Shown here: positions 1-64,000 of the stretch, in pieces
How positions within the stretch are numbered: position 1 is the first letter of the stretch
Layout: the number at the start of each line of letters is the position of its first letter
Assembly: GCA_964481465.1 (NCBI GenBank)
Contig: CAYZTL010000011.1
Coordinates: 38,022 to 102,021 of the forward strand
DNA: 64,000 nucleotides
Source of the DNA: an uncultured Anaerolineales bacterium
Lineage (GTDB): Bacteria; Chloroflexota; Anaerolineae; Anaerolineales; UBA11858
Reading direction: 5' to 3'
Position numbers and translations under genes: made by a program
The notes under the pieces: model-generated
Seen by the model: the letters and a program-made list of their open reading frames with translations, nothing else
Databases searched by the model: none
What the model was told of the DNA's origin: nothing

Positions 1-1
1 C

Positions 2-3000
2 GACTTTGTTTCTCACATCGGGATGAGTTTAATCCGGGAGGAGGAAGGGAATCTTCAGTCTGCAGTAACGCACATGGAAAGGGCCTTTGAAAAACAGCCC
101 TATAATAACGCCATTCAAGAGGAGATCAGGCGTTTATATGGAAAACGGGATGGAATTGAACCTCCCAAAGTCCGCTTGACCCAAGGCTCCCTGGCGCGTA
201 TGTATCTAAAAGGAGGGCTGATTTCCCAAGGTATTGCGGAACTCCGTTCTGCACTTTCAGATCAACCAAGCCGGTTTGATTTACGAACCCTTTTGGCTGA
301 AGCTTACCAAGAAGCTGATCATATGGGAAAAGCCATTGAGACAGCAAGCACTATCCTCAAAAAATTCCCGTTTAATCTCGTGTCCAATAGAATCCTTGCT
401 CACACTTTAAAGACGCATGACCATCCAGAAGAGATGGCAATTTGTCGGAAAAGGTTGTATGCCCTTTCCCCCTATGAAGCCTATGTTTCCGAACATGCCC
501 CTACTGTAGAAGAAGTCCCAGACAGGGCGATCGAAATCGAAAGATTAGACTGGTCTGAGTTCCAGGAAGAGTTTGAAGCCGCACCTGACGAAACAAGCAT
601 TGACTGGGCTTCTGCCCTCTCCGCAAAAAAAGGAGCCTCCGAAGAAGAGGAAGTTGAGGAAGAACCTGTCCCTGAATGGTTAGCCGGAGTGGAAGAAGAG
701 GAAGCAAGTGAAGAGAAAGAGATAGAAGCTGAAGCGGAAGAGATGGATACCGAAGAAGAGATCGAAGCCCCTTTGGAAGAAGAACCTGAACTCCCTGATG
801 CGCTAGATGAAAAAGAAGAACCATGGGGTGAACCACAAGCAGCGCTTGAGGATACATCTAAAGAAGTTGAAATGAGCGAAACCCTGGAGATTGAAGAAGA
901 AACCTTTGAGGAGGAAGAAGAAATCCCGGATTGGATGGCTGAAGTTGGATGGGAAGCTTCAGAGGGAGAAGCCGGGGAACCAGAAGAGATATACAAGGAA
1001 GAAATCAGCATGCAAGACGAGGAACTTGAGCCAGCGGATATACCAGATTGGCTGCAACCAGAATCCCCTCCATCCGAAGAGGAAATCTCTGCTGAAGCGG
1101 AAATTGAGGATACGGAAGAACATATTCCGTCTCCCGAAAAACCTCCCCAGGAAATGGAAAGATTGGAAGAAATCGATCAAGAAGGCGTTCCAGAATGGCT
1201 AACTGAGGAACCCGAGCCAAGTCCAGGTATGGAAGCTGAAGACGCAACAGAGGAAGGACTTCTGCCCCGGGAAGAAGCTCCGGAAATGGAAGATATCGAA
1301 GATGAGGAATTCGCCCCGGCTGCATTTGATGAAGATTTTATAGAAAGGGAATCAGAAGATTTTCCAGATTGGCTTAAAGACATTAAATCAGACGAGGATG
1401 ATCAAAAGACAACCGTCGCCTGGTTGAATAACCTCCATGAGGAATCCCCTTTGGAAGAAGAAGATGTGGCGGCTCGAGAGGGTGAGGATTTCATTGAACC
1501 TGAACCTTCTCCAGAATCGATGGAAGATATCGAAGAACCGGATTGGATCAAAGACCTAAGCCAAGCGGATTCCGCACAACCCCCAGATTTGTTAAGGGAT
1601 GAGCAAGAAGAAGGCGAAGAAGCAGAATTCCCCTCCCTGCCTTTCGAATCGCCTGAAGATGAAGCCATCTCCGAAGCTCCTGTTGAAGAAGGGGGCGAAA
1701 CCACAGATCTCTGGGCAGAGGAACCCGAAGATTATGATGAGGATCCCATCTCCAAGTTCGAAATGGGCGAAGGTTTAGTATCCGATCAGATGGAGGGAGG
1801 AGAAGAGGATTTCCCGGATTGGTTAGCCAAATTGGACGAAGCAGAAGACATTTCTGAATTTGAGCTTGAAACGCGTGCAGAAGAGGGCGCTGATTTTGAG
1901 TGGCCGATCCCCTCCGATGAGGTGGAAGAGGAAGCGGGCATTCCAGACGAAGGGCTTGAATTTGAAGAGGAGCCCAGCCCCCCATCCTCCGAAACCGAAT
2001 TTGAAACGCTGCAGGAGGAAGAGGACATTCCAGGTTGGCTTGATATGCTAGATAAGGAAGAAGAGGAAGAAGAAACCTGGGGTGAACCGCAAGCGGAAAT
2101 GGAGGATGCTTTTGAAGAAGCAGATATAAGCAAAGCCCCGGAGATCGAAGAAGAAGCTATTGAAGAGGAAGAAGAAATCCCGGATTGGCTGGCAGGTATT
2201 GAACCTGACCTTGAAAAAGAAGTAACGGAGAGGGCTCCGAGCGCAGTTGAAGAATCAGAGGAAGAGATTATCACACCTGAGATCAAGCCGGAAGTTGAAA
2301 AACCATCAGCCATGCCAGACCTGGAAGATGAAGATGAAACCATGGCCTGGCTGGAAAGCTTGGCTACAAAACAAGGGGCTGATGAAGAGGATTTCGTCAC
2401 TTCCGCGGAAGAACGAGCCCGCGTAAAACCTCCCCAAGAAGAGGACGAAGGGCTCCCTGAAGTAACAGAGGAAGCAGAACTCCCCAAGGCTGAAATGCCT
2501 GATTGGTTGTCTGATTTGGAACCCAAAGAAGAGGTCGAAGCTGAAGACCTCAAGGATACCTTTATAGAGCGGAAAGCCCCCCCTGAATCCGCAGAAGAAA
2601 CAGTAGAAGAAAAGGAACAAATCGAGGAAGAAGGGATTCCGGATTGGCTTGAAAAATTAGAACCCAAAGACAAAGAGGAAGTGTTTGAAGAGCCCATTTC
2701 GGAAGAGGGAGAGCAACCGGTTGAAGAACCTGCTGTGGAACCTGGCATCGAAACCCCTCCGGAATCCATAAAAGAGATCGAAGAAGAGGAAGAAGGCATC
2801 CCGGATTGGTTGGGAGAATTAGAAAAGGAAGAAGAGGAGCAGGAATTTGAAGACCTCCAACCGGTCTCCGGCGAAGCCGAAATAGAACCCCCTCCCGGCA
2901 TGGATATTTCTGGAGAAGAGGAAGATGTTTCCTATTCATCTGCCTTTACTGAGGAAATTGAAGAAGAAGACATGGCTTGGCTGAGAAGTCTGTCCCAAAC

Positions 3001-4627
3001 AGGGGATTTAAACCTGGAGGACATCTTATCCGCTAAAGAGAAAGAGGAGGACATCTCTCCCCAACCTGAAATGGAACCCGACGAAGATGACCTTCCGGAA
3101 TGGTTCTCCAAACTTGATGAAGAAGACAGGGAAACCAGAGAAGAAGATATCTTTGCACCTTCCGATGCTGGTGTCGAAGCTGAGGAAAAAGTAAAACCAC
3201 TTGAGGAAGATGAAGAGGAAGAGGAAGAAGAGGGGATGCCTGATTGGCTTGCAGAACTTGAAACAGCCGAAGATGAAGCCAGGGAGTTCATTGAAGCGGA
3301 AGACGAACTCGAAGTAGAAGATCTGGCAGAAGCTGCCCCTTCAGAAGGCATGCTCAAACGACTGGGGGAAAAGGAAAGAGACGAGGAAGCAGAAGTAGAA
3401 GAAGAGGAAGTCCCTGATTGGTTGGTTGATTTCAAAGAGGAAGAAGACCCCCAGGAAACCGCTGTCCTCTGGTTGCGGAGATTCGTCGAAAGGGGTAAAG
3501 ACGTTGACGTAAAAGAAGAAATCAACCGCTATACGGATGAGTTGGATTCGGACGAAATCCCTGAATGGATGGAAGATCTGAAAAAAGAAGAGGATCCAAC
3601 CTCAACGGCTATGTTGTGGTTGAACAGGTTAGAGCGCGAAGGGAAGCTCCGAAAAGAAAGGGAAGCCGAAGAGGCTGATGAATTCGATGAGTCCAACTGG
3701 ATTGCCGAACTGGAGAAAGAACAAGAACGGCTTAAATCTAAAGAGACGTTTGAGGAGACTGAGGATTTCGAGATCGATGAAGGGGATTGGTTGGCTGACC
3801 TGGAACGCGAAGAACAGGTAGAACCCAAAGAAGAAAAGGACACGCCTCTCGTCAAAGATTCGGAAGGGGAAGGAAAGAAACCTGACCAAGAAGAAACTCC
3901 TCCCTGGATGTTAGCCACATCCCCCCTGGAAGGCGATTTGCTGACCAGTGATTTAACCCAAGAAGAGGAAGAAGAAATTCCTGAATGGTTAGCTGGTTAT
4001 GAGGAAGAACCCGAAGAACTGGGAGATGAAGAAATAGCGGAAGAGGAAGAAGATGAATACGCTTGGTTATCTGCTTATGGAGATCAGAAAGTCCAGCCGG
4101 GCCAGATCATAAACCTCAATGAGGCCGCTATCTCGCAACTCGAATCTATCATCGGAATCAGCTTTCAAGTCGCCGAGGGTATCGTTTCTTATCGAGAGGA
4201 ACATGGTCCTTTCCAATCCTTTGAAGATCTCAGAGATGTCCCAGAAATCAAAGATGATCAAACCATCGACATCTTGCGCGCAGAAGTTGTCTTGGAGACA
4301 CCTGAAGTCGCCAAAGAAGCAAAACAAATCGAAGAAAAAGAAAGGGAAAAAGTCCAACCGAAGGCAAAGGAACCTGCCCAGAGCACCCTTCAGATAGCCC
4401 GGGAGAAGATGGCTACTGGAGCGATCGAGGAAGCTCTTGCAAGCTATGAAAAACTGATCGAGGAAAAAGAAAACATCGATCAAGTCATTGATGATCTCTC
4501 TGAAGCTACCTATGATCACCCCATGAACATACCGATCATAAAGACCCTGGGGGACGCCTATATGAGCATTGACAAGCTTCAAGAAGCCTTGGATGCATAT
4601 TCAAAAGCGGAGGATCTACTCCGGTAA
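2..4627 (+). CDS. Very large acidic TPR protein (5' end outside the window): N-terminal TPRs, ~1150-aa Glu/Asp/Pro-rich region with repeated P[DE]W[LM] motifs, ComEA-like helix-hairpin-helix domain, C-terminal TPR
   Basis: The frame is open from base 2 (DFVSHIG-MSLIREEE), so ATG 23 is internal. TPR-like helices occur at both ends. INLNEAAISQLESIIGISFQVAEGIVSYREEHGPFQSFEDLRDV matches the ComEA/HHH_3 pattern. Confidence 0.85.
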   Translation, partial: DFVSHIGMSLIREEEGNLQSAVTHMERAFEKQPYNNAIQEEIRRLYGKRDGIEPPKVRLTQGSLARMYLKGGLISQGIAELRSALSDQPSRFDLRTLLAEAYQEADHMGKAIETASTILKKFPFNLVSNRILAHTLKTHDHPEEMAICRKRLYALSPYEAYVSEHAPTVEEVPDRAIEIERLDWSEFQEEFEAAPDETSIDWASALSAKKGASEEEEVEEEPVPEWLAGVEEEEASEEKEIEAEAEEMDTEEEIEAPLEEEPELPDALDEKEEPWGEPQAALEDTSKEVEMSETLEIEEETFEEEEEIPDWMAEVGWEASEGEAGEPEEIYKEEISMQDEELEPADIPDWLQPESPPSEEEISAEAEIEDTEEHIPSPEKPPQEMERLEEIDQEGVPEWLTEEPEPSPGMEAEDATEEGLLPREEAPEMEDIEDEEFAPAAFDEDFIERESEDFPDWLKDIKSDEDDQKTTVAWLNNLHEESPLEEEDVAAREGEDFIEPEPSPESMEDIEEPDWIKDLSQADSAQPPDLLRDEQEEGEEAEFPSLPFESPEDEAISEAPVEEGGETTDLWAEEPEDYDEDPISKFEMGEGLVSDQMEGGEEDFPDWLAKLDEAEDISEFELETRAEEGADFEWPIPSDEVEEEAGIPDEGLEFEEEPSPPSSETEFETLQEEEDIPGWLDMLDKEEEEEETWGEPQAEMEDAFEEADISKAPEIEEEAIEEEEEIPDWLAGIEPDLEKEVTERAPSAVEESEEEIITPEIKPEVEKPSAMPDLEDEDETMAWLESLATKQGADEEDFVTSAEERARVKPPQEEDEGLPEVTEEAELPKAEMPDWLSDLEPKEEVEAEDLKDTFIERKAPPESAEETVEEKEQIEEEGIPDWLEKLEPKDKEEVFEEPISEEGEQPVEEPAVEPGIETPPESIKEIEEEEEGIPDWLGELEKEEEEQEFEDLQPVSGEAEIEPPPGMDISGEEEDVSYSSAFTEEIEEEDMAWLRSLSQTGDLNLEDILSAKEKEEDISPQPEMEPDEDDLPEWFSKLDEEDRETREEDIFAPSDAGVEAEEKVKPLEEDEEEEEEEGMPDWLAELETAEDEAREFIEAEDELEVEDLAEAAPSEGMLKRLGEKERDEEAEVEEEEVPDWLVDFKEEEDPQETAVLWLRRFVERGKDVDVKEEINRYTDELDSDEIPEWMEDLKKEEDPTSTAMLWLNRLEREGKLRKEREAEEADEFDESNWIAELEKEQERLKSKETFEETEDFEIDEGDWLADLEREEQVEPKEEKDTPLVKDSEGEGKKPDQEETPPWMLATSPLEGDLLTSDLTQEEEEEIPEWLAGYEEEPEELGDEEIAEEEEDEYAWLSAYGDQKVQPGQIINLNEAAISQLESIIGISFQVAEGIVSYREEHGPFQSFEDLRDVPEIKDDQTIDILRAEVVLETPEVAKEAKQIEEKEREKVQPKAKEPAQSTLQIAREKMATGAIEEALASYEKLIEEKENIDQVIDDLSEATYDHPMNIPIIKTLGDAYMSIDKLQEALDAYSKAEDLLR
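824..2195 (+). repeat. Intragenic duplicated block (~39 codons) at 824-941 and 2078-2195
   Basis: WGEPQAALEDTSKEVEMSETLEIEEETFEEEEEIPDWMA vs WGEPQAEMEDAFEEADISKAPEIEEEAIEEEEEIPDWLA; the DNA is also similar (tggggtgaacc.caagc ... gaagaagaaatcccggattgg). Confidence 0.75.
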
Positions 4628-4660
4628 CCATTTTTCATGCGTTCGGCTCGAATTGCATCA

Positions 4661-4697
4661 AAGACCGGCACATAAGCGTGCCGGTCTTCGTTTGCCT
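4661..4697 (+). terminator. Probable intrinsic terminator after the TPR protein gene
   Basis: Perfect 11-bp stem aagaccggcac/gtgccggtctt with a 6-nt loop and a T-rich tail. Confidence 0.6.
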
Positions 4698-4779
4698 GTC
4701 TTTTCCCATTCTCAATTCCCTAAGGAACATGTATACTTAATACGGCGCATGACAGCTAATTCATAATATGGAGGAAGTC

Positions 4780-5229
4780 GTGGAAAGAACGTTAGTATTG
4801 ATCAAACCAGATGCTGTACAAAGGGGATTAATTGGAGAAATCATTCACCGCCTCGAACGACGAGGGTTACGTTTGATCGCTGGCAAATTCATCCAGGTCA
4901 GCCAGGATTTGGCTGAGACCCATTACGGGATCCACAAAGGAAAGCCATTTTACGAATACCTGCTCAATTACATCACCTCTGCTCCCGTGATGGCAATGGC
5001 TTGGGAAGGTCCTAATGCGGTTGGTGCAGTTCGACAAACCATGGGGGCAACCAACCCTCTCGAAGCTTCCCCAGGCACGGTAAGGCATGATTATGGATTA
5101 GAGATCGGTTTGAACCTGACCCACGCCTCCGATTCCATTGAAAATGGAGAAAAGGAAGTCGCACTTTGGTTCGACGAGGATGAATTAATTGACTGGGAAC
5201 GAGATGTAGATCGCTGGGTCTTTGAATAA
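4780..5229 (+). CDS. ndk: Nucleoside diphosphate kinase
   Basis: ERTLVLIKPDAVQRGLIGEII, PVMAMAWEG, PGTVRHD, NLTHASDS (catalytic His). GTG 4780 follows the GGAGGA RBS; ATG 4768 is an alternative start. Confidence 0.97.
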   Translation: MERTLVLIKPDAVQRGLIGEIIHRLERRGLRLIAGKFIQVSQDLAETHYGIHKGKPFYEYLLNYITSAPVMAMAWEGPNAVGAVRQTMGATNPLEASPGTVRHDYGLEIGLNLTHASDSIENGEKEVALWFDEDELIDWERDVDRWVFE

Positions 5230-5253
5230 TGAATCCCCCGTAAATCGCAATCC

Positions 5254-5286
5254 GGTTCCGGGGTACACACTTCGGAACCTTTTTTA
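5254..5286 (+). terminator. Intrinsic terminator after ndk
   Basis: Stem ggttccggggt/acttcggaacc, loop acac, followed by a T6 tract. Confidence 0.85.
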
Positions 5287-5341
5287 TTTCAATACGACTG
5301 GTATGTTTGATCGTCTCTTATGTTGAGAGTAAATTACCCGT

Positions 5342-7216
5342 ATGATGGAACCCACAACCCTTATAAAAAAACTGGAAAAAATCCTTCCCCATGTGGAAAA
5401 ACCCGGTCGCTATACTGGAGGGGAGTTGAACCAGGTAGTGAAAAACTGGGATGAGGTAACGACCCACATCGCATTGTTATTCCCTGAAATCTATGATTTG
5501 GGGATGTCCAATCTGGGTTGGATGATCCTCTACGAAATTTTGAATCAGCGCGAAGGCCTGCTGGCGGAACGAGCGTTTTTACCCTGGACGGATATGGAAG
5601 AAGCCATGCGCTCTTCAAACATTCCCCTCTATTCGCTAGAGACGAAACATCCACTGGCAGATTTCGATATCATAGGGATTTCACTGCCCTATGAAAGCTT
5701 ATACACAAACATGCTGAACGCCCTCAATTTAGCAGGGCTCCCCCTTCACAGTCAAAAGAGATCCGAAGAAGACCCATTGATCATCGCTGGCGGTCATGCA
5801 GCGTTCAACCCGGAGCCAGTGGCGCTCTTTATTGACGCTTTTGTGATCGGAGAAGGGGAAGAAGTTATCCTGGAGGTCATCGACACTCACCAAACGTGGA
5901 AGAAACAGGACGGTTCGAAACGTGACCTCCTCCAGGATTTGAATGAAATCGAAGGCATCTACATCCCCTCTTTTTACCGCCCTCATTATCACCAGTATGG
6001 TACCTTTTCACATCTGGAAAAACTCTCCGATCAGGCGAAGGATCGCATCTTAAAAAGGATCGTCCCGGAATTGCCCCCTCCCCCCACAGACCTGGTTGTC
6101 CCTTATATTGATATTGTCCACAATCGCGCCCCGTTAGAGATCATGCGCGGCTGCACCCGGGGATGCCGTTTCTGCCACGCTGGCATGGTCAACCGCCCGG
6201 TTAGAGAAAGACCTGTCCAGGAAATTATCGATGCGATGGAGGAAATGGTGGCCAAGACAGGATTCTCGGAAATTGGCCTCCTTTCATTATCCTCTTCTGA
6301 CTATACGAATATTGTGGAGCTCGCGGAACAGTCCCGGGACCATTTCCAAGACGCCCATATCTCGATCGCTTTGCCGTCCCTGCGAATTGAAACCATCTCC
6401 GTCAATTTGATGGACGCCTTGGCTGAAAAACGACGGAGCGGCTTCACTCTCGCGCCAGAAGCCGGGACCAACCGGATCCGTAACATGATCAATAAACCCA
6501 TTACCGATCAGCAACTTCTCCACACAGCTCAGGAAATTTATCAACGGGGATGGCACACGATTAAGCTTTATTTCATGATCGGGTTCCCTTCGGAAAGCAT
6601 GGCAGATGTAAAAGCCATCGCTGATTTATCGAAAGCAGTTAGAGATGTAGGCGAAAAGGTCATCGGACGACGGGCGAAGGTCCATGCCAGCATCAGCACA
6701 TTCGTACCCAAACCCCATACACCCTTCCAATGGGTCCCCTGTATCGATCAAGATCAAATCCAACGCAAAATTGAATGCCTTCAAAAGGAACTCAGAGGAT
6801 GGGGTTTGAAACTCAGCTGGAACGACCCCCAAGAAACCGTCCACGAGGCTTGGCTCTCCCGGGGGGATCGGAGGATTGCGGAAGTCATTCACCATGTCTG
6901 GCAAAACGGTGGTAAATTCGATGCCTGGGAGGAACACTTTGATTACCAGCTATGGATGGACGCCTTCCAAGAAGCTGGCTTAAATCCCTCCTTTTACGCC
7001 CACCGCCAACGATCCACAGAAGAGCGTTTTCCCTGGGATCATATTGACATCGGGGTCAAGAAATCGTTCCTCCTGGAGGATTACCAATGGGGAAAGGAGG
7101 GAAAAACGCGCTTAGATTGCCGTGAACAGTGTTACGCATGTGGAATATTGCCCACCTACAGCCAGCTCCGCAGAACGCATCCTCGGGACACCTGGAAGTG
7201 TCCTGAAGTCAAATAA
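5342..7216 (+). CDS. TIGR03960-family B12-binding radical SAM protein
   Basis: VEKPGRYTGGE N-terminus, FPEIYDLGMSNLG, radical SAM motif GCTRGCRFC, APEAGT, C-terminal CREQCYACG. Confidence 0.92.
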   Translation: MMEPTTLIKKLEKILPHVEKPGRYTGGELNQVVKNWDEVTTHIALLFPEIYDLGMSNLGWMILYEILNQREGLLAERAFLPWTDMEEAMRSSNIPLYSLETKHPLADFDIIGISLPYESLYTNMLNALNLAGLPLHSQKRSEEDPLIIAGGHAAFNPEPVALFIDAFVIGEGEEVILEVIDTHQTWKKQDGSKRDLLQDLNEIEGIYIPSFYRPHYHQYGTFSHLEKLSDQAKDRILKRIVPELPPPPTDLVVPYIDIVHNRAPLEIMRGCTRGCRFCHAGMVNRPVRERPVQEIIDAMEEMVAKTGFSEIGLLSLSSSDYTNIVELAEQSRDHFQDAHISIALPSLRIETISVNLMDALAEKRRSGFTLAPEAGTNRIRNMINKPITDQQLLHTAQEIYQRGWHTIKLYFMIGFPSESMADVKAIADLSKAVRDVGEKVIGRRAKVHASISTFVPKPHTPFQWVPCIDQDQIQRKIECLQKELRGWGLKLSWNDPQETVHEAWLSRGDRRIAEVIHHVWQNGGKFDAWEEHFDYQLWMDAFQEAGLNPSFYAHRQRSTEERFPWDHIDIGVKKSFLLEDYQWGKEGKTRLDCREQCYACGILPTYSQLRRTHPRDTWKCPEVK

Positions 7217-7255
7217 GGGCCAATATCCTCCCGTTTTCTATGTTCTCGTAGCTGC

Positions 7256-8053
7256 ATGAAGGTGTATATGAAAGCACAACGGATCAGGATCTATTTTTCA
7301 AAGACAAAAGCCATGCAGTTCACAGGTCATTTGGATCTACGCAGGGCCTGGGTGCGAACGTTTCGCAGGGCAGATCTCGCGCTGGCATACAGCCAGGGCT
7401 ACACGCCCCGTCCGCAATTGAACCTCGCCACTCCCCTTCCCCTGGGCTTCTTAAGCACCGCAGAGGTCGGTGATTTTTGGCTGGAAGAGTCGTACCCGCT
7501 GGAGGTCATCAAAAATCGTCTCCAGTCTGCCACCCCTCCCGGGATAAAGGTCGATCGCATCGAAGAGATCCCTGATATACACGGTGATAAACTCCCCACT
7601 TTGGTGACAGCGGCGTCGTATGTGGTCACCCTGTTCACGGATCCCAAACCGTTAAAAGATAAAATCAAACAATTATTGGAAAAAGGGGAAATTCTCCAGG
7701 AGAGGAAAGGGAAAACATATGATCTCAGACCCTTGGTTTACGAGTTAAAGTCTTTGCCGCCAGACGAAAATGGCCGACAGCGTATGGAGATGACCCTCTC
7801 CCACCTCCCAGGGGCAGTAGGTCGCCCTGATGAGGTCCTTAGAGAACTGGGTATTGATCCAAATCAGGCGCAAATTTACCGCACAAAGATACACCTAAAA
7901 GGATATAAACGAGGAACGGACTCTTCGAGGTGTTTACCTTGCGTACCTTACAACTTGGATGGACCCATCCATTTTACACTTCTTTTATTGGCATGGGTTT
8001 GGCTGTGGCCCGGACGTCAAATAAGGCTTCCAAGCGAATATTGGCTCCTCTAG
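7256..8053 (+). CDS. TIGR03936/DUF2344 radical SAM-associated protein with an aberrant ~50-aa read-through tail
   Basis: QRIRIYFSK, FTGHLDL.R, LAYSQGYTPRP.L.LA.PLPLG..S..E; usual partner of the upstream gene. Recognisable sequence ends near RTKIHL (~7895). Confidence 0.85.
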   Translation: MKVYMKAQRIRIYFSKTKAMQFTGHLDLRRAWVRTFRRADLALAYSQGYTPRPQLNLATPLPLGFLSTAEVGDFWLEESYPLEVIKNRLQSATPPGIKVDRIEEIPDIHGDKLPTLVTAASYVVTLFTDPKPLKDKIKQLLEKGEILQERKGKTYDLRPLVYELKSLPPDENGRQRMEMTLSHLPGAVGRPDEVLRELGIDPNQAQIYRTKIHLKGYKRGTDSSRCLPCVPYNLDGPIHFTLLLLAWVWLWPGRQIRLPSEYWLL

Positions 8054-8493
8054 CCGGTTTGGGTTTGGCTATCTCCACCCACACCATCCACAATCTGATT
8101 GTCGTTCTCCTGGCAGGCTCCCAGGGGAGGATCATCCGCCTGCTCTGGGATTGGGGCGGGTGGTTTGTCGTGATCGGGATCATCATCTGGGCGATTTCCC
8201 GGGAAAAACGCAATATCCAAATCCATTTGCAGCCAGAAATCGAGAGAGAAACAATAACCTTTTCTCAATACAAAACCGCTTCCTCCGCATGGCGGCAGTG
8301 GATCGCCAAAATAAACGCCCTGTTCCAAGGACGATTCAGGGAAACGCACCGCTTTTACCAGTTATGTGGTGAATTAAGCCATTTGAAACAACACCGAATC
8401 CAGTCCGATGAAGGAAGGGAGATTTCGGAGCGGATATCCACGTTGAGAAAACAATTGGCGACCTTGTCCACAGAAGTCCAGGGCCAAATTTGA
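7909..8493 (+). pseudogene. prsW: 3' fragment of a PrsW-family intramembrane metalloprotease
   Basis: Retains LR...GWTHPFYTSFIGMGLA and THTIHN (His motifs 3/4) but lacks the N-terminal EExxK and FxxxE motifs. In-frame TAA at 7906-7908 and no RBS. Confidence 0.65.
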
Positions 8494-8665
8494 TCCGACA
8501 CGAACCCCGCCCATTAAATGGTTACGCATGATAGGACCCTCTGTTATAGTACAAAGGTATCGTTCCGGATAATCTGAAATTTAGGAGAGGGTTCTTTGGA
8601 CCTCATGTAAAGCGAAAGATTACCTCATAATACTCATGCAAACCATTATTCTCTAGGAGTTCCCT

Positions 8666-9571
8666 GTGAACAGCATTAAAAAAGCCCTTAAAATTGACCC
8701 CCAAAAAACGCAGCAGGAAATCAGCACCTTTCTCCAGAACCGCTGTCAGGATCTCAATCGAAAGGGGATCATCTTGGGATTGAGCGGAGGTCTCGATTCT
8801 TCTTTGCTCGCCTATCTTGCTGTGTCCAGCTTTGGCAAAGAAAAAGTACATGCCCTTTATCTCCCGGACCGGGACAGTAAACCCCTTCACAAAAAGCACG
8901 CTCAATTGGTGGCGGACTCCCTCCAAATTCCCTTTATCGCCCAGGACATCACCCCCAGCCTTGAAACGCTGGGGGTATACGATTCGCTTCCTTTGAAATA
9001 TATCCCTGGGAAAAGGCTCCAAACATGGACGGTTAAATTAGGGAGATATCTTTTCAGCGCCAAAGATAAAGGGGATATCCTCCATGCCCGTTTGTCAACC
9101 ACGGGGAGTGAATGGATCGCAAAAGGAGACGCCTATATAAACAGCAAACACAGAATACGGATGATCGCCCTCTACCACAAAGCTGAGCGCCAGCAACTTA
9201 TGGTGGCTGGGGCTGCGAACAGGACGGAATGGCTGACGGGGACCTTTACCAAATGGGGCTGCGACCACTGCGCAGATGTCATGCCTTTTCTCCACCTATA
9301 CCGGAGCCAAATCAGAGCTCTTGCTGAATATATGGGCTTGCCAGAAGTTATCCTTGCCAAATCTGCTGACCCAGACCTCATTCCTGGATTAGATGATAAA
9401 GAGGAACTATTGGGTTCCTTTGAAAACGTGGACCTCATCCTTTACGGGCTGGAAAACGGAGTGGATCGCAATGTGCTCCAAGATCATTTACCCAATGCGG
9501 AAATTAATAAATTAGAACGGTTGATGAAGGAATCCACCCATATGCGACTCTCCCCTTACACACTCCTTTGA
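8666..9571 (+). CDS. nadE: NH3-dependent NAD+ synthetase
   Basis: ILGLSGGLDSS PP-loop, RIRMIALY, GAANRTE, FTKWGCD, LYRSQIRALA..LG.P. GTG start after AGGAG. Confidence 0.93.
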   Translation: MNSIKKALKIDPQKTQQEISTFLQNRCQDLNRKGIILGLSGGLDSSLLAYLAVSSFGKEKVHALYLPDRDSKPLHKKHAQLVADSLQIPFIAQDITPSLETLGVYDSLPLKYIPGKRLQTWTVKLGRYLFSAKDKGDILHARLSTTGSEWIAKGDAYINSKHRIRMIALYHKAERQQLMVAGAANRTEWLTGTFTKWGCDHCADVMPFLHLYRSQIRALAEYMGLPEVILAKSADPDLIPGLDDKEELLGSFENVDLILYGLENGVDRNVLQDHLPNAEINKLERLMKESTHMRLSPYTLL

Positions 9572-9587
9572 GTAAGGTTCATTCTCC

Positions 9588-9616
9588 TTGTCCATAGCTT
9601 TTCCCTTTGGTAAAAT
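9588..9616 (+). promoter_or_regulatory. Sigma70-type promoter of the tRNA
   Basis: TTGTCC-N17-TAAAAT with TG extension, 9 nt upstream of the tRNA. Confidence 0.7.
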
Positions 9617-9625
9617 GGGGACGAT

Positions 9626-9697
9626 GCCCCCATAGCTCAGTGGACAGAGTGTCGGCCTCCGGAGCCGAAGACCTGCGTTCGAATCGCAGTGGGGGTA
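9626..9697 (+). tRNA. tRNA-Arg (anticodon CCG); CCA not encoded
   Basis: Cloverleaf: acceptor GCCCCCA/TGGGGGT, D arm GCTC..GAGT, anticodon stem TCGGC/GCCGA with loop CTCCGGA, T arm CTGCG-TTCGAAT-CGCAG. Confidence 0.97.
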
Positions 9698-9707
9698 CAA
9701 AATTTTC

Positions 9708-9733
9708 AGGTTGGCTTCTGGCCAACCTTTTTT
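9708..9733 (+). terminator. Intrinsic terminator after the tRNA
   Basis: aggttggc-ttctg-gccaacct followed by a T tract. Confidence 0.85.
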
Positions 9734-9797
9734 GTAGTACACATTTGTCATTATATAATCATCCGCTTTATATGAGCTCTTATCAGGGTGTCGCCAC

Positions 9798-10820
9798 GTG
9801 AAAAGGACTGAAGTAGAACCTCTCCCCTCCAACCAGGGGATCTCTAAATGGATTGCCGGGCTGTGGATTTTGTCCATCGGTTTCCTGGTCACCTTTTCCG
9901 CCTACCACTTAACCCAAAACAACCCCTCAACTCCCCAGGTCACCCCCTCCATCTCCCCCACCAAGCGCATAACGCAAGTGCTCGCATTGGCAGCTACAGA
10001 AACAAGTACAATTCAACCCACCAAGAAATCCCATCCTCCTACACCAACCAAGAGCAACCCTGCACCAACCCCAACGGTCCCTACGCCAACGGCTGTCTTT
10101 GGTAAAAGGATCGTCATCGGAAAATCAGTGGAGGAGCGACCTTTGGAGATCTTTCAATTTGGCAATGGCAGCATAGAACGGCTGATTATCGCCGGCATCC
10201 ATGGTGGATATGAATGGAACACGATCACCTTAGCGGATGAAATCATCGAACACTTGAAGGAACACCCTGACCTGATACCTCAAGAAGTCTCCCTGTATAT
10301 CTTACGATCTCTCAATCCGGATGGCGAAGCTCGCTCGAAGGGATACCAGGGTCGTGCTAACGAAAATGGGGTCGACATCAACCGAAACTTTCCCAATCAT
10401 TGGCAAGCTGATTGGCCAAGGGACGGATGTTGGAATTATTTACCCATCTCAGCTGGATCAGCGCCGGAATCAGAGCCAGAAACGAAAGCATTGATTTCAT
10501 TTATTAACGCTCATCAGATAGATGCCTTGATCAGCTATCACAGTGCTGCTCTGGGTATCTTTCCAGGGGGCCAACCAGCGACCTCTCTCTCTGTGGATCT
10601 TGCCGAGGAGATCGCTTCCGTAAGCGATTATCCGTATCCGCCTTTAAAAACCGGCTGTGTTTACACCGGCCAATTGATCGATTGGGCTGCAGAAAAAAGG
10701 ATCGCTGCCCTGGATATTGAACTCACCAACCATTCGGATACGGATTTCGACCAAAATCTGTTGATCTTACAGAAGTTTCTGGCTTGGAAACCTCAAGAAC
10801 ATGGCATGGAGGATTATTAA
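9798..10820 (+). CDS. Membrane-anchored M14 zinc carboxypeptidase (MpaA-like)
   Basis: N-terminal TM, Pro/Thr linker, then HGGYE (HxxE), NPDG, RANENGVDINRNFP, ISYHS and the C-terminal catalytic Glu (DIEL). Confidence 0.88.
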   Translation: MKRTEVEPLPSNQGISKWIAGLWILSIGFLVTFSAYHLTQNNPSTPQVTPSISPTKRITQVLALAATETSTIQPTKKSHPPTPTKSNPAPTPTVPTPTAVFGKRIVIGKSVEERPLEIFQFGNGSIERLIIAGIHGGYEWNTITLADEIIEHLKEHPDLIPQEVSLYILRSLNPDGEARSKGYQGRANENGVDINRNFPNHWQADWPRDGCWNYLPISAGSAPESEPETKALISFINAHQIDALISYHSAALGIFPGGQPATSLSVDLAEEIASVSDYPYPPLKTGCVYTGQLIDWAAEKRIAALDIELTNHSDTDFDQNLLILQKFLAWKPQEHGMEDY

Positions 10821-10896
10821 ATATCCTTCTCCGTTTGCTGTCAGATATAGATCATGGACAGCAACGGGATGAAATATATCCGATCCCGAATATAAA

Positions 10897-10933
10897 AAAA
10901 CACACGGGTATTGGCCATTCACCTGTGTGTTTT
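10897..10933. terminator. Bidirectional terminator between convergent genes
   Basis: 13-bp stem aaaacacacgggt/acctgtgtgtttt. Confidence 0.7.
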
Positions 10934-10956
10934 CCCATGTTTTCCACGATTTCTAT

Positions 10957-11496
10957 CTAAGATGCAGTCATCGTTTCTTCCACGAATTCCAAGATCCTAT
11001 CCGCGATATAGTATGCGGCTTTTTGCTCCATCTCCTCTTCCATCATGAGAGAGGCAGCAAGTTGGGATCGACCTTGTTCCAAAATGGCCTGGGGTTCTTG
11101 AGAAGGTGTAAACGTCTCATATATCTCTTGGGGCGATAGTTCATAAAGCTTATGCGCTTCCATTTTCTTGGCTTTCTGACTTTTTTCCTTCCGCCTGGCT
11201 CGCTCCTTTCGAACCTGCCGTTCAACCGTTGTTAACGCATCCTTAACCGTCTTTCGAATGGCTTCCCCCTTTTCAACGACAGCGATATTTTCCGGGCGCA
11301 TGTAAACCACGATGCGAACTTCGTAGAGATATGGGGTTTCCTCTCCCGCGATATCCTCTATGGCGATCGACGACTCAATGATGTCCTTGTGGCCTTCTGT
11401 TAACGCTTCCAGACGGTCCCTAACCTCTCTCCTGATATCCTCCGTAACGGATGGAATCTCACTATAGAATTCAATTTGTAGTTGGGAGTTATCCAT
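10957..11496 (-). CDS. hpf: HPF/RaiA-family ribosome-associated protein with a C-terminal extension
   Basis: LQIEF..., RDRLEAL...DII..SIAIE, YEVRIVVYM.PENIAVVEK...VKDAL..VERQVRK pattern. Confidence 0.75.
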   Translation of the reverse strand: MDNSQLQIEFYSEIPSVTEDIRREVRDRLEALTEGHKDIIESSIAIEDIAGEETPYLYEVRIVVYMRPENIAVVEKGEAIRKTVKDALTTVERQVRKERARRKEKSQKAKKMEAHKLYELSPQEIYETFTPSQEPQAILEQGRSQLAASLMMEEEMEQKAAYYIADRILEFVEETMTAS

Positions 11497-11565
11497 GGTT
11501 GTCTCCTACATTGGTGATTTTCCTGCGCCTAAACCTTCCTAGACAGAACCAGTCCTTTTCTGTAG

Positions 11566-12231
11566 TTAATGATTAGTTTTAAAAGGTGTATTTTCCTCTT
11601 TATGATATTCCGGGAGATTCTCAATCACCTTTCTATCCACAGCCAGATGGATCTCCTCCTCATCGTAATCACCCACCCAACTAATGGGGACAAGTTTTTC
11701 TTCAACCAATAACAACCCTTCTGAAACCACGAGATGGGTTGCCTCGTCCGTTTGGGGATCAATAATCACTTCCCCCACATTTCCCACATGTTGATCATCC
11801 AAAGTGATCACTTTTGCACCATTTTTAATCGGCGTTACATCTTTGGGAATGTTCTTGATTTTTTCCTTTTTAAACGTCCTAATTTCAAGATCTGCCTTCT
11901 GATAAGGTCCAACAGGGGGATAATTGTACAAAAAGGGAGGATTGCCAACAACCGGATTATTAACCTCTGCTTCACGCACCTCAACAAATTGTTCTTCCTT
12001 ATATTTTGGTAAGTCATCTAAAGATTCTTCTAATGGATAGAGTTTTACCCGCTCCCTGTCAGCATCCTCCACAAGGCTGATGGGTAACACCTTGTCTTCC
12101 GTCAACAGAAGCCCTTTTTCGATGATGATATGCGTTACATCTTCCGTTTTTGGGTCAATGACAACTTCTTTGACTTCTCCAATTTTCTCTCCGTTCTCTT
12201 TGATCACATCAGATCCATAATTGAATATCAT
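11566..12231 (-). CDS. Tandem PRC-barrel domain protein
   Basis: Two copies of G..V...G..VG.V..V.IDP.T...THIII..G.LL...K.LPIS.V. Start at ATG 12231 after GGAGG. Confidence 0.88.
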   Translation of the reverse strand: MIFNYGSDVIKENGEKIGEVKEVVIDPKTEDVTHIIIEKGLLLTEDKVLPISLVEDADRERVKLYPLEESLDDLPKYKEEQFVEVREAEVNNPVVGNPPFLYNYPPVGPYQKADLEIRTFKKEKIKNIPKDVTPIKNGAKVITLDDQHVGNVGEVIIDPQTDEATHLVVSEGLLLVEEKLVPISWVGDYDEEEIHLAVDRKVIENLPEYHKEENTPFKTNH

Positions 12232-12411
12232 CTCAACCTCCACCTTTTTGATAATCACCCTGGTTTCTTTGCCTTTGACATATATCATGTTAATAAACAG
12301 TAAAGCCCCCGTATATGCATCGAGGTAAAAATACGGTTATATCCATGGTTATAAATCTAAAGGCTTTTACAGGAATAATGACCTACGTATACGTGATAAC
12401 AAAACAGCACC

Positions 12412-13500
12412 TTAGGCGAATTTTGTATTCCCCTCAAGGATATCTTTGATATACAGCTCTTTGACGATCACCTGACCGACAACCGCCACGGGATAAGCCA
12501 AGGCGATCCCAAAGGGTCCCGCGACGATTCCCATCAGTAATTGAATAATTAGCGCAATCGCAGGCGCAAGGGAAACCGTTTGGCGTTGGACAATTGGCGT
12601 TAACAGATAATTTTCCACCGTCTGGGCACCCATATACAGAAGAAATACGGAAAACAACATTAAGGGACTTTCGGCCAAAGCTACAAAACCCGCCGGCACA
12701 AAAGCTACGAACCCTCCGATGATCGGCACAAAGGAAAGCAATCCTGTGAAAATCCCCAAACTCAAAGGGAGGGGCACGCCGATAATGGCCAGACCAATTC
12801 CCACCAGGGTTCCCAGAATGAACATGGCGATGACCCGGCCTATCAACCACCATTTCAAAGCATCGCCGATTTCCGTGATCACCTCTTGAGCTCGGCTTCT
12901 ATGCTGGGGAGGAAAAAGCCTTACCAATCCACCTACATAGGTTTGGGGTTCATATGCAAAATACACAGAGAGGACGAGGAAAATGATCAGATTGGCTACA
13001 AATCCAAAAGCCCCTGAAAAAATACCAGACACTCTCTCAAGGATATTTCCCACCCCTTTCACTTCAGCGAGCACATTGGGGATTTCCTTAACCTGCTCAA
13101 TCCACTGCTGAGCCCAAGGGTACTGCTGCAAATTCGAATTGATGCTTTTCGCAAAGTGGGGGATTTGTCGGGTGATTTTCTCTATCTGCTGTGAGATATT
13201 CGGAGCCAATAGCACTCCAAGCAGGACAAACAACGACAACACCACCAATAAAGAGATCAAAGTAGCCCATCGCTTGGGAATCGGCGTGACTTTGTGAATC
13301 CAATCCCCTGGAATTCGGAGAATGACAGCCATGAGTATCGCTGCAAAAACCAACAGCACCACATCCACCACGTAGGATCTCAAGAAAAGCCCAGCGATGA
13401 TCAATACTGCTAAGAACAGCCCCCAAACCAGACGGTAATTAATTCCGGGATTTCCTCCTTCACTTTGATATCGATTTACCTGTTTTTCTCCTTGCTTCAT
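12412..13500 (-). CDS. AI-2E family transporter
   Basis: Multi-TM; GLLSFVPIIGG, QTVENYLLTP, GPFGIALAYP. Start at ATG 13500 after GGAGG. Confidence 0.9.
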   Translation of the reverse strand: MKQGEKQVNRYQSEGGNPGINYRLVWGLFLAVLIIAGLFLRSYVVDVVLLVFAAILMAVILRIPGDWIHKVTPIPKRWATLISLLVVLSLFVLLGVLLAPNISQQIEKITRQIPHFAKSINSNLQQYPWAQQWIEQVKEIPNVLAEVKGVGNILERVSGIFSGAFGFVANLIIFLVLSVYFAYEPQTYVGGLVRLFPPQHRSRAQEVITEIGDALKWWLIGRVIAMFILGTLVGIGLAIIGVPLPLSLGIFTGLLSFVPIIGGFVAFVPAGFVALAESPLMLFSVFLLYMGAQTVENYLLTPIVQRQTVSLAPAIALIIQLLMGIVAGPFGIALAYPVAVVGQVIVKELYIKDILEGNTKFA

Positions 13501-13532
13501 GGTGGCACCTCCCATCAAGTCCAGTCTTTCGT

Positions 13533-14684
13533 TTAGTACCGCTTAATGGCAGCTATCTTTTTGGCCTGCTCGGGCATCTTCTGCTTTTCAAGGTCGAAGA
13601 CGACACCGCCATTCAACAATGTATGAGCAGCTGCAAAGCCAACCATCTCCCTGCTATCTTCATCCTCCGGATCTCTTTTAGTATATTGGTTTGACTCAGG
13701 GTCATAACTCCCCCAACTGTACTCCCCTTTGGCGGTCATCAGGGTATCGATCTGTCCATGATACGCAGCGGGTACAATTTCCCCAATTTCATGGGCAGCC
13801 TGATCCCGGACAAGCAGTGCTTTATACGAATCTTTAACTTTTTGGATTTCCTCTTCCAGAACCGGTTCCATCATGTCCCAAGCCAGCTGATGAAGTTCAT
13901 CAGGATCTAAAACATTGGGGTTCCCACGCTTGATACCCTCTAAGAGGCGGGGGTAGGAATTGATCTCTTCATAAATGGGGAGGAGATGTTCCGCTCCAAT
14001 CAGGAATAATGGGGCACTTTCACCTCCAATTACATCCAGCAAGCCCTGGTCTACTTTATTGAAAAAGCGGCGAATGTCCTCCTTTTCCTCTTCTTCGGGG
14101 AGGTGTTGATGGAAGACGCCTTTGTGACCTTTCTGGCTGGGAGAACTGGTATTGTGGAATCCAAGCCTTTTCTCTGGATCCTCATAAACGAGCGCTTCAT
14201 CCATATTTCTCGGCGTATCCCCAAGGTCAATTTCGCTGACCGTGAAACGGGTACCGGCAAGCAATCTCACATTGGAAAGGTCCAATACCAATAGATAAAA
14301 ATTCTCATTCTCCACGAACATCGGGATCAGGGGTCGAACATAATAACGGTCGCTGAGAAATACTTTCTCCTTAAAATTCAGAGGGAGACGATAGGCACGA
14401 AATTCAACGCCCTGATAAAAAACCGCCAATCCAGATGCCTGATTCCTCCAAAACGTATCATCGGTAATCAGATCTTTGAGAGGCTGGAGGTACTCTTCCA
14501 GCTCTGCTTTTCCCATATTCTGATCCTCTAATTCGTCCTCAATTTCCTGGAGGATATTTTTATAGCGGATGGGATTCTGCCTTGCTTCCTTCCCCGCCTG
14601 GATCGTGGGCATGTACAGGGAAATGCAATTTTTCCCTCGGAATTCCAACAATTCATTAAATGCCGCTAAAGGTAATAGATCCAT
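13533..14684 (-). CDS. Bacterial archaeo-eukaryotic release factor family (baeRF3/7-like) protein
   Basis: CISLYMPT, QNPIRYKN, FWRNQASGLAVF, YYVRPLIP, FFNKVDQGL, EIVPAAYHGQIDTL, AAAHTLLNGG.V, AAIKRY. Confidence 0.85.
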   Translation of the reverse strand: MDLLPLAAFNELLEFRGKNCISLYMPTIQAGKEARQNPIRYKNILQEIEDELEDQNMGKAELEEYLQPLKDLITDDTFWRNQASGLAVFYQGVEFRAYRLPLNFKEKVFLSDRYYVRPLIPMFVENENFYLLVLDLSNVRLLAGTRFTVSEIDLGDTPRNMDEALVYEDPEKRLGFHNTSSPSQKGHKGVFHQHLPEEEEKEDIRRFFNKVDQGLLDVIGGESAPLFLIGAEHLLPIYEEINSYPRLLEGIKRGNPNVLDPDELHQLAWDMMEPVLEEEIQKVKDSYKALLVRDQAAHEIGEIVPAAYHGQIDTLMTAKGEYSWGSYDPESNQYTKRDPEDEDSREMVGFAAAHTLLNGGVVFDLEKQKMPEQAKKIAAIKRY

Positions 14685-14700
14685 ACCGCTCCTTTTCTAT

Positions 14701-15132
14701 TCATTTCTCTTTACGCAACTTCGACTGGACTTCAATCCCTTCTTCAAACATCTTTTGAATCGGACATTGATGGGCTATACGTAACAATTTGCGCTCCTCA
14801 TCCTCAGCAAGGTCCCCCGTGAACTTGATCGATTCTTCTATCTTCTCATCATACCGGTCGATGTCTTGGCAATTTTCACAGTCCTCCTTAAAGATCCGTT
14901 TATAGGTGGCATCCAGCTCGACTTCCTCTACAGGTACTTGGTGATGCTCCGCATAGGACATCACAACCTGGGCTGTGCAAGAAGCAAGGCTGAATAACAT
15001 CATCCCGTAGGGCGTGACTTCATGCAACCCCTGCACAGGGGAAACATCCAGTTCTTCAGGGGTGCGCGGATTGGAAGCCAGAAATTCCACTTCAAATTGC
15101 CTGTTCTGCCGAAATATGATCCTTTCCGCCAT
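14701..15132 (-). CDS. OsmC-family protein
   Basis: TPYGMMLFSLASCT and IAHQCPI (two conserved Cys), with an EDCENC insert. Confidence 0.85.
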   Translation of the reverse strand: MAERIIFRQNRQFEVEFLASNPRTPEELDVSPVQGLHEVTPYGMMLFSLASCTAQVVMSYAEHHQVPVEEVELDATYKRIFKEDCENCQDIDRYDEKIEESIKFTGDLAEDEERKLLRIAHQCPIQKMFEEGIEVQSKLRKEK

Positions 15133-15215
15133 GCATTTCTCCTTTTTCTATCTGATTATGGAACAACCTTTGTATCATGGTCAGAGCACAGAAACGTGCC
15201 TGGAAAAACCGGCAG

Positions 15216-15515
15216 CTAATTAAACTGCGCTATCGCATCCTCAATGGAGTCCCGGAGTTCGTGGATCGCCTCATCCACTCCAGTTTTCACTTCTTCCCAG
15301 GCGACCTTTGAATCTGACTGCAGATCTTGGATTTTCCGCTCCGTCTTTTCATATTTCGCTTTCACGCGTGTCATCTGCTTTTTCGCCTCTATCCTGGCCT
15401 CTGCACTCGCTTTCCTGGCCTTGGCAATCAACAGGCTGATTCTGGCTTCCAATTCTTCTAATTCGGCTTCAACTTTCTTCTGATATGCGTTCCGATTGTC
15501 CTTATCTTGCGACAT
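15216..15515 (-). CDS. Small coiled-coil stress-associated protein
   Basis: AYQKKVEAELEELEARI.LL.AKA, AWEEVKTGVDEA pattern; GGAGG RBS. Confidence 0.75.
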   Translation of the reverse strand: MSQDKDNRNAYQKKVEAELEELEARISLLIAKARKASAEARIEAKKQMTRVKAKYEKTERKIQDLQSDSKVAWEEVKTGVDEAIHELRDSIEDAIAQFN

Positions 15516-15622
15516 AATCCATAAACCTCCTCGCTCTCATTTCCCTAGTAGCAAGGTGCCGAATGGGATCCTGCTCAGTTAACTAACTCACGAAATCCTT
15601 TGCAATGCTGCTTCAGCAAAAA

Positions 15623-16900
15623 CTAAACCTGGCTTTTCTCTCGCTCTTCGGAAAGATTGAATTCTCGTTCTTGATTCGAAATCCCCCCGCCCATTTTTGC
15701 GGACATGGCCGTCATACTTCCCAAAACAGATTTCGCGTGAATTCTCAGCCATTTAACAATTTCCTCACGCCGAAGGACACCGATAATTTTATCTCCTTCT
15801 ACCACCGGCAACTGGCGAACAGATTCTTGGCTTAATTTGGTAAACGCATCTGATGTGTCTTCTTCAGCAGTCACCGTTACCAAATCTGCCTTAGGGGTCA
15901 TGATCTCTTCGATCATCACATTCTCCCAATCCTCCTGAGGGACACCTCTTACATCTTCTAGAGTCACCATTCCCACCAAGGCATCCCCATCCACGACGGG
16001 GAAAGCGTGATCATCCTTCTGCATGATATATTCATGTACTAATGTATATACATTTTCATTTCCAGGCACGGTAGGAGGTTCCCTGCGCATGATTTCTTTT
16101 ACCTGAACCCCTTCTAAAATGTCCTGGACCACTACTTCTTGATAGCTCTGAACCGCTGCGCTGTTAAGGAACCATCCAATGAAAGCCAACCACAATCCAT
16201 CAATCAAACCGCTTCCAAAGAATGGAATTTGCGCGCCAAAGATCATCGACACGCCTCCAATGATCATCATCCAGGCGATCCCTTGACCCACCCAAGAAGC
16301 CCACCGGGTTGCCTTTCGAAGATCTTCCGTGACGCTCCAAAGGATGGACCGCAACACTCTCCCTCCATCCAAAGGAAATCCCGGGATCATATTAAACACA
16401 CCTAAAATCAAGTTGATCGGACCTAACCATAATAAGAGTGTCGTGATGGGGCTCATTTGGGATACAAGCTCAGAGGGATTGGCGGCTTGGGCTCCCAGCA
16501 ATCCCATTCCAACGCCAGACAGAAATATGAAGACGATCCCCAAGAAAACGCTCGTTAAGGGGCCGACAATCGTGATTAAAAATTCCGACAAGGGTGAATC
16601 CGGATGGCGCTGAATGCTGGACACCCCTCCAAAGAGGAACAGGGTAATTCCCGACACAGGCACGCCCCTGGCTCTTGCCATCAGAGAGTGCGCTAATTCA
16701 TGAGCCAGCACAGACATGAAAAACAGAATAGCAGCCAGGAAAGAAACGAACAAACGAAGACTCAAACTCCAGTCCGGATGCATGTTCCCGAAAGCGCTGG
16801 TTAAATTCCAGGTGACTAAGATCAAGATGAACAGCCAGCTCCAGTTTATTTTTATCTTGATACCGAAGATCTTACCGACCCTTAGGTTATTCCCCATCAT
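15623..16900 (-). CDS. Site-2 protease (M50) with a CBS pair
   Basis: HELAHS (HExxH), NMIPGFPLDGGR, two CBS domains. Confidence 0.93.
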   Translation of the reverse strand: MMGNNLRVGKIFGIKIKINWSWLFILILVTWNLTSAFGNMHPDWSLSLRLFVSFLAAILFFMSVLAHELAHSLMARARGVPVSGITLFLFGGVSSIQRHPDSPLSEFLITIVGPLTSVFLGIVFIFLSGVGMGLLGAQAANPSELVSQMSPITTLLLWLGPINLILGVFNMIPGFPLDGGRVLRSILWSVTEDLRKATRWASWVGQGIAWMMIIGGVSMIFGAQIPFFGSGLIDGLWLAFIGWFLNSAAVQSYQEVVVQDILEGVQVKEIMRREPPTVPGNENVYTLVHEYIMQKDDHAFPVVDGDALVGMVTLEDVRGVPQEDWENVMIEEIMTPKADLVTVTAEEDTSDAFTKLSQESVRQLPVVEGDKIIGVLRREEIVKWLRIHAKSVLGSMTAMSAKMGGGISNQEREFNLSEEREKSQV

Positions 16901-17031
16901 TATCTCCTTTTCATTTGATTTTTCTCATTATTAGCCTAGCACAGATATACACCCTTGTTTATAGATCTAAGCTTCCTTCCAGTTATAGTTTTCGATATAG
17001 TCGTCTTCAGGTAAACACTGGACAGGTGCGA

Positions 17032-17934
17032 TCAATATGCCTTTCGCTTGGATTTAATATCTTCCTTTTCTGTGGCCGTCAGCACCATAGAAAGTGTCTT
17101 ACAAAGGTGAGCCCCGAAAAAGATGATCAAACTGCTTAAATATATCCAAAACAATAAGACCACAATTGCGCTTAAAGAGCCATATACAAATTGATAACGG
17201 GCCAATCCGCTGCTCAGATACCAGTTAAATCCAAATGATGCACTTTTCCAGATAAAGGTGATAAATATCGCGCTCCCCAGGCCTGCGATAAGGTTAACTT
17301 TGGTCCTCGGTAATAGGACATACAAACTTAGGAAAAAAAGAAAGGGAGAGACCCAGGAAATGGCATTGGCAATCAAGCTTACCAGATTTAATTCAGAGAT
17401 CTGCGGAATGTGAGTAAATGAAAAATCAACCCGGGCAAGCAAATCAAAAACCGTGGATGAAAGCATCAACAAGATGAGCAAGACGATGATCACCCCTACC
17501 ATGGTAAGTCCCAGCAGGCGTTTCTGAACGAAACTCCTCCTTTGCGAATTAGGCCAAGCACGGTTGATGTTGTCAACCAGAATAGAAAACGCATTGGAGG
17601 CTGACCACAGAAAGCCGATGGTCCCAAATAAACCGATTGAATTTCTCACCTCCATGATCCGTTGAATATTCTTTTCCACGATGGATTGGGATACCGGGAT
17701 CACAGAAGTCATCACCGTTTTGATCTGCGAGATAGCTTTAGTGCCTGCGACAAAATAACTTGCCACGGTGACCATGACGATCAACAACGGAGAAAGGGAG
17801 AACAAAACGTAATAGGTCATTCCTGCAGTTGCCCTCGATGCTTCTTGTCGCTGAAAGCTGTTGAACGTCCGTTTGAAAATCTCAAACAGCCATTTGGCTA
17901 CCCTTTTTACGACTCGCGTGATCCTTCTGAACAT
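17032..17934 (-). CDS. YihY/virulence factor BrkB family membrane protein
   Basis: AAGMTYYVLFSLSPLL, LWSASNAFS.L...IN.AW, YGSL.AIVVLLFWIYLSSLIIFFGA. Confidence 0.92.
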   Translation of the reverse strand: MFRRITRVVKRVAKWLFEIFKRTFNSFQRQEASRATAGMTYYVLFSLSPLLIVMVTVASYFVAGTKAISQIKTVMTSVIPVSQSIVEKNIQRIMEVRNSIGLFGTIGFLWSASNAFSILVDNINRAWPNSQRRSFVQKRLLGLTMVGVIIVLLILLMLSSTVFDLLARVDFSFTHIPQISELNLVSLIANAISWVSPFLFFLSLYVLLPRTKVNLIAGLGSAIFITFIWKSASFGFNWYLSSGLARYQFVYGSLSAIVVLLFWIYLSSLIIFFGAHLCKTLSMVLTATEKEDIKSKRKAY

Positions 17935-18194
17935 AACCTCACTCCCCGGTTAACGTCGCTTCTCGATCCGATCCAAAGCAACCTGTTACAGACATACACC
18001 TACATCATATCCTAAATCACGGACCCGGACTATCGCTATACGCAATTAACAGTTTCAAATCTGCTGGATTTTTACTTCAGATCCAATCCTATCCAGAAGT
18101 GAGTGGGCAAGTGAATCGGATCCAAAGTGAGTCAGGAGACCCTTATCCCCACCCACACAGGCAACCCTTTTTTCATTTTAGTTTTCTGAGTAAC

Positions 18195-18695
18195 CTACTT
18201 TCTCCGCGGCCATCGCCAAAGTAGGACCAACACAAACACCAAGCCAATCCAACCCAACCAATAATCGAGTGGTCCAAAAAACTTCCCCAGATGATCAGCG
18301 GAGGCCTTACGATTCTTCAATTCTGCGATGAAAGCTTGCGCGGCTTCGGGGTTGTCTACGTTATCAAATTGCAACAAAATGGGAGCCGCTCGCAGTCCAC
18401 CAACCCGTTTCCAGATGGTGAGTTTCAATTGATCCTCCCCTGCCACCTCCCCTTTGACATCGGAAATATGAATTGGGCCGGATAATTCTTCCATCACTTT
18501 CAAGGCTGCTGGCTTGGCCTGCGTTTTGATTTTCTTTTCAACAGCTCGTTTTCTCTCTTCTCCAGAAACAACCTCGCCTATATGTTCCAACATACCTGTG
18601 ACGTTGATCTCTAGATATTCATCCCGCAAGGTAAAGGTGATGACCTTTTGAGGGTCATCTGCGCTCCTCGCTGTATATGTATATGTATCCATCAT
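18195..18695 (-). CDS. Hypothetical protein with a C-terminal TM anchor
   Basis: 166-aa ORF with GGAGG RBS and a C-terminal hydrophobic helix plus basic tail (WRWPRRK). Confidence 0.75.
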   Translation of the reverse strand: MMDTYTYTARSADDPQKVITFTLRDEYLEINVTGMLEHIGEVVSGEERKRAVEKKIKTQAKPAALKVMEELSGPIHISDVKGEVAGEDQLKLTIWKRVGGLRAAPILLQFDNVDNPEAAQAFIAELKNRKASADHLGKFFGPLDYWLGWIGLVFVLVLLWRWPRRK

Positions 18696-18708
18696 TTTTT
18701 AACCTCCA

Positions 18709-18915
18709 TTACTCGAGTTCAAGATTTTTTAACAACTGGAGATTGATCGCGACAATCACGGTGCTCACGACATCAATAAGGCACCGAATGAATAAAATCC
18801 AGAATCGACGTCGAAACATTTTTTCGTGATGGTGTTCATCTCCGTGACCACGGGCATGGTCCCGCGATCCACTATGTTGAGAATGGTGTTGATTTGAGTT
18901 TACTTTTCTCACCAT
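18709..18915 (-). pseudogene. copB: Internally deleted Cu-transporting P1B-3 ATPase (CopB) remnant
   Basis: His-rich N-terminus ending HEKMFRRRFWI is joined to the CopB C-terminus. The alternative frame reads FGALLMS, then STVIVAINLQLL after a 1-nt loss. Confidence 0.8.
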
Positions 18916-19207
18916 CTCCACACCTCCAAACAATAAAATAATTTCGGATGCAGATTAATGGTAATTCACAATTTTTTATTCCTACTTAAACTTTAAGGCA
19001 AATAATGTCATATTTCCATAGATATGAGGGTTTTTATAGTTATATGTTTGGGTATATCAATGAATAAAAGTGATTTGTACATTGAAATATACCCATTTCC
19101 CTACCCTTGATATATTGGTTTTCTTTTCCATCATGCTAAGCTATAGGTGTATTAATCGTTGATGTTTGAGGTCAACTTTTTCAGGCAGGTAAAGAAGAGG
19201 ATGAAAT

Positions 19208-19582
19208 ATGAAAACACGTCGCATTGTCTTAGCCAACGAATCCCGGCTGTTGAGGAAAATGCTCAAATGCGTGATTGATAAATCTTCCAGTTTGGAAATC
19301 GTGGGCGAGACACAGCAATTTTCAGAAATTAAACGGTTGGCAGAAAAGCACAATGCCCATTGGGTCATTGTCACTCTCTCCTCTACAGGAGACATCCCCG
19401 ACCAAATAAACAACCTGCTCATCCCCGATTCTGCGATCTCCATCTTGGCCATCAGCAACAAAGGGGAGAAAGCCAAAATCCGTTGGGTTGACCTCCATGA
19501 AGAAACCTATATCGATTGGTCTTTAGAGGAAATGTTGACATTGTTACATGAAAAAGTCCCCCATGATGAGTGCTATTCTTAA
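19208..19582 (+). CDS. Stand-alone atypical receiver-like domain protein
   Basis: RIVLANESRLLRKML...LEIVGE receiver fold pattern; Thr occupies the phosphoacceptor position (HWVIVT). Confidence 0.7.
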   Translation: MKTRRIVLANESRLLRKMLKCVIDKSSSLEIVGETQQFSEIKRLAEKHNAHWVIVTLSSTGDIPDQINNLLIPDSAISILAISNKGEKAKIRWVDLHEETYIDWSLEEMLTLLHEKVPHDECYS

Positions 19583-19626
19583 ATGAACACTCTGACAACA
19601 TTTCCTAAAAACCTACAAGGATCGTC

Positions 19627-20745
19627 TTGGATCTGATTTTAGAGATTGATAAAGATATGAATGGGAAAACAGATTTGCTTTCCATACTTAAAGAACATAA
19701 AGGTGAACATCACATTGCAGTGATCCAGGATTACCCGGATCCGGATGCCATTGGTTCCGCTTTTGCGCATCAATTGATCAGCGAGGAATTCGACATCACG
19801 CTGGATATCGTTTTCGATGGCAAAATCAGTCACCTGCAAAACAAAGCTTTGGTTAATTTACTGGGTTTGGAGATGATCTCTTTTCAAGAAGGGATCAATA
19901 TGGATCAATATGATGGTGCAGTTTTCATTGATAATCAAGGGACAACGGCTCCCAGTGTTGTCGAAGCTTTGGAAAATGCCAATGTGCCCGCCTTAATCGT
20001 AATCGACCACCACGAACCTCAAGACAATCTAACCCCAGCATTCAGCGACATCCGCAGGGTGGGAGCCACAGCCACCATCTATGGGATTTACCTGAAGCAA
20101 GGGATAATGTCATTAGATCCGGAGAAAAAGGATCACAACCTGGCAGCGACTGCCCTCATGCACGGCATTTTGACGGACACCCAGAATATGATCCGCGCTG
20201 ACGAAGAGGATTTCCAAGCCGCGTTGTACCTTTGCGCTTATTATGATCGGGATATGCTCGAACAGATCATGAGTCAACCGCGATCCAAACGCACCATGGA
20301 GATCATTCATGTCGCTTTGGGAAACCGGAAAACGGTGGAAAGTTATTCTATCGCCGGGGTTGGGTACTTGCGATCTGATGACCGGGATGCCATTCCACAA
20401 ACCGCAGATTTTCTGTTATCGGAAGAAAACGTTCACACAGCCATCGTGTATGGCATCGTTGAGGAGGACAACGAAGAGGAGAATCTCATCGGTTCCTTGC
20501 GCTCCAATAAATTGACCATGAATATCGATCAATTCATCAAAGACACATTCGGAAGAGACAACAGCGGTATCTATTATGGCGGCGGGAAATTATCTGCCGG
20601 CGGCTTTGAAATCCCCCTTGGTTTTTTATCCGGTGAATATGGCGAAGATTATCAAAGCCAAAAATGGGACGTCTACGACCGGCATATGAAACACAGGATT
20701 CTGAGGAAGATTGGGGTTGAAGAAGAAGCGGAAGAGAGTGATTAA
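19627..20745 (+). CDS. DHH-family phosphoesterase (NrnA-like)
   Basis: QDYPDPDAIGS, FIDNQ, IDHHE, GILTDT, SLRS, GGG..AGG motifs. Confidence 0.9.
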   Translation: MDLILEIDKDMNGKTDLLSILKEHKGEHHIAVIQDYPDPDAIGSAFAHQLISEEFDITLDIVFDGKISHLQNKALVNLLGLEMISFQEGINMDQYDGAVFIDNQGTTAPSVVEALENANVPALIVIDHHEPQDNLTPAFSDIRRVGATATIYGIYLKQGIMSLDPEKKDHNLAATALMHGILTDTQNMIRADEEDFQAALYLCAYYDRDMLEQIMSQPRSKRTMEIIHVALGNRKTVESYSIAGVGYLRSDDRDAIPQTADFLLSEENVHTAIVYGIVEEDNEEENLIGSLRSNKLTMNIDQFIKDTFGRDNSGIYYGGGKLSAGGFEIPLGFLSGEYGEDYQSQKWDVYDRHMKHRILRKIGVEEEAEESD

Positions 20746-20850
20746 CTAAAAGTTTCAGAAATAAAAACGAGAACCCCTTGCGTCTATTCCGCGTTAGGGG
20801 ATTCAAGTTTTTACACCTCTGCATTCGTCACGAAGACCGAAATCATTGAC

Positions 20851-21639
20851 TCACTTCTGACAGGATGGACAAAAATAGCTGGACCGCCCCGCAACTTTCA
20901 CCCGTTCCACTTCTTCCCCACAACGGGGACAGGTACCGCCTTCATGTCGATGGGGAGTGAGATAGTCAGGGGGAAAATTTTCGGGGAGAGCCTGGTAATC
21001 AATGGTCGTCTCTAACACGTCCTTCATCGTCTGGTAAATCTCTTCTTTTTCTTCATCCGTTAATTCCCGAAGGGGCCTCCGGGGATGGATTTCCACTTGA
21101 AAGAGGATCTCATCGGAGTAAACGTTCCCAATTCCCGCCATCAAATTCTGGTTCATCAGTTGAGATTTGACCATCCCTCTCCGTCCAGATATCAAATCCA
21201 GGAAGGTTTCTTTGTCGAAATCCTCTTTAAACACATCCGGTCCTAACTCCTTCCTTTCTACAAGATCTCGAATACGTTCTACGATGAAGATTGATCCAAG
21301 TTTGCGAGGCATGATTAAAGCCAGATGGTAATCGCCCTCGAAGTCATATAATGCTCGCGTATGTTCGGGGAATCCACTCTCATTTTTATAGTATTTTAAA
21401 TTCCCGGTCATCCCAAAATGTAATCCCATCCATCCTTTTCCATCCACATTCAAAAATAAATATTTGCCATGCCGTTCCGTGCCTTGAAAGGTTTGTCCTA
21501 TTAAAAATTTTTTAAGGTCACCTTCCGTGATGCCATCCAAAATTCGTTCGCTGTGCACTGTGACATCAGTGATCGTTTGCTGTAAGCTGGTGGATTGACA
21601 ATATCGCCTAAACACTTCTACATCGGGAAGTTCCGGCAT
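20851..21639 (-). CDS. Fpg/Nei-family DNA glycosylase/AP lyase
   Basis: MPELPDVE, RHGKYL, HFGMTG, AGIGNVYSDE, zinc finger CPRCG...CPSCQ. Start at ATG 21639. Confidence 0.93.
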   Translation of the reverse strand: MPELPDVEVFRRYCQSTSLQQTITDVTVHSERILDGITEGDLKKFLIGQTFQGTERHGKYLFLNVDGKGWMGLHFGMTGNLKYYKNESGFPEHTRALYDFEGDYHLALIMPRKLGSIFIVERIRDLVERKELGPDVFKEDFDKETFLDLISGRRGMVKSQLMNQNLMAGIGNVYSDEILFQVEIHPRRPLRELTDEEKEEIYQTMKDVLETTIDYQALPENFPPDYLTPHRHEGGTCPRCGEEVERVKVAGRSSYFCPSCQK

Positions 21640-21659
21640 AAAACTCCTCTCTAGCCGTT

Positions 21660-22676
21660 TTACTCCGCCATCCCCACGCCTGCTACCCTCGCGCCACAAT
21701 GGGCACACCTGGATTTCCCGTTGATTCTATTTTCAAGAACCATGTACCCTTGGCGATCCACCAAAACCCGACCGCATTCAGCACAATGGGTTTCACTGCC
21801 TTCTTTAACATAACGGGTATAAATATGCTGCAAACCTTCTTCCGTCCCGATTCGATACGCTTCTCGCAAGCGCTCCTCCGGTGTGGGAGAGACATCTCGC
21901 ATCTCATACGCGGGATAGAACCGGCTGATATGCCAGGGGGTTTCCTTCCCTAATTCTTCAGCGACGAATTTCGCCGCTTCCCGTAATACTTGACTGCTGT
22001 CGTTTAGTCCTGGGATTACCAGCGTCGTGACCTCCAACCATATATCCAATTTCTTCATCGTCCTTAAATTTTCTAGGACTGGATCGAGCTTTGCTCCCAC
22101 ATATTTACGGTAGAAATCATTTTGAAAACCCTTCAAATCTACGTTCGCTGCGTCCAGATATGGTTCGATGTTTCGGAGGGCTTTCTCCGTCATATACCCG
22201 TTAGTGACAAATATATTTTTCAATCCCCGCTCATGGGCGATTTTCGCTGTATCATAGGCGTACTCGAAAAAGATCGTAGGCTCCGTATAGGTATAGGCAA
22301 TGCTTTTACAGCCCTGATTGATGGCGGATTCCACGATCTGTTCGGGACTGGCTTCGCTTCCCATGACCATCTGTCGTTCTCTGGGCATTTGAGAGATGTC
22401 CGCGTTCTGGCACCATTGGCAGCGGAAATTACATCCCGGAGTAGCGATCGAGTACGCTCGGCTTCCAGGATAAAAATGGAGTAAGGGCTTCTTCTCCACC
22501 GGGTCCACATTTTGGGAGATGGTTCGCCCATAAGCCAGGGTTTTTAATGAACCACCTTGATTTACCCTAACGTGGCAAATCCCCCGTTGGCCATCTTGGA
22601 TTTTACAGTGATGGGCACATAAATTACAGCGGACTTCATGGTCCCCTATGGGCTCATACAACATCGCTTCTCTCAT
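21660..22676 (-). CDS. amrS: AmmeMemoRadiSam system radical SAM enzyme
   Basis: CNLCAHHC, DPVEKKPL.HF.PG, GCNFRCQWCQN, YTYTEPTIFFEY, C-terminal CxxC pairs. Confidence 0.92.
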   Translation of the reverse strand: MREAMLYEPIGDHEVRCNLCAHHCKIQDGQRGICHVRVNQGGSLKTLAYGRTISQNVDPVEKKPLLHFYPGSRAYSIATPGCNFRCQWCQNADISQMPRERQMVMGSEASPEQIVESAINQGCKSIAYTYTEPTIFFEYAYDTAKIAHERGLKNIFVTNGYMTEKALRNIEPYLDAANVDLKGFQNDFYRKYVGAKLDPVLENLRTMKKLDIWLEVTTLVIPGLNDSSQVLREAAKFVAEELGKETPWHISRFYPAYEMRDVSPTPEERLREAYRIGTEEGLQHIYTRYVKEGSETHCAECGRVLVDRQGYMVLENRINGKSRCAHCGARVAGVGMAE

Positions 22677-22710
22677 GGCTACCAGCCTTGTTTCTTATCA
22701 GAGATGAACG

Positions 22711-23343
22711 TCAACTTTCTTTCCCGGGGAGGTTTTCCAGCGTTTCCGAATCCACAGAGAGCAATACTTCATTCTCCCTGACCTCCTGGATCCATTGGGA
22801 GGGGATGGCCTTCTGCTCTGTAAACAATAGACCGGCGCTGATCACCAGATGGGTGACCCGGTCTGCTTCTGTTTCTACTTTTTTAACATGCCCAACATGT
22901 TCACCATCCTGGGTGATGACATTGGCGCCTTCCTCAAGTGCCACCGTACCCTCAGGGACATTCCTTTCTGCCTTGAGCACATATTGAGGCATCGCATACC
23001 CGAGGATGTTCCCCATATTCCACCACCCGCCTACTGGGGGGTACCAATACAGGGCATCCACATCCCGGAAAGGCTGTTCCTCCTCGCCTAGCTGCACAAA
23101 TTGAGCCTCTTCAAATACCGGAACGGAATCCAACTCGTCGACTTCTTTCTCCAAGCGGACTTCGTCTTTTGTTGTCGATGCCACCATCTCAATGGGGATC
23201 ACCTTCCCGGTTGCGAAAAACAACCCCTCCCCAACCACAATATGGGATATCTCCTTATCCGCAGGATCGATGATCACCCGATCCACGGTGCCTATTTTTT
23301 CACCATCTGTCGTTATGACATCCGCACCTTCAAAGAATCGCAT
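22711..23343 (-). CDS. Tandem PRC-barrel domain protein (paralog of 11566-12231)
   Basis: GADVITTDGEKIGTVDRVIIDP and GANVITQDGEHVGHV repeats. Confidence 0.88.
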   Translation of the reverse strand: MRFFEGADVITTDGEKIGTVDRVIIDPADKEISHIVVGEGLFFATGKVIPIEMVASTTKDEVRLEKEVDELDSVPVFEEAQFVQLGEEEQPFRDVDALYWYPPVGGWWNMGNILGYAMPQYVLKAERNVPEGTVALEEGANVITQDGEHVGHVKKVETEADRVTHLVISAGLLFTEQKAIPSQWIQEVRENEVLLSVDSETLENLPGKES

Positions 23344-23406
23344 CCTTGACCTCCTTTGCCAGACTGAATTTACCTTTTTGAGCAGTTATTAATAACTTCG
23401 CCTAAA

Positions 23407-23664
23407 TTATTCCTCTTCTTTATTATCTCTTTCGGGGAGGAGATCTTCTTGCTGATCTTGGCGAGGTTCCAACCTTTTTTCCCTGCGCTCTTTTAATTTC
23501 TTCTCAATATTCAAAGGTTCATCATCTTCGTAGGTAATCCCCACCGCTTCACCTAGCTCATCCACCACATCCTGATCCGGGGTGGGCTCCGTTCCACCAA
23601 CAGCTTCTGCCCCGCTGCCCGTATCCGCGCTCTCCCAAACCAATAACTCCCCTTCGGAACCCAT
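23407..23664 (-). CDS. DUF6335-like small acidic protein
   Basis: EAVGGTEPTPDQDVVDELGEAVGITYEDDEPL motif. Confidence 0.75.
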   Translation of the reverse strand: MGSEGELLVWESADTGSGAEAVGGTEPTPDQDVVDELGEAVGITYEDDEPLNIEKKLKERREKRLEPRQDQQEDLLPERDNKEEE

Positions 23665-23679
23665 CCCCAGGCATCAACT

Positions 23680-24702
23680 TCACATGTGTTCCATGGACAG
23701 CGCGCGTAACTCCCGAGCATCTTCCTCGGGAATGGAGGGATTGATATTCATCCCAGAACCGATTTCGAAACCCGCTCTTTGGGTTACCCAGGGATGGATT
23801 TGCATGTACCAATGATGATAAGGCTGTCCCTTTTGATCATTCGAGCTCGAATGAATGACATAGTTATAATCGGGATCCTGCAAGTGCTCATACAGGCGCG
23901 TGATCTGGTCCCGCAGCATCATCCCAAAATCCCCTTTTTCACCCTCATTAGTATTCCCAAAGCTAGATTGATGTCCTTTAGGTATGATCCAGATCTCATA
24001 AGGGGTTTTCGCAAAATAGGGGACGATACTTATAAATCGTTCGTTCTCCGTGATGACCCGCAGGTCTTGATCCTCTTCTTCCTGGATCAAATCGCAATAT
24101 ATGCATCGTCCCCAGTCATCATAATATTGCCTGGCTCGGTTTTCTCTGATCCGGACATACTGCGGGACCACGCTGGTTGCGACCAGTTTGGAATGAGGAT
24201 GACGGAGGGACGTACCCGCGTTTGGCCCATGGTTTTTGAAGAGGATCACCATTTTGTTTTTCTCATCCTCTTGCTGAATCATATATCTGGTGTGATACAT
24301 CTCGATTACGTTTCGAACCTCATCTTGGGTTATGCCAGATATACATTTATTATGTACATAACTCTCTATGAGCACTTTATGGTGACCATACCCTGACATC
24401 CCGAGGAAGAGGCCTTTTTCGAAACGCTGATTATCTCCTTCTGGCGTAAGCGCAGGGTACTTATTTGGCACGACCCTTGTTTGCCAATGGTCTTCTACAG
24501 GATGATCCCTTTCCGTCAACACGCCGGGAAGTTCCTCTTCATTGCCGGGACAAAAGGGGCATTCCGGATCCCGGTCCGGGATTTGGACGGGTCTCTCCTC
24601 CCGAGTTTCGACATCCTTCGGCCTTTCTTTCCGAGCGGGAGAATAAATGACCCATTCTTTAGTGATGATATTTTGCCTGAGCTCACTTGATCCTGATGTC
24701 AT
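23680..24702 (-). CDS. galT: Galactose-1-phosphate uridylyltransferase family (HIT) protein, possibly degenerating
   Basis: SELRQN.IT.EWVIY.P.R..RP, CPFCPGNE, RVVPNKYPAL, GTSLRHPHS, CIYCD, AGFEIGSG..IN...PE. Confidence 0.88.
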   Translation of the reverse strand: MTSGSSELRQNIITKEWVIYSPARKERPKDVETREERPVQIPDRDPECPFCPGNEEELPGVLTERDHPVEDHWQTRVVPNKYPALTPEGDNQRFEKGLFLGMSGYGHHKVLIESYVHNKCISGITQDEVRNVIEMYHTRYMIQQEDEKNKMVILFKNHGPNAGTSLRHPHSKLVATSVVPQYVRIRENRARQYYDDWGRCIYCDLIQEEEDQDLRVITENERFISIVPYFAKTPYEIWIIPKGHQSSFGNTNEGEKGDFGMMLRDQITRLYEHLQDPDYNYVIHSSSNDQKGQPYHHWYMQIHPWVTQRAGFEIGSGMNINPSIPEEDARELRALSMEHM

Positions 24703-24725
24703 AATCCCTACAAATCCTCGAGGAC

Positions 24726-25705
24726 TTAGCTACTTTTTATATATGAGTAGGTCGTTTCGAAGTTATCCAAAAGGTCCAAATACTGTTCTAAGAGCCGGAT
24801 CATCAAATAGTCGTCCCGGACGGATTCCCTGGCTTTATGACCCATTTCCTCCCGCAGATCCGGATCTTCAACTAAAGTCACGATTTTCTCTGTCGTTTCC
24901 TCAATGGAAGAAACCAAATACCCGTTTTCTCCATCCTCTATTTGATACCTGATACCTCCTACATTACCACCAATGACCGGAGTGCCTTTCCACATCGCTT
25001 CGGTCACCGTCAATCCAAACCCTTCCCGAATCGACTTTTGAAGGATGACCACAGACCGCGTCTGAAGGGCATTGACAAGGGCTGTATCCTCTTTTGCCAG
25101 GATGATGATGCGCTCCTCACGGGAATCCAACAAAGATTGATACACTTTTTGACCTTCCGGATCATCGGTGGCAATACTGCCCAGGAGAACGAGAGTGGCA
25201 TCGATTTCCTCTTGGGCCATCTTAAACGCTTCTATGACACCCTCAGGGTCTTTCCAACGATCAAAGCGCGAAACTTGGGTCACGATGGGTAAATCCGTGG
25301 GGATATCATAGTAATCAAGGCGATCATCAATTTCCTCCTCTGATAAACGCCGGTTCTTGATGCTGAAAGGATTGATAGCCGGCATGAAATGCTCCTGGGG
25401 AACGGAAATATCTTGTTTATATTCTTCCAGACTCACGATCATAGCGTCATATTTTTCTATGAACTGGGTCAGATATTCCCATACCTCTCGATTCGGCTCT
25501 GTAAGGTCGAGGTGGCAACGCCAGATCCACGGTCCGCGCTTTTCGTAATGGGAAATCATGGGCAGCGGCTGCGGATCGTGGATGATCACCCGGTCGTGGT
25601 CAAGATGGTTTCGAATTTTCCCGCTTTGTCTTTTACCCGCTCAACAGTCTCTTTTCCCACAAAACGCTGATAATCTTCAAGTTGGGGTATCGGTTCATTC
25701 TGCAT
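24726..25705 (-). pseudogene. treT: TreT-like GT4 glycosyltransferase (trehalose synthase) with a frameshifting internal deletion
   Basis: ATG 25705 gives MQNEPIPQLEDYQRFVGKETVERVKDKAGK, then the sequence continues in another frame as IRNHLDHDRVIIHDPQP..WIWRCH. The NST..GGGV segment is missing. The C-terminal part is intact (VSRFDRWKDP, QKSIREGFGLTVTEA). Confidence 0.8.
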
Positions 25706-25995
25706 ATCTCATTCCCTTACTTATGGTTCTCAACCTATCGCTTTTTCTTAGTTAAATGATAGGAAATCTATCCCATTTTAGAATGTATCCTTTCCCCGAT
25801 TGAGGATACAAGCAGGGGTACATTTCAACCCATGTTCCTTCCCTAATCCGGGTTATGACCTTTTGGCATAAGGGTTTTGCCCAAAATACCTTATTAAAAA
25901 GAAAAGCCACGGGCTGATATTAAAATGCGTCATGGCTTTATTTTTCTAACTGACCACAGGGGTTCCAAATGCTTCTGATAATTAGCGCCTTCTCG

Positions 25996-26409
25996 TTAAC
26001 CTTCTCTGTTTGGCCACCAGTACGAGACCTGTTCGGGTTGTATTCGGAACAGCTTGCGTCCCTCCGCTTGATGCGGATGTTTTTCCAGATCGAGATAGCG
26101 CTGCGCTTGTTTATCGATATGCTCGTCAGCGCCCTCGAAAGTCGTTTCCACAACCTTCCCGCGAATCTGTAAATACCGGTAGGGATCATCAGGGTCCTGG
26201 ATGCTGATGGCCACCCGGGGATCCCTTTCCATATTGAGATCTTTTTGTCGACCTTTGACACTGTTGATCAGGATACATTCACCCTCGTAATCCACCCATA
26301 CCGGGGTGACCTGAGGGCTTCCATCAGGCATCAAGGTCGCCAGATGACCGAAAGACCGCTTTTCAAATAAATCTTCGAACCTTTCAGGGATCGATTCCAC
26401 ACTCATCAT
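25996..26409 (-). CDS. PPOX-class F420-dependent oxidoreductase (pyridoxamine 5'-phosphate oxidase family)
   Basis: FGHLATLMPDGSPQVTPVWVD, GRQKDLNMERDPRVAISIQDPDDPYRYLQIRG. Confidence 0.9.
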   Translation of the reverse strand: MMSVESIPERFEDLFEKRSFGHLATLMPDGSPQVTPVWVDYEGECILINSVKGRQKDLNMERDPRVAISIQDPDDPYRYLQIRGKVVETTFEGADEHIDKQAQRYLDLEKHPHQAEGRKLFRIQPEQVSYWWPNREG

Positions 26410-26691
26410 TCCTCCTTTTCAGAAGCATACATTTTAATTTTACTCCTTTTGGGTTGGGACGGAAAATCGAAGTTGCGATCCAAATTGGGTTTCCGGTAAG
26501 AAATCATTTTATAAAAGATCATCCTTCCCTTTTTTCTGATCATTTGATATATATCGAAAGATAGATCGTCTTTTATTTCTTTACCCATAGACACTTAGTA
26601 GCCCGGCTCGTTCATTTAAAGTAGATATAATAGGGAAATCAGGACACGGAATTTGAGTTCAAACCCAGTCTTGAATGAATAGGAGGTCAAA

Positions 26692-26925
26692 ATGCAAATC
26701 TTCCAATTTTTAGGCAGCGAAGCTGGGCGAATCATCCGCGGTTTGGCGGGTTTGATTCTGATCGCCCTCGGTATTTGGGGGGTACAAGGGACCTGGCAGT
26801 GGATACTCATCATCATTGGGCTTGTACCGCTAGCCGCAGGTTTATTTGATTTCTGCCTTTTCGCACCCCTATTCGGCCTGCCCTTAATTGGCGAACGCCT
26901 TCGCGATAAACTCTCCCAAAGCTAA
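26692..26925 (+). CDS. DUF2892/YgaP-family membrane protein
   Basis: GRIIRGLAGL, IIGLVPLAAGLFDFCLFAPLFG; GGAGG RBS. Confidence 0.88.
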   Translation: MQIFQFLGSEAGRIIRGLAGLILIALGIWGVQGTWQWILIIIGLVPLAAGLFDFCLFAPLFGLPLIGERLRDKLSQS

Positions 26926-26991
26926 TCAGTGGAACCCCTGAACGTATCCCTTAGGGATATCGGGGCGGGATCATGACCCTTTTTTCAAACA

Positions 26992-27678
26992 ATGCCCTAC
27001 CTTGATTTAGATGTCGACATCGCCAGCGTGAAACGCACAAAAGCGGAAGCCCGAGATTTTTACAACGCCATCAGCAAATATTACGATACGCTGGCCACGT
27101 CGAGTGAAAAGAAATATATCGACACCGGACTGGATATGCTCGCGGTTCAAGAGGGCGAGCGTGTCCTGGAAATCGGCTTTGGCACCGGTCATGCTCTGGT
27201 GCAAATCGCGCGAAGTACAGGAAAGTCAGGATACGTTTATGGAGTCGACATTTCGGAGGGAATGACTCAGATCAGCAGAGAAAGGATACGGGGTCACGGT
27301 CTGACTAACAGGATCAGTCTGGTGATGGATGACGCGAGCAAACTTCCCTTCTCGTCAAAGTCGATGGATGCGATCTTCATCAGTTTTACACTAGAATTAT
27401 TTCATTCCCCGGACATCGTTCAAGTCCTCGCGGAGTGTCACCGAACTCTGAAAAGTCAAGGTCGTATTTGCATCGTCTCATTAGCAAAAGACGAACCGCT
27501 GAACTTTTTCGGTCGACTTTACGAATGGCTGCATGAGAGATTCCCCAAAGCACTGGATTGCCGACCCATTCCCGTTCAGTCCCTCCTTTGTCAAGCTGAT
27601 TTCACCATCCAGAAACACCGAAGAGAAACCATGTGGGGGCTGCCTGTCAGTATGACCTTGGCTACTGCAGCCAAATAA
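26992..27678 (+). CDS. Class I SAM-dependent methyltransferase (UbiE-like)
   Basis: VLEIGFGTG, VYGVDISEGM, DASKLPF, LKSQGRICIV. Confidence 0.9.
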   Translation: MPYLDLDVDIASVKRTKAEARDFYNAISKYYDTLATSSEKKYIDTGLDMLAVQEGERVLEIGFGTGHALVQIARSTGKSGYVYGVDISEGMTQISRERIRGHGLTNRISLVMDDASKLPFSSKSMDAIFISFTLELFHSPDIVQVLAECHRTLKSQGRICIVSLAKDEPLNFFGRLYEWLHERFPKALDCRPIPVQSLLCQADFTIQKHRRETMWGLPVSMTLATAAK

Positions 27679-27772
27679 GCCAATCATTCAACCGGTAAGC
27701 GTTCACCAATCATTGATCTTGGTAAGAGAATCGACCGTTAGTTCATCAATAGAAACAGAAATGGAGGGAATT

Positions 27773-28234
27773 ATGAAGCTTTATCTCGTTCAACATGCGG
27801 AAGCGAAATCTGAAGAACAGGATCCGGAACGATCCCTGACTCCAAAGGGTAGAAAGGATGCGATTCAAGTCGCTAAGATTGCGAAAAGGCTTGGTATTGA
27901 TATCGACCAGATCCGCCACAGCGGAAAGACTCGCGCCCGGCAAACAGCAGGGATCTTCGGCCAACACCTTTCCCCTCAAGCTGGTATAGTTAAGGCATCT
28001 GGGTTGGGTCCCGTCGATGATGTCAAACCCATTGGGGACGAGATCGCTGCTGGCGATGAAAATTTAATGCTGGTTGGACACCTACCTTTCATGGAACGGT
28101 TGGCAGGATACTTGATAACCGACAATGCTGATCACAAAATCATCGATTTCCAAAACGCAGATCTCGTCTGCCTGAAACGTGACCGAGAGGCGTGGGTGGT
28201 AGATTGGATCATTCCCCCGGAAATTGGATCTTAA
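27773..28234 (+). CDS. sixA: Phosphohistidine phosphatase SixA
   Basis: MKLYLVQHAEAK, R.LT.KG, HSGKTRARQTA, MLVGHLPFM. Confidence 0.9.
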   Translation: MKLYLVQHAEAKSEEQDPERSLTPKGRKDAIQVAKIAKRLGIDIDQIRHSGKTRARQTAGIFGQHLSPQAGIVKASGLGPVDDVKPIGDEIAAGDENLMLVGHLPFMERLAGYLITDNADHKIIDFQNADLVCLKRDREAWVVDWIIPPEIGS

Positions 28235-28251
28235 TTTAAAGGAGAAAAGTG

Positions 28252-29355
28252 ATGTCGCAAACGAAACTTCACGAGCTCAAGGAACTCGGCCAATCGATCT
28301 GGTTGGATTTTATCCGCAGATCAATCCTTGAGAATGGGGAATTGGCAAATTATGTTCAAAAAGGATTACGTGGGGTGACCTCAAATCCCAGCATATTCGA
28401 CAAGGCGATCTCGAAAGGGGAAGAATACGATCAAGAGATCGCCGCTTTGGCTGCCCAAGGTAAATCAACCTATGAAATCTATGAAACCCTTGCGGTACAA
28501 GACATCCAAAACGCTTGTGATATCCTGAAATCCGTCTATGATGAAAGTGAAGGGAGGGACGGATATGTCAGCTTAGAAGCCAATCCCCATTTGGCGCACG
28601 ATACGGAGGGGACGATCAAAGAGGTTCAACGGCTGTGGGAACTCGTGGATCGGCCCAACTTAATGATCAAAGTCCCTGCCACTCCCGAGGGTATTCCAGC
28701 CATCGAAAAACTCATCAAGCAAGGCTACAACATCAACGTGACTTTATTGTTCTCCCGAGAACAATACGACCAAGTCTCAGATGCTTTCCTTTCTGGCCTT
28801 GAAGGATACATAGAATCTGGTGGAGACCCAAAAGGGATCGCTTCGGTCGCTTCCTTCTTTGTCAGTCGCATCGATGTCAAACTGGACAGAATCTTAGGGA
28901 CAATGGACCAACCAGAAACAGAAAGGTTGCAAGGCAAAATCGGCATTGCGGCAGCGAAAATGGTCTATCAGGATTTCTTGGACAAATTCACGGGGGAACG
29001 CTGGAAATCCTTGGCCGAGAAAGGTGCTCGGGTTCAACGGGTTTTGTATGGCAGCACAAGTACGAAGAATCCCGCTTATCCCGACACCCTTTACCCCGAT
29101 CATCTGATCGGAAAGGATACCATCAATACCCTTCCCCCTCGGACACTGGATGCTTTCTTAGACCACGGCACGGTTTCAAACTCCTTGACGGAAGGCATTC
29201 CGGAAGTGAAAAAGGATTTGGAATCGTTATCATCTTTAAGGATAAAGCTCAAAAACATCACCCAGGAATTATTAGATGAAGGGGTGGTTATGTTTGCCAA
29301 TTCATTTGACGAATTGATGGTTTCGATTTCGGACAAGAAGTCAACTTTTGATTAA
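28252..29355 (+). CDS. tal: Transaldolase
   Basis: GQSIWLDFI, GVTSNPSIF, VSLEANP, MIKVPAT (Schiff-base Lys), INVTLLFS, SVASFFVSR, STSTKNP. Confidence 0.95.
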   Translation: MSQTKLHELKELGQSIWLDFIRRSILENGELANYVQKGLRGVTSNPSIFDKAISKGEEYDQEIAALAAQGKSTYEIYETLAVQDIQNACDILKSVYDESEGRDGYVSLEANPHLAHDTEGTIKEVQRLWELVDRPNLMIKVPATPEGIPAIEKLIKQGYNINVTLLFSREQYDQVSDAFLSGLEGYIESGGDPKGIASVASFFVSRIDVKLDRILGTMDQPETERLQGKIGIAAAKMVYQDFLDKFTGERWKSLAEKGARVQRVLYGSTSTKNPAYPDTLYPDHLIGKDTINTLPPRTLDAFLDHGTVSNSLTEGIPEVKKDLESLSSLRIKLKNITQELLDEGVVMFANSFDELMVSISDKKSTFD

Positions 29356-29677
29356 AGTTCGAGGATGGGGGATCCTCAAACGGAACCAATCTTCCCTTCG
29401 TTTCATGTACGGCAGGACACCATGTCCACCATCCCCCTCAGAGAAATGCCACACAAATTGGATGTCAACTTGCTAAAGGGCAGAGATGTCACTGATCCAT
29501 CTCCGCTAGACCAAACTGTCACTCTGGTAGTTGGTGAAAAGATTTGCGAAAAGAAATTCCTGATCAACACTGGAGATATTGCGATCCGTCTCCCCCTTTG
29601 GGGCAATGAATTAGAGAATGTCTTATATAGAAAAATGATGGCGTGCCAGGTGTGAAGGCTGTTTCCCCGTTTGGATT

Positions 29678-30358
29678 TCATCTAACATCTTCATTATTGG
29701 CTTCGCTTTCATTGATCAAAGCGAGGTACGCAGCAGCTTCTTCCCGATTGTCCACATCCAACTTTTGGAGGATGCTGTGGACGTGGTTTTTCACGGTACC
29801 CAATTCAATATGTAATTCGTTAGCGATCTCCCTATTGGTTAACCCTTCCCCTATATGCTCCAAGACCTCCATTTCCCGAGGGGTAAGATCGATAGGATCT
29901 CGGATCACGTCTTCTACCTCAGAGAACAAATCAGACAGAGTCGCCAGTCGATCCATGATCGCTTCTGCAACTCGGGGGGAAACGACCGCTTTGTCTTCCG
30001 CTGTAACATGAATGCGTTCAATTAGCTCTTCTACCGAATGTTCTTTTAAAACGTACCCATCTGCTCCAGCCTCTATGAACCTGAGAATTTGCGTTTTGGA
30101 TTCCGTCATCCCCAAAACGATGATTTTTTTATCTTCCTCCGAAGCAGATAATGCCTTCACCAATTTCATGGCTCCATTATTGGGAAAACCAGCGCTGACC
30201 AACAACATATCATAACTCTCTCTTGCGCTTAAGACCTCCTCCACTTCTGAAGCTGTGCTGACCACTTCGATATCGGGGTCATCATCCAATAGCGAAACCA
30301 GCATATTAGAGACGAGTTGTGTTTCACTGGCAACGAGAACCTTAATTGGTCCGGGCAT
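29678..30358 (-). CDS. NarL/LuxR-family response regulator with an atypical receiver
   Basis: C-terminal LTPREMEVLE..G.GLTNREIA..L.I...TVKNHVHSIL.KL HTH; Ser at the phosphoacceptor position (DMLLVS). Confidence 0.9.
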   Translation of the reverse strand: MPGPIKVLVASETQLVSNMLVSLLDDDPDIEVVSTASEVEEVLSARESYDMLLVSAGFPNNGAMKLVKALSASEEDKKIIVLGMTESKTQILRFIEAGADGYVLKEHSVEELIERIHVTAEDKAVVSPRVAEAIMDRLATLSDLFSEVEDVIRDPIDLTPREMEVLEHIGEGLTNREIANELHIELGTVKNHVHSILQKLDVDNREEAAAYLALINESEANNEDVR

Positions 30359-30535
30359 TCACACCTCACGTTTTTATTGTATATCAACCAACCGCATTTT
30401 ACCATTACATGCTTCTATTTTTCACACAAAACAATTCCCAAAGTCTTGCTTTCCATCCCCCTGATCAGGTTTTCTAAAAAGAGTATAATGGGATCGTACA
30501 CATGTCTTTAAAGCGTTATCTAAGGAGCCTTCTCC

Positions 30536-31447
30536 ATGAGATCTGATTATATTTGGATGGACGGCGAACTCATCCCCTATCAAGACGCGAAAGTTCACGT
30601 TCTAACGCCAACCTTGCATTATGGTCTGGGAGTATTCGAAGGCATCCGCGCATACCAAACTTCACAAGGAACTGCGGTATTCCGGTTAAAAGATCACCTG
30701 GAGAGGTTCCTGGAATCCGCCCACATTGCCGGCATACGCGATTTCCCTTATTCTTTGGATGAGTTATTTTCGGCGACAATGGAAACCATCCAGGTCAACA
30801 AATTAAAAACCTGCTACATCAGGCCCTTCATTTACATGAAAGGCCCTTTGGGGATCAATCCCGATGAATGGAGCCCAGCGGTGAGCATCGCTGCCTGGGA
30901 ATGGGGACCTTATTTAGGCGAAGAAGCGGTTGAAAATGGGATTCACCTCATGGTCTCCTCCTTTACCCGTCATCACATAAACGTGATGATGACTAAAGCG
31001 AAGATCTCTGGAAACTACGTCAATTCAGCGTATGCTAAATCCCTGGCTGTAAGGTCGGGGTTTGACGAGGCTGTATTGTTGGACCCCGAGGGATATATCG
31101 CAGAATGCAGCGGAGAGAATATCTTCCTCATCAAAAATGAGACGTTGTACACGCCCCCCCTGGGCGCTATATTGGAAGGGATTACCAGAGATTGCATCAT
31201 CACCCTGGCTGAGGATCAAGATCTAACAGTGAAGGAAGAGCAGATCTCCCGAGACCAATTGTATGGCGGGGATGAAGTCTTTATCTGCGGCACCGCCGCG
31301 GAAGTGGTTCCTGTCCGGGAGATCGACCATCGCTTGATCGGGAAAGGAGAGCGGGGACCAATAACCACCCGGCTCCAAAAGGCCTATCATGATGCTGTCC
31401 GAGGCCGCCATCCCCGATCTGATCAGTGGCTGGACTACCTCACATAG
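30536..31447 (+). CDS. ilvE: Branched-chain amino acid aminotransferase
   Basis: LHYGLGVFEGIRAY, AKISGNY (PLP Lys), ECSGENIF, LEGITR, GTAAEV.P. Confidence 0.97.
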   Translation: MRSDYIWMDGELIPYQDAKVHVLTPTLHYGLGVFEGIRAYQTSQGTAVFRLKDHLERFLESAHIAGIRDFPYSLDELFSATMETIQVNKLKTCYIRPFIYMKGPLGINPDEWSPAVSIAAWEWGPYLGEEAVENGIHLMVSSFTRHHINVMMTKAKISGNYVNSAYAKSLAVRSGFDEAVLLDPEGYIAECSGENIFLIKNETLYTPPLGAILEGITRDCIITLAEDQDLTVKEEQISRDQLYGGDEVFICGTAAEVVPVREIDHRLIGKGERGPITTRLQKAYHDAVRGRHPRSDQWLDYLT

Positions 31448-31466
31448 ACAACCCATAGAATCATAA

Positions 31467-31498
31467 AAACCTGAAGCGGAAATCACTACTTCAGGTTT
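31467..31498. terminator. Bidirectional terminator between ilvE and fpr
   Basis: 10-bp stem aaacctgaag/cttcaggttt. Confidence 0.75.
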
Positions 31499-31522
31499 AT
31501 CTACTGCCGTTCAAACCTCCGC

Positions 31523-32329
31523 TCAAGTCCAATATTCTTCGATATGCAGCGAGCCAGGATCCCGCCTGGTGTGCCGCTTGTAGCCACGCTCCTTTAATAT
31601 CTCAGATACATTCTCCACCATCTTGGGATTTCCGCATAAGAAAAAGTGCGTCTTTTCAGGGTTGATTTCAATGCCCGTCTCCGATTCGATAACTTTCTCC
31701 TCCAGCATCTCCTCAATCCACAACTCGTATCCTGTCCAAGTTTCGTTCGCGCTTGTCAAGGTGGGGATATATCGGAAGTTTTGAAAATTCTCTTCTAAAA
31801 ATGTCAGTTCACTCGAATACCCTAAATCCCACTGCTTTGCAGCCCCCTGGATTACGACCATTTGTTGTTCAGGTCGACTCGTGATATAAGAACGCAGAAA
31901 ACTGATGTAGGGCGCAATGCCGGTCCCAGTGGCGATCATGACGATGTCATTCCCGGGAGGGGTATCCGCTAATTTGAAGGTGCCCACGATCCGCTTACTG
32001 ACATAAAGCCGATCTCCCGTGTTTAACTGGAAAAGTCGCGGCGTCAGCTGACCTGATTTCACCTGGGTGATATAAAACTCAAATTGTTTCTTTTGGTGTT
32101 TGGAAGAGGCAATAGAATATGGGCGTTGGATCAATTCATCTTTTTCACAGGGGATAGACTCCTCCGTTGAATTCGGCGATCGAGCCTCGTAACCATATAA
32201 ACCGATCACGGTGTACTGCCCAGCTTCAAATTCATCTCGCGGTTCATCTGTGACCACCTGTAAAATAATAAGATCGGGCGTCAATTGGATTTTCCCAACC
32301 ACCGTCGCGTTGTATTTGGATTCCTGCAT
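31523..32329 (-). CDS. fpr: Ferredoxin--NADP+ reductase
   Basis: AGQY, RPYSIAS, G.LTPRL, MIATGTGIAPY, FLCGNPKMV, H.EEYW. Start at ATG 32329 after GGAGG. Confidence 0.92.
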   Translation of the reverse strand: MQESKYNATVVGKIQLTPDLIILQVVTDEPRDEFEAGQYTVIGLYGYEARSPNSTEESIPCEKDELIQRPYSIASSKHQKKQFEFYITQVKSGQLTPRLFQLNTGDRLYVSKRIVGTFKLADTPPGNDIVMIATGTGIAPYISFLRSYITSRPEQQMVVIQGAAKQWDLGYSSELTFLEENFQNFRYIPTLTSANETWTGYELWIEEMLEEKVIESETGIEINPEKTHFFLCGNPKMVENVSEILKERGYKRHTRRDPGSLHIEEYWT

Positions 32330-32408
32330 CCGTACCTCCCTCAACGAATAAAATCGAAAATCGAAGGTATTATATGTCAAGAGGGAGGAAAAAGAAAGCG
32401 GGAATGGA

Positions 32409-33263
32409 TCACCGCTCAACCACAAAAGCCACACCCACCAACCCTGACCCCGCATGCACCGATAAACCGGGATTGATTTCGTAATATGGCGTAGATTCCA
32501 GGCATTGAATCTCGTTGCATAACTGTTCTTTGAAAACCTCGGCGTCTTCTAAGGCGTCCGCGTGCAATACGGATAACTTTTCAACCCCCTTGTTTCCAAC
32601 CTGTTCACGGACGAGTTCAACCACACGCTGCCAGGATTTCCCTTTCGTGCGAACCTTCTCAAGCAGGTCCAGTTTCCCATCCTGGATTGAGAGGATGGGC
32701 TTTATGTTGAGCAAATTAGCCATACCCGCAGATAAATGGCCGATCCGTCCACTCATGGCCATATACCTCAAGGTGGAAAGGGCAGCGTACAAATGCGACC
32801 TGTCCCTGATTTCTTGGACTTGATCGACGATCTCGTCTACCTTTTTCCCTTGTCTGGCGAGTTTTGCCGCCTCCAAGACCATATATCCTTGACCCAAGCT
32901 CAAGCTTCTGGTGTCCACAACCCTCACCATCCCACCCTCGATCATGTCCTTTCCGGTCAAGGCGGATTTATAGGTCGCGCTCACCTCACCGCTGACCGTG
33001 AAACATAAAATCTCTTCAGCCCCGCTATCCAACGCTTTTTGATAGGCATCCGCAAAATCACCCGGTGAAGGTGCTGAGGTCGTCGGCAATTCCCCTTCCC
33101 GGTCTATCCTCGCAAATGTCTGCGCACAATCGATCTCTTCCACGTCTTTGAATGTCTCCTCACCGAAATGAATGGTAATCGGGACCTGGATAATCCCATA
33201 CTCTTCTGCAACTTGTATGGGAAGGCTGGAATCCGTATCGGTGACTATCCTTATTCTTGGCAT
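32409..33263 (-). CDS. DegV-family fatty acid-binding protein
   Basis: IVTDTDSSLP, PTTSAPSPG, VSGEVSATY, VDTRSLS.G.G, GRIG, LNIKPIL, VHAG.G.VG. Start at 33263. Confidence 0.93.
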   Translation of the reverse strand: MPRIRIVTDTDSSLPIQVAEEYGIIQVPITIHFGEETFKDVEEIDCAQTFARIDREGELPTTSAPSPGDFADAYQKALDSGAEEILCFTVSGEVSATYKSALTGKDMIEGGMVRVVDTRSLSLGQGYMVLEAAKLARQGKKVDEIVDQVQEIRDRSHLYAALSTLRYMAMSGRIGHLSAGMANLLNIKPILSIQDGKLDLLEKVRTKGKSWQRVVELVREQVGNKGVEKLSVLHADALEDAEVFKEQLCNEIQCLESTPYYEINPGLSVHAGSGLVGVAFVVER

Positions 33264-33440
33264 AGCAAAACCTCTCTTCCTGGATAATAGTCCTTTCATA
33301 AAACGTATCATGTAGTATAACCAAAACCCATCCCCAATAGTTACGGGAAATAATGGAGAAGAAGTCACTAAAAAATATTTCCCTTACACACCCTTTGCCA
33401 TCTGGTATGATTGAATACAAGTTGCAGACAGGAGAAAAGA

Positions 33441-34541
33441 ATGCCGCTCAGGATTGGAATTATCGGTTTGCCTAATGTAGGTAAGAGCACGACCTTCAAT
33501 GCCCTTACCCAAGCTCAAAATGCAGAAGTAGCCAACTATCCATTTTGCACCATTGAACCTAATAAAGCCATCGTCCCCGTCCCCGATGACCGCCTGGATA
33601 AACTGGCTTCACTGGTCAATGTGGATCAAGTCATTCATACGACCATTGAGTTCATGGACATCGCTGGTTTGGTCAAGGGGGCCAGCGAGGGAGAGGGATT
33701 AGGGAACCAGTTCCTGGGACAAATCCGCAACACGGATGCCTTGCTCCATATCGTGCGCTGTTTTGAAGACCCTAATGTCGTCCATGTCAGCGGGGATATT
33801 GAACCCCACACCGATATCGAAGTCATTCAAGTGGAATTAGCCTTGGCTGACCTAGAACAAATTGATCGAAAAATCGAGAAACTCCAACGCGAAACCAAGG
33901 GGGATAAAAAATTGCTGCCCACCCTAGAAATGGCGCAAGAAATAAGAGACCATCTCCAAACCGGATCCCCACTTTTGTCTTTTCCCCTCCGCTCGGATCC
34001 CCATTTCCAAACCCTTAATAAAGAAATGCGTTTTTTAACCAGCAAACCGGTCATCTATGTCGCCAATGTTGACGAGAGTGAACTCGACCATGACAGCGAA
34101 TCCGTAAAAATAGTGAAGGAGATCGCTCAAAAACAGGATGCAGAAGTGGTCAAACTTTGCGCTGTATTGGAAGAGGAAATGATCGGCTTGGAAACTGAAG
34201 AGAAAGAAGAACTCCTCGCCTTGGTGGGTGTAGACGAGAGCGGTTTAAACCAGGTGATCCGGAAAAGCTACCGGATTCTAGATCTGATCAGTTTCTTTAC
34301 ATTCAACGAATACGAAGCTCGGGCATGGACTGTCCCGCAAGGCACAACCGCGCATGAAGCAGCTGGCGTTATCCATACCGATTTCCAAAAAGGGTTCATA
34401 AAAGCGGAAGTCATCCCTTTCCCGGTAATTGAGAAGTACGGTTCTAAATCAGCCGCCAAAGAAGCTGGTAAAGTCCGTGTGGAAGGCAGGGATTACGTGG
34501 TTCAGGATGGGGACATCATCTATTTCCGCTTCAACGTTTGA
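33441..34541 (+). CDS. ychF: Redox-regulated ATPase YchF
   Basis: GLPNVGKST, NYPFCTIEPN, DIAGLVKGAS.GEGLGNQFL, HTDF.KGFI.AEV, Y.VQDGDII.FRFNV. Confidence 0.98.
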   Translation: MPLRIGIIGLPNVGKSTTFNALTQAQNAEVANYPFCTIEPNKAIVPVPDDRLDKLASLVNVDQVIHTTIEFMDIAGLVKGASEGEGLGNQFLGQIRNTDALLHIVRCFEDPNVVHVSGDIEPHTDIEVIQVELALADLEQIDRKIEKLQRETKGDKKLLPTLEMAQEIRDHLQTGSPLLSFPLRSDPHFQTLNKEMRFLTSKPVIYVANVDESELDHDSESVKIVKEIAQKQDAEVVKLCAVLEEEMIGLETEEKEELLALVGVDESGLNQVIRKSYRILDLISFFTFNEYEARAWTVPQGTTAHEAAGVIHTDFQKGFIKAEVIPFPVIEKYGSKSAAKEAGKVRVEGRDYVVQDGDIIYFRFNV

Positions 34542-34579
34542 GACTCTTTCTTTCATCCCCTTTCTTTCGTAAAAACCCT

Positions 34580-34795
34580 TCATGGCGGAGTAATTCCCTG
34601 AAATAAGTCCTTTCTTGAGATCACCGTTTTCGCCCCGTTCACGCCCACAATGATTTGGGCTGCTGAAGGAGAATAACCCAGAAATGTCACCGTTCGATAT
34701 GTGACAGATTTACTAGATAGTCCCTTCTCTTTATAAAGGTATCTTTGCCCTTGATCAAGCTTTTCTGGCCGCTCAAGATTCCTACTCCCCATCAT
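34580..34795 (-). CDS. Small hypothetical protein
   Basis: RBS and ATG 34795; V.FLGY.PS.A.IIV...G....SR.DLF pattern that I recall from small Anaerolineae proteins (recollection, not a search result). Confidence 0.55.
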   Translation of the reverse strand: MMGSRNLERPEKLDQGQRYLYKEKGLSSKSVTYRTVTFLGYSPSAAQIIVGVNGAKTVISRKDLFQGITPP

Positions 34796-35029
34796 CTCTT
34801 CTTCCCTCGATACCTCTCCTAATGTCAACGCTGCACCCCCTTCAACCTAAAAATACCGAACGTTTGTTCGAGATTATTATAACGGAAAGTTGCCATTTAC
34901 CAAGGGGAAATGGAGAGTACACCCAGGGGGTAACCACATAGGGGATCTTCGAAAATCCCCCATCATTATTTGCCTAATGACTATTTTTGGGAAACAAAGG
35001 ATGCATCTCCCCCACAATACGCAAGATAT

Positions 35030-35437
35030 TCAGGCGAGCTGCGTGCGAATGCGCTTGACAGCTCGGTTCGTCACTCGGCGGTAATAATGGTCAGGAGGGA
35101 CTAAAGCAGCCAGGACCAAAGTGTCCTCCTCGTACGCGATACATCGACATACCAGGCAGAATCGGTTCTGATCCCGAATGGTAATTTCATTGATACCATT
35201 CATATCAAGTTGATTTTGGAGATCACGACTTAATCTCTGCAGCATAGCTACCAAAGCGCCAGTAGAGTCACCTTCCAAATCATCAGGCGCGACAGCGATA
35301 GGCAACCCTTCCCCGGTTGCCAAAACAGACTGGTGAAAGCCCCCTTCGGCATTCATTTTTTTCAAGATATCGACAAATGGCATTTCCTGGTCGTGATCTT
35401 CACCATGCATGTTACTTACCATCCATACCCTCGTCAA
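35030..35437 (-). CDS. Roadblock/LC7 domain protein
   Basis: LKKMNAEGGFHQSVLATGEGLPIA, ALVAML, NEITIRD, L.L.ALVP pattern. Confidence 0.85.
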   Translation of the reverse strand: MTRVWMVSNMHGEDHDQEMPFVDILKKMNAEGGFHQSVLATGEGLPIAVAPDDLEGDSTGALVAMLQRLSRDLQNQLDMNGINEITIRDQNRFCLVCRCIAYEEDTLVLAALVPPDHYYRRVTNRAVKRIRTQLA

Positions 35438-35450
35438 TCACCTTCGAAAT

Positions 35451-36035
35451 TTAGAATCTATGCTGCGTTTTGTTTACCACGCGATTGATGATCATTTTCA
35501 GCCCGTCTAAAACCCCGTCTCCCCGGATGGCGATCGTCTCAATGGTGGGAATCCCGTTCATCCCTAAATGCCCTTTGATCACATGGACGGGAACGATGTC
35601 TTCTAAATCCCGTTTATTGCACTGCAGAACCAGGGGCATTTTTTCAGGATCGAACCCCAAATCCCGTAAATCCCTTCTCATATCCCTCACTGCCTGCACA
35701 TTTTCGACCAGCCGTCGCCGCTGGGAGTCCGCAACAAAAACGACCCCATCTGACCCTTTCAGGACCAATTTTCGCGTCTGTTTGTAATACACTTGCCCGG
35801 GTACCGTGTATATGTTAAAGCGAGGTTTCAACCCCGCAATTTTCCCCAATTCTATTTGCATGTAATCGAAATAGAGCGTCCTGTCCTCCCGCGTTTTCAG
35901 CGAAACCAAATCCCCCCGTCGATTGGGATGTGTCTTCCTGTGAATATACTGCAAGGTGGTCGTTTTTCCGCTCAGGGAGGGACCATAATAGACGATTTTA
36001 AGGTTGATTTCCCTTAGTTTCCAATTTATGTACAT
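35451..36035 (-). CDS. mglA: MglA-family small GTPase
   Basis: INLKIVYYGPSLSGKTT, DRTLYFD, YTVPGQVYY..TR.LVL.G.DGVVFVADSQ, Q.NKRDL, A..G.GV. Confidence 0.95.
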   Translation of the reverse strand: MYINWKLREINLKIVYYGPSLSGKTTTLQYIHRKTHPNRRGDLVSLKTREDRTLYFDYMQIELGKIAGLKPRFNIYTVPGQVYYKQTRKLVLKGSDGVVFVADSQRRRLVENVQAVRDMRRDLRDLGFDPEKMPLVLQCNKRDLEDIVPVHVIKGHLGMNGIPTIETIAIRGDGVLDGLKMIINRVVNKTQHRF

Positions 36036-36044
36036 ACCTTTAAA

Positions 36045-36539
36045 TCAATCATCAGAAAATGCTTGCTCTAACTCTCTTGTCAGTCCCGACTTGAAATCTT
36101 CTGAATCAACCGGGTTGGGTTGGCCAATGACCTCTTCGAATTCAATGGTCAACTCCCGTAATTTTTCAACTGCCCGTTTGGCAAATAATCGCACCAAGCC
36201 GATAGGCGTCTCTGCCCTGAAGATGACAATCAAGATGAAACTTCCAGCGATATTATGGAGATAGATGCTCTTTTTATCCCCCTCATGAAAAAAGGATCCA
36301 TGCGGGTTATCCTCTCCGATTTGGCGGGTAAGTTCTCCCATCGCAGCCACATCACCAGCCGCTAAAGCGGCTACAGTGGAAGGCGTACCATCCACCAGTT
36401 GTCCCTGCGTGGCAATAACCTGCCCACTCACATCCGCTAAAATAATGCAATCCGTTCGCGTTTTCTGCTGCAAGTGGTCCAGGATATGGTCTATCTTCCC
36501 CATTAGATCTTCAGGCAAAGAAAGTCCATTTGACATCAT
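36045..36539 (-). CDS. mglB: MglB-like roadblock protein (GAP)
   Basis: ILADVSGQVI, AALAAGDVAA..EL...IGE, FFHEG.K.SIY, LIVIF....PIGLVRL. Confidence 0.9.
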   Translation of the reverse strand: MMSNGLSLPEDLMGKIDHILDHLQQKTRTDCIILADVSGQVIATQGQLVDGTPSTVAALAAGDVAAMGELTRQIGEDNPHGSFFHEGDKKSIYLHNIAGSFILIVIFRAETPIGLVRLFAKRAVEKLRELTIEFEEVIGQPNPVDSEDFKSGLTRELEQAFSDD

Positions 36540-36571
36540 TTGCTCCTCATCTACTGCTAATGCTTTCCCGC

Positions 36572-36600
36572 ATTATACCCTCAACCCGCTTCCAGGTGAA
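36572..36600 (-). promoter_or_regulatory. Internal sigma70 promoter for mglB-mglA-roadblock
   Basis: TTCACC-N17-TATAAT on the minus strand, ~30 nt upstream of the mglB RBS. Confidence 0.65.
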
Positions 36601-36675
36601 AGACAACTTCAATAACAGCTCCGATCTTTACTTCAGGGGTTTATTTCTTATCCCTTATCCGGTCCAGGAAACACT

Positions 36676-37458
36676 TCACTTTCGCAGCCTTTCGATTGCC
36701 GCCTTTAAACTGGTCCTCATTCGTTCAATGGATTCAGCCAACTCTTCCATTTCATCACCGGTATTAACTTCGATGGGCACATCCAAATCACCCCGGCTGA
36801 TGGAATCTGCGGCTTTACCAAGTTGAGAAACGGATCGCGTGATCCCCCGACTGATGATAAATGCCGAAACAACGGCTATGATGATGCTGACCCCGCCTAA
36901 TCCGATCGCGACATAGATCATAATATCTGTGTTCCTTTCCAGGGCGTCAGCTTTCCTGCTTAGTTTTTCCAGTTCTTTCTCATAGAACTGGTCGATAAGA
37001 GGGTTCAAATTATCCTCAGCAAAGCCGTCTGCTTCTCCCAATTCTCTTTTTATTTCCGATGTGTTCCCGGGATAATTTTCATAGACATAAATGGCATCAT
37101 CCAACATCTTTTTATGTTTTTTTCGGGCGGAGAGGATCTCACGCAATCCGGAGGGGATTTCTCCGGGCATGGCCTCAATGGCAGTCTCCCATTCTCCAAA
37201 CTTTTCCCGAGCTTGTTGCATTTTTTCCAATCCGCTGGGATCGCCATTAAGAACATATTGACCGATACCCACCCGTTCATTCAACAGCGCCTCTTTGCTT
37301 TGGTTTGTCAGCTGATTCACTTCCTGCAAATAAATCAACTCTTCCGTGAGGTTCTGAGATCGATTTAAACTGTAGATGCTAATCCCCGTCACGATAGCCA
37401 ATAAAAACACAACAATGCCAAACCCAATTGCCAATTTATTCGCGATTGATAATTTCAT
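36676..37458 (-). CDS. Membrane sensor: TM-helical bundle-TM-HAMP, no output domain
   Basis: MKLSIANKLAIGFG TM1, periplasmic-type helices, TM2, HAMP (ITRSV..L..AAD.IS.GDLDVPI....DE...LAESIERMR.SL), then stop. Confidence 0.88.
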   Translation of the reverse strand: MKLSIANKLAIGFGIVVFLLAIVTGISIYSLNRSQNLTEELIYLQEVNQLTNQSKEALLNERVGIGQYVLNGDPSGLEKMQQAREKFGEWETAIEAMPGEIPSGLREILSARKKHKKMLDDAIYVYENYPGNTSEIKRELGEADGFAEDNLNPLIDQFYEKELEKLSRKADALERNTDIMIYVAIGLGGVSIIIAVVSAFIISRGITRSVSQLGKAADSISRGDLDVPIEVNTGDEMEELAESIERMRTSLKAAIERLRK

Positions 37459-37528
37459 CGTTACCTCTCCTTTTGACTTGTCGTGGACGCTTCCATTCTC
37501 ATGAAAGGTGTGAAAGGTCGATCATAGA

Positions 37529-38323
37529 TTAAGAAGCACTTTTCAAGGTTTCCAGGATCACTTTTTGGAAATGAGCTCTTTTCTTGTCCTCTTCGATTTC
37601 CTCGCTTAACCGCTCTACAAGTTTAGCTGCCTTGTGCCTCGGGAATTGATCCCGTTGTTCACCCAGGGATTTTATTTCGTCCTCAATGATCACCGGCCCC
37701 AAAGGCCCTAATATATCTGTGAACTCATCCAACAAGGTTTCGAAAAATTCCCCGCTGACGGTTTCTGCAGTTGGTTTTTCTTTTTCCTCTCCAACTTCTA
37801 ATAACCCCGCCTTGGTCAAGCTGTACAGTATTTTGGCGATTTCAAACTCATTTCTACCCAATATTCTGGACAAATCCTCAATGCTCCGCTTCCCATTCAC
37901 TTGGGCCAAAACCTGCCATTCCGTAGGCTCCAAACTCACCGTCTCAGGGGACCCGGTTGGGGACAGTTTGAAGATAATGTCACTGGTCGGGATCATCTTT
38001 TTGATATCCCGCCACTCTTCATTTTTACGCGCAGCTTCCAGTAAGATCTGTTCGGTTGCCAGCTCGACCGACTCTTCAGGCGCATCAACATCCGGGGTAA
38101 AACTAAAACCCCCATCCATCCAACCCATCATGGTGTAAACCGCCCGCTCTCCCATTTGAGCGCCAGTAGCGGCATGGACCAAACTGCCTTGATGGAGGTA
38201 AATCTCACCCCGGATCCTACCCTGAGACAAGGATAATTTTCCCGTGCGGTCGCTGGAACTCAACATTTTTAATACGTCTATCAAAGGTAATTGCTCTAAA
38301 TTTCCTTTGAGAACTTCAGCCAT
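37529..38323 (-). CDS. DUF4388 domain protein with wHTH-like and helical C-terminal parts
   Basis: LKGNL..LPL.DVL.ML....TG.L.L, G.IYL..G.LVHA..G...GE.AV, EQILLEAARK.EEW, EWQVLA.VNG.RSI. Confidence 0.88.
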   Translation of the reverse strand: MAEVLKGNLEQLPLIDVLKMLSSSDRTGKLSLSQGRIRGEIYLHQGSLVHAATGAQMGERAVYTMMGWMDGGFSFTPDVDAPEESVELATEQILLEAARKNEEWRDIKKMIPTSDIIFKLSPTGSPETVSLEPTEWQVLAQVNGKRSIEDLSRILGRNEFEIAKILYSLTKAGLLEVGEEKEKPTAETVSGEFFETLLDEFTDILGPLGPVIIEDEIKSLGEQRDQFPRHKAAKLVERLSEEIEEDKKRAHFQKVILETLKSAS

Positions 38324-38413
38324 TCTTCTCCTCCTGATACGATTCCCTTGCCTGGATCCATTTAGAATCTACGCTAAAATAAATTCCATATCAAATAAAA
38401 CCCTCTCCTCTCT

Positions 38414-38818
38414 TTAACTAATAGCTTCTCCCTTCAATCTTTGTTTTTGATGGGTTTTCAAAAATTTTCGGACCCGAGGGTTCTCGTCCCACTGATTCAT
38501 GACCACATTCATGGTCAACCGAAGCAAAGAGATGTCCACTTCAAGCTGGCAAATAATGACCAACACCGCTTTCTTCAAATCCTTCAACACGACCCGTGAC
38601 CGCCCAAATACATATTCCACATCAGTATAATTATCACTTTCTGACTCTAGCGCAGCCAGGAATGGAAGGACCAGGTTTCCTATCTCCTGAATTTCATCAG
38701 GATGTAGATCTACCTTAGCCATCTCCCTTAATACATGACCTTGATTATCATATAACAGACATGCCTTAACATCTGCCACATCAAGGATTTCCACCAAACC
38801 CTCTTCCATTTGCTTCAA
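38414..38818 (-). CDS. Roadblock/longin-like small protein
   Basis: ILDVADVKACLLYDNQG.VL, V.Y.FG..RVVL..L...VLVIIC, D..LLRLT.NV pattern. Confidence 0.7.
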   Translation of the reverse strand: MKQMEEGLVEILDVADVKACLLYDNQGHVLREMAKVDLHPDEIQEIGNLVLPFLAALESESDNYTDVEYVFGRSRVVLKDLKKAVLVIICQLEVDISLLRLTMNVVMNQWDENPRVRKFLKTHQKQRLKGEAIS

Positions 38819-38828
38819 CCTCCACTCT

Positions 38829-39833
38829 TTATCCAGGTAGGTGATCGCTGATCCCCAATTCCTTGACGGCGGTCAACCGTTCCTCTTTCACCTCCGCTAA
38901 ATGATCCATGACGATGGTTTCCAATCCAATGCCGGGATGTTCTGAATCGAGATGTTGAATGGTTTCCCGCAAACAAACCCCTACCCCCTCACTCAGCCGC
39001 TTCTCCGGTTCTCCGCGGTATGTGATCTCGCCCTCCTGGTATAGGAATTTCGCCGCAAAAGGATCTAAAAATGGATACTCGTCGGCATGATCGATCATCA
39101 CTTCCTTTAGTGTGTTCAGAAAATGCCCTTCTTCTAAATTGTCATCCATTACGGATTCAACTGCTCCAATGATGTCACCCCAAACCTCTAATATCTGGGG
39201 AAATTGATCGCTGATCCGGATTTCTTCTCCTTCAGCAAAAGATTCTTCTATGGCGGCCCTGTAAACGTTAAATACCGCGCCTTGCGACGAAGAAGCATCC
39301 ATGATGCGATGCAGCATATTAACCCCCGAAATTTCTTCCCCACCTGTTTTCAGCAAACAGTTTATGATCTCACCGGACAAAAAATAAATATAAGCTTTTC
39401 GAGAACCCCCACCGATGCTGACTTCCATATATCCGGTTTGATCCTCATTTCGCAATTTGTTGATCAACCCATCTATACTCGTGAACTCTGTGGTCAGGTC
39501 TTTATAAAGGAGTTCGCTTTGGACGACGCTAGACAGCACAGTCACCATCTCTTCCGTCAAAGTATATACACTAATGGAACCACCTTTCTCTTTAGCCCTT
39601 TCCTTCAAGCGGTTCACCGCATCTTTTCCCGTCGCCCTTTCTCCGTCGATCACTTCCACGGCATTGACGACATTTCCATTATCAATAAACAGATTCCCCT
39701 CATATTCCCAGAAGCTGACCTTCACTGATCCTGTGAAGTTATTCGCACTCAGATCAGAGAGCAGTTCGCCAAAATTTGTGAACGAAGTATTCATATTCTC
39801 ATAGATGACTTCTTCTGTTGGATAAATCATCAT
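38829..39833 (-). CDS. Tandem DUF2226/DUF4388-like domain protein
   Basis: Two repeats of L..L......TG.V.VS.....G..F...G.V.N. Confidence 0.7.
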   Translation of the reverse strand: MMIYPTEEVIYENMNTSFTNFGELLSDLSANNFTGSVKVSFWEYEGNLFIDNGNVVNAVEVIDGERATGKDAVNRLKERAKEKGGSISVYTLTEEMVTVLSSVVQSELLYKDLTTEFTSIDGLINKLRNEDQTGYMEVSIGGGSRKAYIYFLSGEIINCLLKTGGEEISGVNMLHRIMDASSSQGAVFNVYRAAIEESFAEGEEIRISDQFPQILEVWGDIIGAVESVMDDNLEEGHFLNTLKEVMIDHADEYPFLDPFAAKFLYQEGEITYRGEPEKRLSEGVGVCLRETIQHLDSEHPGIGLETIVMDHLAEVKEERLTAVKELGISDHLPG

Positions 39834-39848
39834 TGCTCTCCTTGATTA

Positions 39849-40949
39849 TCACGATTGATAACGCAGAACCGTCGCTCGCACCTCATGGGCCAACAAATCA
39901 GCCTGGGCTCGTTTCGAAACCCATAGGTAGATAATGTCATCCTGATCTCGGAGAACGATCTCCTTTCCATCCCGCTTTTTTAATATCACCCGCATAACTT
40001 GATCGTCATCGAGTGTGCGACCTAACTTCTCGGCTTGTTGGATGATATAGCGGGCGATCACTCCTGCTTTACCAACATCTCCATCCCGTTCATTTGCAAG
40101 GATGCTGCCATTCTGGGAGCAGATCAAGACCTCATGTACACCCTCAATCCTCAATATTGCCTTTGTGATCCGCTCACCGAGATCGACCTCATTATCTGCA
40201 GTCCCTTCCCCCTTTTCCCTCTCGACCTTAAAACTCGCTTCTTGCCAATCGACATCCGCCGGTGCCTGACCCTCATCAATGCGCCGCATCCCCTCTAAGA
40301 TCAATCCCGACCACCCAGCCTCAATCGTCCTTTGCGGGGGAGAGATCCCCATATCCAAGGAAAACGTCCCCTGCTCCCACTCCAAGAGGTGATATACAGC
40401 ATCTTCCCCATAGAGATTCCCCACCTCAGCATGGACGACTCGACCCCCGTCGAAAAATATCCTCCCTTCCTGTCCTTGGCGCCGAAGGTGAAGAAGACCG
40501 ACTATTCGTTCTTCACAATTCATCTGGATGATGCTTGCCAAACTCATTGTGCGCAAATCGCCCTGGAATGCGCTTCCGCTTGACTCCTTCTCCGTTAGCC
40601 GGCGAAATACCGGCAGGAGTGTTTCTACCCGAAGGGGTTTCTCCATAAATTCAGAAGCGCCCATCCGCAGCGCTTTAACGACATGTTCTTTTGTGCCGTA
40701 GTCCGTGTAAAGAATTACCTTTGCGCGAGAATCGTATGACTTTAACAGGGAGAGGATTTCGAATCCATTGACCGCACTCTCGTCCAGGGCTACTAAAACG
40801 ATATCAATATCCCTCGTCTTGTACATTTCCAGGGCTTTTTCTTTTTCCCCCGCTTTATAGACATGGAAATCTCTTCCCTCTAACGCTGTGATAAGAGATC
40901 GCAATGAATTTATTTCATCATCCACGACGAGAATGCTGCTTGATTCCAC
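39849..40949 (-). CDS. Receiver-DUF4388-roadblock fusion protein
   Basis: ILVVDDE...KP receiver (Ala at the Asp site); FQGDL..MSL.SIIQM.C..., G.IFF..G.VVHA, LILEGMRRIDE; C-terminal IEGV..VLI.S.NG.IL. Confidence 0.85.
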   Translation of the reverse strand: MESSSILVVDDEINSLRSLITALEGRDFHVYKAGEKEKALEMYKTRDIDIVLVALDESAVNGFEILSLLKSYDSRAKVILYTDYGTKEHVVKALRMGASEFMEKPLRVETLLPVFRRLTEKESSGSAFQGDLRTMSLASIIQMNCEERIVGLLHLRRQGQEGRIFFDGGRVVHAEVGNLYGEDAVYHLLEWEQGTFSLDMGISPPQRTIEAGWSGLILEGMRRIDEGQAPADVDWQEASFKVEREKGEGTADNEVDLGERITKAILRIEGVHEVLICSQNGSILANERDGDVGKAGVIARYIIQQAEKLGRTLDDDQVMRVILKKRDGKEIVLRDQDDIIYLWVSKRAQADLLAHEVRATVLRYQS

Positions 40950-41001
40950 GCTTCCTCTCCAAAGGTTTGTTTTAAGAGGGAACCCAAGAATTTGTTAGCT
41001 A

Positions 41002-41010
41002 ATTATACCA
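41002..41010 (-). promoter_or_regulatory. Extended -10 promoter of the roadblock operon
   Basis: TGGTATAAT on the minus strand, ~50 nt upstream of the GTG start. Confidence 0.55.
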
Positions 41011-41233
41011 AGGGATACCCCGGTTCCGAGAAGAGGACTTTTCAAAAATGTAACCTCCAAGGGTTCTCCCAAATCGGGAGTTTTTCGTTTTGAAAGGGAT
41101 CTAAATCACCTGGCGATTTCCCCCAAACTTTTATCGTTTATCTCCGGTTCCCGCAGAACAACACTCACCAAAGAAGCGCCGTGGACCAGGGCAAGCGAGT
41201 TTCGGTAAAAAGCCAAAACCAGATCGTCCTATC

Positions 41234-44200
41234 CTACCACGCATCCGTTACCAGATGTACATTCCCCATGTAATTCAAAAAGCATAAAACTGGTTGGGGG
41301 CGCTGTCCGAGTAACTTCTCAGCCGCTAACACATATCTATTTACCTGGGTAAGATAATCCCCTTCCGTGAGAAGGCTGTCTAAATCCCGCCGGCTGTTGA
41401 TTTCATCCGTTTTGAATTCCACGAGGACCCAATCATGGCCTTTCTTGTAAAGCGCGTCGATCATCCCATGTTCATATTGTCCCCCCTCGACCTCCAAGCT
41501 GAAGGGGACCTCATGAAAACGAGAGTCCACTTCATCCATGCTTTGGAAGAGCGCTGTATTTTGAAAGGTGCGTAATATTTGAATGGTCTTTTCAACAGCG
41601 ATTTCAGCGAATGCTTCCCCGGTAAGTCCGCTGTTCCGAGCCTCCCCCATCGCCCAGGTCTTGAAGCGACCCCCATTTTGCCCAGGGAAAAACCATTCCG
41701 CCAATGCCTGGTGAACGAGTTTCCCGATCAACCAGGGCGGGGCTTTGAACCTTTTCCAATCCGGGACCACACGCCAAATCTGCCTTTCCCGTTCCCTCTC
41801 ATCAAGATCTTTTGCTTCTTCACTTGCCGGCAGCGGATCTAAGAGAGTGAGGTCTTCAGGGAAAGACTGGGGTGCCAAGATCGGTTTTCGCTGCGATTCA
41901 ACCTCCAGTTCTGCGTTCGGTTCATATACAAAACATTTAATAGAAGGAGAGTCTTCCCCAAAACAGATTACATGGACCTGATCTCCCTCCTCTTCATAAT
42001 CAATTTCATATTCACCCAAACCCAAAGGGCGACCCAGTTTCCTCAACCAGCCCGTTAAGCGAAACGGCGTGTTGTCCTTTTTTATTCCGCCCAAGACACC
42101 GGAGAGAATGAGTTTTTCTTGAGCCCTTGTTGCTGCTACGTAAAGCAACCGATCCGATTCAGCATCTTCCTCCTCTTCTTCACGGTCTCGTGCCATGCGG
42201 TATACAGCTGATCCCACATCCTGCACAAATTTTTCATCCCCAGCACCAGGCAGTGCCCGCTCATCACGCAAAGGAGGCACAACGCTAAATCGCTCGTCAA
42301 TGATCACATTCCGAGGGTTTGGTGTCCCTCGAGAAAGGTCGCCAATGATCACGAATGGAAATTCTAACCCTTTCGCTTGATGGACGGTCATAATCTGCAC
42401 GGCGCCAGATGAAACCGCTTGCGCTTCCCCCTCCCGGACGGAGACATCCCGCAACTCATCCACGTATGCCAGGAATTGACTTACACCCACCATACCGCTT
42501 TGATGCGCATCTGCCAGCAGTTTCCTTAGATTGGTAACGCTTCGGGTTTGCCCGGACCGAATGAGGGCAGCCAGATAATGGGTCCGATCCAAATAATCCT
42601 TAATGAGTTTCGCCACAGTAACCCGTCCCACCTTTTGGTGTAAGTCATTAAACCATGTGCGGACCCGACACGCCCTGTCTTTCTCTTCATCTAAAAAAGA
42701 CAGAGACCCTTCACAGAGAAGGTCATATAAAGATGGGAGTCCCTTCGCATACTGCGCCTCACGCAACCGGTACAGAGCCATATCGGAAAGACCTACTGCT
42801 GGTGAACGCAGAAATCCGGCCAAGGCCAAATCATCGTATGGATCAGCAAGAGCTCTTAGGGTGTTTAACACATCTCTTACCTCAGGTCGTTCGTAAAATC
42901 CACGCCCAGAAATGGTTAAAAATGGGATCCCCGCTTTTTCGAGAGCGTTCTCATAGGCAGGAAAAGAGGTGGATGCGCGACACAAGATGGCCACATCCCC
43001 ATAATCTAACGGCGATGGGTCCTTTTCTGAACCATCTCCATCCCAATTTTCTGTTCCCTCCACCAGATCTACCAATCGGCAGGCGATCGCCTGCGCAGCC
43101 TTTTCTAGCATTCCCCCAGTTTTGCTTCCTACGGTTAAATGCAATTCTACGAAAGGCGGTTCCACCCCCGGTCTGGGCTGCTCCCTAACCGGCTTGAGGG
43201 GTTCAAAAGGGGCAATGAACTTTCTCTGGGGATCGGCTTCACCTAAGACTGGTTCCAGGAGCGCGTTCAAATCCGCGATTAATTTCTCGTGGGCTCGATA
43301 GGAGGCAGCCAAATGATATCCATCCCCTCGGCGCCGGATCTGTTCTTCCTCATCCTGAAAGACAGCTACATCCGCCCCCCGGAATCGGTAGATGGATTGT
43401 TTCCCATCCCCGACGATAAACAATTTCCCTTGATCCCCGTTGAGCATGTCCATCAAGTCCCGCTGCCGACGATTGGTGTCCTGAAATTCATCCACAAGAA
43501 GCGCTTGGATCTGTTCCTGCCAATAAGTCCGGACATCTCCGTTTCCCATCAATAAAGACAAAGCCTTCCCTTCCAAATCATCAAAATCCAGGGCGCCGAT
43601 CTGAACTTTCTTCTTGGTATAGATACGTAAAGCATGCTGGTACAACCGGTATAAGGCGGGGAGGATCTCATGGGCTAATCTCCGGTCCAGGCTCATATCC
43701 AATCCATTTTTAACCAAAGGCTCTACATGCTGGTCATAAATAGCCTGAATCCGTTTGATATCCTGTTTCGGTTGGGCGGGAGCCCAATTTTCCTGCCGCC
43801 CTTTTTGTTTTAGGGAATCACGCAGAGGCGCTAAATACCATGAAACACGAACCCAATCCCTCGCGTCCTTCGACTTTAGAATGCGTTCCCAAAACATCAA
43901 CCCTCGCTCCAGATCCGGGGCAAGGGCATCCCCCGCCGCTTTCGCTTTTTGAAGCGTGCCGTCCTCCTTTAATTTCATGAGTTTTGCAAAGTGTTCGCGA
44001 ACCTCAGGATCCTCAAGAAACGTTTGTAAAGGCCTGATGATTTCCGTTTTCCATGCAGCCCAAACGTCGTCTGGGGTTTTTTGAATCGCTTGATCCACGT
44101 CAAGCCGCTTTTCCAACAAACGCCGCAATATGCGGCGTAACTCCCTCGCTCCGAAAGTGGAGAATAAACTCACCGTGTGCAGATCATCTACCGCCCATCC

Positions 44201-44662
44201 TAAAGCTTCCTCAACCGCTTGAGATTGCAATAAAGCCATCTCCCCTTCTTCAATCATCTCAAAAGCTGGGTCCACCCCGCTTTCGGCAGGGTGATGGCGG
44301 AGGATATCTGCACATAAGGTATGGATGGTGCTGATTCGGGCAGCGTCCAAACCATCGTAGATATCCCGCCAACGGCTTCTTTCCTGCGGTTCGAGGTCAA
44401 CTTGATGGAGAAACGTTCTCACCTCTTCCCGGACCCGATTGCGCATTTCCCGCGCTGCTTTTTTGGTAAAGGTGATCGCCACCACAGATCGTAAAGGTAA
44501 GCCATCTACGAGAAGGGCCAGAAATCGGGCGACGAGGGTTCGCGTTTTACCAGTCCCTGCCCCTGCGGTAACCACGACATCTTTCCCACGAGACAATATC
44601 GGACCTCGTTGTTCGGGGCTGGGTGACATCTGCTCCAAAATGGGATGTAGGTTTTGGGGCAT
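41234..44662 (-). CDS. addA: AddA-like UvrD helicase/PD-(D/E)XK nuclease
   Basis: AGAGTGKT, AITFTKKAA.EM..R, LLVDEFQDT, VGD.KQSIY.FRGAD, MTVHQAKGLEFP, LLYVAATRA, GMIDAL...VEFKT. ATG 44662 follows GGAG. Confidence 0.93.
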   Translation of the reverse strand: MPQNLHPILEQMSPSPEQRGPILSRGKDVVVTAGAGTGKTRTLVARFLALLVDGLPLRSVVAITFTKKAAREMRNRVREEVRTFLHQVDLEPQERSRWRDIYDGLDAARISTIHTLCADILRHHPAESGVDPAFEMIEEGEMALLQSQAVEEALGWAVDDLHTVSLFSTFGARELRRILRRLLEKRLDVDQAIQKTPDDVWAAWKTEIIRPLQTFLEDPEVREHFAKLMKLKEDGTLQKAKAAGDALAPDLERGLMFWERILKSKDARDWVRVSWYLAPLRDSLKQKGRQENWAPAQPKQDIKRIQAIYDQHVEPLVKNGLDMSLDRRLAHEILPALYRLYQHALRIYTKKKVQIGALDFDDLEGKALSLLMGNGDVRTYWQEQIQALLVDEFQDTNRRQRDLMDMLNGDQGKLFIVGDGKQSIYRFRGADVAVFQDEEEQIRRRGDGYHLAASYRAHEKLIADLNALLEPVLGEADPQRKFIAPFEPLKPVREQPRPGVEPPFVELHLTVGSKTGGMLEKAAQAIACRLVDLVEGTENWDGDGSEKDPSPLDYGDVAILCRASTSFPAYENALEKAGIPFLTISGRGFYERPEVRDVLNTLRALADPYDDLALAGFLRSPAVGLSDMALYRLREAQYAKGLPSLYDLLCEGSLSFLDEEKDRACRVRTWFNDLHQKVGRVTVAKLIKDYLDRTHYLAALIRSGQTRSVTNLRKLLADAHQSGMVGVSQFLAYVDELRDVSVREGEAQAVSSGAVQIMTVHQAKGLEFPFVIIGDLSRGTPNPRNVIIDERFSVVPPLRDERALPGAGDEKFVQDVGSAVYRMARDREEEEEDAESDRLLYVAATRAQEKLILSGVLGGIKKDNTPFRLTGWLRKLGRPLGLGEYEIDYEEEGDQVHVICFGEDSPSIKCFVYEPNAELEVESQRKPILAPQSFPEDLTLLDPLPASEEAKDLDERERERQIWRVVPDWKRFKAPPWLIGKLVHQALAEWFFPGQNGGRFKTWAMGEARNSGLTGEAFAEIAVEKTIQILRTFQNTALFQSMDEVDSRFHEVPFSLEVEGGQYEHGMIDALYKKGHDWVLVEFKTDEINSRRDLDSLLTEGDYLTQVNRYVLAAEKLLGQRPQPVLCFLNYMGNVHLVTDAW

Positions 44663-44676
44663 AAGGTGCGTTCTCC

Positions 44677-47600
44677 CTACCAATTTCTGGGCGTATAATG
44701 CCAGCAAAAATTCGCCGCTGGACAATACTCCGGACATCGATCATCTGGTACCCGGGGGACATAATTCCCTTTGCGCGCGCCGAAGATGGCCTTCCAAGAT
44801 TCATTTACGGAAACCTCCATCGCCGCCCGGGGTCCTCTCTTCCCTTGGTGATAGAACCGTTTCAATTGGAAATTGCTCGGTTCTGCATGTTGAACGTGAA
44901 AATAAAAACCGTCCCGCACCTTTCCCAACTGTAAGGCTTTCTCCGCAGCCAGGGCGTAAAGGGAAAGCTGGACTTTCTTCCCCTCTTGGACTGCTTTATT
45001 ATGGAAACCATAAGGGCCGCTGGTTTTATAATCGATGATCCGCAAGCCTCCCTCTTGATCTCTGTCCACCCGGTCTATATATCCCCGCAAACGAAATCTG
45101 TCCCCTTTCGGACCCTCTACCTCCAAAGGGGGCCCTTCACTGTCTTGAATCCCGAATGTTTTCTCTGCCCGGAAAAACCCAAACGAGAGATCTAAACTCT
45201 CCAGCACCTCGATAGATCGGGCTACATTTGCTTTGATTTCCTGCCGTGTTTGCTGCCACCAGGCTGTCTCTCGAAACCCTTCTCGTCTGGGAGCCTGATC
45301 CAATACCCAATCTGCAACTTCCGGCATTTGTCCTCGCAAATTTTTAAGGGAAGGGTTTTCTCCCACGGATTGATAAAGCCGTTCAAAGATATGGTGGTAT
45401 ATGTTCCCCAATTGTCTTGCGTCCAACCCTTCTTGGGGAGGTTCTCTGGGCTCCAAACCTAAAACATGGCTGGTGAAAAAGAAATATGGACAAGTTTGAT
45501 AACTCTCTAAACGACTCGCGCTCCAGATGTGATCTGGACTAAAACGCTCTCTAAACACCGCTCCTTGGCGATCCAAAGACCCGTCATACAAACCAGCTTT
45601 AGAACGGTTTTCCGGGTCTCTTTCCATTAATATATTTTCTGCCTGTAAAATCGAATCCGCCATTTCCGTTTGTCGACTCCGGAAGGCGATCCACACCGCT
45701 CCATCTTTGGGGCAGGAGCAAATCGATTGGGATAATTCACCCCAGGAAGCAGAATCTTTCAACCCTGGTTTGCTAGATGTGGTTAATTCTTGCGGTTCTA
45801 CCACTACCCGCCGCCGGACCTCTTCCCAGTAGGGGGAAGGCTGCCAGGGTGCTCCGTTGTCTGCAATCCGCGACCGGGTGAACAGCAAAGCTTGGCTGGC
45901 CCGGGTAAGGGCCTCATAAAAATATTCACCTTCCCAACTCAATGTGGATGCAGAAAGAGGGAGATTGCAGCGATCCCTCAAATCACCCCGGTCGACATCT
46001 CGCAGAAAGGGGTCTTCGCGCAATGTGGTAGGAAATTCACCTTCCCCCAAACCCAAGATGGCCACGGCTTTGAAAGGGACACCCCGGGCTGCCACGACAT
46101 CCGCTGCCAGAATTCCCCGCTCCCTTTCCCATTGAGACGGCTGATATGTGGCCCCTTCTACAGCCCGGAGGAACTCATCCAGAAAGGTACCATAAGACAC
46201 AGGAGATGTTCCTACAGTCCTTTCCGCCCACACCATCCCACGCAGGATTTCTTTGAACTGCCTTAACGCCTCTAGGTCCCGTTCCGCTAAACCGTTTGAG
46301 CTTTCAGCGACACAACGCACCAGGTTTAGATCGGTTTTTATCCCATCCCCCTCCTCCTCATCGCCAATGATCCCTTCTACCCAGGCGACGAAATCCCGAT
46401 ACGCATGTTTCCCTTTTGGTGGTTGAATGCGCGCCGCGAATCGAGCAAATTTCTTTCTCAACAATTCAGCTTCCTGTCCTTGGGGAAACCTCTGAGGAGG
46501 TTCAGGGTATTCTTCGTCTTTGGTTTCTCCCCGCAAAGTTTGCTTCCCTAAAATCCCGAAAGCTTCCTCCCACTGGTCCAAGCCCCGAATAACCCTTCCC
46601 CAACGAGCGACCCAAGACAATCTCTCTGCATCCATTTCTTCGATGCCTATGGGCGCATCTGCGTCATCAGTGGGGTAAGCATCCTGCCATTCGAAATAGG
46701 GTGACCGCCAGGACTCTATGGTTTCCCGCCAGGGCAGGTGTTCATCTTCTTTATTGGCAATTTGCAGCAAGTTTACAAGGGCAGCTATGGCTGGGTTTTC
46801 CGCCAAAGACCTGCCTTCCTCAACATGCATTGGTAGACCAAATTCATCCGCTGTTTGGTAAAGGAAAGAACGATATGGTTCAAAGTCCCGAAACAATATC
46901 GCCGTCTGATAAGGTTCCCATCCGTTTTGGATGATCTTCTTTTTCAACCACCGCAAGGCGTTCCGCACCTCCCCTTCCCGATCCGGTGCGGCAATCATGG
47001 AAACCGAACTCCCTCCTTCGATTCTCCCTTCCCCTTCTCGGAAAAGGCTCCTTTCCAGATGCCGGATGGGGGAAGCAAGTGAGTTTCCTTTGCGGGGATC
47101 CAGGATAGTTATGTTCTTGATATTCAAAACACTTTCCAACTCTTCTCTGGTTCGTTGAAACCGTTTATGCACCACAGGGCGAGAAGCTCGATCATTTTCT
47201 CCGCTAAGGGTGATGATCAACTCCGGGATGCGCTTCCCTAACTCACCCAAGATCTGGATCTGCACGGGCGTGAAATCATCAAAACCGTCCACGATGAGTG
47301 GTGACCAACCTGGTGGGATCTCTACCTCCCCCTGTAAAGCTTGCAGGGTTAACCAACCGGCGCCGATGTAATCCATCCACCCTTCCTGCTGTAAGCGCCT
47401 TTGATAAGCCTGGTATATCTCCCCAATCTCTGCCAGCCTTCGTCCGCTTTTTATGCTTTTGACAGCAGACTGAAAGTCCTCCGGAGTGATCCCGCCTGCT
47501 TTCAGTTCCCGGATGACATCCATTAGTATTTGCATGAAACCAGGCAAATCCTGTATGCTCCGGTAATATTCAAGAGGAAGATCCTCCACAACATTTCTCA

Positions 47601-47868
47601 GTACGCGTCTTTGGACTGGCTCCGATAAGCGGGTGAGAATCTTGCCGCTCCGGAACATGATGTCCGTATACAAATCATCGAAAGTCCCCACATGGACACC
47701 TAATGCACCGCCTGCAGATGCCAACCTCCGCTCCCAAGATTGGGCTTGTAAACGGGTAGGCACGATCACGCGCGGTGTGGATCTCAAATCCCGTGCAGCG
47801 TCCCGGGCAACTTTCAGAACATACTCAGTTTTGCCAGCCGCTGCTGGGGCGATGATTAACCGGTTAAT
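44677..47868 (-). CDS. addB: AddB-like PD-(D/E)XK nuclease subunit with an Fe-S staple; probable ATT start
   Basis: N-terminal APAAAGKT, WSASRLESY..CPY.FF, G.IYH...E, RGYIDRVD..IIDYKT, QL.LY, C-terminal CPEYCPAANFC. The frame extends 5' of TTG 47787 to ATT 47868. Confidence 0.9.
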   Translation of the reverse strand: MNRLIIAPAAAGKTEYVLKVARDAARDLRSTPRVIVPTRLQAQSWERRLASAGGALGVHVGTFDDLYTDIMFRSGKILTRLSEPVQRRVLRNVVEDLPLEYYRSIQDLPGFMQILMDVIRELKAGGITPEDFQSAVKSIKSGRRLAEIGEIYQAYQRRLQQEGWMDYIGAGWLTLQALQGEVEIPPGWSPLIVDGFDDFTPVQIQILGELGKRIPELIITLSGENDRASRPVVHKRFQRTREELESVLNIKNITILDPRKGNSLASPIRHLERSLFREGEGRIEGGSSVSMIAAPDREGEVRNALRWLKKKIIQNGWEPYQTAILFRDFEPYRSFLYQTADEFGLPMHVEEGRSLAENPAIAALVNLLQIANKEDEHLPWRETIESWRSPYFEWQDAYPTDDADAPIGIEEMDAERLSWVARWGRVIRGLDQWEEAFGILGKQTLRGETKDEEYPEPPQRFPQGQEAELLRKKFARFAARIQPPKGKHAYRDFVAWVEGIIGDEEEGDGIKTDLNLVRCVAESSNGLAERDLEALRQFKEILRGMVWAERTVGTSPVSYGTFLDEFLRAVEGATYQPSQWERERGILAADVVAARGVPFKAVAILGLGEGEFPTTLREDPFLRDVDRGDLRDRCNLPLSASTLSWEGEYFYEALTRASQALLFTRSRIADNGAPWQPSPYWEEVRRRVVVEPQELTTSSKPGLKDSASWGELSQSICSCPKDGAVWIAFRSRQTEMADSILQAENILMERDPENRSKAGLYDGSLDRQGAVFRERFSPDHIWSASRLESYQTCPYFFFTSHVLGLEPREPPQEGLDARQLGNIYHHIFERLYQSVGENPSLKNLRGQMPEVADWVLDQAPRREGFRETAWWQQTRQEIKANVARSIEVLESLDLSFGFFRAEKTFGIQDSEGPPLEVEGPKGDRFRLRGYIDRVDRDQEGGLRIIDYKTSGPYGFHNKAVQEGKKVQLSLYALAAEKALQLGKVRDGFYFHVQHAEPSNFQLKRFYHQGKRGPRAAMEVSVNESWKAIFGARKGNYVPRVPDDRCPEYCPAANFCWHYTPRNW

Positions 47869-48012
47869 GGGGGACCCCTTTTAGAACTTACCTAATCCAA
47901 ATTGACACACGAATACGTCTTCATTTAGTGTATTTGAAAAGTAGATACTCGTCAAATCACTCCATTTTTCGATGTCGACAATGAAATCATGCCATTTCTG
48001 TTCAGAAACCTC

Positions 48013-48041
48013 TTGTCATATTTTAATTCTTTTGCCATAAT
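48013..48041 (+). promoter_or_regulatory. Sigma70-type promoter
   Basis: TTGTCA-N17-CATAAT with TG extension. Confidence 0.6.
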
Positions 48042-48205
48042 CAGGTTAGTATACAGTACTTCCATTTCTATCACAGCCAGGTCTTGCTCCTTTGCGGAAA
48101 AGATCTTGCTGCTCTGATCCGTTTCATTGATTGGTAAACCAAAATAAATCAACATATAGATGGAAAACCCCGGCCTATCCTTGGGGTTTTTTCTGGAGGT
48201 GGATG

Positions 48206-49474
48206 ATGGCTGGCAATCGCTATACGAAACTCCTTTTGGTTGGACTGACCCTCTTCTTTGCCATCCTGGCTTGCAATATACCCCAAGAAGAACTCTCTGC
48301 ATCGCCGGTCACAGAAGAAACCCGACCAAGCGAAGGAGGGGAAGCAAACGAGGAAACACTCACTCCCGATGAAGACCAAGGGGCTCCGCTGACCTCTACT
48401 CCTTCCCTCACACCTACGATCACTCTTACTCCCACGATCACCCTCACCAGCACCCCAGAGGTGCCCATGGCCAGTGTGACCATGAACACGAACTGCCGTT
48501 CGGGGCCCGGTAAGGATTACCAGAAATTGGGGGTTCTCCTGGTGAGAGAGGAAACCGAGATCGTTGGGATCGGCAGCACGGGATATTACTACATCGTCCG
48601 CAATCCCGATAAGCCAAATCAGGTATGTTGGTTGTGGGATAAATATGTAGAGGTACACGGGAACATCGAGGGGATTCCAAAGATGACCCCGCCACCCAGC
48701 CCAACTCCTATCCCGACTATCTCCTATCAGATCACCCCGGAAAGACTTATCAGCTGCGGTCCAACTGAATACATGGTGTATTGGGTCGGAAACGACGGGG
48801 AAACGGCTTTAGAATCAGCGGAGGTGAAAATCAAGAACCTCGATACCTCGACGACCATCTTCGGGCCCGGTCACACCGATGCCCCTTTCACTCCTAACGT
48901 TACCTCCTGCCCACCGGGATTTGACACCCTGGGACCGGGCGGCGCAGCTTATATGGCTATTATGGTTAATCCCCCACCTAACGCTTTAGAAAAAATCCGC
49001 GCAACCGTGAAAATTTGCTCCCAGAATGGGTTAGGGGAACCCTGCTTGACCAAGCAGGTGGATTGGGAGAATGTTGCCATCTCCGATCGTAACAAAAAAA
49101 CGGATATCACCCCCATCGCTCCCCAAGATGTGCTGGACAAGGTCGCTTCTCTGCCCATCTCATCCTGGAGCTACCAGTACGATGATCCATCCATCCGTCA
49201 CATCGGTCCTATGGCCCAGGACTTCTACCGTCTTTTCCAGGTAGGTGACAATGACACGCTCATCCATGGCATAGACGCATACGGTGTTTCCTTGGCTGCC
49301 ATCCAGGCCTTAAACGAACACATGGTGGATATGGAATCTCGTCTGACAGCTCTAGAAAAACAAACCTCCCCGTCCTTAACCCCACAAGTCCCTTGGTGGA
49401 CCTTACTTTTCGTTCTATGCGCAGGTTTGTGTTTAGGTGCCCTTGGATACCGCTGGTGGAGTCAACGATCCTAA
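48206..49474 (+). CDS. Lipoprotein with SH3-like domain, Peptidase_S74/ICA autoprocessing chaperone domain, coiled coil and C-terminal TM anchor
   Basis: Lipobox ILAC; NCRSGPG.DY..LG.L; SDRNKK, HIGPMAQDF, GVSLAAIQAL; TM WWTLLFVLCAGLCLGALGY plus RWWSQRS. GGAGGT RBS. Confidence 0.88.
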   Translation: MAGNRYTKLLLVGLTLFFAILACNIPQEELSASPVTEETRPSEGGEANEETLTPDEDQGAPLTSTPSLTPTITLTPTITLTSTPEVPMASVTMNTNCRSGPGKDYQKLGVLLVREETEIVGIGSTGYYYIVRNPDKPNQVCWLWDKYVEVHGNIEGIPKMTPPPSPTPIPTISYQITPERLISCGPTEYMVYWVGNDGETALESAEVKIKNLDTSTTIFGPGHTDAPFTPNVTSCPPGFDTLGPGGAAYMAIMVNPPPNALEKIRATVKICSQNGLGEPCLTKQVDWENVAISDRNKKTDITPIAPQDVLDKVASLPISSWSYQYDDPSIRHIGPMAQDFYRLFQVGDNDTLIHGIDAYGVSLAAIQALNEHMVDMESRLTALEKQTSPSLTPQVPWWTLLFVLCAGLCLGALGYRWWSQRS

Positions 49475-49567
49475 ACACAAAGTCAGGGATGAAAAAATCA
49501 AAGAAACAACCCAAAGGAAGGGCCGTAAGGTAAACGAGAAACCACATCTCCCATTGGAGGGTAGGAA

Positions 49568-50353
49568 TCAATCAGACAGCACACCCAGGATCTCTTTGGC
49601 TTCTTTGCGCACGATATAAGCCCGGTCCCACTCAAAATTATCCAAGCCAAGTACTTTTCGGCACAGGTTTTTTAATTCCTGGGTTTCCTCTTTATCAAGG
49701 TGATCATAGCGGGCTAGTTTCCCGTAACTGCGCACGGCTTTCGCTCGCACCCCGGCTTTGGGATCGGACAGGTTCTCACCAATCCGATCCAAGATAGCCT
49801 TTTTTGCTTTCAAAGACAGGTCTTGGGGAGGGATAGCCTCCACGAATTTTCCCAGAACCCGGGTGGCTGTATCCCGCAATTCAGGATGGCCTGCCTGGGA
49901 GGCTTCCAATGCGATATCCAGAGCGCGAATGATTTGGGGAGAATCAATTTTACCTAGCGCGTAGAGAACGAAAATCCGCTGTTCAGGTTCCTTTGCAGAA
50001 CGGTATGCCTCGATCAAAGGCTCAATGGCAGATTCTCCTATCCGCCCCATCGCGTGACCAATGGCTAACTGGGCTTTTAAATCCCCAGCTCCAAGGCTGT
50101 CGACCAGGATGGGAATGACTCGCTCCTCAAAATCCGCTACCAATGTGATCGCCTCATCGACCACAGGCAACAAATCAGGTCGATCTAGCAAATCGATGAA
50201 AAACAAAGACTCCAGCATCCCTACTACCTCATTTAAATCATCCTCTGCCAAATCAGGCATTCTCTCCCGAATTAATGCCAGCCCCCGATGGATATCTTCC
50301 GCGGAGTTGCTTGCCAATAACGTTTTTATCTCCTCATATTCCCTTTTGGACAT
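49568..50353 (-). CDS. HEAT/PBS-lyase repeat protein
   Basis: Repeated A..ALG.IG...I.PL helical pairs (IGHAMGRIG, LYALGKI, TRVLGK, VRSYGKL). Confidence 0.85.
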   Translation of the reverse strand: MSKREYEEIKTLLASNSAEDIHRGLALIRERMPDLAEDDLNEVVGMLESLFFIDLLDRPDLLPVVDEAITLVADFEERVIPILVDSLGAGDLKAQLAIGHAMGRIGESAIEPLIEAYRSAKEPEQRIFVLYALGKIDSPQIIRALDIALEASQAGHPELRDTATRVLGKFVEAIPPQDLSLKAKKAILDRIGENLSDPKAGVRAKAVRSYGKLARYDHLDKEETQELKNLCRKVLGLDNFEWDRAYIVRKEAKEILGVLSD

Positions 50354-50626
50354 CTCAACCTCCTCATAACATACTTATATGTAAACCTCTCCCTCTTGAC
50401 TTCCCAAAAAAGTTTGTGTAGATTAAATGTATCCTTCAAAAATGGAGGTATTTTCACCCTCCATTGTTATATTAACATCCTTATCCACACTGACATTCTC
50501 AACGAATTCACACCATCCTGCTCTCATCATAACATCTGCAAAGGATGTTAAAATGACCTATAATACAAAGATGATCTAATTATACATGTTTACGGGTCAT
50601 CTAATTGATTTAAGAATCAGATAAAG

Positions 50627-53600
50627 ATGAGTATCCCTGTCACCCGAACCAGAATAATCCTTCCCCGTCGGCGTCCAGACCTCCTTTCCCGCGAACGTCT
50701 GCTGGACATGTTAGACGATTTACTGGATTACAAGCTGATCTTGATCTCTGCTCCTGCTGGTTACGGGAAGACATCCCTCTTAGTGGATCTCGCTCATCAG
50801 GTTGAATACCCTGTCTGCTGGTACTCCTTGGACTCTCTCGATCAGGATTTCCAACGCTTTCTAGCACATTTCATATCCGCGATTCAACACCGTTTTCCGG
50901 ACTTCGGAGAAAATTCACTTTCCGTCCTGGAAAACGTGTCCCCTAATCAAATGGACCACAGCCGCCTGGTGAGGACAATCGTCAACGACGTTTTTGAACA
51001 CATTGATGAGCACTTCGCCATGGTGTTGGATGATTATCATCTGGTGGAAGATAACGAAGACATCAACCTTTTCATGAACCGTTTGGTGCAGGAAATGGAT
51101 GAAAACTTCCACCAGGTCATCTCCTCCCGCACTTTACTCAGCCTGCCCGATTTGCCGCTCATGGTCGGCAGATCCCAGGTCAAAGGGCTCAGCTTTGAGG
51201 AATTGTCTTTCCGCCCCGACGAAATCCAAGCGCTGATGCAGGAAAAATACCACCAGGTGATCTCCGAACAACAAGCCCAGAGAATCGCGGAACGTACTGA
51301 CGGCTGGGTCACCGGTCTGCTGCTCTCCGCGGAGACCATGTGGAAAGGGTTGACCGGTCAAACCCGCGTCACCCTGGCCTCGGGCGTGGATCTATATGAC
51401 TATTTAGCTCAGCAGGTGCTGGACCAGCAGTCTCCCGAACTGCGTTCCTTCCTGCTACGTTCTTCCCTCCTTGAAGAATTCAACGCCCCACTCTGTGAAG
51501 CGATCTTGGGAGACCCGCCCCAGGGAGAAAGCTGGCCAAGCATGCTCGCCAAGGTCATGCAGTATAACCTCTTCGTCCAGCCTTTGGAGGATGAAGGCAC
51601 CTGGATTCGCTACAATCACCTCTTCCGGGATTTCCTGCAAGAACGCCTGACCATTGAACGGCCGGAGGAAAAAGAGCGCTTACTGCGCCGGATGATCGAG
51701 GTCTATACGGAGCGGGAAGAGTGGGAGAAGGCGTACTTTGTCTGCCAGCAATTGGGGGATCACGAAACCACGGCAACGCTGGTTGAACAAGCTGGTATTC
51801 CTATGATGATTAAAGGAAGAATTGCAACCCTAGCTAATTGGATTGACACTATCCCACAAGCAACGTTAAACAAGCATCCAAATATCGTTGCCCGTCGTGG
51901 AGCAGCATCTATGATGCTAGGAAATGTTGAGGAAGGATCAACCTTTTTAAATAAGGCAGAAGAATCATTAAGAGGGACAGACTCTGTTGATAAACTAAAC
52001 CTCTCTCGTACATTGGTTTGGCAATCTACCATACATAGATTCCAGGGTAATTATAAAAAATCTCTCTCCTACGCAAATGAAGTCTTAAATATGATCCATG
52101 AAAAAGGAGAAGATATAACAAGAATTAAGGCTGAAGCATTTAGAGAAATGGGACTGGGATATTATCGACTTGGGAAGGTTAATCAAGCCCTCGATCCATT
52201 AATAAAAGCAATAAATCTGTATTCGTCGATAGGTGAAGAAAAAGATGAAGCTTTAGTCAACATGGATATCGGACTCACCTCCATGTATGTTGGCAAATAC
52301 AAAACAGCGTCCACCCATTATCAAAACGCACTACAGCTCTGGCAAAAAAACAACAATATCACACAGCTAGCAAATCTATTAAACAACATGGGGGTTTTAG
52401 CCAATCTCCAGGGTGAGTATACACAGGCTAAAGAATATTTTCAAAAAGCTCTTAAACGTGCCCAAGAAAGCGGATACCGTCGCACAGAAGGGTTTGTCCT
52501 CACCAGCTTGGGGGATTTATACGCGGACCTGGAAGCTTACACGGCGGTGAAGGAAAATTACGCTCAAGCCCAAGAGATCGCGCAGGAAATAGGCGATCAG
52601 TACTTACTAAATTATCTAGACATCACCCAAGCTTCTCTTTCTAGAAAACTCCAAAAACACGTCCGGGCCCACAACCTGCTGGACGATGTCGAACCGTACA
52701 TCGAAGAGTCCGGGTCCAGTTATGAGAGCGGTCTCCACAATCTGGAACGCGGGAAACTCTACCTTTCGGAGGGAAAAGCTGAGAAAGCGGTCCTGCTCCT
52801 GGAAACAGCGGTTCGAGAGTTCGAGAGTGGGGGCCAGCGTGTCGAAAGCGCCCAAGCGCACCTCTACCTTGCCCAGGCCTACCAGGATGAGGGAAGCCAA
52901 GAATCCGCAGTCCATCACATCAGCAGAGCCTTTCAAACGGCTTCCATCCTGCAAAGCCTGCACCCCCTCATCCACAGTGGAAGGGAGGTGAAGCCAGCGC
53001 TGCGCGCAGCGCAAAGTACTTCCCAAATCGGGGATCAGGTATCTCAGCTCTTGGACGCCATCCGCGAATTCGAAAAGGAACTGCCATCCTTGCAGTATGC
53101 CATTTATAAAGATGAAGACGAATTGGAACTCTTCATCCCCGGACTGAGCATCCAGGCGCTGGGGCGCGCCCAGGTCAAGCGCCACGGAAAAGTGGTCACC
53201 GCTTCGGAATTCACAAACCAAAGAGCCGTGCGGGAACTCTTCTACTTCCTCCTTGTCCATCCGGACGGCCTGCGCAAGAGGGCCATCGGCCAGGCTCTGT
53301 GGCCTAACAGCGCACCGGAAGAGCTTAAACGCCAGTTCAAAAACGCGGTCTACCGTCTGCGGCGGGCTCTGGGCAAAGAAGTGGTCCTATACGACCAGGA
53401 AGAAAAGCGCTACCGCTTCAACTGGGGGCTAGACTACCGCTACGATGTGGAGGACTTCCGGACCCACCTCTCCCGGGCCCATAACGCAGAAACGGAAGAA
53501 GAGCTCAAAACGGCTCTGGAAAACGCCATCACCCTTTACCGCCACCCTTATCTGCCCCGGGTCTCTCATTTATGGGTGGAGCCCATCCGCAACCGCCTCT

Positions 53601-53872
53601 TCCGGCAGTATAAAGACGCCGTGCTCACCCTGGCAGAGCTCCACCTGGATGCTGGGGATTTCGAAAAATCGGTTCAAACCTGCCAGCGTTTACTTATCAT
53701 TGATCCCTGCCAGGAAAGGGCCCACCGCCTGTCGATGCGTGCCCATGCCGCTTTGGGCGATCGGGCTGCCGTCGCCCGCCAATACCAATCCTGCCGGAAA
53801 GCCCTTTCCCAAGACCTGGATACCTCCCCTTCCCCGGAAACGGAAGAGCTTTACCGCCGTTTAATGGATTGA
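50627..53872 (+). CDS. MalT-like STAND ATPase-TPR regulator with C-terminal wHTH-BTAD
   Basis: L.RERLL..L, SAPAGYGKT, WYSLD..D, VLDDYH, GWVTGL; TPR array; L.IQALG...V, F...VYRLRRALG, YDVEDF, DP..E.AHR..MR. Confidence 0.92.
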   Translation: MSIPVTRTRIILPRRRPDLLSRERLLDMLDDLLDYKLILISAPAGYGKTSLLVDLAHQVEYPVCWYSLDSLDQDFQRFLAHFISAIQHRFPDFGENSLSVLENVSPNQMDHSRLVRTIVNDVFEHIDEHFAMVLDDYHLVEDNEDINLFMNRLVQEMDENFHQVISSRTLLSLPDLPLMVGRSQVKGLSFEELSFRPDEIQALMQEKYHQVISEQQAQRIAERTDGWVTGLLLSAETMWKGLTGQTRVTLASGVDLYDYLAQQVLDQQSPELRSFLLRSSLLEEFNAPLCEAILGDPPQGESWPSMLAKVMQYNLFVQPLEDEGTWIRYNHLFRDFLQERLTIERPEEKERLLRRMIEVYTEREEWEKAYFVCQQLGDHETTATLVEQAGIPMMIKGRIATLANWIDTIPQATLNKHPNIVARRGAASMMLGNVEEGSTFLNKAEESLRGTDSVDKLNLSRTLVWQSTIHRFQGNYKKSLSYANEVLNMIHEKGEDITRIKAEAFREMGLGYYRLGKVNQALDPLIKAINLYSSIGEEKDEALVNMDIGLTSMYVGKYKTASTHYQNALQLWQKNNNITQLANLLNNMGVLANLQGEYTQAKEYFQKALKRAQESGYRRTEGFVLTSLGDLYADLEAYTAVKENYAQAQEIAQEIGDQYLLNYLDITQASLSRKLQKHVRAHNLLDDVEPYIEESGSSYESGLHNLERGKLYLSEGKAEKAVLLLETAVREFESGGQRVESAQAHLYLAQAYQDEGSQESAVHHISRAFQTASILQSLHPLIHSGREVKPALRAAQSTSQIGDQVSQLLDAIREFEKELPSLQYAIYKDEDELELFIPGLSIQALGRAQVKRHGKVVTASEFTNQRAVRELFYFLLVHPDGLRKRAIGQALWPNSAPEELKRQFKNAVYRLRRALGKEVVLYDQEEKRYRFNWGLDYRYDVEDFRTHLSRAHNAETEEELKTALENAITLYRHPYLPRVSHLWVEPIRNRLFRQYKDAVLTLAELHLDAGDFEKSVQTCQRLLIIDPCQERAHRLSMRAHAALGDRAAVARQYQSCRKALSQDLDTSPSPETEELYRRLMD

Positions 53873-54000
53873 AGGCACCATCTGCACTGCCATCATTACT
53901 TCAATAACACATTAATTTTCCACAGGAAATAAACTCTAGAATGGGAGAGGATTGCTGCCTTTTCCCTAAAAGTAATTCAATTGTAATTGTTTTTTCATCA

Positions 54001-54049
54001 TTAAGAGCATGGTTAAGAGCTACCCTGGGAGACCGGAATAGGTCATAAT
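54001..54049 (+). promoter_or_regulatory. Direct repeat TTAAGAGC x2 upstream of a -10-only promoter
   Basis: Repeats at 54001-54008 and 54013-54020; CATAAT at 54044-54049; no recognisable -35. Confidence 0.5.
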
Positions 54050-54095
54050 GTGTTTCCGAGGATACGAAAGAACCGATTTAGTGAGGAGGTCAACA

Positions 54096-54137
54096 ATGAG
54101 ACAGCCAGGGCAAGACGGCGGACCCGGAGCAATCTAG
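54096..54137 (+). CDS. Putative 13-aa peptide MRQPGQDGGPGAI
   Basis: AGGAGG (54084-54089), 6-nt spacer, ATG; sits just downstream of the predicted promoter; followed by an 11-bp inverted repeat. Confidence 0.55.
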   Translation: MRQPGQDGGPGAI

Positions 54138-54395
54138 ATAACTCCACTCCTGTTTTTAACCGTCTTTCAATTACGGTTAAAAAATTGGGCTCAATAATAG
54201 CGCTATCAAATCCCTGTGTTGAATTGGGTCTGTTAGTTTATTTTGGGTAACACCCGATTTTTATATCACACAGATCCATCTAGGTGATAGCGGCTGACAG
54301 AAAAAATGCATCCATCGCAGAAGGAGCCCAGTGGCTATGATGGACAGGAGTCAGAGAAAACCGTAAATAATAGCTTAATATTTTTTTCGAAGAAA

Positions 54396-54426
54396 GGCCC
54401 GATTCTACAAAGAAGCGGGCTCTTTT
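54396..54426 (+). terminator. Terminator-like hairpin just upstream of the NHLP-like gene RBS
   Basis: gcccg-a-ttct-acaa-agaa-g-cgggc followed by tctttt. Confidence 0.45.
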
Positions 54427-54450
54427 AACTGGAATGAAAAGGAGTAAATA

Positions 54451-54804
54451 ATGAACACCTATTCGATGTACTCTCCCCGTTTGGATACGACAGTAGCCAC
54501 GAGACCGGATCAACCCAGTGAGGGCCTCAACCGCTTGATTGCTGCCGCTGTCATCAACCAAAACTTCTGTGATTCGCTGCTCAACACACCCGAATTAGCC
54601 TTGGAAAACGGCTACTTCGGAGAGCAATTCAATCTTGAGGATCACGAAGTGGGTCTAATCCTATCTATCGAGGCGGATAATTTAAGTGATTTTGCCAACC
54701 AGGTCGTTGAACGAGGACATGAAGAATTTGAATACCGACGAGTCAGTGGAAGCAGCTGCTGGGTCCCAGCGGAACCAGCCATGGTCGTCATGGATCCGAA
54801 CTGA
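54451..54804 (+). CDS. Small protein resembling NHLP-clan (Os1348/Franean1_4349-like) leader domains
   Basis: LNRLIAAAVINQNFCDSLLNTPELALENGY.G..F.L...E..LI.SI; AAGGAG RBS. Confidence 0.7.
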   Translation: MNTYSMYSPRLDTTVATRPDQPSEGLNRLIAAAVINQNFCDSLLNTPELALENGYFGEQFNLEDHEVGLILSIEADNLSDFANQVVERGHEEFEYRRVSGSSCWVPAEPAMVVMDPN

Positions 54805-56755
54805 CTTTGACACCCTTTCATATGATCATGGGGATCGCTCCCCGTCCATCCCTGTTGCAATCTGGATGATTGACCGCCAGGGTCAATTCACCCTGTCAGA
54901 AGGTCATGGCCTTGCTGACTTGGGTTTGGAACCGGGTGAAGTGGTTGGCAAATCCATCTACGACCTTTACGCAGATGTCCCCCAGATTTTAGAGTGTGTC
55001 AAGCGGGCCCTAAACGGGGAAACAGTGGAAGCTACAATCCAGGCGGAAGATACACACTGGAACGCGTATTATTACCCCACCCGGAATGCCAAGGGGCGGA
55101 TTACTGGAGTTATCGGCGTGGCTTTTAACAACTCCAAAGAACACGAACTACTACGGAGACAAGAGTTGTTAATGGATCTCGCGGCCACGTTGCGCTCCAT
55201 AAACACCCGAAAAGAAATGCCCGCCAAAGTCCTTGAGAAATTGGTGGATTTGTTCCATGCCCAGGGAGCCATGATCCTCTCTCGTTCTCCATCCAATCAC
55301 GGTTTGGAAATCGAAGAATGTTCAGGGATAGAGGATCTCCTGCAGGGAAAAACAATCAATTTAGATGATTACCCCTGGTTGCTTGATAGATCTGAACAAA
55401 TCATATCCACCGCTCAACCCCATCTTGATGAGCAGATCTCAGAGCAGCTCCCCTTTATCCATGGCGCTCAGGCCATTGCCGGTGTCCCCATTTCTGGGAG
55501 AGATAAGATCATTGGGGTGATCTGGGTTTTGCGCGATCAGCCGCTCAACAAAATGGAATTGGGTTTGTTGACTGAAGTGGGTGAGATCACAGGCATTTCT
55601 TTCCATCAAGCAGAACAATACGAACAAACGCAACGGCGTCTCCATCGCCTTTCTGCCCTGCATGCCATCGATCAAGCGATCACGGGAACGTTTGATCTTA
55701 ACGTCACGCTCAATGTCATTCTGGATCAGGTCGTCACCCAATTAGAGGTGGACGCGGCTGACATTTTCCTTTATAAGCCAAAAACCCACAACCTCGAGTT
55801 CGGAGAGGGACGAGGATTCAATCACACTGACAGTTCCCACCAGCAAGTCAGAGAACGAGTGGGACTGTTATGGCAAGTAGCCCGCGAACGAGCCTTGGTT
55901 AACATCCCCAACCTGCCCCACCGCACACAGACCTTTGTTCGCCGCTCATTGATTGAGGAGGAAGGGTTTGTTACTTACTTTGGGATCCCTTTAATCGCCA
56001 AAGGTGAGATCAAAGGGGTCTTGGAGGTTTTCCATCGTAAGTCTCTTGAAATCGACAAAGAATGGATAAGCTTCTTTAAGACACTGGCCAATCAAGCAGC
56101 TATCGCGATTGATAATGCAGCCCTCTTCGAAGACCTGCGAAAGTCGAACATGAAACTCGATCTGGCTTATCACTCCACCCTTGAAGGCTGGGTCCATGCC
56201 TTGGATTTGCGTGATGAGGAAAGCCAGGGACACACGAAACGGGTAACGCAGCATACGCTGCGTTTGGCCAAAGCTATGGGGATAAACGGGGAGGATTTGG
56301 TACACATCCGCCGCGGGGCCCTGCTCCATGATATCGGAAAGCTGGCAATCTCAGATGACATTCTCCACAAAAAAGGCTCATTGACTGAAGAGGAATGGGA
56401 ACAGATCAAAAAACACCCCCTTTACGCTCAGGAAATGCTGTCTGAAATTGAATTCTTACATCCTGCCTTGGATATCCCGTACTGCCATCATGAAAAATGG
56501 GACGGTTCGGGGTACCCGCGTGGATTAAAAGGAGAAAGGATCCCTCTTGCAGCTCGTATATTCGCCGTCATCGATGTCTGGGATTCATTAACCAACGACC
56601 GACCCTACCGCAACGCCTGGTCTGAGAAAGAAGCCATCCAATACATTTTGGAACATATCGGAACGCACTTCGATCCCAACGTGGTAGAAACCTGGATGGA
56701 AGTGTTTGACATCGAACCTCCCGAGGAGGAAATCTTAGAAGACCTCTTTCGATAA
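54719..56755 (+). CDS. PAS-GAF-GAF-HD-GYP phosphodiesterase (start uncertain)
   Basis: PAS (IDRQG.F..SEG.GL..LG...VVGKS), GAF domains, RDEES.GH..RV, GALLHDIGK, HHEKWDGSGYP, DRPYR. Confidence 0.9.
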   Translation: MKNLNTDESVEAAAGSQRNQPWSSWIRTDFDTLSYDHGDRSPSIPVAIWMIDRQGQFTLSEGHGLADLGLEPGEVVGKSIYDLYADVPQILECVKRALNGETVEATIQAEDTHWNAYYYPTRNAKGRITGVIGVAFNNSKEHELLRRQELLMDLAATLRSINTRKEMPAKVLEKLVDLFHAQGAMILSRSPSNHGLEIEECSGIEDLLQGKTINLDDYPWLLDRSEQIISTAQPHLDEQISEQLPFIHGAQAIAGVPISGRDKIIGVIWVLRDQPLNKMELGLLTEVGEITGISFHQAEQYEQTQRRLHRLSALHAIDQAITGTFDLNVTLNVILDQVVTQLEVDAADIFLYKPKTHNLEFGEGRGFNHTDSSHQQVRERVGLLWQVARERALVNIPNLPHRTQTFVRRSLIEEEGFVTYFGIPLIAKGEIKGVLEVFHRKSLEIDKEWISFFKTLANQAAIAIDNAALFEDLRKSNMKLDLAYHSTLEGWVHALDLRDEESQGHTKRVTQHTLRLAKAMGINGEDLVHIRRGALLHDIGKLAISDDILHKKGSLTEEEWEQIKKHPLYAQEMLSEIEFLHPALDIPYCHHEKWDGSGYPRGLKGERIPLAARIFAVIDVWDSLTNDRPYRNAWSEKEAIQYILEHIGTHFDPNVVETWMEVFDIEPPEEEILEDLFR

Positions 56756-56844
56756 GTAAGATTTCTGGGTTTACAGGTTGAAACCCCACCTATTAAAAAA
56801 ATAAAATAAACCGCACTATCACCCTCGCATCCATTGCATTCTTC

Positions 56845-57687
56845 ATGATTAGACAAAAAACATCCACCCCAAAGAAATTCCAGGAAAGGAGTTCAGCGTA
56901 CTCTTCTCTCAAAATATCCCTTATCTACGTGATCCTTGGCATTGCCTGGATACTGTTCTCAGATACCATCGCTCTCGTCATTTTTCAACAGGATGTTGAC
57001 CGCCTCTCATCCATCCAAACCTTTAAAGGAACGCTGTACGTGGTTACGACCGCGGTGGTCCTTTTCATCCTCATGGAGCGAGATTTCCGAAAGATCAATC
57101 AATCCCAGCAAGTGTTGAAGGATAGTTATCACGCCACGCTAGGAGGTTGGGTCCAAGCGCTCCACCTGCGTGATGAAGAAACGCAAGAACATACACAGCG
57201 CGTGATCGAAGATTGTATAAAACTGGCAAAAGCAATGAAGGTAGACGAGAAATCGCTCATTCATATCCGCCGTGGAGCGCTTCTCCATGACATTGGCAAG
57301 TTGGGCATTTCCGATGACATATTGATGAAATCGGGTGCGCTTACCCCCGAAGAAAGGAAAATCATTGAGTTGCACCCTGTGTTTGCCCGGGATTTGATCC
57401 GTGATATCGAATTTCTCCAACCTGCGTTAGCTATCCCCTACTGCCATCACGAGAAATGGGATGGCAGTGGATACCCCCAAGGATTGCAGGGCGAGGAAAT
57501 CCCCCTTGAAGCGCGGATCTTTGCCGTCATCGATGTCTGGGATGCCTTGACCAGTGATCGCCCTTACCGCGATGCCTGGACCGACAAAGAAGCGGAACGG
57601 TATATCCTGGAACAATCCGGAAAACACTTTGATCCCCAGGTAGTGGATACCTGGCAGAAAGTTTTCCAGATTTCCAACCACACATAG
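56845..57687 (+). CDS. Membrane-bound HD-GYP phosphodiesterase
   Basis: Two TMs (WILFSD, QTFKG), RDEETQEH..RV, GALLHDIGK, HHEKWDGSGYP.GL.GEEIP, DRPYR. Confidence 0.92.
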   Translation: MIRQKTSTPKKFQERSSAYSSLKISLIYVILGIAWILFSDTIALVIFQQDVDRLSSIQTFKGTLYVVTTAVVLFILMERDFRKINQSQQVLKDSYHATLGGWVQALHLRDEETQEHTQRVIEDCIKLAKAMKVDEKSLIHIRRGALLHDIGKLGISDDILMKSGALTPEERKIIELHPVFARDLIRDIEFLQPALAIPYCHHEKWDGSGYPQGLQGEEIPLEARIFAVIDVWDALTSDRPYRDAWTDKEAERYILEQSGKHFDPQVVDTWQKVFQISNHT

Positions 57688-57972
57688 TAAAGGCGAATGG
57701 TAAGGCAAATACTCATCCTGAGCCTGAGATCAGGGAGAGCGGCCTCACCCATCTCCCTCCAAACAATAGGACCTTTCCAGATCATCATCATCCCCCTTCC
57801 GATAGGGAAACCCATCCCCAGCATCCGCCCCCTTCCCTCACTTTCTAATCGTTGACTTCGACTTCCCCCAATAAACCTCATTCTGTTCATTCAATCTCGT
57901 GTTACACTACCTATGTCACACACGTTTTCATGCATGGGCGTTGGCAAAACCTGATCAGATGAGGAGGAAATC

Positions 57973-58329
57973 ATGGAAAAACGCTTCAAGGTGCTTCGCA
58001 CCATCGGAAAGATTTATAAGATCTTGGGGATCATTGCGGCTGTCTTCACGATCCTTACTGCACTCGGCATATGTGCGTTAAGTGTACTTGGTACAGCTAC
58101 AATGAGTCGTTACGCTCAGGAATGGGGAGGAACTCCCATGCCCATCGGGGTGAGGGCATGGGGTACAATAAGCGGCGTTATCGGCGGTCTGATTATCATC
58201 TTTATTGGAGCGATGATCACAGTTACATTTTATGGTTTAGGGGAAGGTGTGGAACTGCTGATAGCCCTGGAGGAGAACACCCGGAAATCCGCTGACCTGC
58301 TGAATGAGATGGGTTCCTCAACCGAATAA
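57973..58329 (+). CDS. Two-TM membrane protein (DUF4282-like)
   Basis: KRF..LR.IG.IYKILG, C-terminal E...LLIALEENTR; GAGGAGG RBS. Confidence 0.8.
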   Translation: MEKRFKVLRTIGKIYKILGIIAAVFTILTALGICALSVLGTATMSRYAQEWGGTPMPIGVRAWGTISGVIGGLIIIFIGAMITVTFYGLGEGVELLIALEENTRKSADLLNEMGSSTE

Positions 58330-58355
58330 AACCGTTCGCCGCCCGGAGGTCATCT

Positions 58356-59420
58356 TTGAAAATTGCCATCAGCGCCGATCACCATCTTACCACGCAGGAA
58401 ACGCATCCGGAAAGATTCACAGCGATGGAGGATATCCTCCATCGCTGTGCTGACACCGGGGTCGACCTCTTGATCATTGCTGGAGACCTATTTGATCAAA
58501 CCAACCCCCATTATGCTGATTTTGAAGATCTCTTCCGCGAACACTGTCCCCCAGACCTGCTTACCTACATCCTCCCTGGAAACCATGATGTGGGATTGAG
58601 CGGAGATGCCCTAACCTTGGAGGATGTCAATGTCTATGCGAATCCAACCCTGGTTTCACCTCTGGAGGATGGACCCCAAATCCTCCTTCTCCCCTATCAA
58701 GCGGATGCTACTATGGGAGAAGAGATCGCACCCTTTGCGGAAGACCTCACCGCCCACCATTGGCTGTTAGTCAGCCATGGGGATTGGACCCGCGGTCAGA
58801 AATACCCCGACCCCTATGAACCGGGCCTGTACATGCCCCTTACCCAAACTGACTTGGATACCTATAAACCCCGGAAAGTCTTTCTGGGGCACATCCATCG
58901 ACCCATGGACCAGGCTCCCATCCATTATTCGGGATCCCCCTGCCCGTTAAACATCACGGAAACCGGCTTGCGGCGCTTCTTGACCTATGATACGCAGAGT
59001 GGAGAGGTCACTTCTCACTTGGTGAACAGCCCTTTGCTCTACTTTCAAGAAACCTTCTTGGTCTTCCCTGTAGAGGATGAGGTCGCTCATCTGAGCGAAC
59101 AAATCTCAGACCGGGTTCAATCCTGGGACCTACCGGAAGGATGGGAGGATAAGGTCCAGATTCGAGTCACAGTCACCGGCTACACTCGTAACCGAGCTGC
59201 CATTAAAGAGACAATAATCAAGGGATTTGAACCGTACTCATTCGTTGAAGACCAAGGACCAGATCTTTCTGAATTGAAACACTCGCTAGACCCCGATCGA
59301 GCCCATATCGCCCAGCAAGTGAAAATCTGGGTGGATGATCTAGAATGGGCAGACAGCCCTCGCCAGCCGGATAAAGACCAAATTCTCGCTGAAGCCCTGA
59401 AAGCCATCTATGGAGCCTGA
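58356..59420 (+). CDS. SbcD/Mre11/YhaO-like metallophosphoesterase nuclease
   Basis: ADHH, AGDLFD, PGNHD, SHG, LGHIH, YSGS motifs. Confidence 0.9.
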   Translation: MKIAISADHHLTTQETHPERFTAMEDILHRCADTGVDLLIIAGDLFDQTNPHYADFEDLFREHCPPDLLTYILPGNHDVGLSGDALTLEDVNVYANPTLVSPLEDGPQILLLPYQADATMGEEIAPFAEDLTAHHWLLVSHGDWTRGQKYPDPYEPGLYMPLTQTDLDTYKPRKVFLGHIHRPMDQAPIHYSGSPCPLNITETGLRRFLTYDTQSGEVTSHLVNSPLLYFQETFLVFPVEDEVAHLSEQISDRVQSWDLPEGWEDKVQIRVTVTGYTRNRAAIKETIIKGFEPYSFVEDQGPDLSELKHSLDPDRAHIAQQVKIWVDDLEWADSPRQPDKDQILAEALKAIYGA

Positions 59421-59422
59421 TC

Positions 59423-61519
59423 ATGCCCGTGTGGATTGAACGCCTTAATGTCGAAAATTTGGGGCCCATAAGCGAGCAGTTATTCGCCTTTGACCGCTTT
59501 AACCTGATATATGGCGCCAATGAGACCGGGAAAACGTTCCTGGTCGAATTCTTACTTCGCTCCCTTTTCCGCCATGCATCCAAATGGTCTTTGCGAGATT
59601 TGCCCGGGCGTGGAAAGGTCTCTCTGCGGGGTTTAAATGAAGAGTTCGTGGATTTCACACCGGGCAGTCGGAAAAAATTGGAGGATTATTGGGAAGAGGA
59701 TGAAAACGGTCTACCTGCAAACATGGCTCAATTGTTGGTGGTCAAAGGGGGCGAGTTAGACCTCTCCAGAAAAACTCCTGGAGGTGTGGGTCGAGCGGTC
59801 CTTAAAACCGCCCTTTCCCGGGAGACGCTTTTGGATCAAATTTTAGAGTCGATTCGACAAACGGTCCAAAACGCTGAGATCCGGGAAGGAGAAATCATCG
59901 CTGACCGGAGGGCGAAGAATGTTAAACGGAGAGAAGAGCTGAGGGAAAACCTGCGTAAAATGGAGAACATCCAGGATCAGGTGGAGAAAAAGTACTCTCG
60001 AGGTCCCATCCGCACTTTAGAACTCAAATTAGAAAACGTGCAATCCTCCCTTGCAGAACAACAGCGCGCCAAACGGTATCGAGCGTATCAACTGCAAAAA
60101 GAAAGGGAAGAATGGGAGGAGAAACGAAAAAACTTGCCCGATCAAAAAATCGAAGTGCTGCGCGATCACATCCGTGATTACCAACAAACCAAAAAAACCC
60201 TTCTCGATAAAAAGGAACAGCTCCAAGAAAAAAAGGAAGCCAGCCAACATTATCTGTGGCTGAAAAAGGCGGTAGAGACCTGGGAAAGCCAGGACCTCGA
60301 TCGGAGCGGACAGCCGAATCGCATCTTTATGATCGGGGGCTTCCTGCTTATCATAACCGGTTTGGCTTTAATCTTCTTCCAACAACCTGCGCTTGTGCTG
60401 GTTCCCTCTTCCTTAGGCATACTCAGTTTGGCCTATTACTTCTGGCGCTTCCACCGCTGGTCAACTTCCGCAGCTCAATCCCAGGAGCGGGAAAACATCC
60501 AAAAAACTTACCAAGAACATTTCGGAAATACCCTCCGCGGTGTCGCAGAACTCAAAGCCCGCTTGGAAGCAATCCAGGAAACTCACATCAAAGCCGAACA
60601 GATCCAGAAAGACATTGAAGGCTTAGAGAATCAGAAAAAGTCCCTCTCCAATCACATCCAATCTCAATTTCAAGACCTCATAGGGGAGGAAGTTGAGGAA
60701 GAGGATTGGCAAGAGGAAGTGACCACCCTGCGCGAAAAGGCAAAAGAGCTCAATGAAAATATCAAAGACTTGGAATTGGAATCCCGTGCATTAGGTGTGG
60801 CAGAAACTGAATATCGCTCTCAACCTGCTGGTGTACCATATCAAGAACGGAAATTGGAGGATTTGAAGAAGAGAAGAGAAGAAATCAAGGCGGACATCCT
60901 GGCTGCTGAGGACAAACTTAACAATTTAAAGCAAAGCATCTGTACGTGGACTGGAGACGACATCAATACACCTTGGAATAAAGCCCTGGAACATTTACAA
61001 GATGAGTATAGGCGGTTGCGGAAGGACTACAAACAACTCACAGCGGAGATCGTGGCCAAAATCGGGGTCACCCAGGTTCTTGAACAGGTCAGAGAGCAAG
61101 AAGACGAGAAAATACGCCAAGGTCTGCGTTCAAAAGAAGTGATCGAGATCTTAGAATCGGTGACAGAGGTTTATCAATCCCTGGATCTAGCTGGTGAGCA
61201 GGTTCTGGTAAAAGGTGCATATGGCGATTACCCGTTGCGCGAATTGAGCACCGGCGCCCAAGAACAAATCCTGTTGGCCCTGCGCATGGGATTCGCTTCC
61301 CGGTTTGGTGGTGGTCAACCCCTGTTCATGATCCTGGATGATGCCTTCCAGCATTCCGATTGGCAGCGACGGGAGCGGTTAGTGAAGAAAGTGATCCACT
61401 TCGCGAAAAACGATTGGCAGGTCATTTACCTGACCATGGACGATCACCTCCGGGACCTTTTCCGGGAAGCAGGCGAAAGACTATTCCCGAAGCATTTTAC
61501 TTTCCACGAATTGATATAA
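59423..61519 (+). CDS. Rad50/YhaN-like SMC ATPase with an internal TM hairpin
   Basis: GANETGKT Walker A, coiled coils, two central hydrophobic helices, LSTGAQEQ signature, ILDDAFQHSD Walker B/D-loop. Confidence 0.9.
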   Translation: MPVWIERLNVENLGPISEQLFAFDRFNLIYGANETGKTFLVEFLLRSLFRHASKWSLRDLPGRGKVSLRGLNEEFVDFTPGSRKKLEDYWEEDENGLPANMAQLLVVKGGELDLSRKTPGGVGRAVLKTALSRETLLDQILESIRQTVQNAEIREGEIIADRRAKNVKRREELRENLRKMENIQDQVEKKYSRGPIRTLELKLENVQSSLAEQQRAKRYRAYQLQKEREEWEEKRKNLPDQKIEVLRDHIRDYQQTKKTLLDKKEQLQEKKEASQHYLWLKKAVETWESQDLDRSGQPNRIFMIGGFLLIITGLALIFFQQPALVLVPSSLGILSLAYYFWRFHRWSTSAAQSQERENIQKTYQEHFGNTLRGVAELKARLEAIQETHIKAEQIQKDIEGLENQKKSLSNHIQSQFQDLIGEEVEEEDWQEEVTTLREKAKELNENIKDLELESRALGVAETEYRSQPAGVPYQERKLEDLKKRREEIKADILAAEDKLNNLKQSICTWTGDDINTPWNKALEHLQDEYRRLRKDYKQLTAEIVAKIGVTQVLEQVREQEDEKIRQGLRSKEVIEILESVTEVYQSLDLAGEQVLVKGAYGDYPLRELSTGAQEQILLALRMGFASRFGGGQPLFMILDDAFQHSDWQRRERLVKKVIHFAKNDWQVIYLTMDDHLRDLFREAGERLFPKHFTFHELI

Positions 61520-61831
61520 TCTTCCCCCTAAAAGAAAACGCATTTCCGCCATGATCCAAAATAAAGAAACAGATCTCCCTTTCTAAAAACTGAAGATTTT
61601 TCCGCCGCGGTTCCAATATCTGGTTCTCATTGAAAACCCATACAATCCCCTGGATAAACAGCCTCCAATCGGCCAAATCAAAAAGACTTAAAAAATGGTA
61701 AAACCTTATCTCCGTAAGAAAAAACATGCTACAATCCAGTGGAAAGGAAAAGATTTCCGAGAAAAAGAAATGAGATGTTTGACCTTGGAATCTATGGGTC
61801 GAAATTTCTTGATTAGGGAGGTTACTTGCAA

Positions 61832-62014
61832 ATGTCGAACGTCGGCAGAAAAAAAGCAATCACGGTGATCTTAATTTTCATTTTCTCTACAATCCTCGCG
61901 AGTTGCACAAATACAGGGCTGAGTTTCTTAGATGATGTCTACGATACAATTTGCTGCTTTTCCCCGGCGATGATTTTGACGCTGGGTATTGTCGCCCTCT
62001 CTTTCCATAAATAA
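61832..62014 (+). CDS. Mini-lipoprotein 1 (lipobox LASC, CCFSPA motif, C-terminal hydrophobic helix)
   Basis: GGAGG RBS; signal peptide II; paralogous to the next ORF. Confidence 0.8.
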   Translation: MSNVGRKKAITVILIFIFSTILASCTNTGLSFLDDVYDTICCFSPAMILTLGIVALSFHK

Positions 62015-62089
62015 GTTGGCTAATGTACTCTTGCTGGTTGAAGACCATAGAAAAATAAACTTTCATTCATCCTATGTAGGAGGTTATCT

Positions 62090-62272
62090 ATGAAAAAGAG
62101 AGCTGGAATATTGGCGTTGATGATCACGCTGGTGGCATTTTCTGCACTCACCCTCACCGGATGTGTCATGGATCAATTTGGCGAAATGTTCGCAGATTGT
62201 TGCTTTTCACCGGCCATGATATTGCCACTAGGATTCTTGGCCTTAGCTTTTTATAACCGATATACGCCATAA
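62090..62272 (+). CDS. Mini-lipoprotein 2 (lipobox LTGC, CCFSPA motif)
   Basis: GGAGG RBS; CCFSPAMIL identical to copy 1, with 4 synonymous codon differences. Confidence 0.82.
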   Translation: MKKRAGILALMITLVAFSALTLTGCVMDQFGEMFADCCFSPAMILPLGFLALAFYNRYTP

Positions 62273-62547
62273 TCCATTCCGTCCCCTCTCATATTGTCAT
62301 CGCACCCCGAGGAGAAGTAACAATTGGGGACCTTTTATCGTTTAAACTTAAAATCCATCCTCCCCTTTCTTCGGTATTGGTTTGGATGACTACGTCAGGA
62401 CATTTCTCTTTGTTCAAGTCGCCAAACCAAATCAGATATATTTACAACACATGCGAATCCGAGTAAATGACTTACCCAAATATGATCCAAACTGATTGAG
62501 ATAACATCAAAATTTCTGAAACCTTAACGCAGATAAGGAGATTGCAG

Positions 62548-62724
62548 ATGAAGACGAAAGCCATAAAAGCATTCATTGTCTTGAACTTGGCGTTTCTTTT
62601 TTCACTGCTCCTCACCAGTTGTTCAGATTATGACTTCTACGAGTGTTGGGGGCCAGGGTGTTGGACACCTGCAATATCCCTGGTATTCATCGTCCTGACC
62701 GTTTATGGCCAACGTAACATATAA
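62548..62724 (+). CDS. Mini-lipoprotein 3 (lipobox LTSC, C-WGPG-CWTPA motif)
   Basis: AAGGAG RBS; same architecture as copies 1 and 2. Confidence 0.75.
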   Translation: MKTKAIKAFIVLNLAFLFSLLLTSCSDYDFYECWGPGCWTPAISLVFIVLTVYGQRNI

Positions 62725-62819
62725 ACCAGAGATAACTCTTCAAACTCCTTCTGATCTCGCTCTTTGACCTGATGAGTTTGACCAATAAAAACTAGAACCT
62801 AGTCGCAATAATTCTTCCT

Positions 62820-63458
62820 ATGGAATATCTTGACGCCATCCTTATCCCCGGTGGTGGATTGAGCAAAACAGGGCGTCTCCATCCCTGGACGAAAGCCAGG
62901 TTAGACGTGGCTTTAGAGCATGACCAGAATAAGGTTATATATCTGTTATTAAGCGGGGGAACCGTACACAAGCCGCCGCCTTTAAATGAAGATGGATTCC
63001 CCCTATTTGAATCCCGTGTCGCTGCCGAATATCTCATTGATAAGGGCGTCCAGGCGCAGCGCATCCTGACGGAAATCAGCTCGTACGATACAATTGGGAA
63101 CGCTTTTTTCTCCCGGATGATTCACATCCAACCCCGGAAGTTCCAGAATCTGCTTGTAATCACTTCCCAATTCCATCTGAAAAGGGTTCAAACGGCATTC
63201 CACTGGGTTTACAGCTTGACCCCCCTCCCCATCCCCTTTCGAGTTTCCATTAAATCCTCGCCCAATCAAGGCTTGAGCGGGAAATTACTGCAAGCCAGAA
63301 AAGCGAAAGAGAGCCGGAGCCTTAAATCATTGCAAAAACTCACCCAAGACATCCACACTTTGCAAGAATTTCACCGCTGGTTTTTCACCGAGCATGCGGC
63401 CTATGCTGTGGGAAAAATCCCGGATCGGCTTCAGGGAAATATTACGGATTCGTACTGA
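62820..63458 (+). CDS. YdcF/DUF218 (ElyC-like) protein
   Basis: DAILIPGGG, LLSGG, ES.VAAEYL, E..SYDTIGNA, VITS.FH..R. Confidence 0.88.
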   Translation: MEYLDAILIPGGGLSKTGRLHPWTKARLDVALEHDQNKVIYLLLSGGTVHKPPPLNEDGFPLFESRVAAEYLIDKGVQAQRILTEISSYDTIGNAFFSRMIHIQPRKFQNLLVITSQFHLKRVQTAFHWVYSLTPLPIPFRVSIKSSPNQGLSGKLLQARKAKESRSLKSLQKLTQDIHTLQEFHRWFFTEHAAYAVGKIPDRLQGNITDSY

Positions 63459-63503
63459 AATCTAGCTGGTTGCAGATCAAGGAACTTCCTGTCAGATGCG
63501 AAT

Positions 63504-64000
63504 TCATCTCAACCCCCTCTTTTCCTCTTCCGCCCGTTCTGTCAATATCACGTATCCCGTGCCAAGCATGATAGCCAGAGGGTAAACGAGATCCACCCAA
63601 GCCATTTTGAAACCCCACACCAAACGGATAAGCGGGGTGAACGTCAAAATCCAGATCCCCACCATCCATTTCCGCTTTTGGGCCAGGATAGCAAAGGCCG
63701 GAGCCAGCAGGACATAATGGCTTCCAAGGGCGTAGGGGGAAAATAACAAATTAGTGGAAAGTGCCAAAGTCAAGGTTTTTTTGTCTACATCCTTCGCCTT
63801 GATGATGGCAATTAGAAAGACAACGCTTATCACAATGAACAGCCACAACGCGAAATCCCTTTGGATTCCCAAATGTGAGAAAAGTCGCCACAGCGAGGTT
63901 TGTGGTTTGATATTTGGGGGATGCTCAGCCAAAGCCCGGAGGTATCGTAAAGGCCAACGAAGGCCGAAAATCGGGAACGACACAGCAGCGGTTATGCCCA
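63504..64000 (-). CDS. Multi-TM glycosyltransferase family 87-like (DUF2029) protein, 5' part outside the window
   Basis: The frame is open to the window end; hydrophobic helices; LFSPYALGSHYVLL motif resembles the GT87 C-terminal pattern. Confidence 0.6.
   Translation of the reverse strand, partial: GITAAVSFPIFGLRWPLRYLRALAEHPPNIKPQTSLWRLFSHLGIQRDFALWLFIVISVVFLIAIIKAKDVDKKTLTLALSTNLLFSPYALGSHYVLLAPAFAILAQKRKWMVGIWILTFTPLIRLVWGFKMAWVDLVYPLAIMLGTGYVILTERAEEEKRGLR

Follow-up and report, generated by a model that had tools for sequence, protein, structure and literature searches.

A putative membrane-to-small-GTPase signalling locus in an uncultured Anaerolineales bacterium combines a conserved five-gene HAMP/roadblock/PATAN core with an MglB–MglA–roadblock triad

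Introduction

Small GTPases of the MglA family are best known from the MglA/MglB switch of Myxococcus xanthus, Thermus thermophilus and Bdellovibrio, and from the actinobacterial conservons (AGPS; CvnA–CvnB–CvnC–CvnD, and Mfp), in which the roadblock protein CvnB acts as the GAP and the DUF742 protein as the GEF (PMC13343842). MglA/MglB homologues are often encoded beside genes for PATAN proteins (PMC4316618), a neighbourhood that Makarova et al. 2006 (cited in PMC4316618) and Wuichet & Sogaard-Andersen 2014 had already pointed out and that is not new here. Described PATAN proteins include PatA, PixG/PixH/PixE and M. xanthus SgnC, and the PATAN-REC proteins of Synechocystis bind the type IV pilus motor (10.1101/2021.06.11.447907). 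Several roadblock domains also meet small GTPases in the Ragulator–Rag system, with its LAMTOR roadblock heterodimers, and in the roadblock/GTPase pairs of Asgard archaea.

A 64,000-nucleotide stretch of DNA (the window) from an uncultured Anaerolineales bacterium of hypersaline mats was analysed, centred on a cluster of eight genes. Two conserved modules were recognized in this cluster, and we give about an even chance to the prediction that they jointly form a signalling system leading from the membrane to a small GTPase.

Results

The putative operon consists of eight ORFs (g1–g8), present as first listed and running co-directionally between positions 35030 and 40949 (Table 1), with 15, 10, 90, 70, 136, 9 and 13 nt between successive genes from g1 to g8. 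In a public gene call, g2, g3, g6 and g8 begin a few codons later and encode 333 (from the second Met), 131 (from Met4), 163 and 130 aa (from the ATG at 35422), respectively. Every domain listed in the original prediction for these co-directional genes proved correct by Pfam, PDB profile and AF2/Foldseek analysis. Lack of a conserved gene order had been set beforehand as the refuting outcome, but the order was found to recur in Anaerolineales MAGs with differing flanks: it is identical in loci L003, L005, L009 and L010, the last of which keeps it although the flanking genes are entirely different. All eight genes are present in about 30 more species-level MAGs, four of which carry the HAMP gene after g8. 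Comparison of L003 with L005 gave dN/dS values of 0.04–0.33 for all eight genes, indicating purifying selection on each of them.

Table 1. Positions and domain content of the eight clustered genes and of a HEAT-repeat gene in the window
Feature	Position	Strand	Length	Description
g1	39849..40949	(-)	366 aa	REC aa 6-112, PATAN/DUF4388 aa 129-226, C-terminal roadblock aa ~250-366
g2	38829..39833	(-)	334 aa	tandem PATAN/DUF2226-like alpha/beta repeats and helical C-terminal domain
g3	38414..38818	(-)	134 aa	divergent roadblock protein (AF2 and Foldseek)
g4	37529..38323	(-)	264 aa	PATAN aa 6-105, winged helix aa ~130-185 (DUF742-like), C-terminal helical DUF8082
g5	36676..37458	(-)	260 aa	TM1, periplasmic four-helix-bundle sensor (4HB_MCP/TarH-like), TM2, HAMP
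g6	36045..36539	(-)		MglB; roadblock GAP homologue, conserved acidic C-terminal extension
g7	35451..36035	(-)		MglA; Group-1-like Ras-superfamily GTPase
g8	35030..35437	(-)	135 aa	roadblock protein, Robl_LC7 2.1e-7
HEAT-repeat protein	49568..50353	(-)	261 aa	Pfam HEAT_2

For g1, Pfam recognized REC (1.2e-17) and DUF4388/PATAN (1.3e-23) and gave a weak match to Robl_LC7 (0.007); the profile of the C-terminal family matched solved roadblock proteins in the PDB (7f8f, 1e-8; 7f8m, 5e-8; Rv3364c, 2.4e-5). Ala54 stands in the phospho-acceptor column of the REC domain, which holds Asp in 31 of 34 orthologues. By this alignment the REC domain of g1 in the window is a pseudo-receiver, and because the Asp is replaced by Ala, phosphorylation input is unlikely in the window organism. 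Two DUF4388 stretches were found in g2, and PF14332 and PF09987 are precomputed in family members. The AF2 model of g2 (pLDDT 86.8) showed two alpha/beta repeats (aa 9-114 and 120-192) followed by the helical domain (195-325), a fold for which no match was obtained in the PDB. Relatives of g2, which marks the five-gene core described below, occur in 241 GTDB species genomes, every one named 'hypothetical protein'.

The gene directly downstream of g2 is always g3, a family of 51 representatives in an exhaustive search. The g3 protein had no match in Pfam, but its family profile retrieved a roadblock structure from the PDB (7yh1, 4e-4), and its AF2 model (pLDDT 91.8; topology a-b-b-a-b-b-b-a) gave T. 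thermophilus MglB (1j3w) as the best Foldseek match, with probability 1.0 and TM 0.66-0.73. With this protein included, all four roadblock domains proposed to surround the one GTPase were confirmed.

In g4, DUF4388 (1.2e-23) and a wHTH (HTH_27, 3.5e-5) were identified, DUF8082 (PF26309) being a precomputed assignment, and the family profile matched the winged-helix domains of SNF8 and MarR. As an alternative role, this wHTH could bind DNA. Against DUF742 (CvnC), the g4C family scored 26.5 bits in P0337, borderline with the cut-off at 27, and matches were seen in 2 of 25 family members; the window's own g4 did not match DUF742 in Pfam. The HAMP domain of g5 was clear (1.2e-14), with an N-terminal part of the 4HB_MCP/TarH type between two hydropathy-predicted TM segments (~aa 5-30 and 178-205). 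The protein ends 8 residues past HAMP and carries no output domain.

Among the remaining three genes, g6 matched M. xanthus MglB (6h5b, 1.3e-20) and Robl_LC7 (9.2e-9), scored 63.5 bits on the NCBIfam MglB model, under its cut-off of 200, and is 94.5% identical to its L003 orthologue. The GTPase g7 matched M. xanthus MglA (6hjh, 9.5e-58). The GTPase motifs had been called intact and all were found in g7, namely GPSLSGKTT (GxxxxGKT), the switch-I Arg/Thr (DRT), TVPGQ and NKRD; they are invariant or nearly so (35-43 of 43) across the 43 cluster MglAs. The profile of g8 retrieved 7f8f (4.2e-5), and g8 accompanies MglB–MglA elsewhere, including in Bacteroidota-type triads. A HEAT-repeat protein is a possible ninth component, by association: its orthologue lies downstream of g8, co-directionally, in 18 type A loci as a recurrent flank family. 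The window's protein is 53% identical to L018:14776-15597, and its gene is displaced 8.6 kb upstream, past addA and addB.

The conserved unit was then defined across 57 well-flanked, non-redundant loci, with MglA/MglB counted as nearby within 7 kb. A TM-HAMP sensor, a roadblock protein, a tandem-PATAN protein, a second roadblock protein and a PATAN protein with a DUF742-like winged helix (g5, g1C, g2, g3 and g4; g4C for the last) were each present in 56 of them, the HAMP protein included, and 56 of the 57 loci had the full set. This core was found in Chloroflexota (Anaerolineae, Dehalococcoidia/Tepidiformaceae and Thermoflexus), Thermodesulfobacteriota, NC10, KSB1 and Caldithrix. The locus had been predicted to be a GTPase-centred module; an intact GTPase is indeed present, but with MglA/MglB at 30-32 of the 57 core loci (MglA 30, MglB 32) it is not the invariant centre. 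The five-gene core, not the GTPase, is the invariant unit, and in the window the putative operon joins this core to the MglB–MglA–roadblock triad. Since about half of the core loci have no MglA/MglB within 7 kb, the core does not have to work through a neighbouring GTPase. REC, found in 31 loci, tracks the presence of the GTPase.

GTPases have joined the core repeatedly and in different arrangements. MglB–MglA–g8 lies downstream of the core in type A loci, where g1 orthologues occupy the equivalent position; type B has a REC-roadblock fusion and MglA upstream of the core, type C a REC-Ras fusion and MglB–MglA–MglB–g8, and types E and F other gene orders. The core occurs without a GTPase nearby in type D loci, including that of the cultured Tepidiforma flava. 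Conversely, Cytophagia-type loci L004 and L007 have the triad without the core, with a g8-like gene immediately past MglA. These separate occurrences favour two independent neighbouring systems, a GTPase-free HAMP/roadblock/PATAN core (e.g. a PATAN-based scaffold) and a separate MglB–MglA–roadblock polarity switch, as does the largest intergenic gap of the cluster (136 nt, g5/g6), which falls between the modules and contains a promoter-like site (10/12 match, 36600-36572) in a promoter and terminator scan that was at chance level. We nevertheless regard independence as unlikely. At least five different GTPase–core arrangements arose independently across phyla, REC-Ras and REC-roadblock fusions directly adjoin the core, the REC and PATAN extensions of g1 are found only in loci with a GTPase, and roadblock domains are established GTPase platforms.

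Within the window no type IV pilus or gliding genes were found. Type E clusters (Thermodesulfobacteriota) are flanked by pilY1 and by CheW-domain, PAS-HK, sigma54-RR and pilM-N-O-P genes, and type IV pilus genes are the only informative genomic context.

Discussion

In the predicted joint action of the two modules, the first would comprise g1-g5 and the second MglB, MglA and the accessory roadblock protein (g6-g8). The four-helix bundle of g5 would read a periplasmic signal, which HAMP would pass to a cytoplasmic roadblock/PATAN assembly. The roadblocks of g3 and of the C-terminal part of g1 are probably paired in a heterodimeric platform, and the tandem-PATAN protein g2 may serve as scaffold; the REC domain of g1 is probably an interaction domain only in the window organism, because its phospho-acceptor is lost. 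This assembly could recruit MglA to the membrane or set its nucleotide state, with g4 as a candidate exchange factor or effector adaptor and MglB as GAP, possibly tuned by g8. MglA-GTP would then position or activate a machine of the envelope, with type IV pili as the likeliest target, and the output is probably surface-machine polarity.

The system would have its output in physiology or gene expression, and not in motility or polarity, if the winged helix of g4 bound DNA or if MglA fed into a stress or transcription pathway, as happens in Streptomyces and Mycobacterium. Conservons, which regulate antibiotic production and resistance (PMC13343842), have matching component types (sensor, roadblock, DUF742-like winged helix, MglA-family GTPase), the type D order mirrors cvnA-B-C, and the g4C profile finds MarR-type wHTH regulators as well (~1e-3). 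Such an output is quite improbable, however: g7 is a close MglA homologue that keeps the Group-1 Arg finger beside a bona fide MglB, g5 has no kinase domain, type E loci lie among pilus genes, and the mycobacterial CvnC homologue MfpC is reported as a GEF, not a DNA binder. PatA-like control of division in multicellular filaments, or of their cell patterning as also raised in the original prediction, is very improbable and went unsupported, for although PATAN was defined in PatA, which is found at division sites in Anabaena, and many Anaerolineales are filamentous, the g1 domain order is reversed, its phospho-acceptor is absent, no division genes are in the neighbourhood, and the core occurs in NC10, KSB1 and lineages not known as filaments (Tepidiforma, Thermodesulfobacteriota MAGs).

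A conservon-like or Ragulator-like membrane-to-GTPase pathway, as first suggested, stays the best reading, helped by the borderline DUF742 match of the g4 family. The Ragulator likeness is one of architecture only: several roadblocks, a membrane anchor and a small GTPase are encoded side by side, the AF2 model of g3 superposes on LAMTOR2 (Foldseek TM 0.70-0.72), and Asgard roadblocks are the best matches of the g1C and g8 profiles, whereas Rag-type GTPase-roadblock fusions and LAMTOR1 are absent, and the membrane link would be a HAMP receptor.

With the described PATAN proteins the locus shares DUF4388/PATAN in g1, g2 and g4, and the type E pilus context parallels the binding of PATAN-REC proteins to PilB and PilC. 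It is not PatA-type, having a REC-PATAN-roadblock order with a degenerate receiver, and its PATAN domains are fused to roadblock or wH-DUF8082. The MglA/MglB switch is represented by clear, adjacent homologues in mglB-mglA order, g7 keeping TVPGQ, the intrinsic Arg and NKRD. The extra roadblock paralogues recall MglC, although the g3, g8 and g1C family profiles did not retrieve MglC from the PDB by sequence. Different from that switch, none of the eight proteins has RomR, RomX or RomY architecture, and around the pair are genes for a HAMP sensor, for two more roadblock domains and for three proteins that contain PATAN.

The conservons share with the window a HAMP membrane sensor, a roadblock, a small winged-helix protein and an MglA-family GTPase, and with type D loci the sensor-roadblock-...-wH order. 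In contrast to conservons, g5 lacks a DHp or HATPase kinase module, PATAN domains and two additional roadblocks are present, the GTPase is Group-1-like instead of Group 2 and has an MglB of its own, and the core system lies outside Actinomycetota with the GTPase missing from half of its loci. In the papers searched, no fixed set of five core genes that includes a HAMP sensor is described, and the core itself appears undescribed; next to these known systems, the locus looks like a new variant of bacterial G-protein signalling whose core module recurs in several phyla.

Components of the cluster

The original prediction described the region as a signaling operon of four roadblock-like domains around one MglA GTPase, and its GTPase and MglB were both upheld. 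The g7 protein aligned with Myxococcus xanthus MglA over residues 2–188 (9.5e-58), had Arf/Ras-type GTPase matches in Pfam, and retained the P-loop GPSLSGKTT, the Arg and Thr of DRT in switch I, the Thr-type G3 motif TVPGQ with its catalytic Gln, and NKRD; its EDRTLYFD stretch aligned with M. xanthus TDRTLFFD, which contains R53/T54 (Arg finger and Thr). Among 43 MglAs from related clusters, these motif positions were overall invariant or nearly so (35–43 of 43), with the P-loop G, GKT, and TVPGQ positions, as well as the switch I Arg and Thr, conserved throughout. Directly upstream, 9 nt from mglA, g6 matched Robl_LC7 (Pfam, 9.2e-9) and M. xanthus MglB (6h5b, 1.3e-20 over residues 6–139). It also gave a full-length match (1–152 of 161 model positions) to the MglB equivalog NF052242 at 63.5 bits, below the 200-bit cut-off, which was the only specific name returned by NCBIfam for any of the eight proteins. 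As judged by these sequence features, g7 is a Group 1-like MglA, with GTP binding and MglB-stimulated hydrolysis predicted, and the MglA and MglB of the cluster are genuine.

Pfam identified Robl_LC7 in g8 as in g6, a weak Robl_LC7 match in g1 in addition to REC and DUF4388, and nothing in g3. A 41-sequence profile of the C-terminal domain of g1 (g1C) matched roadblock structures in the PDB at 1e-8 and 5e-8, as well as mycobacterial Rv3364c (2.4e-5) and CvnB5 (3leq, 0.014), and the g8 profile matched Asgard roadblocks (4e-5). Alignment of g3, g8, and MglB by hhalign, using 4- to 6-sequence alignments, was co-linear with non-significant scores; a g3 family search, PDB profile search, and AlphaFold2/Foldseek were used in its place. 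When 1.84 billion proteins were searched exhaustively, the g3 family comprised 51 representatives, and its profile matched solved roadblock proteins (7yh1 at 4e-4, also LC7b and LAMTOR2); Robl_LC7 was matched by 6 of 40 members. The AlphaFold model of g3 (pLDDT 91.8) had the roadblock topology alpha-beta-beta-alpha-beta-beta-beta-alpha, and its best Foldseek match was Thermus thermophilus MglB (probability 1.0, TM 0.66–0.73). The MglC structure 7ct3 ranked only 48th with this model, and MglC was not retrieved by the sequence profiles of g3, g8, or g1C. Given the profile and structure matches of g1C, g3, and g8, and with g6 as MglB, the roadblock assignment holds for all four domains.

The predicted DUF4388–winged helix protein and HAMP sensor were likewise found. 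Pfam placed DUF4388 (PATAN) and a winged helix in g4, with a precomputed DUF8082 match in addition; the winged helix of the g4 family was closest to generic MarR/SNF8-type domains. The model of DUF742, the CvnC domain of conservons, was matched by 2 of 25 g4-family members (best 8e-4), and several came close to its cut-off (27 bits), among them P0337, a member of the family defined by the C-terminal part of g4 (g4C), which scored 26.5 bits (E 6e-6); g4 of the window had no DUF742 match in Pfam. For g2, Pfam returned two weak DUF4388 stretches, and the AlphaFold model (pLDDT 86.8) showed a pair of similar alpha/beta repeats and, after them, a helical domain. Foldseek found no credible match to this model in the PDB, the best being sliding clamps (E 2.7e-3, TM 0.12); PATAN appears to be without a solved structure. 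The g5 protein has a 4HB_MCP/TarH-like N-terminal part and a HAMP domain, with hydrophobic segments at approximately residues 5–30 and 178–205, and its Pfam/NCBIfam matches covered only the TM-HAMP parts of kinases. Because it ends eight residues after HAMP, g5 is a receptor that lacks an output domain. Public names of the core proteins are "hypothetical" or "DUF4388/DUF2226 domain-containing."

In g1, all three predicted domains (REC, DUF4388, roadblock) were present, with the receiver lacking the phospho-acceptor Asp. The phospho-acceptor column held Asp in 31 of 34 aligned receiver domains, Ala in the window (DIVLVALDES), and Ser in the two closest relatives, whereas the acidic pocket Asp, conserved Thr, and Lys-Pro were kept. 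No kinase gene adjoins the window cluster. In 11 type A loci with the acceptor Asp (L017, L022, L023, L025, L029, L030, L033, L035, L037, L038, and L043), a divergent opposite-strand pair lies upstream of g1, encoding a HAMP-containing protein of ~527 amino acids (presumed histidine kinase) and a 216-amino acid response regulator; the window lacks this pair. With both the acceptor and an adjoining kinase gene missing, the receiver of the window lineage is probably a phosphorylation-independent interaction domain.

Conservation and architecture of related loci

The eight ORFs run head-to-tail with successive gaps of 15, 10, 90, 70, 136, 9, and 13 nt. The same genes in the same order were found at L003, L005, L009, and L010, and because the flanks of L010 are entirely different, the boundaries of the cluster were placed at g1 and g8. 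Identity between the window and L003 ranged from 94.5% (MglB) and 85% (MglA) down to 47% (g3), and dN/dS between L003 and L005 was 0.04–0.33 for all eight genes; the neighborhood conservation by which the prediction was to be checked was thus observed.

Genome scans (one genome per GTDB species) were run with g2-family alignments, because A5, the diverse alignment of g3, varied too much to be used for this purpose. Relatives were found in 241 and 202 genomes in two scans; a single-protein MglA scan gave only 7 loci. By iterative domain mapping of 102 non-redundant loci, 57 with at least 5–6 kb on both sides were tallied. PATAN occurred in 57/57, and g1C, g3, g4C, and the TM-HAMP protein each in 56/57; MglA was present in 30, MglB in 32, g8 in 24, and REC in 31 of the 57. 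The most fitting view of the window operon is that a core of five proteins (g1C, g2, g3, g4, and g5) is united in it with an MglB-MglA-roadblock triad.

Several arrangements were distinguished. Type A, in Anaerolineales and the window, consists of REC-PATAN-roadblock, g2, g3, PATAN-wH, HAMP, MglB, MglA, and roadblock, with the HAMP gene moved behind g8 in some loci. In type B, a REC-roadblock fusion and MglA lie upstream of the core. Type C has a REC-Ras fusion upstream of the core, MglB-MglA-MglB-g8 downstream, and hybrid kinases before; the fusion contains a true Ras-family domain (Pfam Ras, 7e-40) and is immediately upstream of the core in L069, L057, L059, L063, L070, and L073, all of which also carry MglB-MglA-MglB-roadblock. 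Type D comprises only the HAMP receptor, a stand-alone roadblock, g2, g3, and PATAN-wH, flanked by housekeeping genes, in Dehalococcoidia/Tepidiformaceae, Thermoflexus, Ca. Amarobacter, some Anaerolineaceae, and Tepidiforma flava YIM 72310. Type E, from Thermodesulfobacteriota/Syntrophobacterales MAGs, has the order g3, PATAN-wH, HAMP, REC-PATAN-roadblock, g2, MglB, MglA. Downstream in the same direction come genes for a CheW-domain protein, a PAS histidine kinase, a sigma54 response regulator, PilM, PilN, PilO, and PilP, and PilY1 is encoded upstream. Further permutations of the core occurred in KSB1, Caldithrix, and NC10; outside the core family, Cytophagia-type loci carried only MglB-MglA-g8-like triads.

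Apart from the cultured T. flava, all carriers are MAGs, some with doubtful taxon labels. Several labels, including those of L033, L049, and L050 and the "Chloroflexia" of the MFD bins, probably reflect mis-binning or coarse naming and were not relied on. L033, labeled Nitrosomonadaceae, carries a cluster of the Anaerolineales type on a contig of 6.9 kb, and L049 and L050, labeled Pseudomonadota, are arranged as in Thermodesulfobacteriota; mis-binning or mislabeling is likely for all three. At L046 (type E), opposite-strand genes replace the downstream pil genes, and this copy may have decayed or been rearranged.

Surroundings of the window cluster

The genomes closest to the window contig are Anaerolineales MAGs. 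The contig stems from metagenomes of microbial mats and hypersaline lakes; among sequencing runs, the locus was present only in DNA runs of these two kinds and in no RNA-seq run. A promoter/terminator scan of the region gave site counts at chance level, including sigma70-like sites. After a 285-nt gap, addA-like and addB-like helicase/nuclease genes lie upstream of the cluster; ychF is downstream and convergent. No pil genes were found within the 64-kb window. A defence role was rejected, the PADLOC match reflecting generic wHTH and REC similarities and no defence system.

Coordinates of the cluster and of other features in the window and related loci
Feature	Location	Strand	Description
Eight-gene cluster	35030-40949	-	g1 to g8
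Sigma70-like site	36572-36600	-	Best match of region, 10/12, TTCACC-17-TATAAT; in 136-nt gap before mglB, at junction of core and triad
HEAT-repeat orthologue	49568-50353	-	8.6 kb upstream of cluster, beyond addA/addB; 53% identical to L018 protein
HEAT-repeat protein	L018:14776-15597		Type A locus
Peptidase_S74 protein	48131-49474	+	447 aa, domain match 6.7e-12; between addB and HEAT gene
BTAD-TPR regulator	50627-53872		Large; near HD-GYP-type pair
HD-GYP-type (HD_5) protein	54686-56755	+	PAS and GAF sensor domains
HD-GYP-type (HD_5) protein	56845-57687	+	Adjacent to preceding
AI-2E family transporter	12412-13518	-	Adjoins baeRF-like gene
baeRF-like protein	13533-14684	-	383 aa; bacterial archaeo-eukaryotic release-factor-like families 3, 7, 6, 1.6e-40
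Giant ORF	23-4627	+	1534 aa; N-terminal TPR repeats, C-terminal HHH_3 (helix-hairpin-helix, ComEA-like), remainder without Pfam match
REC-Ras fusion	L069:5914-6819		Type C locus
MglB and short ORF	L046:9035-9806		Syntrophobacterales bin204 chromosome CP070774.1; MglB then only a 105-aa ORF (207-aa MglA in relatives)

A HEAT-repeat protein of ~260–270 amino acids is encoded co-directionally downstream of g8 in 18 type A loci (L018 and 17 others), in some of which it follows g8 directly. The protein may be a ninth component or an MglA effector, or its position may reflect mere conserved synteny. In endosialidase and tail-fibre proteins, Peptidase_S74 serves as the intramolecular chaperone, and the window protein with this domain may derive from a phage or form a surface fibre. 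The HD-GYP-type pair suggests c-di-GMP turnover near the BTAD-TPR regulator.

Discussion

GTPase genes have joined the core more than once, in differing arrangements, REC-roadblock and REC-Ras fusions lie beside it, and the REC and PATAN extensions of g1 were present in the mapped loci only where a GTPase was present. Together these observations argue that core and GTPase genes are functionally coupled and not neighbors by accident. Regulation of small GTPases by roadblock dimers acting as platforms is established, as in MglB, CvnB/MfpD, and Ragulator. In conservons, GAP activity belongs to the roadblock protein and GEF activity to the DUF742 protein (PMC13343842). From this coupling, these precedents, and the similarity of the g4 family to DUF742, a pathway can be proposed. 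The g5 receptor would sense an extracytoplasmic cue and relay it through an assembly of roadblock and PATAN proteins (putatively g1C:g3, g2, and g4), in which g4 is a candidate exchange factor or adaptor; MglB together with g8 would be the putative GAP, and MglA-GTP would act on an envelope machine. We infer that this machine is probably type IV pili, as the pil context of type E is the only informative one and agrees with known MglA and PATAN-REC biology.

A broader reading, possible rather than probable in our judgment, is that the core is an unrecognized multi-phylum platform, a non-actinobacterial cousin of conservons and prokaryotic counterpart of Ragulator, that sets the location or nucleotide state of a plugged-in small GTPase at the membrane. 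Its parts would be the HAMP-only receptor, a roadblock, the tandem-PATAN protein, a second roadblock, and the PATAN/DUF742-like/DUF8082 protein; the GTPase would be MglA in the window and a Ras-like REC fusion in other loci, whereas core-only genomes would supply one encoded at a distance. If the core is such a GTPase-regulating platform, the principle of a roadblock platform, as in Ragulator, MglB, and CvnB, would extend to a new membrane-receptor context, PATAN and DUF8082 would gain a biochemical role, and a means by which the abundant, poorly studied Chloroflexota control surface behavior would be suggested. The comparative set offers natural experiments (core only, core with MglAB, core with Ras, and a pil-embedded version), and T. 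flava is a cultured entry point to the core.

To our knowledge, signal input to bacterial small GTPases is known in detail for one system only, Myxococcus Frz-RomR-MglAB, and its elucidation for conservons is only beginning. The occurrence of PATAN genes next to mglA/mglB is not new: it was described by Makarova et al. (2006), as cited in PMC4316618, and by Wuichet and Sogaard-Andersen (2014), and the adjacency is repeated in 10.1101/2021.06.11.447907. A literature search found no paper on the fixed HAMP/roadblock/tandem-PATAN/roadblock/PATAN-wH core, on DUF8082, or on the g2 family.

Compared with known systems, PatA-type regulators have an N-terminal PATAN followed by a phosphorylatable C-terminal REC, whereas g1 runs REC (6–112), PATAN (129–226), roadblock; the PatA-type definition failed because this order is reversed and the acceptor Asp is absent. 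The M. xanthus polarity module includes MglC, a roadblock paralogue that partners MglB, as well as RomR/RomX and RomY, and the RomR architecture occurs in none of the eight window proteins. In conservons, CvnA, a sensor histidine kinase, contains DHp and HATPase domains, neither of which is present in g5; CvnB is an MglB-type roadblock protein, a type represented here by four roadblock domains; CvnC is a DUF742 protein, and matches to DUF742 were borderline and confined to relatives of g4; and CvnD is a Group 2 GTPase, whereas g7 is closest to M. xanthus/Thermus MglA with Group 1 catalytic residues. Conservons are also confined to Actinomycetota, and the cluster is hosted by Chloroflexota and other phyla. 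The conservon definition therefore failed on the lack of a kinase, the Group 1-like GTPase, and hosts outside Actinomycetota. In the cluster, roadblock platforms and PATAN scaffolds, joined in many lineages by MglA/MglB or Ras-like GTPases, are genetically linked to a TM HAMP receptor, and the whole represents a compact, conserved, and modular alternative to both Myxococcus Frz-RomR-MglAB and the conservons.

Follow-up and report, generated by a model that had tools for sequence, protein, structure and literature searches.

By comparative sequence evidence, the region between 50627 and 57687 of the window (the whole stretch of DNA analysed, 64,000 nucleotides) is one regulatory unit conserved in Anaerolineales (Chloroflexota). 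We suggest, with a probability of about one half, that an activator and the small gene beside it, similar to AfsR-AfsS, are linked here to the turnover of cyclic dinucleotides. No published description of this gene set was found in the literature searched. The elements named in the original prediction are all present, co-directional and on the + strand; they are listed here together with a conserved upstream element, a -10 hexamer and a hairpin:

50627..53872, + strand: regulator, 1081 aa (family and PDB sequence matches)
53971..53987, + strand: conserved upstream element AGTAATTCAATTGTAAT (alignment of four form-A loci)
54001..54036, + strand: three direct repeats TTAAGAGCATGG, TTAAGAGCTACC and CTGGGAGACCGG in 12-bp phase, a putative SARP box
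54044..54049, + strand: -10 hexamer CATAAT, 7-8 bp past the third repeat unit
54083..54137, + strand: RBS GAGGAGG (54083-54089) and 13-codon micro-ORF (54096-54137; comparative sequence)
54392..54426, + strand: hairpin GGCCCG...CGGGC, then UUUU (folding and conservation)
54451..54804, + strand: NHLP-clan protein (Os1348 / Frankia_peptide, LigA-like fold), 117 aa (family-level profile matches)
54719..56755, + strand: predicted PAS-GAF-GAF-HD-GYP phosphodiesterase, 678 aa from a conserved ATG (family matches)
56845..57687, + strand: second HD-GYP enzyme, a predicted phosphodiesterase of 280 aa; two TM helices at the N-terminus (sequence matches)

Recurrence of the module

The recurring set consists of the regulator, the repeat promoter, the small ORF, the NHLP-like gene and the HD-GYP gene. 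Its full order, with an optional DUF5317 gene before the NHLP-like gene, is seen in the window and in loci L001, L002-4, L009, L011, L012, L013, L014/15, L016, L019/20 and L024, and the partial loci L006, L007, L008, L010 and L018 agree with it; the sample is small, at about ten independent lineages beyond the window, all metagenome-derived. Conservation across loci had been set beforehand as the refutation test of the original prediction, and the association recurs in every locus for which DNA is available. That unrelated genes merely happen to be co-directional is scarcely credible: the flanking genes of the window (AddAB, SbcCD and a HEAT-repeat protein) are unrelated housekeeping genes and the second HD-GYP gene is not conserved, but module order and promoter are kept across lineages whose flanking genes differ completely, and this synteny contradicts a chance neighbourhood. 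The circuit that had been proposed, coupling peptide or protein sensing to c-di-GMP turnover, is upheld as regards the conserved module, the SARP and the repeats; its accounts of the micropeptide, the second HD-GYP enzyme and the nearest analogue are corrected below.

Regulator and repeat promoter

The regulator matches MalT (NF003420) over residues 8-503 (2.5e-71) and Pfam BTAD over residues 940-1079 (2.2e-21), and the AfsR SARP model covers residues 843-1080; WHD_MalT and TPR_MalT are among its domains, and several TPR families match. The layout is that of a MalT-type STAND NTPase with WHD (~1-400), a TPR region (~400-830) and a C-terminal SARP domain made up of an OmpR-type wHTH (~831-940) and a BTAD (941-1081), with both the Walker A (APAGYGKTS) and Walker B (VLDDYH) motifs intact. 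PDB sequence matches agree in placing MalT (8BOB) at residues 10-356 (7e-34), an LGN/KLC-type TPR at 482-666 and AfsR (8K60/8JKE) at 845-1080. By these matches the C-terminus is a true SARP-type wHTH+BTAD, as originally predicted. The module is kept among loci whose regulators share as little as 33-38% identity over the TPRs and ~37% over the NTPase, and peptide sensing by the putative sensor region formed by the TPRs is plausible.

The nearest characterised analogue, as far as the analogy carries, is AfsR-AfsS of Streptomyces coelicolor rather than a classical RRNPP sensor; the regulator lacks the RRNPP N-terminal HTH and the window peptide lacks an export signal. Some RRNPP-like logic is present. 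In common with AfsR-AfsS, SARP domain (wHTH+BTAD), STAND NTPase and TPR region are all found, the presumed target is a small gene that directly follows, and direct repeats lie over the -35 position with the 3' repeat ~8 bp from the -10. The domain order, however, is NTPase-TPR-SARP here and SARP-NOD-TPR in AfsR, which we count against our main explanation, and the NTPase is MalT-like, not NB-ARC-like. Three repeats recur every 12 bp here, as against two every 11 bp there; the small product shows no relation to AfsS; the operon runs on into the NHLP-like and HD-GYP genes; and the phylum is Chloroflexota, not Actinomycetota. MalT and the LAL-type STAND activators share the N-terminal 400-500 residues that match MalT, with Walker A/B, WHD_MalT and TPR_MalT, whereas the output here is a SARP (wHTH+BTAD) and not a LuxR-type HTH.

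In the promoter, the repeat units recur every 12 bp, with TTAAGAG at both 54001 and 54013, then CTGGGAG at 54025; SARPs typically show 11 bp, a difference that is also counted against the main explanation. The repeats cover the -35 position, where a usable hexamer is absent (the window reads TACCCT there). The repeat promoter is kept in all lineages, for example as TTAAGAGACCCA/TTAAGAGACCTC/CAGAGAGAC in L014 and TTAAGAGCCTGG/TTAAGAGCCTGC/CCAGGAGCC in L016. CATAAT is unchanged in the four aligned form-A loci, and NATAAT stands at the equivalent place in L001, L002, L012, L014, L016 and L019. In 252 kb of DNA, searched on both strands, the two-repeat motif occurs solely at the promoter position, while its count in the window alone is not significant (at least one match in 34 of 100 shuffles). 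In SARP promoters 8 bp separate the 3' repeat from the -10, and one helical turn separates the repeats from each other (PMC10936776); the geometry seen here is close to this rule, and we count it in favour of the main explanation. The direct repeats are placed as SARP boxes are, and their binding by the regulator is putative. Upstream of them, mean pairwise identity among the four form-A loci reaches 0.88 over 53971-53989, compared with 0.43-0.50 in neutral flanks; the AGTAATTCAATTGTAAT element may serve as a further operator or act in the manner of an UP element.

A micro-ORF derived from a membrane micro-protein

The micro-ORF product, MRQPGQDGGPGAI, reads MRQ-PGQDGGPGAI, i.e. a leaderless Gly-rich decapeptide after MRQ. 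Position, RBS and stop codon are identical in L009, L006, L011 and L013. The ORF forms an island of conservation (0.67 vs 0.43-0.48 in neutral flanks); in the decapeptide codons pS is 0.5-1.0 and pN 0.05-0.46, and window and L009 differ by seven synonymous codon changes and one nonsynonymous change. By these substitution patterns the 13-aa ORF is real and under purifying selection at the amino-acid level.

The decapeptide is homologous to the C-terminal tail of micro-proteins of 45-48 aa in L001, L012, L014, L016, L019 and L023, and to the repeat unit of L002, where five tandem decapeptide units are separated by YS. The micro-proteins belong to an undescribed family of 38-68 aa (80 clusters), in which a basic N-region, a TM helix and an invariant GAGA-P junction form a conserved leader that is followed by a variable Gly-rich tail. 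As judged by homology, the window ORF is a leaderless remnant of this membrane micro-protein family, which gene order indicates was ancestrally paired with DUF5317. On the tree of NHLP-like proteins, leader and DUF5317 were jointly lost twice independently and the tail was kept each time; DUF5317 is absent from the window. No PDB structural match giving DUF5317 a function was found.

Between the micro-ORF and the NHLP-like gene lies the hairpin, with a folding dG of -19 kcal/mol (z -2.35) and a mean identity of 0.81, compared with 0.43 in the surrounding intergenic DNA. L011 carries a compensatory G-C to A-U change, and in L001 and L012 the same hairpin is found 3' of DUF5317. It is likely a leaky terminator or attenuator, for which we assume read-through; alternatively, the NHLP-like gene may possibly be driven by an internal promoter of its own. 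No RNA runs covering the region were found. The location of the micro-ORF in a 5' leader, upstream of a terminator-like hairpin, and its richness in Gly and Pro would suit a cis-acting leader peptide, where translation or stalling on Pro/Gly codons controls hairpin termination and the peptide itself is functionless. We consider this very improbable: the ORF ends ~255 nt before the hairpin and the intervening sequence is not conserved (0.43), in other lineages its homologue either ends a membrane protein of 45-48 aa directly before DUF5317 or is repeated five times in tandem, and the purifying selection spans positions that differ between types.

The RRNPP receptors (Rap, Rgg, NprR, PlcR, PrgX, AimR) are resembled in that a cytoplasmic TPR regulator adjoins a small ORF whose promoter contains what would be the operator of that regulator. 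In its ancestral form the propeptide, too, combines an N-terminal leader of export type with a short C-terminal peptide that varies, and the type of tail can change from one close relative to the next (L009 and L006 share 93% identity in the NHLP-like protein and 50% in the peptide). Unlike RRNPP receptors, the regulator has a STAND NTPase module and lacks an N-terminal XRE-type HTH, the leader has DUF5317 as its dedicated partner and carries an uncommon GAGA-P junction, no leader precedes the window peptide, the host is neither a Firmicute nor a phage, and peptide binding is putative. The ancestral micro-protein is predicted to be N-in/C-out, with its tail outside the cell, and no export signal is found in the window peptide; a single common receptor would thus need re-import or an unlinked exporter, and this too is counted against the main explanation.

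A cascade of AfsR-AfsS type could also operate with no peptide sensing and no feedback: an unrelated cue (a small molecule or phosphorylation) would drive the regulator, and the small ORF product would be purely an output, a micro-protein, intracellular or in the membrane, by which the HD-GYP or NHLP-like protein is modulated. MalT-type sensors do bind small molecules, and a cytoplasmic target exists, as forms A and C, which are leaderless, function with no machinery for export. AfsR, a large SARP that carries both NOD and TPR domains, activates the adjacent afsS via direct repeats that overlap the -35, and AfsS regulates output (PMC10936776). However, the tails, which vary and switch type although the leader before them is highly conserved, resemble the specificity determinants of recognition pairs and not a generic effector, the small ORF product has no sequence similarity to AfsS, and the TPRs are similar to the peptide-binding ones of LGN and KLC, although the last is weak evidence. 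We regard this cascade as somewhat unlikely; feedback of the peptide on its regulator is the most speculative part of the model that we favour.

NHLP-like protein, HD-GYP enzymes and a working model

In the 117-aa protein a disordered N-terminus precedes a helical core (24-92), and the C-tail, SGSSCWVPAEPAMVVMDPN, is conserved. Alone, the protein stays below the curated cut-offs (24.9 bits for NF038399, cut-off 40; 18.4 for PF14407, cut-off 48), yet 63/65 of its relatives match NF038399 and 48/65 match PF14407, so that the predicted NHLP-like identity stands and membership of the Os1348/Frankia_peptide clan, as assigned by profiles, is solid at the family level. PDB 6LK7 (Os1348) is a weak match; no PDB structural match assigning a function was found. 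With Os1348 and Frankia_peptide the protein has the helical core of ~65 aa in common, but no GNAT, HEXXH-peptidase, SagB or ATP-grasp gene is its neighbour, its partners are DUF5317 and the membrane micro-protein, and it has a conserved C-tail whose presence goes with that of the HD-GYP gene. The motif of this tail, [SG]GxW[IV]P...[LV]xD, accompanies a downstream HD-GYP gene in all tail-bearing lineages, distant relatives included; in L021 and L023 both the motif and an adjacent HD-GYP gene are absent.

These features bear on whether the locus is instead a minimal RiPP-like or bacteriocin-like one with a cluster-situated SARP, the classical role of such activators. The NHLP-clan protein or the micro-protein would then be the precursor, with its C-terminal part released or modified, DUF5317 the processing or export enzyme, and the HD-GYP gene merely co-regulated. 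Members of the clan are regarded as RiPP precursors (PMC7726476; PMC12353581), and the wider family (821 clusters) combines a conserved ~65-aa core with very variable C-tails. In the micro-protein, too, the leader is conserved while the core-like tail varies, and NHLP-like/DUF5317 pairs occur even without an HD-GYP gene (L021, L022, L023). We nonetheless judge a RiPP-like locus unlikely, as neither a maturase (YcaO, rSAM, LanM, ATP-grasp, GNAT/SagB) nor a PCAT transporter was found in the window module or the other loci, the window is entirely without DUF5317, the NHLP tail is conserved and not hypervariable in the HD-GYP-linked subfamily, and translation of the NHLP-like gene overlaps that of the HD-GYP gene.

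This overlap (86 nt, +1 frame) is conserved. The first HD-GYP gene most likely starts at ATG 54719 and not at GTG 54686: this ATG is kept in all lineages, L001 and L002 have stops just upstream, and L006 has no downstream Met. Alignment shows the HD and HHExxDGxGYP motifs of an HD_5 domain, as in the HD-GYP phosphodiesterases RpfG, PmGH (4MCW), PA4781 and V-cGAP3 (5Z7C); in contrast to these, the sensor module is PAS-GAF-GAF (or 2TM) and not a REC domain, and the gene overlaps an NHLP-clan gene. The second enzyme matches PmGH (8.6e-39) and V-cGAP3 (9.5e-36), and over 196 aa it shares 64% identity with the HD-GYP domain of the first enzyme. It is found only in the window and L001 and is absent from L010, L011, L013 and L002. 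Of the two HD-GYP enzymes originally assigned to the module, both are present and the first recurs, while the second is, by its distribution, a lineage-specific duplicate or paralogue and not a conserved part. The predicted substrate is c-di-GMP or another cyclic dinucleotide, e.g. 3'3'-cGAMP.

In the model that we favour, a cytoplasmic STAND switch, as domain homology suggests, would be turned on by a ligand via its fast-evolving TPR region and oligomerise. Its SARP domains would occupy the three 12-bp-phased TTAAGAG repeats that replace the -35 and, by analogy with AfsR at the afs box, recruit RNA polymerase. The transcript would first encode the Gly-rich decapeptide under purifying selection; read-through of the weak hairpin terminator would then give the NHLP-clan protein and the PAS-GAF-GAF-HD-GYP enzyme, with the 86-nt overlap coupling their translation. 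The enzyme would hydrolyse c-di-GMP or a related cyclic dinucleotide, and the W-x-P...V-x-D tail of the NHLP-like protein probably acts on or with it. In the ancestral layout, as comparative sequence shows, the decapeptide was the tail of a 45-48 aa membrane micro-protein, with a leader ending in GAGA-P, followed by DUF5317; in the window clade, leader and DUF5317 were deleted together, and the peptide is encoded directly as MRQ+PGQDGGPGAI. Most speculatively, the decapeptide may be the feedback ligand of the module, most likely for the TPR domain of the regulator, and DUF5317 may have been devoted to processing the leader or to release in the secreted ancestral form, of which the window version would be a short-circuited, cell-internal loop.

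Regulator architecture and conservation of the module

Five features, all on the + strand, lie between 50627 and 57687 in the window.

50627-53872, +, regulator gene, 1081 aa, three-part domain layout
54096-54137, +, micro-ORF of 13 codons
54451-54804, +, gene for the 117-aa NHLP-like protein
54719 (most likely start), +, first HD-GYP gene
56845-57687, +, second HD-GYP gene

The regulator is composed of a MalT-type NTPase (residues 1-400), TPRs (400-830) and a SARP part (831-1081), in that order. The N-terminal part is matched by the MalT model NF003420 over residues 8-503 (2.5e-71) and, in a sequence search of the PDB, by the MalT structure 8BOB over residues 10-356 (7e-34); the middle consists of TPRs (TPR_12 at 3.8e-24; TPR_MalT) that are similar by sequence to those of LGN/Pins and kinesin light chain. 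At the C-terminus, positions 32-266 of the AfsR SARP model NF053617 align to residues 843-1080, residues 30-263 of AfsR (PDB 8K60/8JKE) align to residues 845-1080, and Pfam BTAD covers 940-1079 (2.2e-21). These matches show that the original prediction was right to describe a STAND-TPR-BTAD protein with a SARP-like wHTH-BTAD end. As in the SARP family, an OmpR-type winged-HTH is directly followed by BTAD, and the P-loop with Walker A and B, the MalT-type winged helix and the C-terminal repeat sensor of STAND/MalT-like proteins are all present; the Walker motifs APAGYGKTS and VLDDYH are kept in five lineages, and WHD_MalT and TPR_MalT are recorded for regulator orthologues.

The regulator nonetheless differs from two known classes. 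In the 'large SARP' AfsR, the SARP part comes first, followed by NOD (NB-ARC) and a C-terminal TPR, which is the reverse of the order found here; RRNPP proteins combine a TPR receptor with an N-terminal HTH (or a phosphatase) and have no NTPase, whereas here the SARP part is C-terminal and a STAND NTPase is present. PADLOC returned only a generic TPR match for the regulator and none for the other three module proteins, and so gives no indication of membership in an Avs-like or other defence system.

Related loci were collected from homologues of the 117-aa protein, exact-protein context look-ups (the source of most contexts), a genome scan yielding three Anaerolineales MAGs, and a metagenome scan with the regulator alignment yielding two loci; about 10 independent lineages were sampled, all metagenome-derived. 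The order of regulator, repeat promoter, small ORF, NHLP-like gene and (PAS)-GAF-GAF-HD-GYP gene is found in every lineage for which the DNA is present, namely the window, the related loci L001, L002-4, L009, L011, L012, L013, L014/15, L016 and L019/20, and the frameshift-ridden L024; in L001, tblastn places the regulator C-terminus upstream as well, where the gene caller had missed it. The flanking genes are wholly different from lineage to lineage. The association is conserved across loci, which was the check proposed for it, and a merely coincidental neighbourhood, being contradicted by this synteny, appears extremely improbable. Compared with the window, the regulator is 58% identical in the NTPase, 33% in the TPR and 47% in the wHTH at L014, and 37%, 25% and 38%, respectively, at L023; since identity drops this low, we consider the module to be old. 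Domain-wise comparison across loci identifies the TPR as the fastest-evolving part of the regulator. The MAG loci L009-L011 are closer, at 81-84% amino-acid identity to the window, and on this figure the organism is assigned to the Anaerolineales; the samples are metagenomes of microbial mats and hypersaline lakes.

Several observations concern the surroundings. The module is flanked by DNA-repair genes in the window, AddA/AddB-type helicase-nuclease genes at 41234-47787 (-) and SbcD/SbcC-like genes at 58356-61519 (+), and L001, L010 and L011 show synteny over a TM118-SbcD-SbcC block. A 447-aa protein (48131-49474) has an N-terminal TM/signal segment, Thr/Pro-rich repeats (TPSLTPTITLTPTITLTSTPE), an SH3-like match and, near its C-terminus, a Peptidase_S74 (endosialidase intramolecular chaperone) domain, here in a chromosomal setting and not a phage. 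Two neighbouring DUF4388 (PATAN-like) proteins, one with a receiver domain, are encoded at 38829-40949 (-), and a 1534-aa ORF at 23-4627 is unannotated except for N-terminal TPRs and a helix-hairpin-helix near residue 1400. At L023, a DDE transposase gene (5434-6707) sits between the regulator gene and the gene for a longer relative of the micro-ORF product, the TTAAGAG promoter is not recognisable, and no HD-GYP gene lies 3' of the NHLP-like gene. Rce1-like (CPBP) intramembrane protease genes occur 2-3 kb 3' of the module in L014 (11390-12436) and L016 (11370-13812), the latter also with an ABC exporter downstream, and there are none in the window; they may be connected with peptide processing or immunity, or be there by coincidence.

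The promoter and the intergenic region

The anatomy of the 578-nt intergenic region (53873-54450) was read from the sequence and from its alignment with related loci.

Intergenic segments (window position; description; mean pairwise identity of four related loci)
53971-53987; conserved AT-rich element AGTAATTCAATTGTAAT, ~14 bp 5' of the first repeat; 0.88
54001, 54013, 54025; direct repeats TTAAGAG, TTAAGAG and CTGGGAG, 12-bp period; 0.84
54044-54049; -10 hexamer CATAAT, no usable -35 hexamer (TACCCT at that place); 1.00
5' UTR; 0.48
54083-54089; RBS GAGGAGG, 5' of the micro-ORF
54096-54137; micro-ORF (+), 13 codons, MRQPGQDGGPGAI; 0.67
stretch 3' of the micro-ORF; 0.43
54392-54426; conserved GC hairpin with U-tract, dG -19 kcal/mol, z -2.35; 0.81

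SARP target promoters have direct repeats spaced by one helical turn (11 or 22 bp) that lie over the -35, the 3' copy being ~8 bp away from the -10; at the afsS promoter, AfsR binds repeats that overlap the -35 and of which the 3' one is 8 bp away from the -10 (PMC10936776). Here, the -35 is covered by three conserved repeats, the last of them ending 7-8 bp ahead of CATAAT, and the period is 12 bp in every lineage as against 11 bp for SARPs. The repeat-bearing promoter that had been proposed between the regulator and the micro-ORF is present, with three direct repeats, and it recurs at related loci. When the relaxed motif YYARGAG-N5-YYARGAG was searched on both strands of 252 kb (window plus loci), the small-ORF promoter was its sole site; the significance of the motif derives from these comparative data only, since in the window alone it is not significant (at least one hit in 34 of 100 shuffles). 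The AT-rich element could be a second operator or a UP-like element.

Scans with sigma-70 and terminator consensus sequences returned background level only. Rfam at gathering thresholds found a single match in the whole window, a tRNA-Arg at 9626-9697, and at permissive E-values gave chance-level matches only between 53850 and 54500, with neither a riboswitch nor a known sRNA in the 578-nt region. After the hairpin come the RBS and the ATG start of the gene for the 117-aa protein; the ~255 nt that separate the hairpin from the micro-ORF are not conserved. A search among RNA-seq runs found none that contains the region.

The micro-ORF, its micro-protein relatives and DUF5317

A 13-codon ORF with an RBS occupies the same place in five loci.

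Peptides encoded by the micro-ORF
Window: MRQPGQDGGPGAI
L009: MRQPGADGGPGAI
L006: MRQPGAGSGIGGF
L011: MRSPGAGSGIGGY
L013: MRSPGAGSGIGGL

Between the window and L009 there are eight codon differences, seven of them synonymous; over all pairs, pN is 0.05-0.46 and pS 0.5-1.0, except among the near-identical L006, L011 and L013 (0-0.36). Judged by position, RBS and substitution pattern, the RBS-led ORF of the original prediction is real and its peptide is under selection. A 66-aa ORF (54050-54250) running over the micro-ORF in another frame was rejected, the sequence 3' of the micro-ORF stop being without conservation.

In other lineages, the decapeptide stands as a tail at the C-terminus of a protein of 45-48 aa (e.g. 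MKQVLRDAKMIFSQINRRHMQIILLILSLSLFVLGAGA-PGAGSGIGGW in L012), and a DUF5317 gene lies 1-4 nt 3' of the gene for this micro-protein. L002, which belongs to a lineage without DUF5317, has at the micro-ORF position a 72-aa ORF (8134-8352; also in L003 and L004) in which MKHLKKMSGMQANS is followed by five perfect tandem copies of PGIDGGIGST with YS between them; from its sequence, it looks like a multi-copy decapeptide precursor. A profile search retrieved 80 micro-protein clusters of 38-68 aa, some from Anaerolineales, all annotated as "hypothetical" and none of the 80 with a Pfam match; in this family the N-region is basic, the TM segment highly conserved, the (G/A)AGA-P junction invariant, and the Gly-rich tail of 6-13 aa variable. 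In RRNPP systems, a small ORF next to the regulator codes for a propeptide that is exported and whose C-terminal end serves as the signal. At the present loci, the neighbouring small ORF is conserved; its ancestral form has the basic region, TM leader and short variable tail, and the window form is leaderless. A different role for the micro-ORF, as a cis-acting leader peptide in attenuation, is very unlikely: its distance from the hairpin and its homology with the tail of a membrane protein both speak strongly against this role, and we set it aside.

In a neighbour-joining tree built on the NHLP-like proteins, the 13-aa clade is sister to L001 and L007, which have the 48-aa form plus DUF5317, and L002 is sister to L012, which has the same combination. 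These placements imply that the leader and DUF5317 were lost jointly twice and that the tail was retained both times, the micro-ORF being a remnant; from this we infer that the functional unit is the Pro-initiated decapeptide; the joint losses further suggest that DUF5317 acts on the leader, and that some target exists which can be reached from the cytoplasm. L009 and L006 encode NHLP-like proteins that are 93% identical and peptides that are 50% identical, with decapeptides of two types, PGADGGPGAI (L009 1426-1467) and PGAGSGIGGF (L006 146-187). These tail types are incongruent with the gene tree, which in the few cases available suggests something like a pherotype polymorphism.

DUF5317 (L012 2124-2696; L014 7360-7971; family P0237-P0356) has at least 476 homologues, and in the loci examined it is always found beside a GAGA-P micro-protein gene. 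Its AlphaFold model is confident (pLDDT 88.4) and has five TM helices plus, outside the membrane, a beta-rich domain with the invariant motifs NGGxMPISP, KD, LxD and SxGD; Foldseek found no fold match for it in the PDB. When DUF5317 proteins were used in tblastn, the family was absent from the whole 64-kb window, with neither a gene nor a pseudogene remnant between micro-ORF and hairpin. By the positive-inside rule, the beta domain and the GAGA-P junction of the micro-protein would be on the same side, outside the cell. Pro at +1 blocks signal peptidase I, which would thus not cut the GAGA-P site; on sequence grounds, this makes a dedicated processing role for DUF5317 an attractive idea.

NHLP-like and HD-GYP proteins and a reading of the module

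The 117-aa protein scores below the curated cut-offs, with 24.9 bits for NF038399 (cut-off 40) and 18.4 bits for PF14407 (cut-off 48). An exhaustive profile search collected 821 representative clusters of 75-148 aa with a common ~65-aa core, and among 65 sampled relatives 63 matched NF038399 (E<=1e-3) and 48 matched PF14407. An NHLP relationship is supported at the clan level by these profile matches, and to that extent the NHLP-like label stands; for the single protein under curated thresholds, it does not. AlphaFold (pLDDT 70.7) gives a confident helical core at residues 24-92 with disordered ends. Foldseek found nothing for this model in the PDB, and a PDB search with the family's sequence profile gave E~1 matches only, to nitrile hydratase alpha and Os1348 (6LK7). 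Os1348 is an 85-aa putative precursor from a Pseudomonas cluster that also contains genes of the GNAT, HEXXH-peptidase and SagB types, and it crystallises as a dimer (PMC7726476); none of these three gene types was found near the 117-aa gene in any locus. In ECOD, the LigA-like fold is placed with NHLP, Nif11, ComX and the TglI peptide-recognition domain (PMC12353581).

The clan relationship raises the question whether this is a minimal locus of the RiPP kind, with a SARP as its cluster-situated activator. NHLP/Nif11 RiPP precursors are accompanied by a maturase and/or a peptidase-containing ABC exporter and have a hypervariable core after a GG-type site, unlike the arrangement here; neither maturase nor peptidase-containing ABC exporter genes were found in the window or the related loci, and we regard this reading as rather unlikely. 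In one subfamily, the tail [SG]G-x-W-[IV]-P-V-N-Q-P-A-L-V-L-D-A-E is conserved (SGSSCWVPAEPAMVVMDPN in the window). An HD-GYP gene comes next in all sampled tail-bearing lineages; the two sampled tail-less members (L021 and L023) have no HD-GYP gene next, yet they do have DUF5317 and a micro-protein gene. In this small sample, the co-occurrence suggests a link between the tail and the HD-GYP partner.

Both HD-GYP proteins contain HD_5 with the HD dyad and HHExxDGxGYP (PF13487, 1.4e-39 and 1.2e-39), the motifs reading LLHDIGK and HHEKWDGSGYP in each; they match PmGH (4MCW, 8.6e-39) and the cGAMP-specific V-cGAP3 (5Z7C), and by analogy their putative substrate is c-di-GMP or 3'3'-cGAMP. The first enzyme most likely starts at ATG 54719, because this codon is kept in all lineages, L001 and L002 have stops just 5' of it, and L006 lacks the next downstream Met; GTG 54686 was dropped in its favour. 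The gene would then overlap the NHLP-like gene by 86 nt (54719-54804, +1 frame) with both frames conserved, as far as lineages of 46% identity (e.g. WVPAEPAMVVM alongside GSQRNQPWSSW). To our knowledge, a dual-coding stretch of this length is unusual for bacteria; in other lineages, the junction consists of overlaps of 11-59 nt or short gaps, and the arrangement fits translational coupling. The second enzyme combines two TM helices with an HD-GYP domain that is 64% identical to that of the first; since its gene occurs in the window and L001 only, we take it to be a lineage-specific duplicate. Of the two HD-GYP enzymes predicted, both are thus present with canonical motifs, and only the first belongs to the core.

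Sequence and comparison together show that one conserved promoter, bearing SARP-type repeats, separates the regulator gene from a small peptide gene under selection; the NHLP-like and HD-GYP genes come next in the same direction, with the hairpin in between. Going by what is known of these families, binding of a ligand by the TPR sensor, together with ATP, would switch on the STAND regulator, which would then oligomerise; its SARP domains would bind the repeats and bring in RNA polymerase, like AfsR at the afsS promoter, and read-through of the hairpin would yield the NHLP-like protein and the phosphodiesterase. We speculate that the decapeptide is the feedback ligand. The circuit logic is nearest to that of AfsR-AfsS, with some RRNPP-like features added, and a cascade on the AfsR-AfsS model, with the peptide as output only, is a less likely alternative; the conserved leader with variable tail, the switching of tail types and the fast evolution of the TPR argue for a role of the peptide in recognition over that of a generic effector.

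With a probability of roughly one in four, this Chloroflexota module may represent a new type of peptide-pheromone system. DUF5317 would be a dedicated extracytoplasmic leader peptidase, possibly of the Ser/Lys or Asp type and of new fold, that cuts the membrane-inserted micro-protein at the invariant GAGA-P junction; the freed Gly-rich decapeptide would, after uptake, be sensed by the TPR domain of the STAND-SARP receptor, which would auto-induce the operon and lower c-di-GMP via an HD-GYP enzyme gated by its NHLP-fold partner. The window would then be a naturally short-circuited, leaderless version, which evolved twice independently. The parts are of known kinds (STAND/MalT, SARP, HD-GYP, NHLP clan). 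In the literature searched, we found no description of the module, of the permuted regulator architecture, of the 12-bp triple repeat, of the micro-protein family with its DUF5317 partner or of the NHLP-fold/HD-GYP gene overlap, and nothing on DUF5317, PF17248, Franean1_4349 or HD-GYP with NHLP.

Signalling has been little studied in the Anaerolineales, filamentous bacteria that abound in mats, sediments and digesters. The module ties three sizeable uncharacterised families, the micro-proteins (80 clusters, no Pfam), DUF5317 (at least 476 homologues) and a branch of the NHLP clan (821 representative clusters), to a regulator that can be recognised and to the turnover of cyclic dinucleotides, and each of them thereby gains a testable context. 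Read conservatively, it offers a clean natural case of an AfsR-AfsS-like circuit outside Actinomycetota, with a well-defined operator that is easily assayed. If the decapeptide is a ligand, STAND-TPR-SARP would be a new receptor architecture in peptide signalling, for which we found none described in this phylum, and the NHLP fold would serve as a signalling partner instead of a RiPP leader.

Follow-up and report, generated by a model that had tools for sequence, protein, structure and literature searches.

We report a 13-codon open reading frame (sORF) that is very probably a real peptide gene, located between a large regulator gene and a gene for a small NHLP-like protein in a 64,000-nt stretch of DNA from an uncultured Anaerolineales bacterium (from here: the window). 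Judged by comparison with related loci, its product appears to be the minimal, leaderless and single-copy member of a family of peptides found together with regulators of this kind in Anaerolineales. The frame with its conservation and its coding-type selection, the geometry of the promoter, the regulator domains and the synteny were read directly from the DNA and its relatives. By analogy to known systems we propose, at slightly less than even confidence for the whole chain of events, that the peptide may be both a direct target and the cognate partner of the adjacent regulator.

Gene context of the sORF

The window was obtained from a microbial-mat metagenome; its relatives are Anaerolineales MAGs. 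The sORF lies in a gap of 578 nt between the gene for a 1081-aa regulator (50627-53872) and the gene for a 117-aa protein (54451-54804), at a distance of 223 nt from the regulator stop codon. The features of the locus are:

50627..53872, + strand, regulator gene, 1081 aa: MalT-like STAND NTPase, TPR superhelix and C-terminal SARP (Pfam/NCBIfam, PDB sequence match, AF2/Foldseek)
53971..53987, + strand, upstream box AGTAATTCAATTGTAAT, an imperfect palindrome, conserved and unique in the window
54001..54036, + strand, three 12-nt direct-repeat units, putative SARP box: TTAAGAG-N5 / TTAAGAG-N5 / CTGGGAG-N5
54044..54049, + strand, -10 hexamer CATAAT, 7 nt after the repeats, 6/6 columns invariant
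54084..54089, + strand, Shine-Dalgarno (SD) sequence AGGAGG, followed by the 6-nt spacer TCAACA and ATG
54096..54137, + strand, sORF, 13 codons plus TAG (ATG 54096-54098, TAG 54135-54137), product MRQPGQDGGPGAI
54105..54134, + strand, sORF stretch for the decapeptide unit PGQDGGPGAI, corresponding to the form-B C-terminus and the form-C repeat core (see below)
54396..54426, + strand, intrinsic-terminator-like hairpin GGCCCGaTTCT...AGAAgCGGGC, then TCTTTT; dG -16.7 kcal/mol
54451..54804, + strand, 117-aa NHLP-clan (Os1348/Frankia_peptide-like) small protein, weak profile match
54866..56755, + strand, PAS-GAF-HD-GYP protein, with the start taken from the gene call for the identical contig
56845..57687, + strand, second HD-GYP protein (Pfam/NCBIfam)

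The product MRQPGQDGGPGAI consists of Met-Arg-Gln followed by the decapeptide. An initial annotation of this DNA had described an unannotated 13-aa peptide in the arrangement AGGAGG-tcaaca-ATG...TAG, Gly/Pro-rich and free of a signal sequence. This arrangement was confirmed at 54084-54137, and MRQPGQDGGPGAI contains no hydrophobic stretch. Public gene callers place no gene there, neither on the identical contig nor on homologous contigs. An in-frame ATG at 54048, which would give a 29-aa version, falls inside the -10 box and is not kept across the loci. Folding of the 5'UTR revealed no obvious sequestration of the SD sequence, and Rfam searches of the intergenic region at gathering and at permissive thresholds returned no RNA family. 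Among public sequencing runs, the locus was found in DNA runs from microbial-mat and hypersaline-lake metagenomes and in no RNA run.

Throughout the window, AGGAGG followed after 4-9 nt by a start codon occurs 18 times. In 11 of these 18 pairs an ATG stands at 5-7 nt, and 4 of the 11, the sORF included, open ORFs of at most 15 codons. A perfect SD sequence plus ATG is by itself within chance in the window, so the case for the sORF as a gene has to come from the comparison of loci.

Conservation of the coding sequence

Related loci were found via the 117-aa protein, the regulator and the promoter DNA pattern. The comparative sample is small (~10 distinct loci, 4 sequence types), and locus L026 ends too early to be informative on the sORF. 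DNA-pattern scans of genome and metagenome collections yielded only three further loci, plus chance matches in unrelated genomes. The check suggested with the initial annotation, namely a ribosome binding site and a short ORF at the equivalent position in homologous loci, turned out positive: every informative related locus has a short ORF there. The 13-codon frame with its SD, start and stop is kept in six other loci (L001, L003, L005, L017, L019 and L024), and the SD sequence has the form A[AG]GAGG in all 13-codon loci. The regulators of these lineages are 76-88% identical.

Within six 13-codon loci the minimum numbers of substitutions at codon positions 1, 2 and 3 are 5, 6 and 16, the invariant columns number 7, 6 and 1 of 12, and no indel occurs in the sORF. 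The flanks are far less constant, with 21% invariant columns in the 5'UTR and 17% in the 3' region. Between the window and L001 the sORF differs at 9 nt, 7 of them third positions, amounting to 7 synonymous codon changes and 1 non-synonymous change. On both strands, all frames but that of the sORF are interrupted in at least one locus. A six-frame translation of the window contains the motif P[GA].[DGP][GS]G[PI]G once, and 50 shuffles contain none. A shared motif such as DGGPG had been anticipated; a common motif does exist, but its conserved form is P-G-x-x-[GS]-G-x-G. Conservation, unlike the SD/ATG signal, exceeds chance, and this pattern indicates that the peptide sequence is under purifying selection.

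Three forms of the peptide

The peptides of the related loci fall into three forms, of 13 (A), 45-48 (B) and 72 (C) codons:

Form A, window: MRQPGQDGGPGAI
Form A, L001: MRQPGADGGPGAI
Form A, L017: MRQPGAGSGIGGF
Form A, L024: MRSPGAGSGIGGF
Form A, L003 and L019: MRSPGAGSGIGGY
Form A, L005: MRSPGAGSGIGGL
Form B, L006: MKHLLQNMKLFSFKLNRRHIQLILLILSLSLFVLGAGAPGAGSGPGAI
Form B, L025: ...FVLGAGAPGAPGGPGTM
Form B, L012 (partial): ...GAGAPAAPGGPGAM
Form B, L027: ...FVLGAGAPAADGGY
Form C, L007-L010: MKHLKKMSGMQANS, then PGIDGGIGSTYS four times and PGIDGGIGST

The unit common to all three is a decapeptide starting at the proline, P-[GA]-x-[DGP]-[GS]-G-[PI]-G-x-x. Form B begins with a basic and then hydrophobic N-terminus and carries the shared motif at its C-terminus; its ORF runs up to or into the start codon of the gene directly downstream, which encodes a DUF5317 membrane protein. 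In form C, the five 12-aa repeats of L007 are identical in protein, and all of their 13 nt differences are third-position and synonymous. The C-terminal residue varies between Y, L and F among the nearly identical loci L003, L005 and L024. Pfam and NCBIfam scans assigned the 45-72-aa homologues to no family. When the 72-aa repeat peptide was searched against a protein database, there were no matches, for which low-complexity filtering is probably to blame, and exact database look-up returned singleton clusters only, for two peptides.

When forms A and B are aligned, the distance from the -10 box to the ATG is equal and the start codon is orthologous. The two forms differ by a single in-frame 105-nt block that covers the hydrophobic segment, so the 13-codon gene is a deletion derivative of the 48-codon form in which frame, start and decapeptide were retained. 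Such an origin might leave a functionless remnant or chance ORF after loss of the ancestral 48-codon gene, and a perfect SD plus ATG does precede tiny ORFs elsewhere in the window. We consider this scarcely credible: 7 loci whose regulators share 76-88% identity have retained the frame together with its SD, start and stop, substitutions are distributed 5/6/16 over the codon positions with 7 synonymous changes against 1 non-synonymous between the window and L001, and the adjacent non-coding DNA is largely randomised.

The transmembrane (TM)-bearing peptides co-occur with DUF5317 in 4/4 loci, and DUF5317 is never present with the TM-less forms (seven 13-aa loci plus the 72-aa type). No DUF5317 remnant was found in the intergenic region of the window. 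According to the positive-inside rule, form B should expose its decapeptide on the outer side, whereas forms A and C are synthesised in the cytoplasm. Downstream of a more distant paralogue of the regulator (L023, with a SARP domain 32% identical) lies a Ser/Thr kinase gene and no peptide, so not every relative of the regulator has the peptide system.

The sORF promoter

The CATAAT hexamer has no -35 match at the sORF promoter, which is why we read this promoter as putatively activator-dependent. The initial annotation had placed the sORF first behind such a promoter, and this is supported by an invariant geometry: three 12-nt repeats, 7 nt and CATAAT recur identically in 9 loci. In L027, whose regulator is only 51% identical to that of the window, CTGTCCCC occurs three times at a 12-nt period, then 6 nt and TATACT follow; the repeat sequence differs but the geometry is kept. 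The upstream box AGTAATTCAATTGTAAT has 14/20 invariant columns among 6 loci, against 3% just upstream of it. Neither the promoter repeats nor the AGTAATTCAATTGTAAT box has a second copy in the window.

The transcription start probably lies near 54056, about 7 nt past the -10 hexamer. Counted from there, the repeat units would span about -55 to -20; the AfsR box on the afsS promoter spans -40 to -19 (PMC10936776).

The adjacent regulator

The NTPase of the regulator is recognized by the NCBIfam MalT model over residues 8-503 (E 2.5e-71). It is followed by a TPR region (~418-800) and a SARP (843-1081; winged helix plus BTAD), in which the BTAD covers 940-1079 and residues 32-266 of the AfsR model align to 843-1080 (Pfam/NCBIfam). 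The C-terminal 241 residues match the AfsR SARP domain in a sequence search of the PDB. An AlphaFold2 model based on an alignment of 79 homologues (pLDDT 85.7) was compared by Foldseek. MalT (8bob) was the best structural match, the STAND-TPR structure 6mfv was also matched, and the AfsR SARP domain 8hvr_I aligned with TM 0.76 and rmsd 3.6 Å. The TPR superhelix resembles the peptide-binding TPRs of LGN/Pins.

Between the window and L024, residues 361-540, which comprise the first TPR segment, are 37-50% identical, against 82-93% for the flanking parts; a patch of low GC content lies at the same place as the hypervariable segment. The peptides of the two loci differ. Hypervariability of the sensor next to differing peptides fits co-diversification of ligand and sensor without proving it. 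Variability of a TPR segment is also expected of any sensor domain.

The hairpin and the genes downstream

The hairpin ends 25 nt before the start of the 117-aa gene, leaving space for the ribosome binding site of that gene only. It is kept in 11 loci, with paired stem-preserving changes (G-C to A-U in L024), and 70% of its columns are invariant; the T-run is missing in L025, L012 and L011. From the sORF stop to the hairpin, ~260 nt of poorly conserved sequence intervene, and in form-B loci the hairpin comes after DUF5317. We infer a leaky terminator at which a short and strongly expressed transcript for the peptide would end, with some read-through to the NHLP-like and HD-GYP genes.

The hairpin separates the sORF from the gene that follows and leaves no promoter space behind it, and the frame is rich in Gly/Pro codons. 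This could also point to a leader peptide or uORF whose translation controls termination at 54396-54426 and whose product is functionless. The initial annotation had listed a leader peptide among its options, but we regard this as very improbable. It does not agree with purifying selection on the amino-acid sequence, with homologues of 45-72 aa, with a stop codon ~260 nt before the hairpin across poorly conserved sequence, with a 194-aa gene that separates sORF and hairpin in relatives, or with the missing T-run in three loci, and an Rfam match is absent. In an attenuation leader the sORF is placed where the advance of the ribosome decides between terminator and antiterminator, and the peptide may change freely outside the regulatory codons; the position of the sORF relative to the hairpin and the selected peptide sequence do not fit this.

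Two proteins alone, the regulator and the NHLP-like one, occur in all loci; the HD-GYP genes occur in all loci except L027. The profile of the NHLP-like protein finds 821 clusters, in which a leader-like core is conserved and the C-termini vary. A 118-aa ORF at 57973 was considered as a paralogue of the 117-aa gene and rejected on comparison.

These neighbours allow a different target. The peptide might act on another operon partner, i.e. the NHLP-like 117-aa protein, the PAS/GAF sensor of the HD-GYP protein or, in relatives, DUF5317, and would then modulate cyclic-dinucleotide turnover rather than the regulator. The constant NHLP-like gene, the HD-GYP genes in all loci but L027 and the translational coupling of TM-bearing forms to DUF5317 speak for such a target. 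We still judge it quite unlikely, given that HD-GYP is absent from L027 and DUF5317 from the 13-aa and 72-aa types, and that no precedent was found in the literature, where searches on DUF5317 and on NHLP together with HD-GYP returned nothing.

A constant neighbour of the Os1348/Frankia_peptide-like kind, with a leader-like core and a variable C-terminus, is also a trait of NHLP/Os1348 RiPP clusters (PMC7726476). The peptide could accordingly be a minimal or multi-core RiPP precursor with a Gly/Pro-rich core modified by an enzyme encoded elsewhere. The five identical core-like repeats in L007, the 48-aa forms with a conserved N-terminal part and a short C-terminal core, and the NHLP-clan precursor-like neighbour would suit this. 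Unlike in NHLP/Os1348 RiPP clusters, however, modification enzymes and an exporter are absent: no locus contains radical-SAM, YcaO, lanthipeptide-synthetase, ATP-grasp, peptidase or exporter genes. The 13-aa peptide has no NHLP/Nif11 leader, only 3 residues precede the core in the window form and leave no leader for enzyme recognition, and the core lacks the Cys/Ser/Thr pattern typical of known classes. A RiPP precursor is improbable on these grounds, and the RiPP-like substrate of the initial annotation found no support, a maturase being absent from the operon of the window and from the related loci.

Comparison with known systems

AfsS is a small repeat protein encoded downstream of AfsR under an AfsR-dependent promoter; it binds AfsR via its repeats and raises the affinity for the promoter (PMC10832544). 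The module described here shares with AfsR/AfsS a STAND NTPase, TPR and SARP regulator with a small co-directional gene immediately downstream in all informative loci. Also shared are direct repeats at the small-gene promoter that overlap the -35/spacer region and end ~7 nt before the -10, known here from sequence. A further likeness is a small product of 1-5 short repeats that diverges fast between lineages (PMC10832544, PMC10936776). The differences are considerable. The domain order is NTPase-TPR-SARP with a MalT-like N-terminal half, whereas AfsR has an N-terminal SARP, a central NOD and a C-terminal TPR; the phylum is Chloroflexota here and Actinomycetota there; and three 12-nt units stand against the two 11-bp units of the AfsR box. 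AfsS has 63-87 aa and 2-5 repeats and the window peptide 13 aa and one unit, although the L007 homologue holds five. Some of the peptide relatives have a transmembrane segment, unlike AfsS, and the published AfsS repeat motifs, compared by motif description, do not resemble PGxDGGxG (PMC10832544). MalT of E. coli combines an NTPase switch with a helical-repeat sensor that binds the inducer, as may be the case here, but its C-terminal DNA-binding domain is of the LuxR type, the inducer it senses is maltotriose, and no peptide gene accompanies it as a partner.

Peptide genes beside cytoplasmic, TPR-containing receptors or transcription factors are characteristic of RRNPP systems (Rap/Phr, NprR/NprX, PlcR/PapR, AimR/AimP) and of leaderless communication peptides (LCP; RopB/SIP). 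RRNPP propeptides have a basic plus hydrophobic N-terminus, carry the mature peptide within their last 4-10 residues and often show intragenic duplication (PMC10075063), and leaderless 8-10-aa peptides are made from tiny ORFs encoded beside TPR receptors (PMC10518010). The relatives of the window peptide recall both, with the basic and hydrophobic N-terminus, the unit in the last 10 residues, and multi-copy and ~10-aa micro-ORF variants. At 13 aa the window peptide lies within the 10-100 aa of RRNPP propeptides encoded beside their receptor; at 223 nt from the regulator it lies slightly past the RRNPP reference range of -50 to 191 bp (PMC10075063).

These likenesses bear on the possibility of an exported cell-cell signal of the RRNPP/LCP quorum-sensing kind, in which the peptide or decapeptide exits, re-enters and binds the TPR receptor. 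The 48-aa form would be a classical propeptide, the 72-aa form a multi-copy propeptide and the 13-aa form a leaderless variant. The receptor would be the same as for a cognate partner of the regulator; the two proposals differ in the need for export and import. An exported signal would be in line with the canonical N-terminus and terminal decapeptide of the 48-aa homologues, with the intragenic duplication known for RRNPP propeptides (PMC10075063), with the existence of leaderless signals from tiny ORFs beside TPR receptors (PMC10518010) and with the Y/L/F variation in L003/L005/L024, which resembles pherotype diversification. Nevertheless we consider it unlikely. Unlike RRNPP and leaderless signals, the window peptide is hydrophilic, with neither hydrophobic segment nor secretion signal, although the 45-48-aa relatives have a basic plus hydrophobic N-terminus; there is no evidence of Sec/PptAB or Opp at the locus, and no exporter or Opp-type importer is encoded nearby. 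As a receptor, the regulator (a STAND ATPase of 1081 aa whose output domain is a SARP) differs from the TPR-HTH proteins of 250-500 aa, and the host is outside the Firmicutes. With a proline immediately behind the GAGA site, cleavage by signal peptidase I should be blocked, and we know of no RRNPP/LCP-type system in Chloroflexota.

By analogy, the module appears to work like an AfsR/AfsS or an RRNPP/LCP pair, but it falls outside both groups when membership in each is tested.

Proposed mechanism

Among the four functions offered in the initial annotation, a TPR ligand or intracellular signalling peptide would fit the comparative pattern best. The adjacent regulator is favoured as the partner because of the AfsS and RRNPP/leaderless precedents, the co-occurrence of the genes and the hypervariability of the TPR segment. 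We infer the transcription start, the activation by the regulator, translation, peptide-TPR binding and feedback, and propose the following sequence of events. The sORF would be a translated micro-gene, the first behind a promoter that the adjacent NTPase-TPR-SARP regulator activates via the three 12-nt direct repeats overlapping the -35/spacer region. The peptide would act in the cytoplasm and bind the TPR superhelix of the regulator; a cytoplasmic site of action is suggested because the TM-bearing forms always occur with DUF5317 and the TM-less forms never do. Binding would favour the active DNA-binding state of the regulator and hence produce positive feedback on the promoter of the sORF. 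Read-through of the leaky terminator at 54396-54426 would lead to the NHLP-like protein and the HD-GYP phosphodiesterases. Form B would reach the cytoplasmic site after release and uptake.

Several observations count against a partnership with the regulator. Being hydrophilic and rich in Gly and Pro, the peptide resembles neither the known RRNPP/LCP signals nor AfsS repeats; the repeat period is 12 nt, compared with 11 nt in SARP boxes; the NHLP-like protein, or the PAS/GAF domains of the HD-GYP protein, would do equally well as a target; and ~260 nt of poorly conserved RNA between sORF and terminator are not accounted for.

Implications

Genes of 13 codons escape gene callers, and comparative support as clear as here is uncommon. 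The system may be far more widespread than the at least ~10 loci inspected, because the regulator family has more than 2,400 matches (E <= 1e-50) and the NHLP-like family 821 clusters.

To our knowledge, no activating signals have been established for regulators of the AfsR type or for many other members of the STAND class. In a rather unlikely reading, the genetically encoded decapeptide would be the ligand that activates an NLR-like transcription factor of the STAND class in Chloroflexota, constituting peptide signalling outside the Firmicutes and possibly between cells. If this were true, the propeptides would exist in membrane-anchored, multi-copy and leaderless forms with pherotype-like C-terminal diversification, signalling would be linked to phosphodiesterases for cyclic dinucleotides and to a small protein of the NHLP type, and there would be a hint at the kind of ligand that AfsR/MalT-like STAND regulators can sense through their TPRs.

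The three natural forms (membrane-anchored, five-copy and leaderless) provide a ready-made dissection of the peptide and point to the decapeptide as the functional unit. If the peptide is a partner or ligand of the regulator, it would offer a testable handle on the switching of the large MalT-like NTPase-TPR-SARP family in Chloroflexota, and peptide-receptor signalling of the AfsS or RRNPP kind would extend to another phylum and another receptor architecture.

Elements flanking the 13-codon gene

Two sequence elements flank the 13-codon peptide gene:
53968-53993: imperfect palindrome around AGTAATTCAATTGTAAT, conserved; the first of the direct repeats of the putative SARP box follows about 15 nt downstream
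54153-54183: perfect 11-bp inverted repeat TTTTTAACCGT / ACGGTTAAAAA with a 9-nt loop, 16 nt past the stop codon

The palindrome occurs once in the window; L006 retains part of it (as GAATTGTAAT), L007 and L027 none. It could serve as a second operator or a UP-like element. The sequence of the inverted repeat is not kept in the relatives, CCGGTT alone being common to them. At L026, an element with another inverted repeat (GTAAGCAAGCTTACGCA) is present in two copies (6684-6805) 3′ of the regulator homologue P0012 (54% identity), followed by the contig end.

AGGAGG placed 5-6 nt before an ATG also opens short reading frames at three other sites in the window:
25327 (-): 15 codons
30951 (-): 2 codons
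46346 (-): 2 codons

Transmembrane-bearing peptides and DUF5317

Each gene for a transmembrane-bearing peptide is followed by a DUF5317 membrane-protein gene whose start codon overlaps or abuts the preceding stop codon:
L006: 554-1138
L025: 8587-9180
L027: 8878-9474
L012: 73-651

The most conserved portion of these peptides is the junction between ...LFVLGAGA and P. A conserved GD[IV]FIA motif of DUF5317 is located within a hydrophobic stretch, an arrangement which we take to resemble that of the GxGD intramembrane aspartyl proteases.

The NHLP-like protein and the wider neighbourhood

The 117-aa protein of the NHLP clan (54451-54804; relatives P0001-P0008) has the conserved C-terminus RVSGS[SG]xW[VI]PAEPAMVVMDxN, in place of which the L027 protein carries an Asn/Gly/His-rich tail. 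Judged by its sequence, the layout of a putative leader plus a variable core is that of a RiPP precursor. No maturase gene was found near the NHLP-like gene. The profile of this protein matched 821 clusters of 75-140-aa proteins.

Further genes in the window are:
36676-40949 (-): clustered genes for three DUF4388 proteins, one of them with a fused response-regulator receiver, and for a HAMP/four-helix-bundle sensor fragment
41234-47787: AddA/AddB-like genes
57973-58329 (+): 118-aa ORF with a perfect Shine-Dalgarno sequence

In L024 and L025 as well, the regulator has these AddAB genes as neighbours. The 118-aa ORF directly precedes an SbcD-like/SbcC-like pair (58356-61519), and 117-aa ORFs occupy the equivalent position in L003 and L024; considered as a relative of the NHLP-like protein, it proved unrelated on comparison.

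Apparent diversification of peptide and sensor

Three 13-codon loci are near-identical, yet the C-terminal residue of the peptide is different in each:
L003, 1478-1519: final codon TAC (Y)
L005, about 3122-3081, reverse strand: TTA (L)
L024, 8460-8501: TTC (F)

Within the regulator, residues ~390-590 (window 51800-52400) are encoded at a GC content of 0.35-0.38, compared with 0.55-0.60 in the remainder of the gene. This low-GC stretch is also the hypervariable part, with 37-50% identity to P0010, a homologue that is 76% identical overall, and it resembles a sensor cassette that has been swapped or evolves rapidly. From the sequences compared, the peptide's C-terminal residue appears to diversify rapidly, in a manner reminiscent of pherotypes.
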